Source of the DNA: Mytilus trossulus
Taxonomy: Eukaryota
DNA: 64,000 nt
Assembly (NCBI RefSeq): GCF_036588685.1
Contig: NC_086377.1
Location: 13,516,001-13,580,000 of the forward strand
Direction: 5' to 3'
Numbering within the stretch: the stretch's first letter is position 1; every line of letters begins with the position of its first letter. This document shows, piece after piece, positions 1 through 64,000 of the stretch. The position numbers and the translations under genes were made by a program. The notes below the pieces were generated by a model. That model did not search any database, was not told the origin of the DNA, and worked only from the letters and a program-made list of their open reading frames with translations.

Positions 1-2009
1 CAACCAAGATGGCCGACATGACTAATAATAGTACATAGGGTAAAATGCAGTTTTTGGCTAAAATCTCAGAAACCAAAGCATTTAAAGCAAATCTGACAGG
101 ATAAATTTGTTTGATAGGTCAAAGTCTATCTGCCCTGAAATTTTCAGACCAATCAGGCAACCCGTTGTTTGGTTGCTGCCCCGGAATTGGTAATTTTCAG
201 AAAATTTTGGAGTTTTGGTTATTATCTTGAATATTGTTATAGATAGAGATAAAGTGTAAACAGCAATAATGTTTAGAAAAGTTCAAGCTACAAATAAGTG
301 GATATAGCCAAAATTTTCAATTGACCCTTTAAGGGAGTTACTGCCCTTCATAGTCAATTTTATCAATTGATTTGTATTTGTTTGTCAACTTTTACCAAAT
401 GCTTCTCCTCTGAAACTGCAGTAGTCCCAAAAAAGGTCCTGCCCCCCTCACTAATGAACATATACTTGAAGAAAAACAAACATTTATTCCTTATGATAGC
501 GTTCCTTTGTTTACATTGAAAATGATGTGACAACTATAATCCCTAACATCAAAAATGTTTGAGTATTTTGGTTTCTTTTCAACAGATTCCAAAGTTTGAA
601 TGTCAAGTTTGAATTCTAATAATTTATACAGACTTCATCCCCTTTTACAGGTAATGTGTGCCTCATATTATTGTTTTAAAACTTTAATAGAATAACAGAC
701 ACTTTGAGAGCTAAATTAATCAACAACACCAGATCTTAGAATTGATTGATAGTGTTCAAAATATAAATTAACTATTAAAAGATGTTTTTCTCATTAAAAA
801 AATATAGTTCTTCATTTAATATATATATTAGAAGTTTAGGATTTTTTTTAATTTGATCGTGTCCCTTGTTCTCATTTCCTAGAATAAACCTACTTTAAAG
901 TATTGGTTTTGAATTAATATTTAAGAAATTTATTATACTAAAAGTAAAAATATTACTTGATACAAGAATAAAGACCATGTTTTCAGTGTCATGAGTTTCA
1001 GTCATCATATTTGTTGGACTTTGTTGTTTAAAAGTTTTTTGTGGTAATAAGATATAGCAAACAGGAAGTCTTCAATGAAAAGTCAGAATACTTCCTTTTT
1101 TGGTGGGAATCTTGAAGGTACAGTATTAAATGGAAGTGTTTGCTCAAGTTCAAAACTATAATTGGGACACACAAACTGCTTTGTATTTTCAGATAAAATA
1201 TAGATGAATAGGATCAATATAGTTTAAAGAAAAATCTGTTTAGCCTGCTAGCATTCTAAATTTAGAATGTAAATAAGCCCCAAAATAAAAATGACCATGA
1301 AAGGGAAGAAAACATTATTTTGCTGTTAATATTTATTTAACTGTGTTATCATACAACTAAATTTATCTAATTTGCAAACACTTTTACTCTCAATGTTTTG
1401 CATGCATGTTCTCAACAATGATCAATGATGATGTCAAGAAAACATTCTTGTAAAAGAGAAGGATGAAGCTAAAAACAAGTTTTCAATAGAAATATTAAAT
1501 TCATTAAAAATATTTAAACCATATGTGTTTTGTTTTGTTTGTTGGAATGAGTACTGATATACTTTATTTGTAGTTCTATAGAATAAAAATTGAAACATTT
1601 GTTATTGATTAAATCAGGAACATTTGTATTGACAGGACTCGAAACTACCTAATTATAGCTGATTCTATGTCCTTTCACAGTTAATAAATCATGACAAGAA
1701 ACAGAAACAGGCGTGTAAAATATGTTCTCTCTATTATCTGAATTATTTCTAAAGATATCAATAAAATGTCATTCATAATAAATGATGCAAGTGTATCTCA
1801 TTGTAGTTTGTCACTTCAAATTTGTCATAATAGCATTCATGTCATCAGAATGCAAATGGGGAAATAAAAAAATTGTGCCGATGGCATTGCCAATTTCTCA
1901 AACCATTAAAAGTGGGTCTCACTCTGGTCTAAGCATGACACAGGATTGACATTTTTTTGTAAGCGTGACAAATGAATGGCAAATTCAACAATTGTGGTTT
2001 TTACCCACC

Positions 2010-3022
2010 ATTTTTGTGGCCCCGCAACGAAGTCTGTAATTTTGTCTTTCTGTAATTCCGTCATTCCGCAACATACCATTATACGTTTTGTTCCGCTCCA
2101 CTAATTTTTGCCGAAATTACAGGCTTTGGACTATGATGAGCTACAGATCAAGTTTAAGTTTCGCTCTGCTACACTAATTTTTGTCGAAAAAACGCTTTGG
2201 ACTTTGAGAAATTGTCGAAAATCACAGTTATACAGACTTTTTTCTAAACGCCTTCATATATTGGGCTGATTTTTGGTATGTGAGTTAACCATAATAAGTA
2301 ACAGATCAAGTTTAAGTTTCACTCCGCTCCACTAATTTTTGCCGAAATTACAGGCTTTGGACTTTGAGAAATTGTTGAAAATCTCAGTTATACGGACATT
2401 TTTTTCTAAACGCCTTCAGATATGGGGCTGATTTTTGGTATGTGATACATAATGAGTTACAGATCAAGTTTACGTTTTGTTCTGCTCCACTAATATTTGC
2501 CGAAACTACGGGCTTTGGACTTTGAGAAATTGTTGAAAATCACTGTTATACAGACTTTTTTTCTAAACACCTTCAGATATGGGGCTGATTTTTGGTATGT
2601 TAGTTAACTATGATAAGTAACAGATCAAGTATATGTTTCGCTCCGCTCTACTTATTTTTTACCAAATTACGGGCTTTGGACTTTGAGAAATTGTTGAAAA
2701 TCACAGTTATACAGACTTTTTTTCTAAACGCCTTCAGATATGAGGCTGATTTTTGGTATCTGAGTTAACCATAATGAGTTATAGGTCAAGCTTAAGTTTT
2801 GTTCCGCTCTGCTGATTTTTGCTGAAATTACGGGCTTTTGACTTTGATAGATTATTGAAAACCACAGTTATACAGATTTTTTCTCTATTACCCTCCAGAT
2901 TTTGAGCTGAATTTTGGTATGCAAGGCTACTATCATGTTTGTGTCCACATGTGTGTTTATATTGAAATTGCAGATTTTTCAACTTTTTGGGACGAGGCCA
3001 TTCGTGTTGCTTTGACACATCT
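2010..3022 (+). mobile_element. HINE/DINE-like non-autonomous Helentron with about five 158-161 bp tandem repeats
   Basis: Starts TTTTTGTGGCCCCGC and ends GAGGCCATTCGTGTTGCTTTGACACATC (subTIR plus hairpin). The unit marker ACAGATCAAGT recurs at 2143, 2301, 2459, 2620 and ~2781. Confidence 0.75.
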
Positions 3023-3512
3023 GCTATCAGTTAATACAAGTTTGGTGACTATTTTTAGGCCCTGCCCCTTGGTCATGGTCCAATGACTTTGAATGAAGTA
3101 GCAATTTATGTTAAGTTAGTTTGATAAGAGCTACATGTGATAGATCAAATTCAATGATATTTTGTATGAGGTTGCAAATCTATCATTACACAATGCTATT
3201 ATGACAAATTTGAAGTGATTTCGCAGACTTATGGATTTATGGATACGTGTCAGTTTGATGACTATTTTGACACAACATTGACAAGTGACTTTGAATTAGT
3301 AAAATTTTCTGTGTAACTTAATTAGATTAAACAAATTTACAAGAACAAAACTGTTTTGAACACCAATTTGTATTTCTTATTTAAGATGTCAACTTCAAAC
3401 TTATTTACACATACATATGAATGAGCGTAAGTGCATTAGGTTATCTTAATTAATTGAAACTTTGTTTACTTAATTTAGAAAGATAGTTATAATAAATTAC
3501 ATGTAGATGGAA

Positions 3513-4447
3513 TTTTTAACCGGATTTTTGTGACAAAAATGTCGGTTATTGATTTGGGGATGTACGGCGGGCGGGCGGGCGGCCGGGCGGTCGGGCGGGC
3601 GGCAATCAAATGTTGTCCGTGCATTAACTCATGAACCGTTCAACCAAAGCTTTTAAAATTTTAATATGTTATTACTGACAACTATACGAAGGTCAAGTTC
3701 AATAATGGCGATTTTGACTTTTACCGTTCATGAGTTATGGTTCTTGAAAGATTGAAAAATGGAGTTGTCCGTGCATTTACGCATGAACTGTTCTACCAAA
3801 GCTTCCCAAATTTTAATATGTTGTTACTAATGACAGAATGGAGGTCAAGTTCAATAATGACGAATTTGACTTTTACCGTTCAGGAGTTATGGTTCTTGAA
3901 AGATTGAAAAATGGAGTTTCCAGTCATGTCCGTGCATTTATGCATGAACTGTTCTACCAAAGCTTCCGAAATTTTAATATGCTGTTACTGATGACAAAAT
4001 GGAGGTCAAGTTCAATAATGATGATTTTGACTTTTACCGTTCAGGAGTTATGGTTCTTGAAAGATTGAAAAATGGTGTTTCCCGTCGTGTCCGTGCATTT
4101 TCTCATGAACCATTCAACCAAAGCTTTTGAAATTTTAATATGTTGTTACTGATGACAAAATAGAGGTCAAGTTCAATAATGACGATTTTGACTTTTACCG
4201 TTCAGGAGTTATGGTTCTTGAAAGATCGTAAAATGGTGTTTCCATTCACGTTGTTGCATTTACTCATGAACCATTCAATCTAAGCTTTTCAAATTTTAAT
4301 ATGTTGATACTGATGACAAAATGGAGGTCAAATTTGATATTGACGATTTTCACTTTCACCATTCATCAGTAATGGTTCTTGTGATATTGCCAGGACACAA
4401 ATAAATGTTAATAAATCCGGTTTGCTGTCGTTGTGACAGCTTCTTGT
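3513..4447 (+). mobile_element. HINE/DINE-like non-autonomous Helentron with (GGGC)n microsatellite and ~161 bp tandem repeats
   Basis: subTIRs AACCGGATTT (3518-3527) and AAATCCGGTT (4413-4422); 5' hairpin; GGGC microsatellite at 3565-3603; AGGTCAA repeats at 3690, 3842, 4003, 4164, 4325; 3' hairpin GCTGTC-GTTGT-GACAGC (4424-4440). Confidence 0.85.
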
Positions 4448-4765
4448 CAACAATACTGCTATATTAAATATACAGGAATGCACCAGTAGTATCAATTTCT
4501 CAAACCTTTTTTGTATATGCAAATAAAACACAGCATATTAATATTGATCATGAAAAAAAAAAAGGCATAACTTAACTTTCCTTTATTTAACCAAAGGCAA
4601 CATGTTTAGCAATTAGCTATAATTGCACTTTGATATATTATTTTATCCCACTACACTGTTAATGAAGCATATCAGTATTCTAGATATATATATAGGTATA
4701 TCTATAAAAAAAACAAGTGACAACTCTATGACAGAAAACACATATGATAATCATGATATATATAA

Positions 4766-7700
4766 ATGTACAATGTCTACCCCAATCATACATGTATTAG
4801 CTCTCATTATGTAATTATTAATCTAGTCTTTCTTTTTTCACATGCAATTTATAACATTTTGTCCTCATTATTGTACATTATTTGCATATGTATTTATAGA
4901 TTTTTGAAGATGCCAAGAAGAAAAAATTGGAGGGCAGCTGAGGCTAAACGTGGTGTGAAAAACCCAAAGAAACAGAGACTGACGGACTTGACTTGGGATA
5001 CTGGACCCATTAACAGTACAAAATCTGACCTTGACATAGGTGATACTGACACCTTCAACAACAGTAACTCAAATAACATGGGGGATACTGACCTCCACAC
5101 AAATATAAACAACAGTAACTCAAATAATATGGGGGATACTGACCTCCACACAAATATAAACAACAGTAACTCAAATAACATGGGGGATACTGACCTCCAC
5201 ACATATATAAACAACAGTAACTCAAATAACATGGGGGATACTAACCTCCACTCAAATGCAAACAATAGTAACTTGAAACTACTTGAAAAATCTGAATTGA
5301 ATAAACTTGAAATATCTGAACTGAATATACTTGAAATATCTGAATTGAATAAACTTGAAAAATCTGAATTGAATAAACACGAACAATCTGAATTGAATCA
5401 AAACAGTAACAATAACTGTGCAAATCAAAACAGTAACAATAACTGTGCAAATCAAAACAGTAACAACAACTGTGCAAATCAAAACAGTGACAATAACTGT
5501 CTAAAAGAAACTTGTCACATACAAACAGATATTCTGTCAAATGAATCAAACAATAGTTATGCCAAAAAAGATTCTCATTGTTTTATCCAAACTAATCTGT
5601 TGCAAGACCAAAATGAACAATTTAAAACTAATTCAGAACAAGGAGTATCAAAATATTACAATTCTTTTAATGCAAACTTTATTAAATTTGGAACTTTTGA
5701 CCAGTATGCCACAAAATTTGCTGATCAAAGCAGGGGAAACCAATGTACTTGTAATTGCTTAGTTTTCTTATCACTTTCTTCTTTAAATTTTGATTCAAAC
5801 ACACTGAACCTGGATTACATTTTGAATAAAGGTGATGAAATTTACAAGAAGCATGTTCAAGAATTAACAACACAGGGATTATTTAAAAATATGCTCTTAA
5901 ATTTTGATGAAATTCCTGTCAAAATAGAAATTCCTGAAGGGATTTTTATAATTAACAAACAAAATATTCTGTTTGGAATAGCTTTACAGTACCAAGAGTT
6001 GACTGGATTTCTCACATTACAAGAAGCAATTCAAAATTGTATAAAGCAGTCGAACAAATTTCTTATTATGATTGGAGCCATATGTTCAGCAGTTTATTAT
6101 TATAATCATACATACTATTTTTTTGACACTCATTCTCATTCAGAATGTGCACTCAATAATCCATTAGATTCCTCTGGCAAAAGTATTTTGATTGGATTTG
6201 CTGACTTACATGACCTCCTCAGTTACTTGTATGGTTTTTACACCAGTTTACAAATTGATTTAGCCTCTCAATATGAAATTTTACCTGTAAGTATCACTAG
6301 TAAAGATACTGACAAAGATGTGACCAAGCAGATTAAGAATTACTTTAAGGATCAGAAACTAAGGAACACAAAACAAAAAAAAGTTTCCTACCAGTATATG
6401 AAAGTACCCAAGTTTGTATATATGAAAAACTACATGCAAAAAAGAAGAAAAAACAAACAATTCAAAGAAAAAGAATTAAATGCTAAAAGATATTCAAGAA
6501 AAGATAAGAATTACAGAAAAACAGAAGCACATAGAAAGAAGTCTCAGAGAGATAATTCTGATATAAGACAGATTGAGAGACAAAGAGAACTTGCTTCGAA
6601 AAGAGAGGCTAGAAAGAATGAAGATTTCAAAAAAACAGAACTTGCTGCTAAAAGAGAAGTTAGAAAGGATAAAAATTATAGAAGAGCTGAAGCAGAAAGT
6701 AAAAAGTCTCAAAGAGATAATCCTGATTTAAGACGGATGGAAAGACAAAGAGAATTTGTTGCTAAAAGAGAGGCTAGAAAGAATGAAGATTTCAAAAAAA
6801 CAGAACTTGCTGCTAAAAGAGAAGTTAGAAAGGATAAAAATTATAGAAGGGCTGAAGCAGAAAGTAAGAAGTCTCAAAGAGATAATCCTGACATAAGACA
6901 AATGGAAAGACAAAGAGAACTTGCTGCTAAAAGAGAAGTAAGAAAGGATACAAATTATAGAAGGGCTGAAGCAGAAAGTAAAAAGTCTCAAAGAGATAAT
7001 CCTGATTTAAGACGGATGGAAAGACAAAGAGAATTTGTTGCTAAAAGAGAGGCTAGAAAGAATGAAGATTTCAATAGAAGAGAACTTGCTGCTAAAAGAG
7101 AGGCTAGAAAGAATGAAGATTTCAATAGAAGAGAACTTGCTGCTAAAAGAGAGGCTAGAAAGAATGAAGATTTCAATAGAAGAGAACTTGCTGCTAAAAG
7201 AGAGGCTAGAAAGAATGAAAATTTCAATAGAAGAGAACTTGCTGCTAAAAGAGAGGCTAGAAAGAATGAAAATTTCAAAAGAAACGAAACAAAAAAGAAA
7301 AAAATTGCCAGACAAGATGAAAACTACAGAAAACATGAGTCAAAACGAGACTTCCACAGAAAACAAGAATATAGGTCACATCCAGAAAATTTAGAAAATG
7401 AGCGTTTGAAGAAACAAAGTTCAAGACAGAAAAACCTAGATATAGACAGATGTTATGAAAAGACAGTCAAAAGTACTAAAAGAAAAAACATTGATTTTAC
7501 AGATCACGAAAAAGACCTCAAAAAGAAAAGAACTCACGGTATAACCCTTGATACTTGCATTAGAAATTTTAAAACCAAAATTAATGAAGGTCCTACATAT
7601 ATATGTACTTCTTGTCATCAAACTTGGTTCTGTGATTCTGTAGTTAATGCTAAAACTATTAAAATGAATACTCCTGCTAACATGTCTCATTGTTTTACAA

Positions 7701-10700
7701 ATTTTAAATCTGTACAGCACATAGAATGGATATGCCACACTTGTCTAAATGCAATTAAAAGACAAAAAATACCTCGCTTTGCAATAGCAAATAAGATGGG
7801 ATTTCCCCAAAAACCAAAAGAATTAAATTTGTATCCCTTAGAAGAGAGACTGTTATCATTAAGAATTCCTTTTATGCAGATTCGACAGTTGCCTAGAGGT
7901 GGACAGTTATCAGTTAAAGGCAATGTTGTAAATGTGCCTGTTGAAGTTCAACCTACAATAAATTCACTTCCTCATACATTAGAGAAATCAGGAACAATAT
8001 CAGTTAAACTGAAGAAGAAGCTTGAATTCAAAAAGTGTGATTTTAGTGAAAATGTGAGACCATTTGCTGTCATTTGTGCATTACATTATTTGATGAGAAC
8101 AAGTGAATTGTACAAGTCTTCTGGAATAGAAATAAATGAGGATTGGATTACAGAAATCGCTAAAATAAATGAAGAAACACATGAAAATGAAAACAATAGT
8201 GCAGAACAAGAGAATGACCAAGATCAGAATGATTCAGATAATGACTCTGATCATTTCAGTGAAGTAGATGAAAGTGAAACGCATGTTGGAAACACAGATA
8301 CACTGTTAGATCACATTCCAGACGACAATCCACTATGTGATGCAGGTTTAACTTTTGCTCCTGGTGAAGGTCAACGACCAATTAGTCTCTACAGTGATCC
8401 TGATGCAGAGTACTTATCTTTTCCAACTATATTCTGTGGTCAACGAAGGCCAGATAACAAAGACAGGTCTGTCTCTGTTCACTTTACTGATATTGTCAAA
8501 TGGGAACTAAGGTCCATGGATAGGAGAGTAGCACAATCTGTACCAAATATATTTTTCAAGTTAAAAAAAATTCAGTTAAAAAACATAAGTGATAAGGTCA
8601 ATCTTGCTCTAAGAAGGTGTCAATCAGAAGGAAAAAAATGGACAGCAAAAGATGTACTCAATCCTAACACTGTAAATGATCTTGTAAGATTAGATGAAGG
8701 TTATTATATCTTTAGAAGTTTAAGAAATTCTCCAGTATACCTTGAAAAGAGGAAGAAAGATTTGTTTGCAATGATCAGACAGTTGGGTCTTCCAACATGG
8801 TTTGGCTCTCTTTCATCTGCAGACACTAATTGGAAAGATTTGTTACGAATTCTTGGCAAATTAAATGATGGCAAAGAATATACTGACAATGAATTGGAAG
8901 GAATGGATTGGCATCAGAAATCTAAACTTGTTCAGAAAGACCCTGTGACATGCTCTAGATATTTTGATTATCGTGTCCAACAGTTTATTAACTTGGTGTT
9001 GAAAAGTGATCATGATCCTATTGGAAAATTGACAGATTTTTTTTATAGAGTTGAATTTCAACAGAGAGGTTCACCCCATATTCATATCTTGATCTGGATT
9101 GAAAATGCACCAGTTTATGAAAGTGATTCAAATGAAGATGTTGTAGCATTTATTGATAAATATGTCTCCTGTTCACTTTTAGAAACTAATACTAATTTAG
9201 TCAATTTGCAGGTTCATAAACATTCAAAAACATGCAGAAAAAAAGGTCACCCAATTTGTCGTTTTGGTTTCCCCCTTCCACCTATGAAAGCAACAGTAAT
9301 CTTAGAGCCTTTAAAAGAAAATGATGACATAGAAAAGTACAAAGCTATATATAAAGAAATACAAAACGAAATTAATACACTTCACAATTCTGAAGATATA
9401 GACCAGATGACATATGACATGTTTTTAGATGATGTGTTACAAATGGATGATGAAAATTATATTAAGGCCATAAGAAGCAACTTGAGTGGTCCAAAAGTTT
9501 TTCTCAAACGAAAACCATCTGAAGTCCGTGTTAATGGTTACATGAAAACTGTGTTGATAGCCTGGCAAGCAAATCATGATTTACAGTATGTTTTAGATGC
9601 ATTTGCATGTGCAGTGTATATTGTTTCATATATAAGCAAGTCACAAAAAGGTATGAGTGCATTACTAGACCAAGCAGCAAAAGAAGCCCGACAGGGAAAT
9701 TTAGACTTGAAGCATCAAGTAAGGCACATTGGGAATTACTTTTCAAATTCTGTTGAAACAAGCGCACAAGAAGCAACATACTTAACACTACAGATGCCTT
9801 TAACAAAAGCTACAAGACAAGTCGTATTCATTAACACGTCTCCACAACACAAAAGAACTTTTCTCCTCAAGCAATCATCGGTTCTAGAAAAACTAGGCCC
9901 AGACTCTACTGAAATAGAATCAGACAATGATATTAAAAGGTACTCGCGTAGACCAAAACAACTGGAGAACTGGTGTTTAGCAGATTATGTATCTCAGCTT
10001 GAATTGCAGTATCCTAAAACTGAGTCCTCAGATGATCACGAAACAGAAGAAAAAGATCATGAATCTGATAATGAAAATGAAGCGGCAAATGCAGATATTA
10101 TAGAAGAAATCAATAACAAAATCGACATAACCCTGAAGAATGGTATTCGAATATATCAAAGAAAAACACCTAAGGTTATAAGATATGTTAAATACAATTA
10201 CAAGACTGACTCTGAAAACTTCTACAGAGAACGCTTAATGTTATTTTATCCATGGAGAAATGAACTTTCAGATTTGCAATGCGAACATGAAACATTCGAA
10301 AACATGTACTTGACCGTTGCAAGAATTTTAGAAAAAAAAGCTAAGCAATATGAAGGAAAAGTGATAGACCTAGAGAAAGCTATAGAAGAGGCAGAAAACG
10401 ATTGTAATGAGAATGATCAAATAGCACCTGCCACACAGCAAGTAGAAATGGAAGATGCTGAAATAGGCCCAACAGAATCTGAACAGTATGTACATTTCAA
10501 TCCAGATAGACCAACAGAACATAGACTGTATGATATGTCCCGTGAAGTTGGAATAGAAGCAAGAACAGTAGAATTGACAAATCATGCAAACAGAATAAGT
10601 GAGAGGGATTATTTTGATTTGATAAGATCCTTGAATAAGAAACAGTGGGAATTTTTCCAACATGTTGTCACATGGGTTAAAACAAAACATGAACCATTTT

Positions 10701-12766
10701 ATACATTTTTGACAGGTGGAGCAGGATGTGGAAAATCTGTAGTTGTAAGAACAATATTTCAAGCTTTACACAGACACTTATGCTCTATTGAAGGTGAGGA
10801 CCCTGACGATATTAGAATTCTTCTTTGTGCTCCTACTGGAAAGGCAGCTTACAATATAAATGGTCTGACCATTCACAATGCTTTCCAGATACAACCAAAT
10901 AAAGGACTTGACCAGTCATTGTCATGCGATGTTCTCAATACACTCAGAATGAAATACAGAAATTTGTCTCTGATTTTGATTGATGAAATTTCAATGGTTG
11001 GAAATAAAATGTTCTCTTTACTGGAGAGAAGGCTGAAAAAAATCAAGGGAAGCAACTGTTCATTTGGTGGCGTGAGTATCATAGCTATTGGTGACTTTTT
11101 CCAACTCCAACCTGTATTTGACAGCTGGATTTTCAATGATCTAAGCAAAGGATTAACAGCATTAGCTCCTAATTACTGGAAATTATTATTTTCTTTTCAT
11201 GAACTAACTGAAATAATGAGACAAAAAGATGATTTGGAATTTGCTCAATTACTAAATAGGTTGAGACAAAATCAGCTGACTGAAAATGATTTTGCAGTTT
11301 TAAATACAAGAACTGTTTCAATCAGTGATCCAACATACAGAACTAATGCTACTCATTTGTTTGTTGAAAATGCTTTAGTGGATAATTTTAATTTGCAATA
11401 CATATCTAAATTAGGCTCACAAAAGGTTAAAGTTACAGCAGTTGACACAGTTTGTGGGGATTTACCAGCATCTGTAAAAACAAAATTACTTAGTTCTTTA
11501 CCAGAAAAACAGTCTGATACAGCAAACCTTGCAAAGGAAGTAGTATTAGCAATTGGGATGAAATATGATCTTACAGCTAATATTGAAGTCACTGATGGTC
11601 TCACAAATGGTTCAACTTGTGAACTTAAATTGATAGAGTGCAAAACGAAATCTATAAGACCAAGTATCATATGGGTTAAGTTTGAGGATGCCAGAATTGG
11701 TGCTAACAATAGAAGAAAATATTCCCACTTGTTTGGAAAAGATGTTGAAATTACATGGACTCCAATGTTTGATATTAAAAGGTCATTTACTTATAAATAT
11801 AAGACCTTTGAAAGAATTCAATTTCCTCTTCGTCCAGCAGCTGGAAAAACAATTCATAAATCGCAAGGAGATACATTACAAGAAGTTGTTGTTAGTCTGA
11901 AATCAAAACGTAAAGGAAAAATTCCACATATTCACTATGTTGCACTAAGCAGAGTCACATCTTTAACTGGATTACAGATATTAGATCTCAATCAACAAGC
12001 AATAGCTGTAGCAGAGTGTGTTCGACAAGAATTACACAGACTAAGGACAGATGCAACTCTACAGTTGTGCTTTAAGCCATTGTATAATTTATCAAGTAAC
12101 TATTTTAAAGTCGTTTTCAACAACTCAAGGTCATTGCATGCTCACTTTAATGATATAAAATCAGACCCTAACATCTTGGATGCTGATGTTATTGGTATTG
12201 CTGAATCAAGACTTATATCAACAGATGAAAATGGGGATTTTCATTTACCTGGTTTTGAACCACCAGTTCGGTTAGACCAAAAGCAAACAAACTTTAATAC
12301 AAGACCACCTCATGGATTGGTATTATATTATCGAAATAATTGTATTCTTCACAATACAGTCACTTTCTCAACTCCATCGTTAGAGTTTGTTATAGCAGAC
12401 ATAATATCACCTAGCAAAGGTGTTTTTCAGATTGTCTTTGTTTACAAGGCACCAAACTGCAAATTGCAACAACTAAAAGATACTTTCCTTGTAAATCTTC
12501 TTCCTGATGTGTATTTAAGACTTCCAAAAATTATCATAATGGGAGACTTTAATATTGATTTAAACACTGGGAACACTTCTTTTTTAAAGTTCATGAGAGA
12601 TTCATTTTGCTGTTCACAAATTGTGTCTAAACCTACTACATCTTCTGGTACACTGTTGGACTTAATTTTCCTAAATTTTGATAGTAAGATAAACTTTGAA
12701 ACAGATGTTCTTGATTCCTATTGGTCAGATCATAAAGTTATATATGTAGCCATTGAAACACAATGA
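4766..12766 (+). CDS. Helentron RepHel polyprotein: VTD/peptidase-C76-like deubiquitinase, charged repeat array, Cys-rich/DUF6570-like region, HUH Rep, Pif1 helicase, APE endonuclease (probable start ATG 4910, MPRRKNW)
   Basis: Uninterrupted 2666-codon ORF. Protease motifs GTFDQ..RGNQCTCN (Cys ~5744) and YFFDTH (~6116-6133). CTSC...WICHTC. Rep motifs VEFQQRGSPHIH (~9050) and YIVSYISK (~9617). Helicase motifs GGAGCGKS, DEISM, GDFFQLQPV, TIHKSQG, YVALSRV. APE motifs FNNSRSL, IAESRL, MGDFNID, LDLIF, SDHKVI. Confidence 0.95.
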   Translation: MYNVYPNHTCISSHYVIINLVFLFSHAIYNILSSLLYIICICIYRFLKMPRRKNWRAAEAKRGVKNPKKQRLTDLTWDTGPINSTKSDLDIGDTDTFNNSNSNNMGDTDLHTNINNSNSNNMGDTDLHTNINNSNSNNMGDTDLHTYINNSNSNNMGDTNLHSNANNSNLKLLEKSELNKLEISELNILEISELNKLEKSELNKHEQSELNQNSNNNCANQNSNNNCANQNSNNNCANQNSDNNCLKETCHIQTDILSNESNNSYAKKDSHCFIQTNLLQDQNEQFKTNSEQGVSKYYNSFNANFIKFGTFDQYATKFADQSRGNQCTCNCLVFLSLSSLNFDSNTLNLDYILNKGDEIYKKHVQELTTQGLFKNMLLNFDEIPVKIEIPEGIFIINKQNILFGIALQYQELTGFLTLQEAIQNCIKQSNKFLIMIGAICSAVYYYNHTYYFFDTHSHSECALNNPLDSSGKSILIGFADLHDLLSYLYGFYTSLQIDLASQYEILPVSITSKDTDKDVTKQIKNYFKDQKLRNTKQKKVSYQYMKVPKFVYMKNYMQKRRKNKQFKEKELNAKRYSRKDKNYRKTEAHRKKSQRDNSDIRQIERQRELASKREARKNEDFKKTELAAKREVRKDKNYRRAEAESKKSQRDNPDLRRMERQREFVAKREARKNEDFKKTELAAKREVRKDKNYRRAEAESKKSQRDNPDIRQMERQRELAAKREVRKDTNYRRAEAESKKSQRDNPDLRRMERQREFVAKREARKNEDFNRRELAAKREARKNEDFNRRELAAKREARKNEDFNRRELAAKREARKNENFNRRELAAKREARKNENFKRNETKKKKIARQDENYRKHESKRDFHRKQEYRSHPENLENERLKKQSSRQKNLDIDRCYEKTVKSTKRKNIDFTDHEKDLKKKRTHGITLDTCIRNFKTKINEGPTYICTSCHQTWFCDSVVNAKTIKMNTPANMSHCFTNFKSVQHIEWICHTCLNAIKRQKIPRFAIANKMGFPQKPKELNLYPLEERLLSLRIPFMQIRQLPRGGQLSVKGNVVNVPVEVQPTINSLPHTLEKSGTISVKLKKKLEFKKCDFSENVRPFAVICALHYLMRTSELYKSSGIEINEDWITEIAKINEETHENENNSAEQENDQDQNDSDNDSDHFSEVDESETHVGNTDTLLDHIPDDNPLCDAGLTFAPGEGQRPISLYSDPDAEYLSFPTIFCGQRRPDNKDRSVSVHFTDIVKWELRSMDRRVAQSVPNIFFKLKKIQLKNISDKVNLALRRCQSEGKKWTAKDVLNPNTVNDLVRLDEGYYIFRSLRNSPVYLEKRKKDLFAMIRQLGLPTWFGSLSSADTNWKDLLRILGKLNDGKEYTDNELEGMDWHQKSKLVQKDPVTCSRYFDYRVQQFINLVLKSDHDPIGKLTDFFYRVEFQQRGSPHIHILIWIENAPVYESDSNEDVVAFIDKYVSCSLLETNTNLVNLQVHKHSKTCRKKGHPICRFGFPLPPMKATVILEPLKENDDIEKYKAIYKEIQNEINTLHNSEDIDQMTYDMFLDDVLQMDDENYIKAIRSNLSGPKVFLKRKPSEVRVNGYMKTVLIAWQANHDLQYVLDAFACAVYIVSYISKSQKGMSALLDQAAKEARQGNLDLKHQVRHIGNYFSNSVETSAQEATYLTLQMPLTKATRQVVFINTSPQHKRTFLLKQSSVLEKLGPDSTEIESDNDIKRYSRRPKQLENWCLADYVSQLELQYPKTESSDDHETEEKDHESDNENEAANADIIEEINNKIDITLKNGIRIYQRKTPKVIRYVKYNYKTDSENFYRERLMLFYPWRNELSDLQCEHETFENMYLTVARILEKKAKQYEGKVIDLEKAIEEAENDCNENDQIAPATQQVEMEDAEIGPTESEQYVHFNPDRPTEHRLYDMSREVGIEARTVELTNHANRISERDYFDLIRSLNKKQWEFFQHVVTWVKTKHEPFYTFLTGGAGCGKSVVVRTIFQALHRHLCSIEGEDPDDIRILLCAPTGKAAYNINGLTIHNAFQIQPNKGLDQSLSCDVLNTLRMKYRNLSLILIDEISMVGNKMFSLLERRLKKIKGSNCSFGGVSIIAIGDFFQLQPVFDSWIFNDLSKGLTALAPNYWKLLFSFHELTEIMRQKDDLEFAQLLNRLRQNQLTENDFAVLNTRTVSISDPTYRTNATHLFVENALVDNFNLQYISKLGSQKVKVTAVDTVCGDLPASVKTKLLSSLPEKQSDTANLAKEVVLAIGMKYDLTANIEVTDGLTNGSTCELKLIECKTKSIRPSIIWVKFEDARIGANNRRKYSHLFGKDVEITWTPMFDIKRSFTYKYKTFERIQFPLRPAAGKTIHKSQGDTLQEVVVSLKSKRKGKIPHIHYVALSRVTSLTGLQILDLNQQAIAVAECVRQELHRLRTDATLQLCFKPLYNLSSNYFKVVFNNSRSLHAHFNDIKSDPNILDADVIGIAESRLISTDENGDFHLPGFEPPVRLDQKQTNFNTRPPHGLVLYYRNNCILHNTVTFSTPSLEFVIADIISPSKGVFQIVFVYKAPNCKLQQLKDTFLVNLLPDVYLRLPKIIIMGDFNIDLNTGNTSFLKFMRDSFCCSQIVSKPTTSSGTLLDLIFLNFDSKINFETDVLDSYWSDHKVIYVAIETQ
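5040..5500 (+). repeat. Coding minisatellites in the Helentron N-terminus (51-bp NNSNSNNMGDTDLHTNI, 24-bp LEKSELNK, 27-bp NQNSNNNCA units)
   Basis: Direct tandem repeats, all multiples of 3, visible in DNA and protein. Confidence 0.9.
6465..7340 (+). repeat. Coding K/R/E-rich modular repeat array (17-aa and 21-aa modules; 165-bp higher-order unit)
   Basis: ELAAKREARKNEDFNRR-type 51-bp units in tandem at ~7030-7280. The unit ELAAKREVRKDKNYRRAEAESKKSQRDNPDLRRMERQREFVAKREARKNEDFKKT recurs at 165-bp spacing (~6638, ~6803). Confidence 0.9.
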
Positions 12767-13690
12767 TTCAGTATAATGATTATTTTATATGCCAAAACCA
12801 GCTTTGTTTGTAACAATGAAAATTAAACCCGCTTAAAAACATGACACATTTGGGGTTGCTGAAAATGCAACCTCAAATGTGCAGGAGTGGTTTTAAAGGA
12901 AAATGGGTTTCCACTCCAACAGATTTGCCTTTTCACAAGTAGGAATAGAAATGAGATGGCTTCAAGACTCCTGATATCCAGTTTTACCTGTATAAAAGAA
13001 AGCTTATTTACAAAGCTTTCTTCTTTATAGGTACACTGGATTAACAGTAGCAGAGGTAAATAAATTTGAAACTGTGTTGCTTTGACCTCCATAAAGCAGA
13101 AAGGTCCTTGGTGATTGATCAACCATTTTGCTATGGAGGAAAAGTAGAATTCCATTCATTTCAAGTCAGTAATGATTGGAGACATCAAATTTTAGATCCT
13201 CTACTACCTGAATGCTCATTGTATCAGTAGAGAGTTGTGTGCACTTTGCATGTGAACACTCCTGATATTTACCTGTTATTAACATGATTTATGTATATGT
13301 ATATAATTCTTGAAATATTTGTTTTTGAATACAATCAAAAGCCATTGCTTTAATATAGATATAAAAGGGAGTTTTGAAGACCACAAGTTCCATGCCTCAT
13401 TTCTCTTCCTACAAAATAATTAGATTTAACTGGCTGTTTGATGAACTATGATTAAATAATCAAAATGTTTATGAATGTTGAGATCCTTGCTGTTATTTCA
13501 ATTATGTCTTATTCTAAGTACAGGTCTACCAAAATGTGTAAATCATTAATTTATGCAAAGGGTTAAATTTTGGAAAAAAATATCAAATATTGCATTAATT
13601 TGTCATTCTACTCAACTATGTGGTTGCTTATACATTTGATAAATATGTAGAAGTCATTTATAAAACAGAAACTAATGAACAATTTATGAT

Positions 13691-14050
13691 AACATTTGCT
13701 TCATAGAGATAAAATTTGTGAACATTTGATTAATAGAGAAAAAAATTGTGACATTTGCCTATTAGAGAAGAATTTGTGAACATTTGCTTAATAGAGCAGA
13801 AATTTGTGACATTTGTCTGTTAGAGAAGAATTTGTGAACATTTGCTTAATAGAGCAGAAATTTGTGAAAATTGCCTATTAGAAAAGAACTTGTGAACATT
13901 TGCTTAATAGAGCAGAAATTTGTGACAATTGCCTATTAGAGAGAATTTGTGAACACTTGCATAATAGAGCAGAACTTTGTGAACATTTGCTTAATAGAGC
14001 AAAAATTTGTGAACATTTGCTTAAAAGAGAAGAAATTTGAGAACATTTAT
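13691..14050. repeat. Minisatellite of alternating 30/28-bp units in the Helentron 3' region
   Basis: About 12 units such as AACATTTGCTTAATAGAGCAGAAATTTGTG and ACATTTGCCTATTAGAGAAGAATTTGTG, with no unique spacers. Confidence 0.85.
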
Positions 14051-16859
14051 TGATGGGTTTATAATAAGCCAATGTAAAGAAATTTAGTAAACTAACTGCT
14101 GAAGAAAGAATTATATAGATTGTTTCAGTTGTTCTTATATTAACATCATACAACAATTGATTAACATATGGAGTAAACTCTAGAATCTTACATTAAAGCA
14201 AATCCACCAGAACTAATCTGAATAAAGTTTAAAACAGAAATACTATGGACTATAACTCAGTATACCATGAATAGAAAGGAAACATAAATGACAATTACTT
14301 ATAGTTGTTAAATGCTCAAGAGAAAATAAATTATATATAGAATCTAGACTCTTAAATTGAAAAAAAAATGGTGAATATTCTTCTTGACAAGTCTTTACAA
14401 ATTAACTTCAAGTCATTTTGAAGGTTAAGCTATGGAAACAATAATCATATCATGATATAATTGCTGTGATGCTTTTTATTATATATACTGTTTTTACTGT
14501 CATATTTTGACTTTGAAAATGTGTTGTTATAGAATGTAAATAGTGTGCTATAAGTGAACTGTTTTAATGCACAAACATATATAAAAAAAATGTATAAGAC
14601 AATGAATATTATAATGCATTATTTGAAGTATTTCATGTGTTCAAATTTTTCATAATAAAAAATTAAATTTGATGTCTTTCAATATTTTTCACACCCCATT
14701 CATTTTATAAATTGATAAAAACAAAACCTTCAGTCAAAAAGAGAAAAAAAAATGAGTTGGAGACAAACTTGGTCACAACCCAAAATGACAAACAAATAGC
14801 AGCTTCACACATGATAGAACTACTATAAAGGTATTCTCTATTTAAGCTAACAAAAACTTAGTTCTCTGAGTCTACCTTCTTGTTCAATTCAAGTAATACC
14901 TATTCATTTTGAATCTTAATTTAAAGGTCGGGTCACCACTCATTAAAGAATTAGATTATAATCTTGGGTCCAGTAAAAAGATTGATCTGTTGTCCTTCTA
15001 CATAATGATCAGTAACTTTGCTGTCATAACCAATTGAACAACTTATATATGATGAACATGTCAAAATAAATTCAAGTTTCCTTGATGATTCTTGACCAGT
15101 AATGATAGCGTCTGGCGTATATACAAAATGTAGTCCTGGTATCGATGATGAGTTTATATAGAACAAATATATAGATATGTATGTCAATGAGCATGATGAG
15201 AAAACAACACAATACTTGAAAAGTATGTTTTAGACTTCAAAACTGAAAATAATAAACTAGTTGAAAGTAGTTCAATCACAAAAAAGATTAGATATTGGTT
15301 CACAACGTTTCCGTTAACAAAAAGTTATTTCATGCAACAATTGTCAACAACAAATTTAAGGTGAGCGACACAGGGTCCTTGGACCCTCTAGTTATTTTGA
15401 AGGACAACTTATTTTGAGTGACCTTTAAATTGTTTACTAGTAAGTCTTTTTATTATAAGTAATAAAGAAATAGAATGAAATTGTTCATGTACTTGTTCAA
15501 AACTTGACAAATCAAGTTACATGTATGATTTTGTCTTATCTGCAGACACATACTACCTATATGTGTATAGTTTCAATTACAAGTTGGTGTATTTTTAACA
15601 GTACATTTTCATTTTTGTTTTCTGTTCCTCAATTTTGATAGGCATTTGGTCATAAAGGTTGTAGGGTTGTGGGCCGAAATATATCATCAGTAGTTAGTTA
15701 CGAATTAGTTCACATGTTCTTTTTTCTTTCAATTCTCTTAATACACATGAAAGGATTAACTGAAATACACAAAAAAATACACCAAAAAAGAATAAAGAAT
15801 CGTAACAGCAAAATGAACACTTTACCATAAAAAAAATACAGCAAAACTCGTGATCATAAATTATCTAAAATCATACTTTTAATAATACTTTCTTATAGTT
15901 TATAAGTGATTTTATATGCATTATATAATGCTGACAACCAAATATATGTCTTATACCAGGTCTATCTTTTTTCTATATTTAACATTTCTATGTTTCTCTT
16001 TTACAATTTACAGCGTCTCAAAAGTTACCATAAAATGGTAAAAATACTCTTATAATAGTTTACCAAAAAACTTCTTTTAAATACACATATTCTTTGACTC
16101 ATATATAACAAACATACCGTATTGGTTGACCATGGTATTATAATATAGCTTCAAAAACGTTTAACTTCAAAATTTGCTTCATCACATTCGATTCACAAAA
16201 TAATTACTCTTTCGATTAGGAGACCGAAACATGCTAAAAAATGCTTGTTTACAATAAAGTGTTCGATTTCAAATAAAAAAAAACAACAACCAATCAAAAA
16301 CTGACTTACATAATCAACTGTACTAAGAAAATGAAACTGTAGACATATTTCTTTTATCCAAGATGAGTTGGTCATCACAGACCATCTTTCTTTTAAACTT
16401 TATATCTGAGCTTTAAATATGAGAGCCTTGTCCTCTTCTTTTGTGACTGATCTTTCAACGTCAAAAGAGCTTTCACTGCTTTCATTTCTGACAAATATGG
16501 AATAATTGATATTATTTAATATGAAAATTTTATAATAAAAGTACTCAGTACGGTGACCTATAGTTGTTAATTTCTGTGTCATTTTGTGGAGAGTTTCCCC
16601 ATTGGCAATCATACCACATCTTTTTTTATAGGCTAAATATATCAGATTTTTTGGTAAATTTCAAGTGCAAGTTTTTTTTATAGAAAAAATCACTTCAGAA
16701 TTGTCTGTACAGATGCGTTCCTTATCTCTATTACCTTGAATGTTCAATTTGATTACAAGGTATTGCACTGCAAAAGATCTTTTGAAAACATAAAAAATCT
16801 TACCATTTAATTAAACATATTATTTGTGTGTATTCGTTTTCTTGGTCCCTTGGTTCACT

Positions 16860-17520
16860 ACCACTTGGCATTTTACTACGTACATTCCATTTCCATCTGA
16901 TGTTTCAAATCTTTTTAGACAATTTTCGTTAGAAAAACCCTAAAAAGATCAAAAAGTTTTGGTAATAAAAATGTAAAAAAATTCTACCAACAAGACCAAT
17001 ATCTAATTTATGCAGTGAATTTAAAAGGTAAATGCCTATGCATCAAATTATGAATAAATATACTATAACAAATCCACCCATTTCAAATGGCTACATGTGA
17101 ATAAAATACATATCCATGGTTCTTTCATTGATTTATTGCCTAAGCATGGGTATCTCTTGCACATCAGTCTCTTCAATAAACGTACCCTACTCATTTTGAA
17201 TTTAACCTTTTTCAAGAAGTTTTATAGATGAAGAATGAAACGGCCCATACAATTCTAGTGGTTTTGTTATTTGACATGTTGAATCCCTTCCAGTTGTCTC
17301 TAATTCTTTTGATTTGGGCTGTGACACCTCAATCTGGAAGGTATCTGAATCAGATGATCCATGGTCTAATACAATAATAGTTTCATGTTCTTTCGGGATT
17401 TCTGCAATCCCTGACGATATAGGTTGTAGCATACATGTATACTTGAATTTATTTGTTTTTTTTCAAAGTTGGTATATTTTTCTTCTTCGTCAATTTGTTG
17501 CTGAAGTAAGTGGGATATGT
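16860..17520 (-). pseudogene. Degenerate SAMD3-like accessory gene (N-terminal/middle part) of an EnSpm/CMC element
   Basis: Minus-strand MCKRYPCLGNKSMKEPW (~17110-17165), followed by an exon-like FF*RKLSKKI*NIRWK. Resembles the 'KxPCL..W..L..K..NxR' pattern of animal EnSpm accessory proteins; lies downstream of the transposase relic on the same strand. Confidence 0.4.
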
Positions 17521-17919
17521 TAACCTGGACCTGAAAGCCAAAACTCTGTGTTAAAGACTATTTTGACCCAACATGATTTAAGTTACAAATGGTGGTGACT
17601 TGAACGGAGAGTTGTTTCATTGGCACTCATACATGAACCACCTTTTTCTTTCATCTATGTGTATAAATTTATAGTCCAGGCATTGTTATTTGTGTATTAA
17701 ATAGTACATTGTTTTAGTTATGTGCATTGTACATAGAATATTATATATGCCTAAATATATTTAACGTTTGTAAATTATGTGAATTAAATTACCATACATA
17801 TATAACAAGCATTCTCCCAATGTAAATATCCTGTATTTGTTCCATAAATGACACACTGTCATCACTATTGGATCTCTTGCATGTATGGTTTGAAGCAATA
17901 ACTGCTCTTTGCACAAGAT

Positions 17920-18120
17920 TGTCAGATATAGTTTTACCCATTTTAATTTTCTCGTTAGTATCTTCATGCTGGTACGTTGTGAGTGACTGTACGGACTTGT
18001 GCCCAGTGACTGCCATTAATTACGCAGATCCATCCATGTGTTGTGATAAAACTGTGGCTCCAGTTGCTCGTATTGAGTGATTGGTATAAATATTAGACAA
18101 ATTACACTTCTTACTGAGTT
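17920..18120 (-). pseudogene. Crypton-type (DUF3504-like) tyrosine recombinase C-terminal fragment
   Basis: Translation ELSKKCNLSNIYTNHSIRATGATVLSQHMDGSA*LMAVTGHKSVQSLTTYQ contains the HxxR, (T)GH and catalytic Y motifs. In-frame stop at 18020-18022. Confidence 0.8.
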
Positions 18121-18132
18121 CTTACCTAATAA

Positions 18133-18475
18133 TTCATGCATATTCAGGACGAGAACAAGTTCACAATAAATACAATAGGTAGGTTGATACAAAAGAGGCC
18201 ATCTGGGATGATGGTCGGGATAATTTGGACTGCCACTGGACAATGAGGCTATATTGGATAGGGAAAGAAATTTTGCCTTGCAACAGGCCACCTACGGACG
18301 CCTCAAAGAGTTGTTGCAAGGGTTCTTAACGTGCAAAGAGCGTGGTACTCTCTTTACACGAGGCATCGCATTTAACGTCCCCCTTCTGACCGGACGCTCA
18401 ACTTCGGCAAGCGTTTTACTGCCGGTCGAGAGAAGACCAAATGACCATATTTCTATACCCCAGTCAGCCTTGGGG
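18133..18475 (-). mobile_element. SINE copy (Nin/Deu-like core), 3' tail missing, fused to a LINE fragment
   Basis: Near-identical to the copies at 25116-25548 and 27394-27751. Confidence 0.85.
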
Positions 18476-19573
18476 ATGCCTACAAGTCCGTCGTGCCTTA
18501 GCGCAAAACATACGGAAATTACTCCAAGTTTTCCGTCATTGGTTGTTGATTGAACCGTCTTTCAGATTTTTTACGGTCACCTATGGCTTGATAACAAGCG
18601 TCATCAAACCATGGTTTGCTGGGATGTTTCGGATTTGCCGAGGTCTTAGGAATAGTTCTGTCAGCAATTGACGTTAAAACTGTATTAAAAGTTAAAATTG
18701 GATCTTGCAAAGTCTCAAACATATTTGACTGAAGTTCCGCTTGACAGAGATTCTCAAACAAGGACCAGTCCGCCTTGTCAAGTTTCTAACGTGGTACTCT
18801 CTGTTGGGCAGAATTAAAAAGATGTTCAAGTACTATTGGAAAGTGATCTCTTCCACATAGATCATCATGAACACGCCACGAGTAATCCAGGAGCAGAGAG
18901 GGATCGCATATAGTGATATCAATAGAAGAATAAGACCCGTTTCCAGGATGAAGATACGAATTAGATCCATCATTCAAAATGCATAATCCTTCTTGAGAGA
19001 CAAAGTCCTCAATGATCTTACCTTTGGCATTTTTAGTCTTGCTACCCCATAATGGATTGTGAGCATTAAAGTCGCCCATAAGTATAAATGGTGAGGGTAA
19101 TTGATCAGTGAGGTTTTTAAGTTTTGCTTTTATATCTATAATTGAATTGGGTGGAATATATATCGAACATAATGTAATTGTTTTGTCTTATGATAAACGA
19201 ATTGCAACTGCTTGTAGATCCGTTGTGAGTTGGACTGTGCTATGAATGACGCTGTCCTTCACAAAAATGGATGATCCGCCAGCAGCACGTTCATCTACCT
19301 TAGAAAATGTGCTATACATGTTGTGTCCTTTTAAAGATACATTGTAACTTTCTTTTAGATGAGTTTCTTGAAGACAAAATGATATAGGTAAAAAAGACTG
19401 AACTAGAAGTGTTAACTCGAGAAAATTTATTTTCAGACCATTGGATTATGTTTGTCATTATTTAATAAAAGAAGGGCGAATGCTGTCGAGTTTGCCAGCA
19501 TTCTTACAAGAGCGTATCCATCAAGCGAAAAAGAAAGCGTATCACTTGATTGACCCATGAGCCATCGCCTTCT
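18476..19573 (-). mobile_element. Internally deleted copy of the 28.5-34.2 kb LINE (5' end + APE domain, ORF1 missing)
   Basis: 19510-19573 matches the LINE 5' end (~34102-34166). 18477-19506 matches ~31398-32449 (APE: MGDFNAHNPLWGS, RDHFPI). Confidence 0.9.
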
Positions 19574-19804
19574 CCAGAAATACAAACGAGAAAATAAGTT
19601 TGAAGGAAAAAATTTGTGTTAATATATAACTGCTCATTATAATGTCATTAAATGATAAACAAAACAAAAAACTTGTATAATTGGAATAAATAAATTATAT
19701 TAAAAGATCAAACATGTAATTTTCTCTTAGTCAGATTATTTTAGATTTGGCACAAAGAAAATAATTTCCAATATCATCAATTCTAACATTTACCATTAAA
19801 GACA

Positions 19805-21281
19805 TTATTTTTTATGTATCCACAACACAAAGAAAACATTTTTTTTAGTAACTTTGATATGGTTAGCTTTTACTGACAGAGAGTTCGGCTTCAACTCTCT
19901 TTCTTTATATCTGTGCATCACAGCAACAAGTGAGAAATCACAACTACACAAATCATCCAAACATTCACATTTGTTGGCAAGAATATAGTAAGAGACTTCT
20001 CCTTTCAGGCTCAAAATATTTAACTGTGTTTGTGTTCCTTACACTGACTCTACTATACTCTAACGAGTGAATAGTAAATCCACGAAGTGATATTCTTCTA
20101 AAACATAAACACTTGTAATAACCTTTGGTTTTTAATAACCTTTGAATAAACCTCATCTGACAAATGCATTTTCATCTTGCTTCCAACTGAACCAGTAAGA
20201 GTACCAGTATATATTATTTTGAATTTTCTGACACATTTTGCATTTTTCTTCTGCGAATGCTTTATGAACTGGATCCTCAATATTGCAAGGATGGTCCCTT
20301 AATACCTTTCACAACGGTTCCATTTTGTATAGCTGTTACCGCATTGTTAATGCATTCTTGTGGTGTCTTTTCTCAGGGTCTGGTTCAGAGCTGTTGTAAG
20401 GAAAAGTTCTACCAGTGCCTTCTATTGAGGTTATATATGTTTCTACTGAATGCATACATCTGAGGCAGCTATATTGTCCATTAAACTGGTTACAATTCAT
20501 TACTATACTTTTTGCTGGCAAATTTGCAGTGCCACAAATAAAAAAAAAGACACTTACTGTTGTGAGTTTGACCATTGTAATCAAAATCTATTCCATTTGT
20601 TTCTATATCTTTAAAGTGTTGACCAAACCTCCCATAAAAGGCTTTGATTCTCCAAACCATGGGTGACTGCAGATCTGTGAAAAATCTGTTGAAAGTGTAC
20701 ATACTCTTTTTTTAAGTCCGTCATGTGAATGCATGTAATGCAAACCAATGATTGTTAATAAGTCATTCAACTAGGCACCACTAATGCTATAACACATAGA
20801 ATAAAGTAAAATCAATACCATACTAGTATAAATTGTCATATGGTGACCAGGGTAGATTGTTGAATTTTGTTCAAAGTCGTAGCAATTGTCTACATTTTCA
20901 TTCTTTCATTCAGAGGTGTTAAAAAATTGTCGGCATCATCAGCTGATATATCTGGTGGTCCATTAACTCGTGCTATTTTTCATTAGATATAAATTCACCA
21001 GCATCTGCATTACTTTGATCTTTAAAGTGAAAAGTTGCCCCTTCAATCAAGCTACTTATAGTATCTTTAATCGCAGTGTCATCATTTTCCTCTTTATCAT
21101 TAACAATAGTTTCTGAGTCTGATGTCTCAAAATGGTCAACAAATAAGTTTATTGGACTCCACTGATCCAATTCAGTAACCAATTCAGGAACATCTACATT
21201 TTCTTCTGCTGACTCCACTTTTTTTGTTTTTTTTCGGTGGATTTGTTTCATGACAGTGTGATCAAGGTCATACTCTTCCAA
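19805..21281 (-). pseudogene. Degenerate EnSpm/CMC (CACTA-type) transposase
   Basis: Minus-strand motifs WFGESKP, CGTANLPAKSIVMNCNQFNGQYSCLRC (~20455-20535), KGIKGPS (~20289-20309) and HSLEYSR..RN, spread across frameshifts. Confidence 0.7.
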
Positions 21282-21557
21282 GCTTGTCTACTTTTCTAGT
21301 TGGTTGGTTGTCATTACCGAAAAGAAAGCTGATAAAAAATTGAATAAAAAGAATGCACCCAAAAAATATAGATTTCCAATACAGAATCACAACGCCACCT
21401 ACGTACATGACACACCTAAAACTTTTTGTCGCTCTTGTTAAATCTTGTTTGATCACTAAATTTTAGTAAAGTTTTAATAGCTTTCGGTTCTTGTTTCAAT
21501 ATCTTGTATTGTAATAAATGAGGCGGTACAGAATACTATGGGAATGATGTGATAATT

Positions 21558-21717
21558 AAATAATTAATGGCAGTTGTAGATTTGTTTTCATTTAACCATG
21601 GGTTCGGCATTTATATACGGTTATTTTACCCTGAGCGTTAGCGAGGGGTAAAATAAGAATATAAATGCCCAACCCATAGTTAAATGAAAACAAATGTATG
21701 ACTGACATGAATTATTT
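21558..21717. repeat. ~160-bp imperfect inverted repeat (long hairpin/cruciform)
   Basis: Left arm AAATAATTAATGGCAGTTGTAGATTTGTTTTCATTTAACCATGGG...TTATTTTACCC pairs with right arm GGGTAAAATAA...CCCATAGTTAAATGAAAACAAATGTATGACTGACATGAATTATTT; loop GAGCGTTAGCGA. Confidence 0.9.
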
Positions 21718-22493
21718 AGATTCTAATAGGACAAATTCGGTAATTTTGTTAACCGTGATAGCCATATACATACACGACCATACTGTTTTGGCTGTTCTGT
21801 TTTACCCAATTTAAATAATACATGTATAAGTAAATATATTAAGTAAATATAAATTATTCATTATTGTTTTTTAATCTCTTGTTTTTTCACATTTATATTT
21901 TCTTCCAATGTAGTTTTATTTGGTCTGAGGCATACGTACAAGAAGCTTTAAAACGCCCAGCATTTACATTTGATTTTTTTGTTTACATAATACTACTTGT
22001 GACGTCACATTGTTCCGTTGCCATGCCAAGACAATAACATCATTTTGCAGAATTTTCGTTTTCTAAAATTTTACCATGAAAAATACATTGAAAAGGTTGT
22101 AATTGTTTATTTTGGTGTAGAAAAGAGATAAATATATTGTGTCTGAAACTTGGGAGTTTGATGTCGAAAATCTAGAATATCTGCATGTATAAATAAGTTG
22201 GTCGTAACGCAGAACAGACATTTTTGTCAAATTGTTACAATCCCCTTTCTATTATTTTTCCCTTACTAATTTATATGTTTACTGATAAGTGCCAGCCTAG
22301 TGATTGACCTTGGAGAAAGGGACTTGTATAATAACATTTTATAACGACCAGATACTGGTCGGTAAGAGGTTATTATTTCACATCTGCTGATAATAGATCA
22401 TTAGGCGGTCATGTGTATATATCCCATGATATTCTCCCATATTTTATCTCAAGTAGATTACAATTTCACTTTTCTAATGATTCCAACATCAAA

Positions 22494-22977
22494 ATGGATA
22501 CATATGTCATATCTGCTGCAATAGATTTTGGAGAAGTTGTCATTTACTGAAATCAAAATTAACCAGAGAAAAGTTGTAGAAAGTTTTTTGGCAGGCAAAT
22601 ATGTATTTTCTGTTCTCCAACTGGAAGTGGCAAATCACAAACTTTTGAAATAGCACCTTTTGTATTTAAATATTTACAGAAGAATGATATGTGTATAGTA
22701 CTTGTTATTTCGCCTCTATCATCTTTAATGCGCACCATGACTCCAGCATTGAATAGAGGAGGGATTAAAGCAGTATATTTGAAGGACATTACCTCACCAT
22801 ATAATTTTGAGGACAGCCTAACAAATCTTTCCTTAGGAGATGTGAAGGAAGGCAAAATATTAACATTATTTTCTCCTGTCACTTATTGGACACTAAAGAA
22901 AACTACTGTTGGATTTGGCAAAATATTTTTTTTATCAAGACAGTATTTGTAGATGAAGCTCACTGCATAAAAAAGTT
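22494..22977 (+). pseudogene. RecQ-like SF2 helicase first exon (frameshifted)
   Basis: SPTGSGKSQTFEIAP (motif I), VLVISPLSSLM (motif Ia), VFVDEAHCIKK (motif II), followed by a GTAAGT splice donor at ~22978. Confidence 0.8.
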
Positions 22978-23157
22978 GTAAGTATTTATTTTTGTACATA
23001 TAACAATGTGTAATACTAAAGTAGAAAAAAAATCACCTGACTCGCTCTATTATAAGCTTTAACATACATCAGAATAAATATGTATATCTTTAAAATAGTA
23101 CATGCACACAAAAGAACTTCATATATTTATAATAAAATCAACGGTACCAATTTTGTT

Positions 23158-23201
23158 GCACCAGATGCGCATTTCGACAAAACATGTCTCTTCAGTGATG
23201 C
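23158..23201 (-). ncRNA. Type I hammerhead ribozyme, intact core
   Basis: Minus strand GCAUCA-CUGAAGA-GACA-UGUUU-UGUC-GAAA-UGCGCA-UC^-UGGUGC: helix I 6 bp, helix II 4 bp, palindromic minimal helix III, AUC cleavage triplet. Confidence 0.9.
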
Positions 23202-23508
23202 TCGAGGCCAAAATATTTGAAATCCAAAGCTGATATAAAAGATGAAGAGCTACAATCCAAAAGGTCCAAAAAGTATAGTCTAATTCGTGAAAGGAATCAG
23301 AGCTTTGCATGAGGGAGATACATTCCTTAATTTATAATAATTTCTAATATTTTGTAACAGCAAATTAAAATAACACCAAAAAATCCCTATTTTCATGCCA
23401 GTACCGAAGTACTGGCTACTGGGCTGGTGATACCCTCGGGGACTAATAGTCCACCAGCAGAGGCATCGACCCAGTGGTAGTAATAAAATCAACGGTACCA
23501 ATTTTGTT

Positions 23509-23552
23509 GCACCAGATGCGCATTTCGACAAAACATGTCTCTTCAGTGATGC
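23509..23552 (-). ncRNA. Type I hammerhead ribozyme, second tandem copy
   Basis: Same sequence as 23158-23201, 351 bp downstream. Confidence 0.9.
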
Positions 23553-24589
23553 TCGTGGCCAAAATATTTGAAATCCAAAGCTTATATAAAAGATGAAGAG
23601 CTATAAGTGTATATATATATATCTGTACATGCACTAAATTTTTAATGTTTATTTATTCAAAACGTTCTCATTTAATTTTACTTTTAATAAAGGTTGTAAT
23701 TATAAAACGATAAAAAGTCTTGAAAATATTCTTCATTTCATACACAGCAGTTAGCATCTAAACCAAATTCTCTTCAAATCACAGGAAGGAAGTAAAATTA
23801 AAATAAATATGTCCTTAAATGCACACACATTTGTTTGTAACATCTGATTCTTGGCCTTGTTAGTCTTTATATGATAAATGTCATACAAATGCTAGTCAGA
23901 TACATTCACTCTTTGAAATAACAATCAAATATGATTGATTGTCTTATGATTCAGTTTACTGAGACATTTTATTAAAAGGTGAACTCTTTGCCGCTGTGAT
24001 TCCTCTTTAAACACTATCTTGTTCTGAACTTCTCCCTTCATACAGGATGATGTCTGTTTACTGTTGCAATGTAAGAATGATTTTATTAAGATTTTCAACT
24101 ATATGTAATGCTTAGTAGAATATGAAATGAAAAGTAGGGGGTTATTGGGCAAAATATGTAATGGCACTACAAGGATTCCAAATATCTAGCTGAATTCATA
24201 AATTAGTGGAGTGAAGATCCTTATTAAAATGTAAAAAAAGGAAAACTATCAAAAATGGAAAGCAAAGCAACTACCCTGTTTACCTCACCAAAAAAAATGA
24301 CATCTTGAACACTTTTCAAAAAGTCATTGCTCTTTATGTTGAAGTAAACCAAACATGGCATTTAATCATTGGACCAGTAAATATATTACACAAACCATCC
24401 AAAAAAGTACAATTGCCCTACATTCATCAGTAAAAAATTGATTTGATTCTTTAAAATTCTTCTCCTTTTTTTTTTAAAGTCATTCATCGTTTACAAAAAT
24501 TGATTTGAAAATATATATATATATAGAAATGACAAACTTTTAAAAATAACTTGAGACTATTCAAACAACAGGTTTGAAGTTCTGATTTT

Positions 24590-27150
24590 TTTTCTAAAAT
24601 TTAATGAAGTTGGTACCCCTGTGAAAGGATGCCTCGTCTCCGAATAGGGCAATTTGCAAAAAAAAGAAAGTTGATGACATTTGGGGTATGCCAAATCAAA
24701 TGTATAATATATCAATATCAAAATTTCAAAGGCCGTCCTAACGTCTTTTCCAAGTTCAAAGTCTACCCCATCTCATGATACATAGATACTGTTGATGGCC
24801 TTGTTTTCATTCCTTAGGATCAGCATATAGGGTGTGCTGTTAGATCTTCTGCTTTTAAAAACAGCCTGTGTTACGTGAAAAAGAGAAATAATATGACTTT
24901 CTGGTCTTTTCTTTTCTATATATAATATATGTTTATAAATGCAGTATGATAATTCAACAACTTTATAACAAGGTTCTAGATATTACATGGCAATCCTTTT
25001 TCTTTTGATATTTGAAGGACATGGCTTCACAACTATTAGATACAACTACATCTCTTTTATATGTACTTGTCGCTTCAAGGTAGAATAGTTGTTAATATTT
25101 TCCCTCATTCCATCACCCCCCAGGGTGACTGGGGAATAGAAATATGGTCACTTAGTCTTCTCCCGACCGGCAGTAAAACGCTTGCCGAACTGGGGCGTCC
25201 GTTTGGCTGTGCGGGATGTATTAAGTTCGCAGTCACGTCCGGTCAGAATGGGGACGTTAAATCCGATGTCTCGTGTAAAGAGAGTGCAACGCTCTTTGCA
25301 CGTTAAGAACCCTTACAACAACTCTTTGAGAACCCGTAGGTGGCCTGTTGTAAGGCAAAATTTCTTACCTTATCCAATATACCCTCATTTACCAGTGGCA
25401 GTCGAAATTATCCCGACCATCGTCCCATTTGGCCTCTATTACATGTATTATGACAATACCTACCTATTGTATTTATTGTGAAATTGTTCTTGTCCTGAAT
25501 ATGCATGCAATATTTGCCACTGGACGTTAAGCAACCAACAATCAATCATTCCATCACTCTGTTTAAAGATATTGATTAAAATGCCTACCAATGTTAAAAA
25601 TTAGCTAAGGGAATGACCTATTGTTTGGCATTTATCAGTATAAATAGGTATGAAACATTTCTCATCGGCACATCTGATATCAAGGGGACATCTTTCTTTG
25701 AAGCCTTATATTTAATGGCATCAGCAACTTTATGAAAGTCTTCATCCATTGAGGAATCATCTTCATTCTTTACAAAAAAAAAACAGAATGGGATTAAAAT
25801 GCAGTTTATATTTTGAATGTTTAATATTTAATTACTATTTTATCAGAATGGTAGAATGTAACATAGATTTATCTTTTTATTTCAACTTTTTCAGAAGAAA
25901 AGATGATTACTTATTTTACTTAAATAGAAAAAAAGATACCTTGTGTATAAATGAGTTGGAATAACTAAAAATAATAATCAAAATTTTTAAAGGATAAAAA
26001 TTAAAAACCCTTTTTCCAAATTTGACCATGAAAGCTCGTTTTTTATACTGAAACATATGTATAAATATTTACCTCAGTATCTCCAAAGATTCCATCTAGT
26101 TTTCTCAACATATCGGTCCAATTCTCTTTACGTAGGTCAAAGTTCCTACCTGGTTTCAATAGATAGAATTCTTTTTGAATCTGAAAAATAAATCTCATCA
26201 TAGCATTTGAAAATATTATATAGAATGGTTTGATGAAAAATATTGAGTGGCCAATATTGCATGATTATCAGTACAATTGAGAACATGTTGTTTAGTATGA
26301 ATATATATCATGCTACCAGATTTTCAATGTAATAGTTCACAAAGAGAGTCAAGAGGGAGATGAGTATACTATACATAATTCAAATTATATAGGGAATACC
26401 AGTCCTTTAGCATTAATCAGGTCCAGGGCCAATCCAGTATATTAAATTTAATTTTCTATTGTGAATATATTAAAAGTAATTTAGAGCTGGTAAACTCAGT
26501 GTATGATAAATATTACTGGTTATGGAATACATTCTTCTGCATTAATTTCTATATTTTTCAAGAAATGCATTATTTTAATTTTGAAATGTATTATTTTAAT
26601 TTTGGTTTCTTGTGTACAATTTGGAAATTAGTATGGCGTTCATTATCACTGAACTAGTATATATTTGTTTAGGGGCCAGCTGAAGGACGCCTCCGGGTGC
26701 AAGAATTTATTGCTACATTGAAGACTTGTTGGTGACCTTCTGCTGTTGTTTTTTTCTTTGGTCGGGTTGTTGTCTCTTTGACACATTCCCCATTTCCATT
26801 TTCAATTTTACACTTGCATCCAATAAGTTAAGGCCATTACTTTTCTCATTTGAATTGTTGATCATTGTCATTTCGGGGCCTGTTGTAGCGGACTATGCAG
26901 TATGGGCTTTGCTCATTGTTGAAGACCATATGGTTACCTATATTTGTTAATTTCTGTGTCATGTAGGTCTCTTCTGGAGAGTTGTCTTATTGGCAATCAT
27001 ACCACATCTTCTATTTTATATGTGTAAACCTTTTCTTAAAAAGAAAATCCAATGGCGACCTGGATTGCTCAAGAATTGTAAAATAATGTAATCATATATA
27101 CATGTCACTTACAAAATTTGTCATCTTCAGTAATGGATATTTCTGTACAA
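24590..27150 (-). pseudogene. Multi-exon SAMD3-like accessory gene (C-terminal part), EnSpm/CMC-associated
   Basis: Candidate exons: KYPLLKMTNF|gtaag (~27112-27143); IQKEFYLLKPGRNFDLRKENWTDMLRKLDGIFGDTE (26073-26180, AG/GT-bounded, 108 nt); NEDDSSMDEDFHKV... (~25620-25768); and AFEILILIYYTFDLAYPKCHQLSFFLQIALF (motif at 24680-24733, matching the 'YYxFxLxYP...FxQ' pattern). Contains stops. Confidence 0.55.
25116..25548 (+). mobile_element. Full-length SINE (Nin/Deu-like core, LINE-type (CAAT)n tail)
   Basis: Begins CCCCCAGGGTGACTGGGG; core GGGGACGTTAAATCCG...GCACGTTAAGAACCC; tail GGACGTTAAGCAACCAACAATCAATC; 12-bp TSD TCATTCCATCAC (25105-25116 / 25546-25557). Confidence 0.9.
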
Positions 27151-27393
27151 CATATTTAATCAAAAATTTTTGAATGAAAGGACCGAGCTTGGGGGTCAGC
27201 AGAAAAAAAATATTGTTCATATCGTTTTTGCAAGTTAAATTGAACTGTTAATTGACAAAGTATGAGGGTAATAGCAAGTTTCTTGCCCCTGAGATATAAA
27301 CTATTGTTCACGGTGACGCTATTATAATTATAAACACAAAACCAATAGTCATCAATTATTTTATTATGATGACACAGACCAAATCATTTTCAA

Positions 27394-27750
27394 TTGATTG
27401 ATTGATTGATTGTTGGTTGCTTAACGTCCAGTAGCAAATATTTCATGCATATTCAGGACGAAAACAAGTTAACAATAAATGCTATAGGTAGGTTGTTATA
27501 ATGGAGGATGATGGTCGGGGAAATTTGGACTGCCACTGGAAAATGAGGGTATATTGGATAGAGACAAAAAAAATGCCTTGCAACAAACCACTTACGGACC
27601 CCTCAAAGAGTTGTTGCAAGGGTTCTTAACGTGACTGCGAACTTGATACATCTCGCACAGCCAAACGGACGCCCCACTTTGGCAAGCGTTTTACTACCGG
27701 TAGGGAGAAGACCAAGTGACCATATTGCTATACCCCAGTCACCCTTGGGG
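27394..27750 (-). mobile_element. SINE copy, same family
   Basis: Homologous to 25116-25548; 16-bp TSD with one mismatch, ACCAA(A/C)TCATTTTCAA (27378-27393 / 27751-27766). Confidence 0.9.
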
Positions 27751-27988
27751 ACCAACTCATTTTCAAAAGACTACATTTACTTAGAATAAAATAGTCAGAT
27801 AAACATGCACAGGATGAACTATTGCTTTTTTTGCCCCTGTCTCTGTGGTTAACAACATGGTATACTATATATGTCAATATCTAATTTACTATTTTATTCC
27901 AAATCAGGAAATCGTGTGTAAAAATACCTGTGCATACATGAACTAAAATATGAGAATGGAATGCATACACCAAAGCCATCCCAGATTA

Positions 27989-28246
27989 TGATTGATTGAT
28001 TGTTGGTTGCTAAACGTCCAGTGGCGAATATGTCATGCATATGCAGGACGAGAACAAGTTCACAATAAATACTATAGGTAGGTAGTGAAATAACAGAGGC
28101 CATATGGGATGATGGTCGGGAAAATTTGGACTGCCACTGGAAAATGAGGGTATACTGGATAGGGACGGGAATTTTGCCTTGCAACAGGTCACCTACGGAC
28201 CCCTCAAAGAGTTGTTGCTAGGGTTCTTAACGTGCAACGCCCCAGT
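27989..28246 (-). mobile_element. 5'-truncated SINE copy, same family
   Basis: Homologous to the 3' two-thirds of 25116-25548. Confidence 0.85.
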
Positions 28247-28658
28247 TTATGAAGAAGACGACAGACCCTTGCCATAACGGCCATTTCAATAAGGGTGTTT
28301 CCAATCCAGAATAAAGGGGGATTTGAATTACAAGTCCCCATTTAATTCCATTGATTGTTTAAAAAAGGGGATTCCAATCCCATGACCCCCCCCCCCCCCT
28401 CTTGGATATGTCACTGATATAGTTATGTTTTAGTTATAACATGCCTTCGTCGTATAGAAAAAACCATACCGAGATATGATAGGATTGATTGATTGATTGT
28501 TGGTTGCTTTACGCCGCATTAGCACAAAAAGGCTATATCGCGGCGAGAGCTAATTCGACTATTTTTACAATTTAAAGCATATTTTTAAAATAAGACAAAA
28601 GGTCCTTCAATATACTAAAATTCTTGACTAAAGCAAATTGAGTATATACAAATAAAAA

Positions 28659-31600
28659 TCAACAGTAAAATAACGTGATAAAAATTAAAATCGATTTAAA
28701 TATAATAAAAATTTTATATTCTATATAAATTCCAATTTCTTTTAAAAAAGCAACAATATTTGTAAATGGAACATTATTAAATAAATCATACATATTATTG
28801 ACATTGAAATGCTTCTTACGAATATCAGCAAAGTCAATACAATTAATTAAAACATGTTTAATAGTATACTTGCAGTTGCAAGGAACACATTGTGGTTCAT
28901 CTTCATTTTTTAAAAGATACTCGTGTGTTATTCTAGTATGACCAATACGGCATCTAGTAATAACACACTGATCTTTTCTGCACATAATATTATTAAAAGG
29001 TTTGCCTAAACTAGGTTTAATTTCATGCAATTTATTATCATCTTTTTTACTCCATTTATCTTTCAATATATTAAAAACATATTCTCTAATATTAGATTTA
29101 AAATCAGTATATGGTATATCACAGTTAGATAGAGGGTCACCCAGGGCATTCTTTGCCTCAAGGTCTACAGCTGTGTTTCCAAGGATTCCAACATGACTCG
29201 GAACCCATAGAAATATTATTTCTTTCAGAAGAATTTTTAAATTCCTCATTACATATAAAATTTTCAGGATTGTTGGGTTTTTAATTTTAGTATTTCGTAT
29301 AGCTTGTAAACATGAAAGTGAATCCGAACATATAATAAATTTGGATTTATCTGAAGAAGCAATAAATTTCAAAGCCAAAATTATTGCTTCTGCTTCAGCA
29401 GTAAAGATGGATGCATCAGATGGCAAACGGAGGGTTGCAGCTCTGTCCCTGAAGACAGCAGCAGATGCAACCCTATCACCATCTTTTGATCCATCAGTAT
29501 ATACAGTTGAAAAATCGAGATAATCGGCTTTAATTTCAGCATAGTGTTGCTGAATTAAAAGAGGATTTGTTTTATTTTTATTGTGTTCACGGAGATCAAA
29601 TATCATTTTTGGTTTGGGAAGTTCCCATGGAGGACATTTGCAAGTTTGAACTTGAGCAACAGATTTTAAATCAAAAGAAGCTAAATGTGGTTTTAAACGT
29701 AAACCTAACGGAGGAATTTTATTTTCATGTTTTGCAAAAATATCATTCATAAGTCGGATTAAAAACACAGCTGTAGGCAGGATTATCTGAGTGGGCTTTT
29801 AGTTTGACAGCATATTGAAGTCCAAGCTTCAAACGTCTGTCAGCGAGTGAGTGCTCATCAGCCTCTACATACAGACTCTCAACTGGTGAGGTTTTAAATG
29901 CGCCAAGACAGAGACGCAAACCTTGGTGATGCACAGCATCGAGAATCTGTATGTAGGACTTCCTTGCAGAGCCATACACTATAGAACCATAATCTAGTTT
30001 AGATCTCACAAGAGATCTATATAAATTGAGTAAAATGTTGCGATCAGCACCCCAGTCAGTGCTGCCGACAACTTTTAAAATATCTAAAGCTTTTAAACAT
30101 CTCGCTTTTAACATTTTGATATGGGGTAGAAAGGTTAACTTTTTATCGAACAGTAAACCAAGAAATTTGGTTTCATCAACCATTTTAATTGGGTTGCCGT
30201 ACAAAGTTAGTTCTGGATCAAGATGCAATTTTCTTTTGTTACAAAAATGCATCCCGACCGTTTTTTAAGTGGAAAATTTAAAACCATTTTCCGAGGCCCA
30301 TTTTTCAATTCTTCCAAGACATAACTGCAATTGTCTTTCAATGTTATTCATATTTTTGCCTCTGTAACATATTAAAAAATCATCAACGTACAATGAACCT
30401 TCAATATTACTTTTTAAAACTTCAACAAGGCTGTTTATTTTAAGACTAAATAATGTAACAGATAAAATACTGCCCTGAGGGACACCCATCTCTTGATCAT
30501 AAAGATCAGACATGGTGGAATTAACTCTAACATTAAATTGTCTGTTAGAGAGAAAATTAGAAATAAAATTAGGCATATTGCCTTTCAACCCCATATCAAA
30601 TAGATCTTTTAAAATACCATATTTCCATGCAGTATCATAGGCCTTCTCAAGGTCGAAAAAGACCGACACCACATGCTCATTTTTCGCAAAACCATTACGG
30701 ACAAATGATTCGAATCGAACAAGATGATCAAGAGTACTGCGACCCTGTCGGAATCCACACTGGATATTGGCTAATAGCCCATTGGATTCCAGGAACCAAA
30801 CAAGGCGATCATTGACCATCCGTTCGAGTGTTTTACAGACACAACTGGTAAGAGCAATTGGTCGATAATTAATAGGATCCGTATGATCTTTACTTGGTTT
30901 TGGAATAGGCACGACGGTTGCAAGCTTCCAGATTGATGGTAAATCACCAGATTCCCAGATGTTATTCATGAGCTGCAAGAGAGCTTCTAGCGAGGAATCT
31001 GGCAAGTGTTTTAAGAGTTGGTAGTGAATATTATCAGGCCCACAAGCTGTATCATGGGCTTTTGACAGAGATGTTTTAAGTTCTTCAAGAGAAAATAATT
31101 TATTATAATTTTCACAATTTTTTTATTTAAAGTTTAATTTATTTTTTTCTTTTTGTTTTTTTTAACTTTTTTTAAGTCTTCTCTGAAGTTGTTACAAGAA
31201 GAAGATTTCGCAAAAGTTTCACCAAGCTTGTTGGCAATATCCTTTTCAGATGTTAATAAATCATTGCCGTCTTTGAAATGTTTTACAGTGGCTTTAGAAT
31301 TTTACCTTTTATTTTATTTACCATATTCCAAACTTTTGTCATCGGAGTGCGAGATGTAATCCCCGAGACAAATTTTTTCCAGGATGTTCGTCGGGCTTGC
31401 CTACAAGTCCGCCGTGCCTTAGCGCGAAAAATACGGAAATTACTCAAGTTTTCCGTCGTTGGTTATTGATTGAACCATCTTTCAGATTTTTTACGGTCAC
31501 CTATGGCTTGATCACATGCGTCATCAAACCATGGTTTACTGGGATGTTTTGGATTTGCCGAGGTCTTAGGAATAGCTCTGTCAGCAATTGACGTTAGAAC

Positions 31601-32401
31601 TGTATTAAAAGTTAAAATTGGATCTTGCACAGTCTCAAACATCTTTGACTGAAGTTCCGCTCGACAGAGATTCTCAAACAAGGACCAGTCCGCCTTGTCA
31701 AGTTTCCAACGTGGTACTCTCTGTTGGGCAGAATTAAAAAGATGTTCAAGTACTATTGGAAAATGATCACTTCCACATAGATCATCATGAACACGCCATG
31801 AATAATCACGCCATGAATAATCCAGAAGCAGAGAGGGATCGCATATAGTGATATCAATAGAAGAATAAGACCCGTTTCCAGGATGAAGTTACGTATTAGA
31901 TCCATCATTAAAAATGCATAATCCTTCTTGAGAGACAAAGTCCTCAATGATCTTACCTTTGGCATTATGAGTCTTGCTACCCCATAATGGATTGTGGGCA
32001 TTGAAGTCGCCCATAAGTATAAATGGTGAGGGTAATTGATCAGTGAGGTTTTTGAGTTTTGCTTTATCGATAATTGAATTAGGTGGAATATATATCGAAC
32101 ATAATGTAATTGTTTTGTCTAATGATAAACGAATTGCAACTGCTTGCAGATCCGTTGTGAGTTGGACTGTGCTATGAATGACGTTGTCCTTCACAAAAAT
32201 GGATGATCCGCCTGCAGCACGTTCATCTACCTTAGAAAATCTACTATACATGTTGTATCCTTTTAAAGATACGTTGTCACTTTCTTTTAGATGAGTTTCT
32301 TGAAGACAAAATGCAATAGGTAAAAAAGACTGAACTAGAAGTGTTAACTCGAGAAGATTTATTTTAAGACCTCGGCAATTCCATTGGATTATATTTGTCA
32401 T
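28659..32401 (-). pseudogene. LINE ORF2 (APE endonuclease, reverse transcriptase, RNase H, C-terminal CCHC), broken by several frameshifts
   Basis: IIQWNCRGL, CLQETH, GDFNAH, YRPIALTS, FDLEKAYD, GVPQGSILS, YVDD, YTDGSK, CSDSLS, WVPSHVGILGN, CVPC..TIKHVLINC. Confidence 0.95.
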
Positions 32402-33900
32402 TATTTAATAAAAGAAGTGCGAATGCTGTCGAGTTTGCCAGCATTCTTATTTCGCTCAGCCTGAGATCGTGATCTTTCGGGTGGCGGAACACTTTCAGTT
32501 TCCATTTCAGTTTCGATGATAAGTGTTGAAAATCTGTTGTGCGAGGAGAGTCGTCGATCTCCAGGACTACCCGCAGCTGGTGTATCTCCGCCTCGACCCC
32601 TACCCCGCGACCTCGAATCAGAAGACTTCTGAGAGGATGTATTTCCTGGCTTCTTTTGGACATCCTTCTTTTCTTGAGAACGAAGAGGAGATGGGGCTCT
32701 GGTAGACTGTGTACTGGACGAAGAAGATACCTTCTTGGGTGCAGATGAAGGAAGACTTTTGGAGGTGGAAGAATCATCTATGTCACTGGGAAGATCCCAG
32801 ACAGATTCATCGCTCCAATTGTGTATTTCTACTGTTTCTTTTTATTTTTTTTCTCATTTTTTTTGGTGATGATAGTGAGCTCTGTAGGGAAGATTGAGTT
32901 GACTGAGTACTGGTTTGGAAGATATTGGTTTTCTTGGAATTAATATTCTATCGGTAGGTTCTGTTTCAACAGGCAGCATTTTAAAATTGTCCGCATCAAT
33001 TGGCCAAGTCATGCGAGTTTGTGTATTCTCGTGACTGAATGAGCGGACAACTTTGCTGGCGTACGATGGTCTGTTTGAAACAAGGAGATCATTCGAAACA
33101 GAAGCTATCTGTTTATCTTCTGGGTAACTAATGTTTCTTTCTGTTTTGATTTTAATAATATTTTTTTCTTTAAGGTAAACAGGGCAGTCCCTAGACGATG
33201 AAAAATGGGATTCACCACAGTTTACACATTTAGAAGATTCAGAGTGACAGTTTGTTCCCTCGTGTCCTTCGTCAGAACACTTGAAGCATCTCTGCTTACC
33301 ACGACATTGTTTGCTTCCATGACCAAACTTTTGACAAGTAAAGCATCGAATTGGGTTTGGGATAAACATGTCAACTCTGATTCCGAAGCAACCTAAAGTA
33401 ATAGATGGAGGAGGAGTTGGAGTTCTAAAGGTTAAAAGATAAGTATTTAATTTGATTATATTTCCATTCTTTTTAATTTGAAATCTAATAACATTAGTTA
33501 CACCTTGGCTTGAAAGTTCCTCACCGATTTCTTCCACGGTAAGGTCACCAAGGTCTCGAATGATCCCCTTACAGCTGTTCAAACTGTTATGAGGAGAGGC
33601 AGAAACAGGAAAGTTTGTTATTGTAGTCATTGTAAGTAAATTTGTTGATTGACTTTTGTTGGAACATTCAACCAACAAATTGCCAGATCTCATTTTTGAA
33701 ACTTTTTTAACAGTACCAGCAACGCTTTGAATTTGTTTGTGAATTACAAAGGGCGATATTTTTGAAATTGGTTTTTCTTCTGTTCCTTTTATTACAATAA
33801 ATCTGGGCCAACTGTCATCTTCCCGACAGGGCTCTGAATCATCACATTTTCTTTTCTTATGTATTAAAGCTGATTTAGAGGGTTTGTTTTGTTGTGCCAT
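32401..33900 (-). pseudogene. LINE ORF1 (gag-like nucleic-acid-binding protein with three zinc knuckles), frameshift near 32880
   Basis: MAQQNK...WPRFIVI...CFTCQKFGHGSKQC, CFKCSDEGHEGTNC, CVNCGESHFSSSRDC. The C-terminal NRFSTL...SFIK* is in another frame and ends at TAA 32403-32401. Confidence 0.9.
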
Positions 33901-34656
33901 ATGAAAGGAGAAAGATTCACCATTCTTGCCATCCACCCACCTCGGAGTGCCTACAAGGGCGATGCTGTGTTTCCGTGGCGAACCGGGATCGAGTGCTAAT
34001 GCTGAAAACGAGCTCCAAATATAATGTAGCTGGTCCTCAAAATCAGCACCCAAGATCCACTGCGGAAAGCACCAGATGTTCCAAGAATAGTATACTCAAG
34101 CAGAGCGTATCCATCAAGCGAAAAAGAAAGCGTACCACTTGATTGACCCATGAGCCATCGCCTTCTTGAGATATGATAGGATATACATGTATTATTTATG
34201 TCAATAACACCATATGAAGCAACTATTATATGACATTTTTATTGTATATCAGTTCAACAAAAATGGAGTTTCTGAAGTTTTCAGTGCTGGGACAGAATCA
34301 TTGGCTGTGCTAATTTGGTCCTTTGTCATGATTCCCGGAGCTCAGATGAGATCCCAACCAGACCATTGCAATGCAGCCCACCTTCCAGGAATGCCAAGTT
34401 TGTATTTATCAAGATTTAAACTGTTCATGTGTAAGCAGAACACGTATTTTAACAACCACTTCTGAATCCACCATTTTCTACATTTGAAAATGCCTGTACC
34501 AAGTCAGGAATATGACAGTTTTTGTCCATTAGTTTTTTTATGCGTTTTGTTATTTGATTTTGTCATGTGTTTGTGGACTTTCCAAATTGATTTTCCTCTG
34601 AGTTCAGTATTTTTTGTGATTTAATTTTTTAACATGATCAAAGTAAAAGTATATTT

Positions 34657-34953
34657 TTGCCTGAAGATGACGATAGACAAAATAAAGTGGACGATGTTCA
34701 ATACACAGTAACAATACCTATTAAAGGTTCAACCTATTGTGAAGACTACCAGAACAATTATAAATTTACACCTACTTCCATAAGATTGAAAAAAGAAGTT
34801 TTAGTCGAAATGTTACAAGAAACAGATAATCCAAAGGACAAAAATGCAATTATTATGAAGACAAACATTGATGGTAAGCTACATCCCCTTGGCAATGTAG
34901 GACTTCAGAATATTCCCAAGGTAGCAGTAGCAATGAGAAAAAAAACGAATTAG
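34657..34953 (+). pseudogene. HIRAN-domain fragment, probably transposon-borne
   Basis: IKGSTY...VEMLQETDNPKDKNAIIM...LGNV resembles the HIRAN 'ExxNPxDxNAI...LGYV' signature. Confidence 0.55.
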
Positions 34954-35206
34954 TGAAAATAAGTCAAACATGTAACCTCATGGTTTGTCAAAAACATTAA
35001 TGAAAGAAAGTTAAGGGGATCTTTATTACTATAGTAGACGGGCAAGTGGCTATCAGATGCACAGGACAACATGTACAACTATTAGCTCTAATCAATTGCA
35101 CCTTAAATCATGTATATGAGACCTTTCTAAATGTTCATGAAACATCTATCGTCTTGTTCAATGTTTATATAACTATATTTTTGTATTTGTAATAAAGATT
35201 CATGTT

Positions 35207-37557
35207 TGTCGCGAACCGCGATTTATATTATATTATAGAGAAATGAAAGATATAGTTGAAACTCAAATGAAACAGCAAAATGAAATATTAATTAGACAAC
35301 AAATGAAAGAAAACGATGAGTCATCTGTGAAACTGCCAAAGATAGATATAATTTCATTTTATGGTGACAAAATTAAATGGATAGAATTCTGGGATTCTTT
35401 CGAAAGCACTATACACAAGAACAAAAAACTTTCGAAGGTTGAGAAATTCAATTATTTGAAAAGTAAACTTGGTGGTGAAGCAAAACAAGCAATATCAGGT
35501 TTAAACTTGTCAAATGATAATTACGAAGTTGTAGTTTCAATTTTGCAAGAAAGATTCGGAAACATTCAGGTTGTTATTGATTTACATTATAATGAGATGA
35601 TTAATTTAGAATCGGCGTCAAACAAAACTTCTTCTCTGAGAAAGTTCATGGATACATTAAATCGTCATCTACGTAGTTTAGAGGTGTTAAAGCAAAATGT
35701 GAGCCAAGACATATTCGTATCTATGGTTAAAAGCAAGTTACCAGAGGAAGTTCTTCTTCAGTTAGAAATTCAAAAGGAATCACAAGAAAAATGGACAGTT
35801 ATGAGTTTATGTGACAAATTACGTGATTATGTGGTTGCGAGAGAAAAGTCTGACAAAAAGGAGACACCCAAAGAACGATCCAACGGAGCGTCAAACGGAT
35901 CGTCCAACAGAGCGTTCAACGGAGGACAGACATTCCGTCCTAAGAATAAACCTTGGCAGACAAAAAATTCCAGATATCAGAATGGTAATCGAAATGGTCA
36001 ATTAGTGAATTCAGCTGACGCTTTAGTGGCAACTACAGATAGTAAACCAAGTAACATATCTTATTTTGACAAATGTAGATATTGTTATCAACAACATTGG
36101 AGTGATGAATGCCCAAAGTATCAAAGTATTGAAGAACGCAAACGACAATTAAAAGGAAGTTGTTATAAATGTCTAAAATATGGACACCAATCAACTGATT
36201 GCAAAAGAAACAAAATATGCATCCATTGTAATGAAAAAGATTCTCACCATAGAAGTTTATGTCCTAAGAAATTCAAGTTAAAATTAACCAGTGTTCATTT
36301 GTCAGAAGAATACAATGGTAATGTCAACGAAGAATGTGTCAATGGTATAAATTTGGACTCTTATTCTGATGAAGGATGTGAAGTTGTTCATGAAAATGTG
36401 TTTATTTCATCTAGTGAAATGGTTTTGATGCAAACAGCTAAAACTAAAATTGGGAATCCTACTAATTCTATGCAACAGGAGACAAGAATTGTATTTGATT
36501 CTGGATCCCAGAGGACATATATTTCCCAGAAACTGGCCAACAAAATCAAACTGAAAGGTGAAAAAGAAGAGGAAATAAAACTTATAACATTCGGCAGTGA
36601 TAAACCGAAAATTGTGAAGACATCTTCAACAAAATTGAACATCAAACTTAACAACGGGAAAACAGAAGATGGATGTTTTTCTAAATTCATTCGTAAGGAA
36701 TACCTTTTTAGACATTTAAGTTCTATTCATCAACTTTCAAAAATGGATGCTAGACGTAAAGCTATAGAGGCTAAAAGAGGAGATATTAAAACTCCGGAAA
36801 ACCAATACTACGAAGACGTAAGTGATGATGATACAATTCTAGATTTGTTACAAGACCTGAGTGACGTTCAAGATATTGGGGGAGATTTTAATATTGATGA
36901 ATTCTTATCAATTGATGAAGGTGAAAATTTAATTCATGATGAAAATTTGAATGATTGTCTTTCAAGTACTGAAAGTGTAGGCTTAATGGAAACGAAGATG
37001 TTTTACGAAGACATTTCATCTCCTGATTCTTTTGAGCACAGTGTCGAAAATAATAATACATATAATGAAGTAATTGTGATAAGTGATGAAGAATACCGTA
37101 ACAATTCTGAAACTGCTGTAGATATTTCCCATGTGACAACAAAAACACAAACAATCGTACTGACATTTACCAGGACTGTTTCATATATCAATGGAGATGA
37201 AGTTTTTTCTGAAGTCGAAACAGAACAACAATACTCTGAACATTATAATTAAAACCCAAATGTCTGGGTCGGGAGTGTCGCGAACCGCGATTTATATTCT
37301 TTTCATTTTCAATGTGCTCCATACTTATTATTATGTAATTTACAGATCCGTTCATTGTATTCATAACTCCGTTAATTGTCTATTATTTATGTAATTTATT
37401 CACGTGGCATATCTTCAACGGAGAAACGGAGTTGTATTTTGTTTAAAAGAAAAAGATTTGTAATTTGAAATTAGAGTAAAAATAAATGTTATACAGTGAT
37501 TATGAGTTGTGTCTTAAATAAATTCCAATGATTGTGTTGACAAGGACTTACGCAACA
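35207..37557 (+). mobile_element. Internally deleted BEL/Pao LTR retrotransposon
   Basis: 23-bp LTR stub TGTCGCGAACCGCGATTTATATT at 35207. The same sequence starts a 282-bp LTR at 37276-37557 (TGTCGCG...CGCAACA) after the purine-rich tract GGGTCGGGAG. Confidence 0.85.
35243..37252 (+). CDS. BEL/Pao Gag (DUF1759) with zinc knuckles and partial aspartic protease, fused in frame to a C2H2-half/acidic tail; no RT, RNase H or integrase
   Basis: VKLPKIDIISFYGDKIKWIEFWDSF; CRYCYQQHWSDEC, CYKCLKYGHQSTDC, CIHC..HHRSLC; protease IVFDSGSQRTYIS; after ~36660, GCFSKFIRKEYLFRHLSSIH then a D/E-rich region. Confidence 0.85.
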   Translation: MKDIVETQMKQQNEILIRQQMKENDESSVKLPKIDIISFYGDKIKWIEFWDSFESTIHKNKKLSKVEKFNYLKSKLGGEAKQAISGLNLSNDNYEVVVSILQERFGNIQVVIDLHYNEMINLESASNKTSSLRKFMDTLNRHLRSLEVLKQNVSQDIFVSMVKSKLPEEVLLQLEIQKESQEKWTVMSLCDKLRDYVVAREKSDKKETPKERSNGASNGSSNRAFNGGQTFRPKNKPWQTKNSRYQNGNRNGQLVNSADALVATTDSKPSNISYFDKCRYCYQQHWSDECPKYQSIEERKRQLKGSCYKCLKYGHQSTDCKRNKICIHCNEKDSHHRSLCPKKFKLKLTSVHLSEEYNGNVNEECVNGINLDSYSDEGCEVVHENVFISSSEMVLMQTAKTKIGNPTNSMQQETRIVFDSGSQRTYISQKLANKIKLKGEKEEEIKLITFGSDKPKIVKTSSTKLNIKLNNGKTEDGCFSKFIRKEYLFRHLSSIHQLSKMDARRKAIEAKRGDIKTPENQYYEDVSDDDTILDLLQDLSDVQDIGGDFNIDEFLSIDEGENLIHDENLNDCLSSTESVGLMETKMFYEDISSPDSFEHSVENNNTYNEVIVISDEEYRNNSETAVDISHVTTKTQTIVLTFTRTVSYINGDEVFSEVETEQQYSEHYN

Positions 37558-37562
37558 TTGTT

Positions 37563-37580
37563 TGGTGCCGGGACCCGGGA
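37563..37580 (+). promoter_or_regulatory. tRNA-His-like primer-binding site downstream of the LTR
   Basis: TGGTGCCGGGACCCGGGA, 5 nt after the LTR's terminal ACA; resembles the complement of the tRNA-His 3' end (TGGTGCCGTGACTCGGAT). Confidence 0.6.
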
Positions 37581-39185
37581 CCTTTACTAATTGTTGCTTC
37601 TATTTTCAACCCATTGATTGATTGATCTGTAATAATAGATATTTGTTCAAGTTAACTTCCATTGATGGCTTCCAGGCTGCTCCTGTATTTTATTATGTAG
37701 ATTTTGCAGACTTGGTTATTTTTAATCAGCCTGTCTAGACTTGTTATTGACGGTTTTGATCATGATAGTTTGGGTTTATGTTTTTTTAGGATCAACTTTT
37801 CATGTTGTGATTTGGTAGAATCCATGGTAATAGCCCCCGGTTGGCTAGTGGAGTCGTTATACGGCATACTGTCAAAATTATTTTATGTAGGGTTTTTTGA
37901 AGACTTCAAATGATTATTCCTGACAATATTGTACCAGTATATATTTTTCCTTTATACACCATTTTTACATTATACAATATTGTGTTCATCATCAATATGC
38001 ATTATGTTGTTTCTAAAAGAGGGACGAAAGATACCAAAGGGACAGTCAAACTCATAAATCTAAAAACAAACTGACAACGCCATGGCTAAATATGAAAAAA
38101 AGACAAACAGAGAAACAATAGTACACATGACACAACATCGAAAACTAAAGAATAAACAACACGAACCCCACCAAAAACTAGGGGTGATCTCAGGTGCTCA
38201 TGAAGGGTAAGCAGTGTACTAAGTGTATCATTGTTATAATCTTTCTACACACTTATTTGTTTTATCTAGTCTCATTACATGTACATTGTAGTCCTATATG
38301 TGAACAATATTAGGTATGTTGATGAACATGTATATTGATAAAGTATTATCATTAAATATAACTATTTTTTCTAAATATTTGATCTTTTAGAAAAAAAGAT
38401 ACTTCAAGCAGAAAGATCTTTTTTCTTCATTTTACCTACTATATCTTTTTTATTTTTATTTTTTTTCTGGTAAAACTATTAATTTGTCCAGTCGAAAAAA
38501 TGGAAATGTTCAATATTATTTACACAACCAACATGATTGTCAATTCATCAATAATGTCAAAACATTTTGCATCTCGTCATTCACTCAAGACAGCTTCGTG
38601 GAATATTGAAGGATTGACCACAAGATCCTTACATTCTGGAAAGTATTTCCAAGTTTCATATAGTCAGATTTGAAGGGGAAAAAAGCAACCCATGGTTAAA
38701 TATCATTATTTAAAACTTTGGTTTATCCTATTTGTCAAATGATAATAGATATAGGAAGATGTGGTTACTATTAAACCCCTTTTGGGTTTTATAAGACAAA
38801 GACTAATTGACCATGGTTTTTCAGAAACAACATGCAAATATTTCAGCATCTCCTAAATTAAAATTTTTCCCAAAGTGTTTACAAAATGAGTGAACGGTTA
38901 TGTTGATGCATTAAGAGATAGATCAGGTCGATCATCATTGTGTAAATTTAATCTTTAATCTTTTATTCACACATATATATATAATCTGCCCTTGAATTAA
39001 AAGCGGCAATGAAATTTCGCAGAGAAAAATGCTGCCTACTTTCACGTTTCCCGACAGCATAACATCATTAAAATTAGTTATTATTAATTATATGAACATA
39101 TTCAATGAAAGTGCATCGCTTGAACTTTGTATTGATAATCTTCGTAATATTCAACTGTGCAAAACGTGTATCGCACAAAAACAAA

Positions 39186-39595
39186 ATGGCGGACAATGAA
39201 ATAACAATTGAATCCGTTATCAAAACAATTGAAAAGTCCAACGACCTTAATCTGGATAAAATTTTCTCAGAATATCCTCCAGAATATCCTCCAGAATGTA
39301 TACCTACAAAGTTAAAAACGCCAGCAGGCGACAAAGCCAAACGAGCTAAATATGAGTCGATAGACATCAATCTATATGAGGACAAGGCAAACATGGTTGC
39401 CTTTTGTGTGAAAGTTGATCGCATTCTCTTGTGGGTCAAAAGTATTCATGTATGGTATTATGATCATCTTGGTAACTCCGCCGAACACGATATAAGGTGG
39501 TTTGATGATCCAGCAGATTGGAATAAGAATGCAGGAGGCAATAAAGCCATATGTATTGAAATTTTAGCGAAGCATTCGCATGACACAGAGCAAAA
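39186..39595 (+). pseudogene. Possible N-terminal fragment of a LINE (CR1/L2-like) ORF1
   Basis: Starts at AAAATGGCGGAC; globular-looking MADNEITIE...RILLWVKSIHVWYY...W segment that stops abruptly where the Zator-like sequence begins. Confidence 0.3.
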
Positions 39596-41970
39596 GGTGT
39601 AGGTAGACAAAAAGTTGCAGACAAGTTTCCACAGCTGGCAGAGGTTTTAGAACTTGCATTTGGAGAAGGCTCTAAAATACATCCAAGGCTTTCCTCAGAC
39701 ACTAGATACAAAAATCTGGGTCTTGCCCTGACAATGGCAGAAGCTAGAAAAAGTTTACTACAGCTGCATCAGAAAAAAATTCTAATATAGCCTTGTCTAC
39801 CTGCTACACATATACTGAAAACTACCGTAAGAATTCAAGACAAGCACTCCGCCACCATATCGATCAAGATGTAAATGCTAAGATATCTTTAAAAAAAAAC
39901 TTCCACGTGTAGGCATGATGGATGAGAGGGTGAATGCTCATTACTGCCGGGCAAACGTTAACTTTCACTTAGACATGGCAGCTAATGATAAATATGACTG
40001 CTTAGTGGATGCCAAAGATGCAAAAGGTGTAATATGTGCAGATATCGACCCTGTACAGAACATGGGAAAAGGCTGGGAAAAAAGACAATCGACTAGATCA
40101 CCAATTTGATCAGTCAAGAACGAATGCGTGTACACCAATGACCCATCTTTTTCTCCAGTCGATAACTTCTGATGCTATCATCCACTTTGACAATCTTACA
40201 TTAATGAACGTTGTAAGGACAGGTCAACCAGTTACATAAGTAAACATATCCTTCTTCGAGCCAGAGACAATTTTTAGGTGTTTTAATGAACTTTTTCTTC
40301 TGCTTTCCATTCCAGCATTAGATATGTTTTTCAGAAATCCTTCAACACATACTTTGAAGAAAAAATGGATTTTTGTTGTAGATAATGGACCATCTGAGGC
40401 ACCAGCAAGCACACTTGTAAGAATGCTCTTGGTTAGACTAGTAAATGTCATGAACTTAGAAAAGGCCACACAAATCTCCTTTGAAACATTAAATTCCAAA
40501 TATAATCCTGCAGAGAGACCACATGCTGCTAAAAATTTGGTTCTTAGTCGACATGGTCCATTTAAATCTAAAAAGCTTTTCATCCATAAAAAATCAAAAC
40601 CTGGATTTTCTGACCAACTCGAAAACATGGAAGCCATAGCAAAAGATGGTATTGGATGCTTGAGATCAGCTAAATTTGGAAGCAATCAGTTTTTTGGCTT
40701 TAAATTAGAGGAATTCAAGAGCAGTACATATTTCTAAACGACGAAACAAGTTTGAGGAATTTCTTAAATTTTCAGAACAAGGCAAGGACAACTGCCATAC
40801 AGAATATACAACAACAGATTGTCCCTCTTTTAACAGATATGTGTCATGCATGGGAGTTGCAAAGAGAATTCAACGGCAATTATTTGGACGACTATAATCA
40901 TTTGTCAATTTCAATTGACGATGATATCAGGACTGCATGGTTGACAGAATATTCTGCAACCATATTTTCACGTTATAACAACTTAGAATATAAATATGTC
41001 AAAGAGCCCCTTCCAGATTACATTCGATGGCTCTCTAGCAATGGCGAATTACACTATGTGTTATGAGGCAAAACAGGCTGTTCCATTTGGTGAATGGGAT
41101 TCTGAAGAACAATTCCTTCCAACCCGTATTTTAAACCTTATTAGTGAACTTGTTGTTGACATTCCCGAGTCTTTCCTTGATTCTGTCTCTACTGACATGG
41201 CTAACTCCTGATTAAGTGCAAAAAGAGCTGGTAAAGATGTCAGAGAAAATGTTAAGTCAGCTCAAAAATAAAGAAATAAAAGAAAGATGGAAAACACATG
41301 ACTTATTCAAAAAAACTGTTGTAGAACTACAGAATGAAGCAAAACAGCTAAATATTCCAAATGCCATGAAAAGTTCTAAAACAGAGTTGGTTGAAAATAT
41401 TGCTCAAAGTAAAGCCTTAACAGTTCCATCAGATGTAGATACTTATGATGGAAGTATAAGTGACATTTCAATGGATTTGAACAGGCTAACCATCAAAAGT
41501 ATTGAAATACCACAATTTAAACTATCGTGGCACAAAAGATGAGCTTGTAATGAAAGTATTCCTTCTGAGAGACAAGCGTTCATATATGATAGTTGAATCA
41601 GTTGTAAGTAAGATAACAAAATTGGGAGAAATAGTGGTCAGTCTTATAATTTGGCAAATTTTCGACTGGTTAGACAATGTGTTGAAATCAAAACTTGAAA
41701 TTGACCAGGAGAGGCAAATTGAAACAAAACACAATTCCAATAAACCTGATCCTTATGAACAGTGCAAGGAGACTGGAGCCAAACTTAAAACGTATTGGTC
41801 ACGTGCAGAAATTGGAACATTGGTTGGTATGTTGCCAATGTAGTTTGGATATTGAATATCAAAAGGAACCTGGTTGTGTGTATTCAGTGGATTACACCAA
41901 ATTTTCAGAAGGGAAAATTAAAGTTTATTTCATCCCCATTTTATTCCTAGACAAACAGTTTAGGGTAAAT
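39596..41970 (+). pseudogene. Degenerate Zator/TP36-like DDE transposase with C-terminal SAP-like motifs
   Basis: Across frameshifts: HPRL, AHYCRAN, KDAKGVI, DHQFD, VVDNGPSEAP, SKYNPAERPH (compare Zator DDKA..DHDF..DGGPDENP..NxVERR); later SSKTELVE and LNYRGTKDELVMKV. Confidence 0.6.
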
Positions 41971-42640
41971 TAATCTATGTTGCATTTTATGATTTCTGTA
42001 AAACTATGTGTTTATATGTTTTTATATAAAAGGACCAATATGAACATTCATTTTTGTGCTAAATATTCTTTTTCTTTTATCATTTTTTTTTTTAATTCTG
42101 TTTTAATATTTATATCAGTATATCTATAATACTAAAATTACGAGGTCCAATTTATCAGCCGTTATCACGTTAAAACGACGAATCAAAGAATTCGACTTTA
42201 TATATAACTAATATAGTACAAAGGTGTAGATTAAAAATTACACCACTCCAGGCCCTTTTGTTTTCCACGTAATTAATATTGCTAATAATTAAGAAGTTCC
42301 GGGTCGAGTCCGACACCGATACCAATAGTATATGTAACATAAAGCTTCCGGTCATATCGCATGTGTAAGTTGAACATTTTGAAAAAACTATTTTAAGTCG
42401 AACTCAATTGAACAGAATAATAACACGGATACCAATAGTATATATATGTAACATATAGCTTCCGTTCATATTGCATGTATAAGTTGAACATTCTGAAAAA
42501 ACTATTTTAGGTCGAACTCAGTTAAAGTTCAACTGAAAAGTAATGCTTACAGTGTGGGGTTGCCTTGATGACCAACACCAACACCCGCTTAAATTCGTTC
42601 ACTCATTTAAAGCCACAATGGAGAGAACCCAAATCGAGAC

Positions 42641-42896
42641 TTCAGTGCACAACGTTAACCCACAGGAATCAGAAGTTTTCTGTAAATAATAAAGTCGACT
42701 ATCAAATTATAGACCTTCTCGCTTAGTTCAGTGCACAACGTTAACCCACAGGAATCGGATGTTTTCTGTAAATAATAAAGTCGACTATCAAATTATAGAC
42801 CTTCTCGCTTACTTCAGTGCACAACGTTAACCCACAGGAATCGGAAGTTTTCTGTAAATAATAAAGTCGACTATCAAATTATAGACCTTCTCGCTT
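42641..42896. repeat. Three 86-bp tandem repeats in the Helitron 5' region
   Basis: TTCAGTGCACAACGTTAACCCACAGGAATC... at 42641, 42727 and 42813. Confidence 0.9.
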
Positions 42897-44498
42897 CTCT
42901 ACGCTCTGAAAAAAACTATTTGAGTACACTGCATTCACAGTAACAAAATAAAAAGGTGGGCGATGTGGGTACACTTGCACTGCTAGCCTAGGGTAACTGT
43001 CTTGACAGTAACAACATGAAAAGGGGTGGGCAATGTGGGTACACTGACACTGGGCGATTTTGGGTATCCCGGCATAAGGGTTCCACTTATAACCAACACA
43101 CGCTACCGTTTGAGCTGAATGGAAAATCCTAAAGGATAACAAATCTATACTAAATTTATCTGAAATAAATTTATAATATAAAAATAAGGAGATTTTGTAT
43201 CATAGCATTGCAATGAGACACAGTTCAAAAAGAACTGGGACCTTATTCACAAAGCATCCGTTAACTAACAGACCTGTTAACGACTATGTCCATTCCGTAA
43301 TCATTATGCTAACAGGTGCACCTGTTGGTATGCAAATTAATCACCCACAGGAATCGGAAGTTCTATCAATAATAGCATAGCAATGAGAAACAGTTAAAAA
43401 TAAACTGGGACCTTATTCACAAAGCCATTCTGTAAACGTTATGCTAACAGGTGCACTATTAACAAACCCGTTGGTATGGAAATTTCATTTTATTAATGCT
43501 TCAGATATTTATATTGGTTTAAATTTCAGAGAGATATTAACGGGTCCTTAAGCTAACAGATGCTTTGTGAATAAGCTCCCTGTTCAACTTAGATCATTTA
43601 TATAATTGGTATGCAGGTGTACATTTCAATAGATTAACATAAAAAAAATCAGTGCACTCCCTCAGTCATCATGGTCATGCTCCAGTGACTTTGAAAATAT
43701 TACTAAATTTTCTAATTAAATGTACATGATGTAGGTCATTTAGGTGATTTTCAGAAGAACTTGCTTCAGCCACTTAGAAAATATTACACACACAGTTTTC
43801 TAATTAAATGTGCGTAATTTTTACAAGAACTGTTCATACATTTGTACATGGCCATAAACATTTGATATGGATGTATATCTATAAATGCCTAATCCCCTCT
43901 GTAACACCCCTCAGTCACACTTCATGGACTAAAAATCTTGCAGATTGCTGATTTCTTAGTAGAGAATTCATTTTGTTGTAAATACATTTATCTCAACTAT
44001 GCATGTGTACTATACATACATTTGTAATATCACATGCGAGACATATCTATCTTCACATCCTGTTTAAATACTCATTCAGTACCTCCACATGCATGTCTGT
44101 GTTTACAGCCAGTTCTCCAAAATATTTTTTTATCTTCAATCTGATAATTTTTTTACATAAATAAGGCTGTTATTTTTCTGTTTTTAATTGTTTTACATTG
44201 TCTTATCAGGCCCTTTTATAGCTGACTATGGGGTATGGGCTTTGCTCATTGTTGAAGGCCGCACGGCTACCTATAGTTGTTTATGTCTGTGGCATTTTGC
44301 TCTTTTGTGGATAGTTGTCTCATTAGCAATCATACCACATCTTCTTTTCATATAACATGTATATGCATCTCGCAAAATCTAACTACAAGTTGCAAAAATG
44401 TTATGTTTCCTATATTTCAGTTGCATCAACACTGTTTATGCTTGAAAACATTTCAATACCATAATTTTATTTTAATATACAGATTTATTAGATCTGAC

Positions 44499-46036
44499 AT
44501 GGCAACTCACCATGATGATTTCCTGGACACACCGGAATATTCAATAGGTATCATTCATTTCTTTAAAATCATCATGATCTTCATAAAGTTACAAATTAAC
44601 AACAACTACACTTTGTCAATGTTGTCATTAAAATAGCACACACAATTTCTTGCTACAACTTTCCTCACAAATGGGATTAACTTGCTTTTCCAGAGTTCAC
44701 AAACATGTCAAAATTTGCTCAAGTTTGTGCATACAGCAGTTTGATAACACATATAACATAGGCAATGATATTTGGGTTGGTGCATGTAAATTAAAGTCTA
44801 CATAACGATACATTTGATTTCTAAACATCTCTGATTGCACAAGCTTTACCAGAAAAAAGGATAATTACTACAAATGTATGAAAATTATTTACTCCCACTG
44901 CTTACATTTATAAACTTTGTTACAGGTGAGCAAAGTACTCATTGTTTCTATCTGAACATGTGACATCAACATGATAGTTCATGCAACCTTCATTCATTAA
45001 CAAACAATGTTCCTTTAGGTTTAATATTATGCTAATTATAAACTGTCCATGACTGTTATAACCTGAATTAAAATAACATAAATATATAAATATCATCAAT
45101 GCAAACAAATGAAAACAATGTTCAAACCTCTGATTACGTTGGATAAAAACCGCAATTTTTATACGAGTGCATGCTAAACAAATTTCTTGATAGAGGGGTC
45201 TAAATACAGCAAAAACAACATTTTCCAAAAGACCAAAAAAGTGAAAATTTATATTTTAACAAAACGCATTTGATTAGCAGGTCGAACAACTGATGTTCTT
45301 AAACCCTGCTGACTGTCATCGATGATGGCCAAATAAACGGATAACTAGGTGTTACAACATGGGTCTTCTATTACTTAATTACCAAACAGAAAACAATAAA
45401 CCTGTGGAAAAGATGGTATACCGCAAACATGAGGTGCAAAAATTTGTACACCATATCCGGATTTCTACAGTTAATGTCTCTTCAGTGATGTTTGGAATAT
45501 AAATGGTATATAATTTGAAGGCCATATAATTTACCTCAATTTAGGATAGACTCTTGAATATATATATATCAACAATGTAATTATTTACATCAATTTTTTT
45601 ATTTCTTTTCAATTTTATAGATAATCAACACCATACTGATATCCATCTGCCATTACATTGCCAGCTCCAAAAAATACTTTTGTTAATGAACAAATTTAAG
45701 CACAACACAACCAAAAGTGCAATTGCAATAGATGCGTGGGTGACAACAAACAAAACTGCAGAGCTAAGAGAGGAAAGCATAGAAATTCAGCGCATTATCA
45801 GATCAGATCTGAATAAGATTATAGATTTAACCAGCAACTGCAAAGCAGAAGCCTCTAAACTGATTTCCACATTGCATGAATGCAAATGTAAAAATGACAA
45901 GTTAACTGAAGAACTTAAGTTAAAAACAGAGCAATGTGATGACCTTAAATTACAAGTAGACGAGCTAAATTTTTCAGACTTAGAGATAAGAATGGAAGAA
46001 ACTGATAAGGAAAAAGAGAAAGCCTCAGATAAATGA
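44499..46036 (+). CDS. Candidate two-exon passenger gene in the Helitron, ~155-aa coiled-coil protein (exons 44499-44547 and 45621-46036)
   Basis: ATG 44499; donor AG|GTATC at 44548; polypyrimidine TTTCTTTTCAATTTTATAG acceptor at 45620. The phase-1 join is in frame with the 45680-46036 heptad-rich ORF. Confidence 0.4.
45448..45491 (-). ncRNA. Degenerate type I hammerhead ribozyme
   Basis: Minus strand ACAUCA-CUGAAGA-GACA-UUAAC-UGUA-GAAA-UCCGGA-UA-UGGUGU; helix II closing pair mutated. Confidence 0.6.
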
Positions 46037-46571
46037 ACAACACGATTAAAATGAATTAATATGATATTCATATATGATATTCATATTGTTATTGACTCTT
46101 CTTTGATACTTTGACATTTTAGTGTGTGTGAGTGTTTAAAAAAAATATACTTAAATTAAGAAAGGTATTCTTTATATGTTTATAATACAATTCTGTTTTT
46201 GTTTTGTTAATTTTTGTGTGTTTCAAAATAACACAATACCTAAATGAAGAAAGGTATACTATTTATACTTTTTAAAATGATGAATAAACAGTTTTTGCAA
46301 TTTACTTTTAGTCAACTGTTAGTGTTTCACTTTAAGAAAAAAAATAAAATGACAGATTTTGTAAACATTTTACAAAAGTCATAAAGATATCTACATAACA
46401 ATTGGGTCATCTTGACCTACATTTCATCCTTGAGTCACTTTGCTTTAGTTTTAGGTTCAGATCAATATCTACAATACTATACATCATATATCAATAAAAC
46501 TTCATCAGTAAGGGCATCTTACAGAGTAATGACTGAGTATACAAACAACAAATAGGTCACCTCATGATGTA

Positions 46572-49500
46572 ATGAAAACAAATGAAAATTTTCAATTAAT
46601 TTTAACGTCTGATACCACAAAGGACTCAAGACGCTACAATTTGCCAACTTCTTCTGAAATTTCAGTTATACTCCCTGGAACTAACACTACAGAACCTTCG
46701 AAACGTGATATTGTTTTAGACTGTAGATCCACTTATCACCCTGAAGGGCATAACATAATTCATATCAATGAAACACACTCAAAATATGACTCTCTACATT
46801 ATGTACTATTGTTTCCTTTCGGTGAAGATGGTTGGCATATTGATATCAAACACAATGACAATAAAAGGAAAGTTTCGGCAATGGAGTTCTATTCTTACCG
46901 CTTAATGCAAAGATCAGATTTTAATATTATATTGAAAAGTGGAAGGCTATTTCATCAATACATAGTTGATCAGTTTGCTAAAATTGAGCAAGAAAGACTT
47001 AACTATTGCCTTTATCATCAACATGAATTAAGATCTGAACTTTACCAAGGTCTCAGTGATGCTATAAACTCAGGTGATGTTGACGGTGCAACTGTTGGAA
47101 AAAAAATTATTCTGCCATCTTCATTTACTGGCAGTCCACGTTGTATGCATCAGCTTTACCAAGACGCTATGTCTATTGTAAGGAAGTTTGGAAAACCAGA
47201 TCTCTTCATAACTTTCACATGCAATCCTAACTGGCCTGAAATTAAAAATGCTCTCTTGGGTAATCAAACACCTGCAGACCGTCCAGATCTCACAGCACGT
47301 GTTTTCCATCTTAAGTTAAAGAACCTACTTAATGATATTGTCCAGCAACCAATATTTGGAAAAACATTGGCACATGTATATATAGTTGAATTTCAAAAAC
47401 GTGGATTACCCCATTCCCACATTCTTATAATATTACATCATGACAGCAAACCATTCACACCAGATGCATATGATGAATATGTATCAGCTGAAATTCCTGA
47501 TCCAAAATTGTTACCAGACTTGCACAAATTAGTTGTGTCCCATATGATACATGGACCATGTGGAGAAGCGAACAAGCATTCACCATGTATTGAGAATGGA
47601 AAATGTACTAAACAATTTCCAAAACAGTTTTATGAAAAAACATTCCAAACCACTGACGGTTATCCTAACTATAGACGCAGGGATAATGGAACAACAATTG
47701 AAAAAAATGGAGCAATTGTAGACAATCGATGGGTAGTACCATATAATCCATACCTATTAGCAAAATTTGTAGCTCACATTAACGTTGAAATATGTACAAG
47801 TATTACAGCAGTAAAATATTTGTACAAATATGTGTACAAGGGACCTGATAGAGTCATGGCAGGAACTGAACAAGTCTGTACAAAAAATGATTCCAAAAAT
47901 ATTATCAATGAAATAACAAACTTTGTAGATGCTAGGTACATATCTGCATCTGAAGCAAGCTGGCGTATATTTCATTACGAATTACATGACAGGTCACCAG
48001 CTATTCAACGTTTAGCCGTTCATCTTCCACACCAAGAAAATGTTGTTTATAAGGTCGGAAATGCAGTGCACACCTTAGAACATGCAAAAAACACTACACT
48101 TACTGCATGGTTTAAAATAAACGCAGAGGACCCAAATGCAAGATCAGTGTTGTACCATCATTTCCCAGAACAATATACTTGGGACCCATCTACATCCACA
48201 TGGAAGCCTCGAAAAGCAGGAAATATGATTGGTAGGGTATACCAAGCAAATCCATCTGAAGGTGAACGCTTTTACCTAAGACTTCTCTTACACCACATAC
48301 CAGGGTGTAAATCGTTTGAAGATCTGCGAAGTTTAGATGATGGCACTATTTGTGACTCTTTCAAAGAGGCAGCACTCAAACGTGGCTTTTTACAAGACGA
48401 CCAAGAATGGATTGAATGTCTACAAGAAGCAACTTTATCTGCATCTCCTGCACACATAAGGTCACTTTTTGTTACAATTTTAATTTTCTGCGAGCCTTCA
48501 AATCACATAGTACTTTGGGAGAATTTCAAAGGTCCTATGTCTGACGATATTAAATATAAAATGACAAATATCTGCGCGAACAACAATGAAGATTCTGTAA
48601 CTAATTGACTACTTACAGTTTTAGAAAGTCAACTCCGTATTCATGGAAAATCATTGTTTGATTTCCCAGGAATGCCACATCCAACCGAGGAAAATCCTTC
48701 AGATATGACATATGAACCAAACTTCTGCCCTGCTGAGCAAAAACAAATAGCTGACATGAATGTGTTGATGCTTAACACAGATCAACGTTAAGTTTTTCAA
48801 GCAATCATGGATGCTATCCAGACTGAAACTAAACAAAAAATATTCTTTGTTGATGGCCCTGGAGGATCAGGGAAGACCTTTTTATACAATACTTTATTAG
48901 CACGTGTCCGATCGGAACATAGGGTTGCCCTGGCTGTGGCATCATCTGGCATTGCAGCCGAATTATTGAGTGGAGGGAGGACAGCTCATTCCACATTTAA
49001 AATACCTATCCCAATACTAGTAACAAGTACATGTAATATAAGCAAGCAAAGTATATTAGCAGAATCAATCCGTACCGCATCAATTATTATTTGGGACGAG
49101 GCTCCAATGGTCCATAAACATGTTATTGAGTGTGTTCACAGAACTTTCTGTGATATAATGGAATGTAATGATCCATTTGGAGGCAAAATTGTTATGTTAG
49201 GCGGTGACTTTAGACAGATTCTTCCGGTTATAAGGCATGGGAGGCAAGCCGACATTGTCGAAAGTAACCTAAAGAGGTCATTCTTATGGCAGAATATACA
49301 AACATTGCCTTTAACTATCAATATGCGTGTTCGCACAAATAATTCATTTTCCGATGAAGCATTTGAAAAATTTCTTCTTCGTATAGGCAATGGAACACAG
49401 CAAATTTTGGATGATGGACAATCTACCATTGAGTTACCAAGATATATATGTATTGAGCCAAATAATAATGGACTCCAAAAATTGATAGATAGTGTATATT

Positions 49501-50202
49501 CAAATTTGAAAACGGTAGATCCTGATAATAGTTATTTGGGAAGAGCAATATTAACTACCAAAAATGAAAATGTGGACAAAATTAACACCTTAGTCATGGA
49601 TCAATTTCCTGCTACACCATCAAACACCAAAATTTATCTCAGTGCTGATGCAGTTGCAGATGAAGACCAGCAAGGTCATTATCCAACTGAATTTCTGAAT
49701 TCGTTAACACCGTCTGGAACACCTCCACACAAATTGTACTTAAAGAAAAAAGCGCCCATAATACTTTTGCGCAATTTAAATCCTACAGAGGGATTACTTA
49801 ATGGAACACGACTATGTGTGCTTAACTTAGGCACCAGAATTATAGAGGCTAAAATTCAGAATTATAGAGGCTAAAATTCTAACTGGACAACATTCTGGCA
49901 ATACTGTATTTTTACCAAGGATTACAATCATTCCATCAGATCCTGGACTTCCCTTTGACCTAAAACGCCGACAATTTCCTATTAGACCAGCCTTTGGAAT
50001 TACAATTAATAAGTCTCAGGGACAAACATTAGATCATATTGGTTTAGACCTCACAGAGCCAGTTTTCTCACATGGACAATTATATGTAGCCCTATCTAGA
50101 ATCCGCTCTTTTCGTTCATTAACAATACTTCCTAACAAAGATTCCTTCGTCAATGAGAAATACACAACACAAAATATAGTGTACAAGGAAGTTTTAAATT
50201 AA
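46572..50202 (+). pseudogene. Helitron1 RepHel (HUH Rep and Pif1 helicase) with two in-frame stops and one frameshift
   Basis: ILPSSFTGSPR, GKPDLFITFTCNP, VEFQKRGLPHSH, YLYKYVYKG, DGPGGSGKT, DEAPM, GDFRQILPV. Stops at 48606-48608 and ~48789. A 22-bp tandem duplication at 49835-49878 shifts frame before [38 protein letters not shown]. Confidence 0.95.
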
Positions 50203-50359
50203 ACTTCAGACTATTTTTTGTTTAAATAATGTAACATATATTTGCCATCTTTTTATACCTCCACCAGTGAACCGGCCATATATAATATTTTACATATCCG
50301 TCCGTCCGTCTGTACCATTTGTAGGTTTAAACAACTCTTATATATATATATATATATAA

Positions 50360-50670
50360 AAAGAAGATGTGGTGTATTTGCCAACGAGACAACTCTTCAC
50401 AACAGACCAAATTACACAGAAATTAACAATTATAGGTCACCGTACGGCCTTCAACAGTAAGCAAAGCCCATACCGCATTGTAAGCTATTAAAGGTCCCAA
50501 AATGACATGTAAAACAATTCAAACGAGAAAATTGACGGCCTAATTCACGTACAAAAAATGAACGAAAACCAAATATGTATATATTATAACACAGCAACAA
50601 AAGATAACCACTGAATTGCAGGCTCCTGACTTGGGACAGGCACATATAAATATAATGTGGCGGGGTTAAA
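50360..50670 (+). repeat. Abundant interspersed repeat (AAGAAGATGTGGT..GCCAATGAGACAACT family)
   Basis: Related copies on the minus strand at ~16548-16630, 26830-27020, 44160-44350 and 62040-62270. Confidence 0.7.
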
Positions 50671-52659
50671 CATGCAAGTTAGCAGGATTATGTATTGAAG
50701 CGAAATTTCTAACACAAATTTAATGTACTGTCTCTCTGTAGTGTTTGTTGTTGTGCACCACGGTTTCTTTTTTTTTCTCACTTGGATGTCTATGGCAGTG
50801 CTTATTTATGACATCTGCAACTCCGCACTTCCCATTCTATCTTATACAACAGACTTTTCTCTTTTTACATCTAAACTGTTTGTGCACTATCACATTTGAT
50901 CTGTAGGGTAGGTTGCAGGGTTATTAGATAACTTTTTTTTGTCATACACAGTATGGAACAATCTGATCAAATAAAAATAGTAATAGTTCAGAGCAAGTTC
51001 CAGATTTAGAGATTTGATATTCCGGGATTGACAAGACATTTCAAATTGCGCATTGTATAATCATTAAAACACCCTGGAGAATATACACACTTTATTCTTT
51101 CAGAACAATCCATTTCACTACATCCAAAATATTCATTCAAATTTACACAATCAATCGGCAATAACACTGCACAATCACGGGTTTTTACTAGTATACATAT
51201 ATGATACGCCATGTGGTCATATGAAATTGGATATCTTGCATTTAAACATATTATTAATCAAACTATCATCCTGCATTAATCATAATAATTCATTTATATT
51301 TGAAATACACCAATTGGCAAAATTATCAGGCTATCCCCAGCATAAATTTTGATGATTAATTCATAGAAGTTAGGGACAAGCGTTTTACTGCCGGTCGGAA
51401 GAAGACCAAGTGACCATATCTCTATACCCCAGTCACCCTTGGGGAAAATTGAAATACATAACAATGAATAAAAAACAAATATGAAAATTAAACCACTAAA
51501 ATTGCACGCTTTTAACTTGAGATATCATGCAGGGATAGTGTATATGTGTGCAATGAGAAGATATACACTGGTAAACACATTGGACAACACGTTCTCTAGT
51601 CATGGATTTGGTTGTGCTTGACTTAAAACATGCTTTTATTAGTAGTAGCTACTTGTTACTAACTAAGTAATTTCCAGTTGTTTTTTTTGCATATTTGGAA
51701 TAAAAAAAACAAAAAAACCAGACAAAAAATATAAAACCGATGTCTTCCATAGGTATTGCTTCTAATCTATACACTAAAATTTCCAGACATATTGATAGCA
51801 TTATGAAAATAATTCCAGTGTATTTAAGTTATCGAAAGTTATTAAAATCTGGAATTCCACAAAAATTTTGTAATAGTAAATAGCCATGGCGTTGTCAATT
51901 TGTTTTAGATTTACGAGTTTGACTGTCCCTTTGGTATCTTTGGTCCCCCCTTTGTAATAGTAAAAAATATTTCCCTGGAATTTTTTGTAACATCTGATGT
52001 CTTCCATAGGGGGGGGGGCAGAATATTTCTGGAATAGCCCAATGAAATCATAAACTACAGGTAATAATTGCATCACACGCGCAACCTCAATCATTGCACT
52101 AGCAACGACAAAAACATTTACCTATGGGATCTAACGAGTTGGCCGATAATCAATAGTGCTACGATGTAAATTCACGACGCTATGTTTATAATATTTAATT
52201 TTTTTCTATCGATATCGTTATAGTTACATGTAATTTAGGGCTACTTGTCTAATGATTTACCTTACCGAATGGTGTGTATACTAGTAACGACATATTTATT
52301 TACCTGTATCATTTTGTGTAAATAGTTTAGTCGTTGTAAGTATCACGTGTTTTTATTATTGTTTCAGGCGTTAAATGCCGCCCATTAAGGGAAGAGTAAT
52401 TAAAGCTTGTCTGATAAGATTGAAATCCATTGTCTACACGTTCATAACAATATAATATGCTTTACTAATGCATCTGAGGTTTAGTTTAGGAATCGATACC
52501 GGTCCTTGCCTTAAAACACATGATTCCTCATTCTTGTTCAGATTTAACGTGTTCATACTGATATCTTTGTTTTTATTGTCGTGTATGCGAATGTTGGCAC
52601 ATTTATAGTAAAGTAAAATCAGAAATGGAAAAGAGAAATATCACATATTGTTATAGGGA

Positions 52660-53042
52660 CCCTAAGGGTGACTGGGGTATAAAAATATGGTCACATGGCC
52701 TTCAGAAAAACGCTTGCCGAAGAGGGGCGTCCGTTTGGCTGTGCGGCATGTATAAGTTCGCAGTCACGTCTGGTCAGAAAGGGGACGTCCACGCTCTTTG
52801 TACGTTAAGAACCCTTGCAACAACTCTTTGAGGGGTCCGTAGGTGGCCTGTTGCAAGGCAAAAATTCTGTCTCTATCCAAGATACCCTCATTTTCCAGTG
52901 GCAGTCCAAATTACCCCCACACCACCACCACCACCATCCTCTTATTATAACAACCTACCTATTGTATTTATTGTGAACTTGTTTTCGTCCTGAATATGCA
53001 TGAAATATTTGCCACTGGACGTTAAACAACCAACAATCAATC
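52660..53042 (+). mobile_element. SINE copy, same family as 25116-25548
   Basis: Starts CCCTAAGGGTGACTGGGG and ends AAACAACCAACAATCAATC. Further fragments at 51378-51444 (-), 56270-56388 (+) and 62905-63075 (+). Confidence 0.85.
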
Positions 53043-54795
53043 ATATGTCACAGGACTCATACTCTATCGACACATTCGTACGATATCATTCTTGTGGATT
53101 TACATTTGTATTAAAATAGTAATGAGTGGCTGTTCAAGTCATTAACAAAACGCGTTATTTTAATCTTAATTAATCAAATATTTTAGTGATATCCTGTTTG
53201 AATGTACTTTTTGCAACAATTATTAACTCCAAGACTCTTTTTGTTGGCCCACATGTTTGGGATTTCATGTATATTAAATTTAGTATCGCATTAAAATCTA
53301 ATTTTTCATATCATGTATAAAGGTAGAAATATGTCTGAGAAATAAAAAGTAAAAACACTAAAATACTGAACCCCGAGGAAAATCCAAAATCAAAAGTCCA
53401 AACACATCAAACGTATGGGTAACAACTGTCATATTCCTGACTTGGTACAGGCATTTTCGAATGTAGAAAATAAACATTAGAAAATAATATATCCTTCCTG
53501 TTATCAAAAAAAATAATTAACTTCTAGGTATTGTGTTTTGTATTTAAAAAGTGTCAAATTTTGTCAAAATTGAATTGGCTATTATTGCATTCTTAATAAC
53601 TTATCTTTTTAATAATAAAAAAAAGTTTGGTATTTATGTAACTAAATTCAAAAACAAACTATAGGAATCCAGAGTCCGTTCTTATGATGTGCCAACAAAG
53701 AACTCATCATATGAATTGATTCAAGCATGAACAAAATAACACTCACCTCCACATTTCTTCCCCGTGCTTCAGCATTTGGTTCAGTCGTGTCATGCTACCA
53801 GGAAAAGAAATGTTTAGCTTATTGTTGTAATATTAAAAGAACCTCAAATTTGCTCCATTTTTAAAGCATTTGAAAAGAATTAAATGCAAAAAGAAATCGT
53901 CGAGCGTTTCGTGATGTTGAAAGCAGCTTTTCTTGTGTAATAGGTTAGCGATGGGGTAAAATGAGAAAATTAAGTATTCAACATATGTAGAACAATCTCA
54001 AAAGTTTTTGTCTACATAACCAAATTAAAATTAAATTAAGTACGTTTAAGGTTTTATATTATCACACATGACTTATTGTACTAGATTAATTAAGTTTTGG
54101 GAGGTTGTTTTAAAATAAAAGTGATAAAGTTTTGGAAGTTGTTTTTTTTAAATGCAAATGATATTGTTTTGGAAGGTCTTGTTTTAAAATAAAAATGACA
54201 AGTTTGTCAAAATTTGGACATTTGAAATTCTATACATATCAACACCATACCTGCCTAGAGACAGATGAATCAATGCCAAGGTCAGACAAATCACAACTGT
54301 CAGTCTCTTCCTTAAATCATAGAAATATAGATGGTAATGTTTGATGCACATAGGATACACTTTAAACAATATTTTGGTTTGCCAAAACCCTTACCAAGGA
54401 TAGAAACATTGGGTAGATAGGCTTTTTTTTCGTATCTGAAAAAGAAAAACTGAAGTGAAATATGTTTTTTTGTCATGCAGATAATATTAAAAAAATGTTT
54501 CAAATTTAGGTTATAAAAGATTTTAAGTCGGCAGCTATTTTCTGGGTAGGTAGGGTTAGGGAAAACAAACATATTGTTTGTTGTGGCCAAACAGTGTTAA
54601 GCATGCATATCAATAATGTGGTCATTTTAATAAATTTCCCTGTTAACAAAAGTTTTAAATTTTTCGAAAAACGAAGGATTTTCTTATTCTAGGCACAGAT
54701 TTCCGTATCCGTATTTGGCACAACTTTTTGGAATTTTGGATCCTCAATGCTCTTTAACTTTGTAAGTGTTTAGCTTTATAAATATATCGATATTA

Positions 54796-54839
54796 GCGTC
54801 ACTGATGAGTCTAATGTAGACGAAACGCGCTTCTGGCGT
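54796..54839 (+). ncRNA. Type I hammerhead ribozyme in a second retrozyme family (element ~54605-54872); helix III mutated
   Basis: GCGUCA-CUGAUGA-GUCUA-AUG-UAGAC-GAAA-CGCGCU-UC-UGGCGU. Confidence 0.8.
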
Positions 54840-57122
54840 ACTAAATTATAATGCTGGTACCTTTCATAACTATTAAGCACTATATTATAGTATGTTATAG
54901 TTCGTTTCTGTGTGTGTTACATTTAAAGTTGTGTCGTTTGTTTTCTTTTATTTTGAGTGTAAGTTCACATTACAATAAGACTTGTCACGGTACTTATCTA
55001 TCCCAAATTCATGTATTTGGTACTTAGGTTATATTTGTTATTCTCATAGGATTTTGTCTGATGCTTAGTCCGTTGTTATATGTGTTTCATTTTAATGGTG
55101 TTTCGATGTTCTCTGATATTAAACGCGTTTCCCTCAGTTATTGTTTGTTGTCCATGGATTTATGAGTTATGAACAGCGGTACACTACTGTTGCCTTTATA
55201 GTTCGTTTCTGTGTGTGTTACACTTTAACGTTGTGTCGATTGTTTTCTCTTATTTTTTTAGTGTAAATTCACATTATAATAAGACGTGTCACGGTACTTA
55301 CCTATCCCAAATTTATGTATTTGGTTTTGATGTTATATTCGTTTTTCTCTTCTTTTTTTTAATTTTAGAACTTTTTATTTCATTTAAATTAAACCTAAAT
55401 AACATAGAACGAAAGTTTCAGTAAACTAAACATAGTGTACAACTCTAAATATTCCAATACATAAATGCTTAAACAACGTAAATATATTCTTAATTACACA
55501 ATAAAACTGCTTTGATTGTATTCAAACAACCAGGAATCTGTCTACTTTCACTTTTCAGATAACTTTGTATACATGTAAATAAATTCTGTGTTTTTTACTT
55601 TAATGATTCTGAGTAGTATAAAGTTTATCTTAGATGCATTTTAAAATCATTGCACGTCTTCAATATATAAGAACACAGTTCAGTTGTCCTCCACATTGCA
55701 GATATTTTATCCAAGGACAAATTACAATATTAATTAATTATAACAAAAACACAAATCTAAGTGCAGTAAAATATTCTCCCCTATTCTGTAAAGACATTCT
55801 TGTTCTTATTCTTTCTTAATTGTGTGGCCAGCACTAAATCTTGTTTAACCTTGTCCTTCTATTTTCTATCACTTAGAACACATTATCATTATCCAACATG
55901 AACTTAAAACAAGAAATTAAACAGATAGTCGGGGTGCAATTTTATGTGATATATGATATTAAGTGTTTTTGAAATTTAACAGAAAAATTCATTCATATAC
56001 ATAATAAACATCTAAATAGGTGCACTCTTTCTAAAACACGCAGCAATCTGACAAAATGAAAGAAAACTAGTCTTGTATTATAGAATCTTTTGAAATGGAA
56101 TGATGAAGTTAGCAACATATAATAATGCAGAAAAAAATTAATTTCTAGCATCATTTGGGTAAAACAGAGTAAAGCAAGCTTCATAATGTCTGTGTCATAG
56201 CAAGTTGCTAAGGTTTGGTGCCAAAATAGGAAGATTTTTTTAAATGACAAACAACATTATTACTGTGCACCGACCATCATCCTCTATTATAAAAACCTAC
56301 CTATAGTATTTATTGTTAATTTGTTCTCGTCCTGAATATGCATGAACTATTTGCCACTGGACGTTAAGCAACCAACAATCAATCAATCATAATTGGCTGA
56401 ATTTTAACATTCTTCAAATGATTTAAATATTGCTTTGGATAATTCACAGATTTGGGGTGTTTTTAACTTCAAAAAATATTTGCATTAAACTTTTATGAAC
56501 AGAGTCATCGTCCCTGAACTTGGTTTTCATTAGAATTGTTATTAGTTGTCCATCTGAGTTATATTCTTCAGGATCACTTCGCGGTGTTGGCAAGGAGATC
56601 ACGATCTTGATACTATTGAAACGTGAACGTATAACATCGCATGTCCTAGACATTCTGATGGTAGCAGTGTTTGATTCATCTTCGGTCTCAAATCTGAATA
56701 GAATAAGTAAGAATTTGAATAAAAAGACGATATAAAGAATGGAGATGTATTTAATGGTTAAAGTCCTTAGGATTGCTGCCATCATGATATAATTTAAATT
56801 GATATATCTTTTTCTTCATCTGGCAGTTTAGAAAGTTTATAAAGTTTCGCATCAGAGAATTATAATAACAGTTCACATGAAATTAACTTCAAATGTTTTA
56901 AGCGTGATGTTTTGGTTAAAGTACCTCATTATCTGGTAATATGTAGATCTTCAACCTTTTGCATTCTATTTTAATCTCTCTAATTGTTGCTCCAATTATA
57001 TCTTTTATAAGAAATTTCCCAGATGTTTCATCTAACTGGTCCTAGGGGTCACTGATTGAGCTATTGCTCTTGTTTTGTGTCAATATCTAACTAACACTGA
57101 GAAACATGTATATCACCCCTTC

Positions 57123-57297
57123 TCAACAAAACATGTTTTTGCGTGCTGCTTCCTGTTTCATTTCAATTTGTCGGAACAGGGCTTGTTTCTCTAACATTGC
57201 TTCCTGTTGTAAGATAAGGGCATGTTTTTCGACAGATGCTATTTTAGACTTTGCAACCTCTGCCTTGGCACGCTTTCTCCGTGTCAGGCTTGACATA
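57123..57297 (-). pseudogene. Possible BEL/Pao Gag N-terminal coiled-coil fragment
   Basis: SSLTRRKRAKAEVAKSKIASVEKHALILQQEA resembles the 'RAKAEAAxxxLxF' N-terminus of BEL/Pao Gag; no downstream domains recognised. Confidence 0.3.
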
Positions 57298-57299
57298 GT

Positions 57300-57574
57300 A
57301 ATCAAAGGTACCAGGATTATAATTAAGTACGCCAGACGCCCGTTTCGTCTACATAAGACGCATCAGTGACGCTCATATCAAAATATTTATAAGTCAAACA
57401 AGTACAAAGTTGAAGAGCATTGAGGATCCAAAATTTCAAAAAGTTGTGCCAAAAACGGCTATGGTAATCTTCGCATGGGATAAGTTTTTTAAAAATTTCA
57501 AGGTTTTGTATACAGGAAATGTATGTCAACACCGAATGTTGACTACTGGGCTGATGATACCCTCGGGGACGAAA
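57300..57574 (-). mobile_element. Retrozyme fragment with mutated hammerhead (57329-57372)
   Basis: Reverse-complement homologue of 54605-54872; core reads CUGAUGC instead of CUGAUGA. Confidence 0.8.
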
Positions 57575-59231
57575 CATGTCTGACACGTTAGATCTACCGC
57601 TGTGTAAGGTTTTCTTACACTTTGAGGTCTTTGTTAAAGTGGATTTGGCCTTTGTTAGTGCGATGCGATGCTCGTGTAGTTTTTACGCAGCTTAGCTGCC
57701 TTATGCGAGCACCCTAGATTTGTGTTCTACCCAATAAATGCTGAAATATGTGCCATTGTTATTATCTAGCTGGATGTTATGTTATTCAAACTAATTGGAC
57801 AGTTTTTTCATACTTTTATTTTTTGATTACAAAAAATTTGAGAAAAAACTTAAATGATCGTCGATTTATCCAAAAGTTTGAAGTTGCACACACATAAGAA
57901 GTAGGGGACATTAGGAATCTTTATGTAGTTTATTATCCACTGAGATTTTGGCTAAGCTGGCAAAGAACAAATGTATGAAATGTTTAATCGCCGAAAATCT
58001 CTAAAGACAAGTAGTTTAGATATCTCAAATGGCAAAAGTCGTAGGAATATTGTTTGTCGTCAATACGTAGTCAACTACGTCAGTAGCCTGTTTTTAGCAT
58101 TATTATTCATGACACCGATCTTCATTTTGTTCAACCGCTAGCTTTATACAGAAAATCGCCGACATATAATGTGTAAATTCGAGTAAAATCGTATCTGACA
58201 AAAAGAACATTGTAAACAAAATGGCTGACCTGAGAAGAAAATTACAATATCGGATCCGATTCCTGAAGCGGATATGGGTAATTCCGGGTGTTGGCGATCT
58301 TTGAACTTTAAAAAAAACAGATGACGAAATACATCTTTGCATGGTAAATAAATATAAACACTAGAATTGAAAACCAAGAGATATATGTAAAAGAATGAAA
58401 AAAACAGAAAATATTTTGTACTGAAACTCAAAATTACTTTTTGACAAATTTTAATGTCAAAATCCGATACAATGTGAGTTTTTGTACATCAGCAGTTCCT
58501 TATGCTAAGACATTCAGATTAGATCAGGAAAATTCTAGAATTATATTTTCACACAGACATAATCCAAACATTATCACAAATCCAATACTATTATGTCTGT
58601 TAAATCCAATCAAATGTACATTATACACTGCACAAATATTTCATCTTCTTGTGCACTTCCTCCTCAATGTTCACAGGATATTTAAAAACAAATTAAAATT
58701 GTTGAGCAAAGAGAACAGGAAAAGCCAGTCATCATGGTTAAGTTGTCATATCATTATGCTTCTACTTCATATCCAAAATCACAGTCTTCGTAACGCTGTA
58801 AGAAAAATGCTCCTATTTGTGTATCATGAAAATCCAAAAAGTAAATTTGCGCAAATACAAAATTTCTCCTACATATTCTATGCAACAGACATATCAACCT
58901 GAAAAAGAAAATAAACGTAATAATGATTGATTTTTTTTTATTTTTCTTTAACATACATGTTAACAAGTATATGATTATTACACACCACATAAAATTCATC
59001 GTCATTAATGTTGGTTTTAAACACATGATACTATGAAATTTATAAATCAAATTCAACCGTTATCTATATTATTTATATGTGTATAATTTATATGTGTATG
59101 TAAACAATTTCAGTGTGTATATTAACAATATGATATCAACTTATTACCTTTTAAGCTCAACCTACTGTCTCTGTTGTATAATTCTGAAGAGACGTGCATG
59201 ATGTGTAATATAGAAATAAATTATCTCTATA

Positions 59232-61740
59232 ATGAGTGAAAAACTAAATATATGTTCCCTAAACTGTCAAAGCTTAGGGCAAAAAGAAAAGAGAGAAATA
59301 TTAAAAAAAAACAAAAGTGTAATATTTTATTCATACAAGAATCACACTTTATTGAAAAACATGAAAATGTCATAAACAATGAGATAAAAGGGAAACTTTA
59401 CCATAGTTTCGGAAATTCACAATCCAGAGGCGTAACAATTCTTATAAAAGAAAACATAAAATTATTAATGAAACTAGAGATAATGATGGAAGAATAATAC
59501 TCATTAATATAGAACTTGATGGTAATATATTTACACTTCTGAATGTATATGCTCCGATCATTCGTCGAAATAGAAACTCTTTTTTCAAAAAAGTAAACAA
59601 CATCATTAACAATAACCGCTTAGGAATATTAATAATGGGGGGTGATATGAATGAAAGTTTAACTTCATTTGATAGAAAAAGTATAAGCCCTTATAATCAA
59701 AATAAACCTGTTAACAGTTTAAAACAACTAATAAAAAAATATAAACTTATTGATATTTGGAGAGAACTTGGAAAAGAAAAAACAATAGAAGTGTTGTAAG
59801 CAGAATTGATTATTTTCTAATAAGCCCAGATATAAGACTGCACATAATATCAGCAGACATAAGACCTGCACTAATATCACACACAGATCATCAAGCAATC
59901 TCTTTACAAATAAGACTTCAAGCTCAAAATAAAGGCAAAGGATTCTTTAAGATAAACAGTATACTGAATGATAAATGATAAAAAAGAAATAATAATTAAA
60001 CTTATTGATACTCATAAAGAAAAAATACTCACCAAAATAATGATCCTCGAGTTACTTGGGACATTTTCAAAACTGAAGTATGGAAGGTAACCATTGCAAA
60101 CAAAAGGCTGTTGAAAGTAACTAGAGGCTCTCAATAGCCTGTATCGCTCACCTGATTCTACTTGGGTTTTTGAAATCATATAAAAAAAATATAAATTTGG
60201 CTAAAAGTGACAAGACAACCTTATACGGAAAGGAACATTCAGGCTATGTTTAATTTCATTCAAAAGTCCCCAACTGGCGGCCATCTTTTATGATGGCAAG
60301 GCTACAATGTAACAACACTTGGTCAGCACCTCATAAGGAACATTCATGCCATGTTTGGTTTCATTCAATTCTGTGGTTCTCTAAAAGAAGTCATTTGTAT
60401 GCATTTCCCATAGGGTCCTATTTTAAAATAAGTCCCCTGCTGGCGGCCATCTTGGATGATGTATCAGCTACAAAGTAACAACACTTGGTCAGCACATCCT
60501 AAGGAACATTCATGCCATGTTTGGTTTCATTCCATTCAGTGGTTCTCTAAAAGAAGTCATTTGTATGCATTTCCCATAGAGTCCTATGTTTAACTAAGTC
60601 CCCTGTTGGCGGCCATGTTGGATAATAGATCGGCTACAAAGTAACAACACTTGGTCAGCACCACATAAGGAACATTCATGCCATGTTTGGTTTCATTCCA
60701 TTCAGTGGTTCTCTAAAATAAGTCATTTGTATGCATTTCCCATAGGGTCCTATATTAAACTAAGTCCCCCGCTGGCGACCATCTTGGATAATGGATCGGC
60801 TACAAAGTAACAACACTTGGTCAGCACCACATTAGGAACATTCATGCCATGTTTGATTTCATTCCATTCAGTGGTTCTCTAAAAGAAGTAATTTGTATGC
60901 ATTTCCCGTAGGGTGCTATGTTAAACTAAGTCCCCCGCTGGCGGCCATCTTGGATTATGGATCGGCTACAAAGTAACAACACTTGGTCAGCACCTCATAA
61001 GGAACATTCATGCCATGTTTGGTTTCATTCCATTCAGTGGTTCTCTAGAAGAAGTTCAAAATGTAAAAAAGTTAACGACGACGACGGGCGGACGACGGAC
61101 GCCAAGTGGTGAGAAAAGATCACTTCGGGCCAGGTGAGCTAAAAATAAAATTAAACATTTAGAAAATAAGTTAAAATTCGTAAATGAAAAATCAAGTAAT
61201 TCTCAACATCTTAAAAAAGAAATAAATAATGTAGAAAACAATTTACAAAATTTATATATAAAAGAAACTAGAGGTGCACAAATTAGATCCCGAGTCAGAT
61301 AAGCAGAAGAAGGGGGAAAAAACACACAATATTTTTTGGTCTTGAAAAATCAAGACAAACCTAGAAAACTGGTTCCTTCCATAGAAATGACCATGGTAAT
61401 ATCGTCACAGACGCCTCAGATATTCTTATTCTTGGGAAAAATTAATACCAAAATTTGTATAAAAGTACTAAACCTGACCCTTCAGAAATAAAAAAATATG
61501 TAAGTCAAACAAAAATAGATCACTCACTATCCAATAATGACAGTGAACTATTGGGGGCCACCTAACATTAGAAGAATGTACAAATGCTATATTTAACATA
61601 AAGCTGAATAAATCCCCTGGACTAGATGGTCTCAGTGTAGAATTTTATCGAACATTTTGGTCATACCTAAAAGAATCTGCAGTTAAAGTAATTAATACAT
61701 GTTATGAAAAAGAAGAAATGACAACTCTCCAAAAAATTCA
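59232..61740 (+). pseudogene. Degenerate L1/Tx1-clade LINE ORF2 (APE and start of RT), interrupted by a HINE
   Basis: ICSLNC, FIQESH, SRGVTILIK, DGRIILI, NVYAP, GGDMN, SRIDYFLIS, TDHQAI, GAQIRSR, KSPGLDGLSVEFY. Confidence 0.85.
60119..61145 (-). mobile_element. Complete HINE (non-autonomous Helentron) with ~166-bp tandem repeats
   Basis: Minus-strand 5' TTTTTAGCTCACCTGGCCCGAAG and (CGTC)n microsatellite; repeats at 60430, 60596, 60762, 60928; 3' CAGGTGAGCGATACAGGCTATTGAGAGCCTCTAGTT. Confidence 0.9.
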
Positions 61741-62514
61741 ATCCAATAGACTATACAGTTAATATAATGGAGAATGTGATTCAGCATATAAATACATAAC
61801 TGTTTAATCAGTTTACAGACTTGTGTTGGCTTTTTATTTAGAATTTTGTTAACACGGTACAACAACCTTTTTATTTGGGACGAACATCAAATTCATATAA
61901 TCTGCAATCACTTATTTTTAATAATTTAAAATAATGCCCTTTTTCAGACTAGTGTATATGTGTAGAGATTTAAGTCGCAGTTCTCAAAATGCAAATATAG
62001 CAACCAAACTGTTAACACAATATCTAATGACAAGCATACATATACGTGTTTCTTGTTTCTCGTTTTTTTCATATAGATTAGACCGTTGGTTTTACCGTTT
62101 ACATGGTTTTACACTAGTAATTTTGGGGCCCTTTGTAGCTTGTTTTTCGGTGTGATCCAAGGCTCTGTGTTGAAAGCCATACATTGACCTATAATGGTTT
62201 AAATTTTTTTTAAATTGTTATTTGGATGGAGAGTTGTCTCATTGGCACCCACACCACATCTTCCTATATCTATATAAACTAATATCCTATTGAATTCAAA
62301 CATGCCAAAACATGTCAAATTACACCTCCTCACAAAGATAAATTATACATGTCACGTGTTTGTTAACGAACCTCATATAGATCAAACAACCATCAATAAC
62401 ACCGTGATGTGTGCAAGACAATAGTAAACATCATGTAAATACACAACATATTTTCATTGTATATTGATTTAATGGGAGTAGACCTGGTGTATAAGAGATT
62501 ATTCTTGTATAAGT

Positions 62515-62722
62515 GGGTCCGTAGGTGCCCTGTTGCAAGGGAAAATTTCGGTCCCTATCCAATATACCCTCTTTTTCCAGTGGCAGTCCAAATTTCCCCG
62601 ACCATCATCCCGAATTGCCTCTATTAGGACCAGACCTACCTTTTGTATTTATTGTTAACTTGTTCTCGTCCTGAATATGCATGAAATATTTGCCACTGGA
62701 TGTTAAGCAATCAATCAATCAA
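62515..62722 (+). mobile_element. 5'-truncated SINE copy with TSD
   Basis: 12-bp TSD TCTTGTATAAGT (62503-62514 / 62723-62734); (CAAT)n tail. Confidence 0.9.
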
Positions 62723-63079
62723 TCTTGTATAAGTATTGAAAGTTTTTTATGCGTTTTAACATAGCAGTAAATTAAACATTGCTCAAGCATTAATGTTGTC
62801 TACATTTGGCTTTGAGATTGTAACAAACAGATCCAGTAAAGTGTACATATTTTGACACTACAAAGCATAAAACAAATTTTTCTTAGTCTTTGAGGGGTGC
62901 GTGTGTGGCCTGTTGCAATACATTTTCCCTATCCAATATACCCTCATTTTCCTCGACCATCATCCCCAATGGCCTCTATTGTAACAAGACCTACCTGTTG
63001 TATTTATTGTGAACTTGTTTTCGTCCTGACTGCATGAAATATTTGCCACTTGATGTTGAGCAACCAACAATCAATCGAC

Positions 63080-63715
63080 ATTCCATTAAATTGTTTAAGA
63101 GGCATCAAAGTCGTCATCTAGTTTGTCTAATATGAAAGACATTCCTTGTTTTCGGTAATCCATTTGTGCAGCTCCGGCACTTTCAATCTAGAGGAAATGT
63201 CTGAAAATCCTTGAAATTTGGCATACTCTCGACCAGGAATGAAGTCAAAAACACGTGCTGACTGTAGATACCATAGCAATAACGTCCTTTTTCTTCCTAT
63301 CGTATTCTAATTCACATTTTTTTGCATATTTGTAAAAAATCTCTTCTTGAATTTGTAATGTCAAAGCTGCATTTCACTTTTGTAAGTAGCATTAGCGCCT
63401 GAACATATGTTTTCTTCTTGATTGCCTGGACCAGAATTTCTACCGAGGGGTCATTAGGTAAATTATGTCCTAAACTGCCATGCATTTTTGCAGTACAATT
63501 CCAAATGTATTCATGAGCTATTGTATGAGTTAATAAAGAATAACAATAGGCCATGAATCTAAATAGCTACAGTTGGTATTTTCTATGATTTCCAATGCGA
63601 GACTTTAACATCTGATATTTAGCTTTGAGAAGAATTCTATTTCCATCTCCCATTTTGTAGGCATTATATGTGTCCCTTATCAACAGTGAACACTTCATGA
63701 AAGAAATACGGTAAA
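63080..63715 (-). pseudogene. Degenerate DUF6589/Academ-like transposase C-terminal region
   Basis: AYKMGDGNRILL..NHRKYQL*LFRFMAY..LLTHTIAHEYIWNCTAKMHGSLGHNLPND..VE resembles the 'EGDGxR..HxKYA..LxWNRxxN..G.G.NIxxD..E' pattern. Confidence 0.55.
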
Positions 63716-63730
63716 GTGCTATATGGTTAT

Positions 63731-64000
63731 TGTCGAGCCTTCGACTTAAGTCGAAAAAGCGAGACTAAGCGATCCTACATTCCGTCGTCGTCGGCGTCCA
63801 CAAATATTCACTCTGTAGTTTTTGAAATTTTAATAAATTTCTTAAACCATACTGGATTTCTACCAAACTTGGACAGAAGCTTGTTTATGATCATTAGATA
63901 GTATCCAGAAGTTAATTTTGTGAAAATAAAATTCCATTTTTTCCGTATTTTACTTATAAATGGACTTAGTTTTTTTCTGCGGGAAACATTACATTCACTC
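63731..64000 (+). mobile_element. 5' part of another HINE, cut by the window end
   Basis: 5' hairpin TTCGACTT-AAGTCGAA, then CCGTCGTCGTCGGCGTCC microsatellite and the start of repeat units (AAACATTACATTCACTC). Confidence 0.65.

Follow-up and report, generated by a model that had tools for sequence, protein, structure and literature searches.

Overview of the locus

The window, by which we mean the whole 64,000-nucleotide stretch analysed here, contains one uninterrupted ORF at 4910-12766 (+), which runs from ATG to TGA, spans 7854 nt without a stop and encodes a protein of 2618 aa. At the composition of the window, a stop-free frame of 2618 codons would arise by chance with a probability of about 1e-89. 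In total, ten ORFs that start with ATG reach 150 aa or more, and the second longest has 678 aa. The initial annotation had singled out this ORF as the only intact autonomous one, which agrees with our finding that a second Helitron, a LINE and a BEL/Pao-like element are all in pieces. The ORF encodes the VTD-RepHel-EN protein of a Helentron (HLE2), and a full-length relative, LOC143073656 (P0170, 2608 aa), is found in M. galloprovincialis. From the N-terminus, the protein is composed of a VTD, a charged linker, a Cys4 finger with DUF6570, an HUH Rep, a PIF1 helicase and an AP-type endonuclease.

An upstream in-frame ATG is located at 4766. We take 4910 as the better start from sequence comparison, because the MPRR.. 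N-terminus is shared by divergent relatives and because the alignment of 4728-4898 with the M. galloprovincialis copy requires a change of frame. The region 4728..4909 (+) was assigned as element-internal 5′ non-coding sequence, which is homologous across that frame change to the region preceding the start of P0170; gene model P0004 joins the Helentron frame here, and a 3′ splice acceptor likely lies directly before the ATG at 4910. The N-terminus of the protein (4910..5659, +) is of low complexity and contains tandem repeats of 51, 24 and 27 bp, which vary in number between Mytilus copies. The linker between the VTD and the zinc finger (6320..7549, +) is likewise made of tandem repeats, with units of 51, 114 and 165 bp, and encodes about 400 K/R-rich residues (35% K+R), in which no Pfam family was found.

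Several decayed elements are scattered over the rest of the window. A canonical Helitron1 RepHel with a G-L-P-H motif at ~45581-50199 (+) is in at least four stop-free pieces, interrupted by stops and by a 22-bp tandem duplication at 49835-49879; the G-L-P of its Rep is the Helitron1 state, unlike the G-S-P of the Helentron. A broken LINE at 28659-33900 (-) has ORF1, endonuclease, RT and RNase H, and a partial LINE copy that is 93% identical to it lies at 18477-19506 (within the region 18477-19581). A gag-protease fragment at 35243 is BEL/Pao-like, a label that we take DUF1759/DUF1758 to carry. As well, a DEAD/RecQ-like helicase fragment (E 3e-6) was observed at 22563-22949 (+), and a run of broken frames with a Rho_N/SAP-like motif (E 2e-6) at 39096-41840 (+); both are probably other decayed elements.

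Rep, helicase and endonuclease domains

The Cys4 zinc finger (CxxC at 7604 and 7733) and DUF6570 occupy 7577..8164 (+; DUF6570 E 1.5e-19), and DUF6570 has been described as a marker of the HLE2 group (PMC11417382). The model of this region is of moderate confidence (pLDDT 72, pTM 0.47). Foldseek gave nothing for it at E <= 0.001 and the top VIA matches, with a Z of 3.5, were treble-clef-like zinc fingers; the predicted structure shows no sign of a new fold, and the structural match is uninformative.

The HUH Rep endonuclease at 8345..9859 (+; Helitron_like_N E 1.6e-24) carries FYR-VEFQQRGSPHIH (H1390 at 9077, H1392 at 9083) and YxxxYxxK (Y1570, Y1574). Its motif at 9050 has both Helentron-diagnostic positions as given in PMC4067079, namely F/Y-x-R before motif 2 and the S in G-S-P-H-x-H. 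The PIF1-family helicase at 10607..12019 (+; PIF1 E 1.7e-23), in which the Walker A (K1942) and Walker B (D2025/E2026) residues are intact, is encoded together with the HUH Rep by the single Helentron ORF.

The last 228 residues (12092..12763, +) correspond to an AP-type (Exo_endo_phos) endonuclease, for which the Exo_endo_phos_2 match (E 2.9e-5, 24.4 bits) falls under the cutoff of 27.4. N2405, E2432, Y2512, D2546, N2548, D2607 and H2608, presumably catalytic as in the APE family, are all present in the window protein and kept as well in P0170, P0173 and P0171, while three relatives, P0176, P0177 and P0213, score above the cutoff for Exo_endo_phos. We assign the C-terminal domain as an AP-type endonuclease despite its sub-cutoff Pfam score, since its catalytic motifs are shared with these cutoff-passing relatives. 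The Rep signature, DUF6570, PIF1 and the AP-type endonuclease bear out the Helentron class proposed at first, and by its domain content the element is a Helentron (HLE2), probably of subgroup b.

The VTD deubiquitinase domain

A VTD / Peptidase C76 deubiquitinase domain is encoded at 5672..6295 (+; aa ~255-462), as indicated by Pfam PF04843, the match to 8ADD and the predicted fold. The GxxxQ..GNQC and FDTH motifs reported earlier for ~5680-6290 are found as GTFDQ at 5690, GNQC at 5735 and FDTH at 6122; the residue range of ~305-510 given along with them had been counted from the ATG at 4766 and shifts to ~255-462 from 4910, the domain itself standing. Its key residues are Q278, C279 (codon 5744), D333/E334 (5906-5911), D406 (6125) and H408 (6131). 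Pfam PF04843 (Herpes_teg_N) matches aa 265-413 with an E of 5.4e-10, at 39.6 bits for the whole protein and 44 bits for the domain against a cutoff of 25. By sequence, the closest solved relative is 8ADD (E 2.3e-22), followed by MCMV M48, and a profile of 58 sequences reaches two herpesvirus large tegument deneddylases (E 3e-10 and 8e-10). The 8ADD structure is that of DrT1-VTD2, a domain of a zebrafish Helentron (PMC9741609).

The AlphaFold model of the domain (mean pLDDT 93) is predicted to adopt the papain-like alpha-beta-alpha fold of 8ADD and M48. It matches 8ADD with a Foldseek E of 9.7e-20 and a TM of 0.83 (VIA Z 29.9, rmsd 1.9 Å, 210 residues aligned), MCMV M48 (2J7Q) with a VIA Z of 23.3 and an rmsd of 3.2 over 202, and the K6-specific Waddlia VTD with a Z of 17.1. 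C279, D406 and H408 align with the catalytic Cys and D-x-H of 8ADD, D333/E334 with DrT1 D376/E377, which bind the RxR tail of ubiquitin, and F355 with F398, and the loop on the Ile44 side is equal in length. The alignment of the Cys, DxH and acidic pair to the DrT1-VTD2 residues is free of gaps, and mutation of the Cys, DxH or acidic-pair residues of DrT1-VTD2 abolished or reduced its activity (PMC9741609). On sequence and model, the identity of aa ~255-462 as a VTD is firm, and the structural comparison upholds the C76/VTD assignment first made from the motifs.

The triad is intact in 100 of the 106 homologues that cover all three positions (from a set of 167), in 95 of the 103 VTD-bearing proteins among the best 120 of 723 relatives, the remaining eight not covering the sites, and in 15/15 close copies spanning them, a retention of Cys, Asp and His among copies that is in keeping with the initial annotation. 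The identity of the VTD to those of P0171 and P0172 is 41-50%, and a triad kept over this distance implies selection on catalysis. Compared with P0171, the VTD is less conserved (50%) than Rep (79%) or the helicase (76%).

A search of viral structures with the VTD model returned, besides herpesvirus tegument proteins, the unnamed entry Q06VS9 (E 1.6e-12) and, at E 2e-4 to 7e-4, uncharacterised proteins of the giant viruses Catovirus, Indivirus and Yasminevirus. The words 'giant', 'mimivir' and 'ascovir' do not occur in the main text of PMC9741609. The enzyme had been called viral-type, a label that runs against the argument of PMC9741609 that herpesviruses probably acquired the VTD from a Helitron-type element and not the reverse.

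Relatives and distribution of the VTD

A homologue search limited to proteins of 399-2000 aa, which favoured truncated gene models, gave 20 matches, of which 16 are named Mytilus and 14 are Mytilus proteins at 81-97% VTD identity. These relatives agree with the mollusc host inferred at first and place it in Mytilus. The full-length search recovered the complete M. galloprovincialis copy LOC143073656 (P0170), in which all checked catalytic residues are intact. From the zinc finger to EN, it is 94.6% identical to the window copy, and the nearest relative, LOC134722507 of M. trossulus, is 98.4% identical; long related copies are found in M. galloprovincialis, M. edulis and M. trossulus at 94.6-98.4%. 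In the tree, whose deep joins are long branches and were left unused, the window copy groups with M. trossulus P0174 inside a Mytilus clade (100/99).

The Rep region matched 723 proteins, and among the best 120 of them a VTD was detected by our own profile in 103, while an OTU is listed in none. These 120 are redundant, forming 13 clusters at 90% with 95 members in one of them, and a VTD-bearing member occurs in 8/13 clusters. In 16 of the 17 relatives without a VTD the N-terminus is shorter than that of every VTD-bearing protein, and these may be truncated gene models; P0140, which is only distantly related, combines an OTU with two VTDs. Since 103 of the best 120 relatives carry a VTD and none lists an OTU, the VTD is, as far as these sequences go, standard equipment for the clade and OTU is not the norm, which contradicts the earlier statement that Helentrons more typically carry OTU proteases.

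The wider distribution is known from previous studies. PMC9741609 described 1221 non-viral VTD sequences, mostly in Helitrons, and VTD-bearing Helentrons of molluscs among them, and the HELIANO study found Herpes_teg_N in the RepHel ORF and reported its enrichment, along with that of EN, in HLE2 subgroup b, whose hosts include Mollusca (PMC11417382). In the literature searched, with most subscription journals outside it, these two papers alone link Helitrons to VTD, and the Mytilus family is not described. 'Mytilus' and 'mollusc' are absent from the text of three supplementary files of PMC9741609; the figures of its supplements, and the HELIANO supplements, may already contain the family. Public databases already annotate the VTD (UniRef 'Peptidase C76 domain-containing protein'), and we regard the element as belonging to a multi-copy Mytilus family and as an ordinary additional member of the published VTD-Helentron group, molluscs included.

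Termini, flanking HINEs and age of the copy

A 29/58-bp tandem array at 13691..14048, downstream of the ORF, possibly lies inside the 3′ region of the element. A pattern search on the ORF strand gave a candidate Helentron-type 3′ terminus at 15355..15393 (+), which consists of a subterminal repeat arm, a GC-rich hairpin and CTAGTT; this pattern occurs twice in the window, compared with two occurrences in total over 20 simulated windows. A 5′ partner arm for this end was not found in 1-4909, where the 8-nt subterminal motif (<=1 mismatch; 22 matches vs 21.3 expected) had no match, and a scan of 1-4909 against 12767-30000 for inverted pairs of 11 bp or more gave AT-rich ones only, consistent with chance. 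The 5′ end of the element may lie before the start of the window, and 15355-15393 could be either its own 3′ end or an unrelated remnant. No further copy of the Helentron was found in the window by tblastn or blastn, which matched only the unrelated Helitron1. A search of the flanks for an extra ORF of the element with 12 relatives, queries unable to detect RPA, gave only 4728-4909, Helitron1 and the LINE endonuclease.

Upstream of the ORF, at 2010-3025 and 3514-4440, are two non-autonomous elements of the HINE type, identified by the structure described in PMC7492417, which carry satellite arrays of 161 bp and lie 1.9 and 0.5 kb before the ATG at 4910; in the latter, the subterminal repeats are intact and a GGCG microsatellite is present as well as a 3′ hairpin. 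If both sit inside the Helentron, it may be older or immobile. A further, complete HINE lies at 60119-61145 (-), with a 166-bp unit in 4.8 copies. Because its 3′ end is similar to the orphan one at 15355-15393, the window Helentron may be its autonomous partner.

The youth of the element, proposed in the initial annotation, comes out as plausible from its intact 7854-nt ORF and few private changes. By a rough estimate, biased by the choice of an ORF that is intact, a neutrally decaying ORF of 7854 nt is expected to break by ~0.3-0.7% divergence. Over 1716 positions, the window copy shows 2 private changes, neither of them at a deeply conserved site; this count is helped by a close sister in the set and has little power (p 0.46). 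In P0170 of M. galloprovincialis, 1/42 private changes falls at conserved sites vs 13.5 expected, which points to purifying selection in the family.

The same observations bear on another possible origin of the window copy, as a gene domesticated by the host or as a relic that no longer moves and has stayed intact through chance or selection, outside any active family. The lack of a terminal pair and the nested-looking non-autonomous elements just upstream would fit such an origin, as would the predominance of truncated gene models among the annotated Mytilus copies, although proteins >2000 aa were excluded from that search. However, there are many distinct close copies, including the 14 Mytilus proteins above, and long copies exist across three Mytilus species; moreover, all four enzymes are kept in a coding region without introns, and the 1/42 of P0170 is consistent with selection during transposition. 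We therefore consider domestication or a relic to be unlikely.

Proposed function of the VTD

Our preferred reading, which we hold to be likely, is that the window contains a recently inserted intact copy of a multi-copy Mytilus HLE2 family, in which a tethered K48/K63-directed VTD, not cut off from the protein, protects the transposase or nearby proteins. Elements of this class move by rolling-circle transposition, which is carried out by the HUH Rep and the helicase. Here, the HUH Rep would nick and join single strands via its tyrosines, the PIF1 helicase would unwind DNA, and opening of the target would probably fall to the AP-type endonuclease. The N-terminal VTD, a thiol protease of the helitron/herpesvirus branch, very likely cleaves K48/K63 chains and perhaps NEDD8, by analogy with its zebrafish homologues, which react with Ub probes and cleave K48/K63, with two of three acting on NEDD8 (PMC9741609). 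The VTD would remain joined to the transposase by the long charged linker, because a conserved cleavage site is lacking. It would most likely serve to remove degradative ubiquitin from the transposase or from neighbouring transposition proteins; protection of the transposase or its partners was likewise proposed, and not tested, in PMC9741609. No follow-up on the role of a transposon deubiquitinase during transposition was found in the literature searched. As a counterpoint to protection by the tethered VTD, DrT2-VTD is without NEDD8 activity in PMC9741609, so NEDD8 activity varies in the family. Furthermore, the VTD core is absent from two annotated Mytilus models, LOC134722507 of M. trossulus and one of M. 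edulis, and because of this the domain may be dispensable.

In the initial annotation, the VTD was also suggested to process the polyprotein, cutting the long protein into separate enzymes as viral papain-like proteases do. Viral DUBs often cut polyproteins after di-glycine, and one site within DUF6570 (aa 996-998) has the RGG ending of ubiquitin, with GG in 112 of the best 120 relatives; in the model of that region, the site is predicted to lie in a hairpin turn and could be exposed. However, the window protein (P0001) has only three GG sites, all within conserved domains, and GG occurs between the VTD and the zinc finger in 1/103 VTD-bearing relatives among the best 120. The second Gly of RGG is Arg in 10 retrieved proteins, five of which read R/K-G-R while showing the Cys and DxH motifs, and the first Gly alone is invariant in the alignment, as expected of a structural turn. 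Neither the window protein nor its relatives gave a conserved di-glycine site between domains, and self-processing is thus very improbable.

Another explanation is that the VTD acts mainly in trans on the host, like EBV BPLF1, through cullin deneddylation or removal of K63/K48 chains from repair or silencing factors, which would make the nucleus permissive for transposition. DrT1-VTD1 and DrT1-VTD2 cleave NEDD8-AMC better than BPLF1 (PMC9741609), and the fold of the mussel VTD is closest to that of DrT1-VTD2. Against this, the NEDD8 activity of DrT2-VTD is negligible, an identity of 27-29% to 8ADD is too low to transfer specificity, and PMC9741609, in the parts consulted, shows no target of a helitron VTD. 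Action mainly in trans is possible and somewhat doubtful, and it is not exclusive with protection by the tethered VTD.

Two annotated Mytilus models, P0173 and P0174, leave the VTD at one common point. A GT..AG pair there, with the donor at 5704 and the acceptor at 6516, spans 813 nt and removes the VTD in frame; it could be either a bypass of breaks by the gene predictor or a real DUB-less isoform. Directly after the VTD, at an A-run at 6375-6382, several Mytilus models (searched at <=2000 aa) end or shift frame, in different frames. Because the frames differ, a programmed frameshift is disfavoured, and assembly error or slippage is more likely.

A more far-reaching and rather improbable scenario is that the family is active today, with the tethered VTD as a cis shield, a spliced DUB-less isoform as a switch, and the element as the autonomous partner of GCTCACCT-type satellite HINEs. 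If so, the VTD would strip ubiquitin from Rep while Rep is covalently bound to DNA via its tyrosine, blocking host DNA-protein-crosslink repair until transposition ends. Splicing from the donor at 5704, which two independent Mytilus models use, would give a DUB-less transposase and thereby an on/off switch, and the satellite-carrying HINEs of the GCTCACCT type, whose 3′ end is maybe common to the Helentron, would be driven by this autonomous element. The Helentron may identify the autonomous driver of the abundant HINE/satellite elements of mussels. Returning to protection by the tethered VTD, a clean, apparently young copy with a single VTD and no OTU is a good template for asking what a transposon deubiquitinase does in transposition.

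Comparison with known systems

The mussel element most closely resembles the zebrafish Helentrons DrT1/DrT2 (Erven et al. 2022, PMC9741609; 8ADD) in the fold, the Cys...Asp-x-His triad and the acidic pair of the VTD, and in having the VTD N-terminal to RepHel and an AP endonuclease at the C-terminus. It differs from them in its protease content, having one VTD and no OTU, while DrT1 has two VTDs and DrT2 a VTD and an OTU. Its VTD shares 27-29% identity with the zebrafish 8ADD.

Like HLE2 subgroup b of HELIANO (PMC11417382), the mussel element combines DUF6570, Herpes_teg_N and EN in the RepHel ORF, a placement based on domain content. The Mytilus models LOC143073656 and LOC134722507 are of the same family as the window copy and differ from it in repeat numbers. 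The herpesvirus tegument DUBs (MCMV M48 2J7Q, EBV BPLF1, KSHV ORF64; Peptidase C76 / PF04843) have the fold and triad in common with the mussel VTD, and profile matches to them have an E of 3e-10 to 2e-5. However, the identity to them is ~22%, and the mussel domain is part of a transposase, without the capsid-binding part of the herpesvirus proteins.
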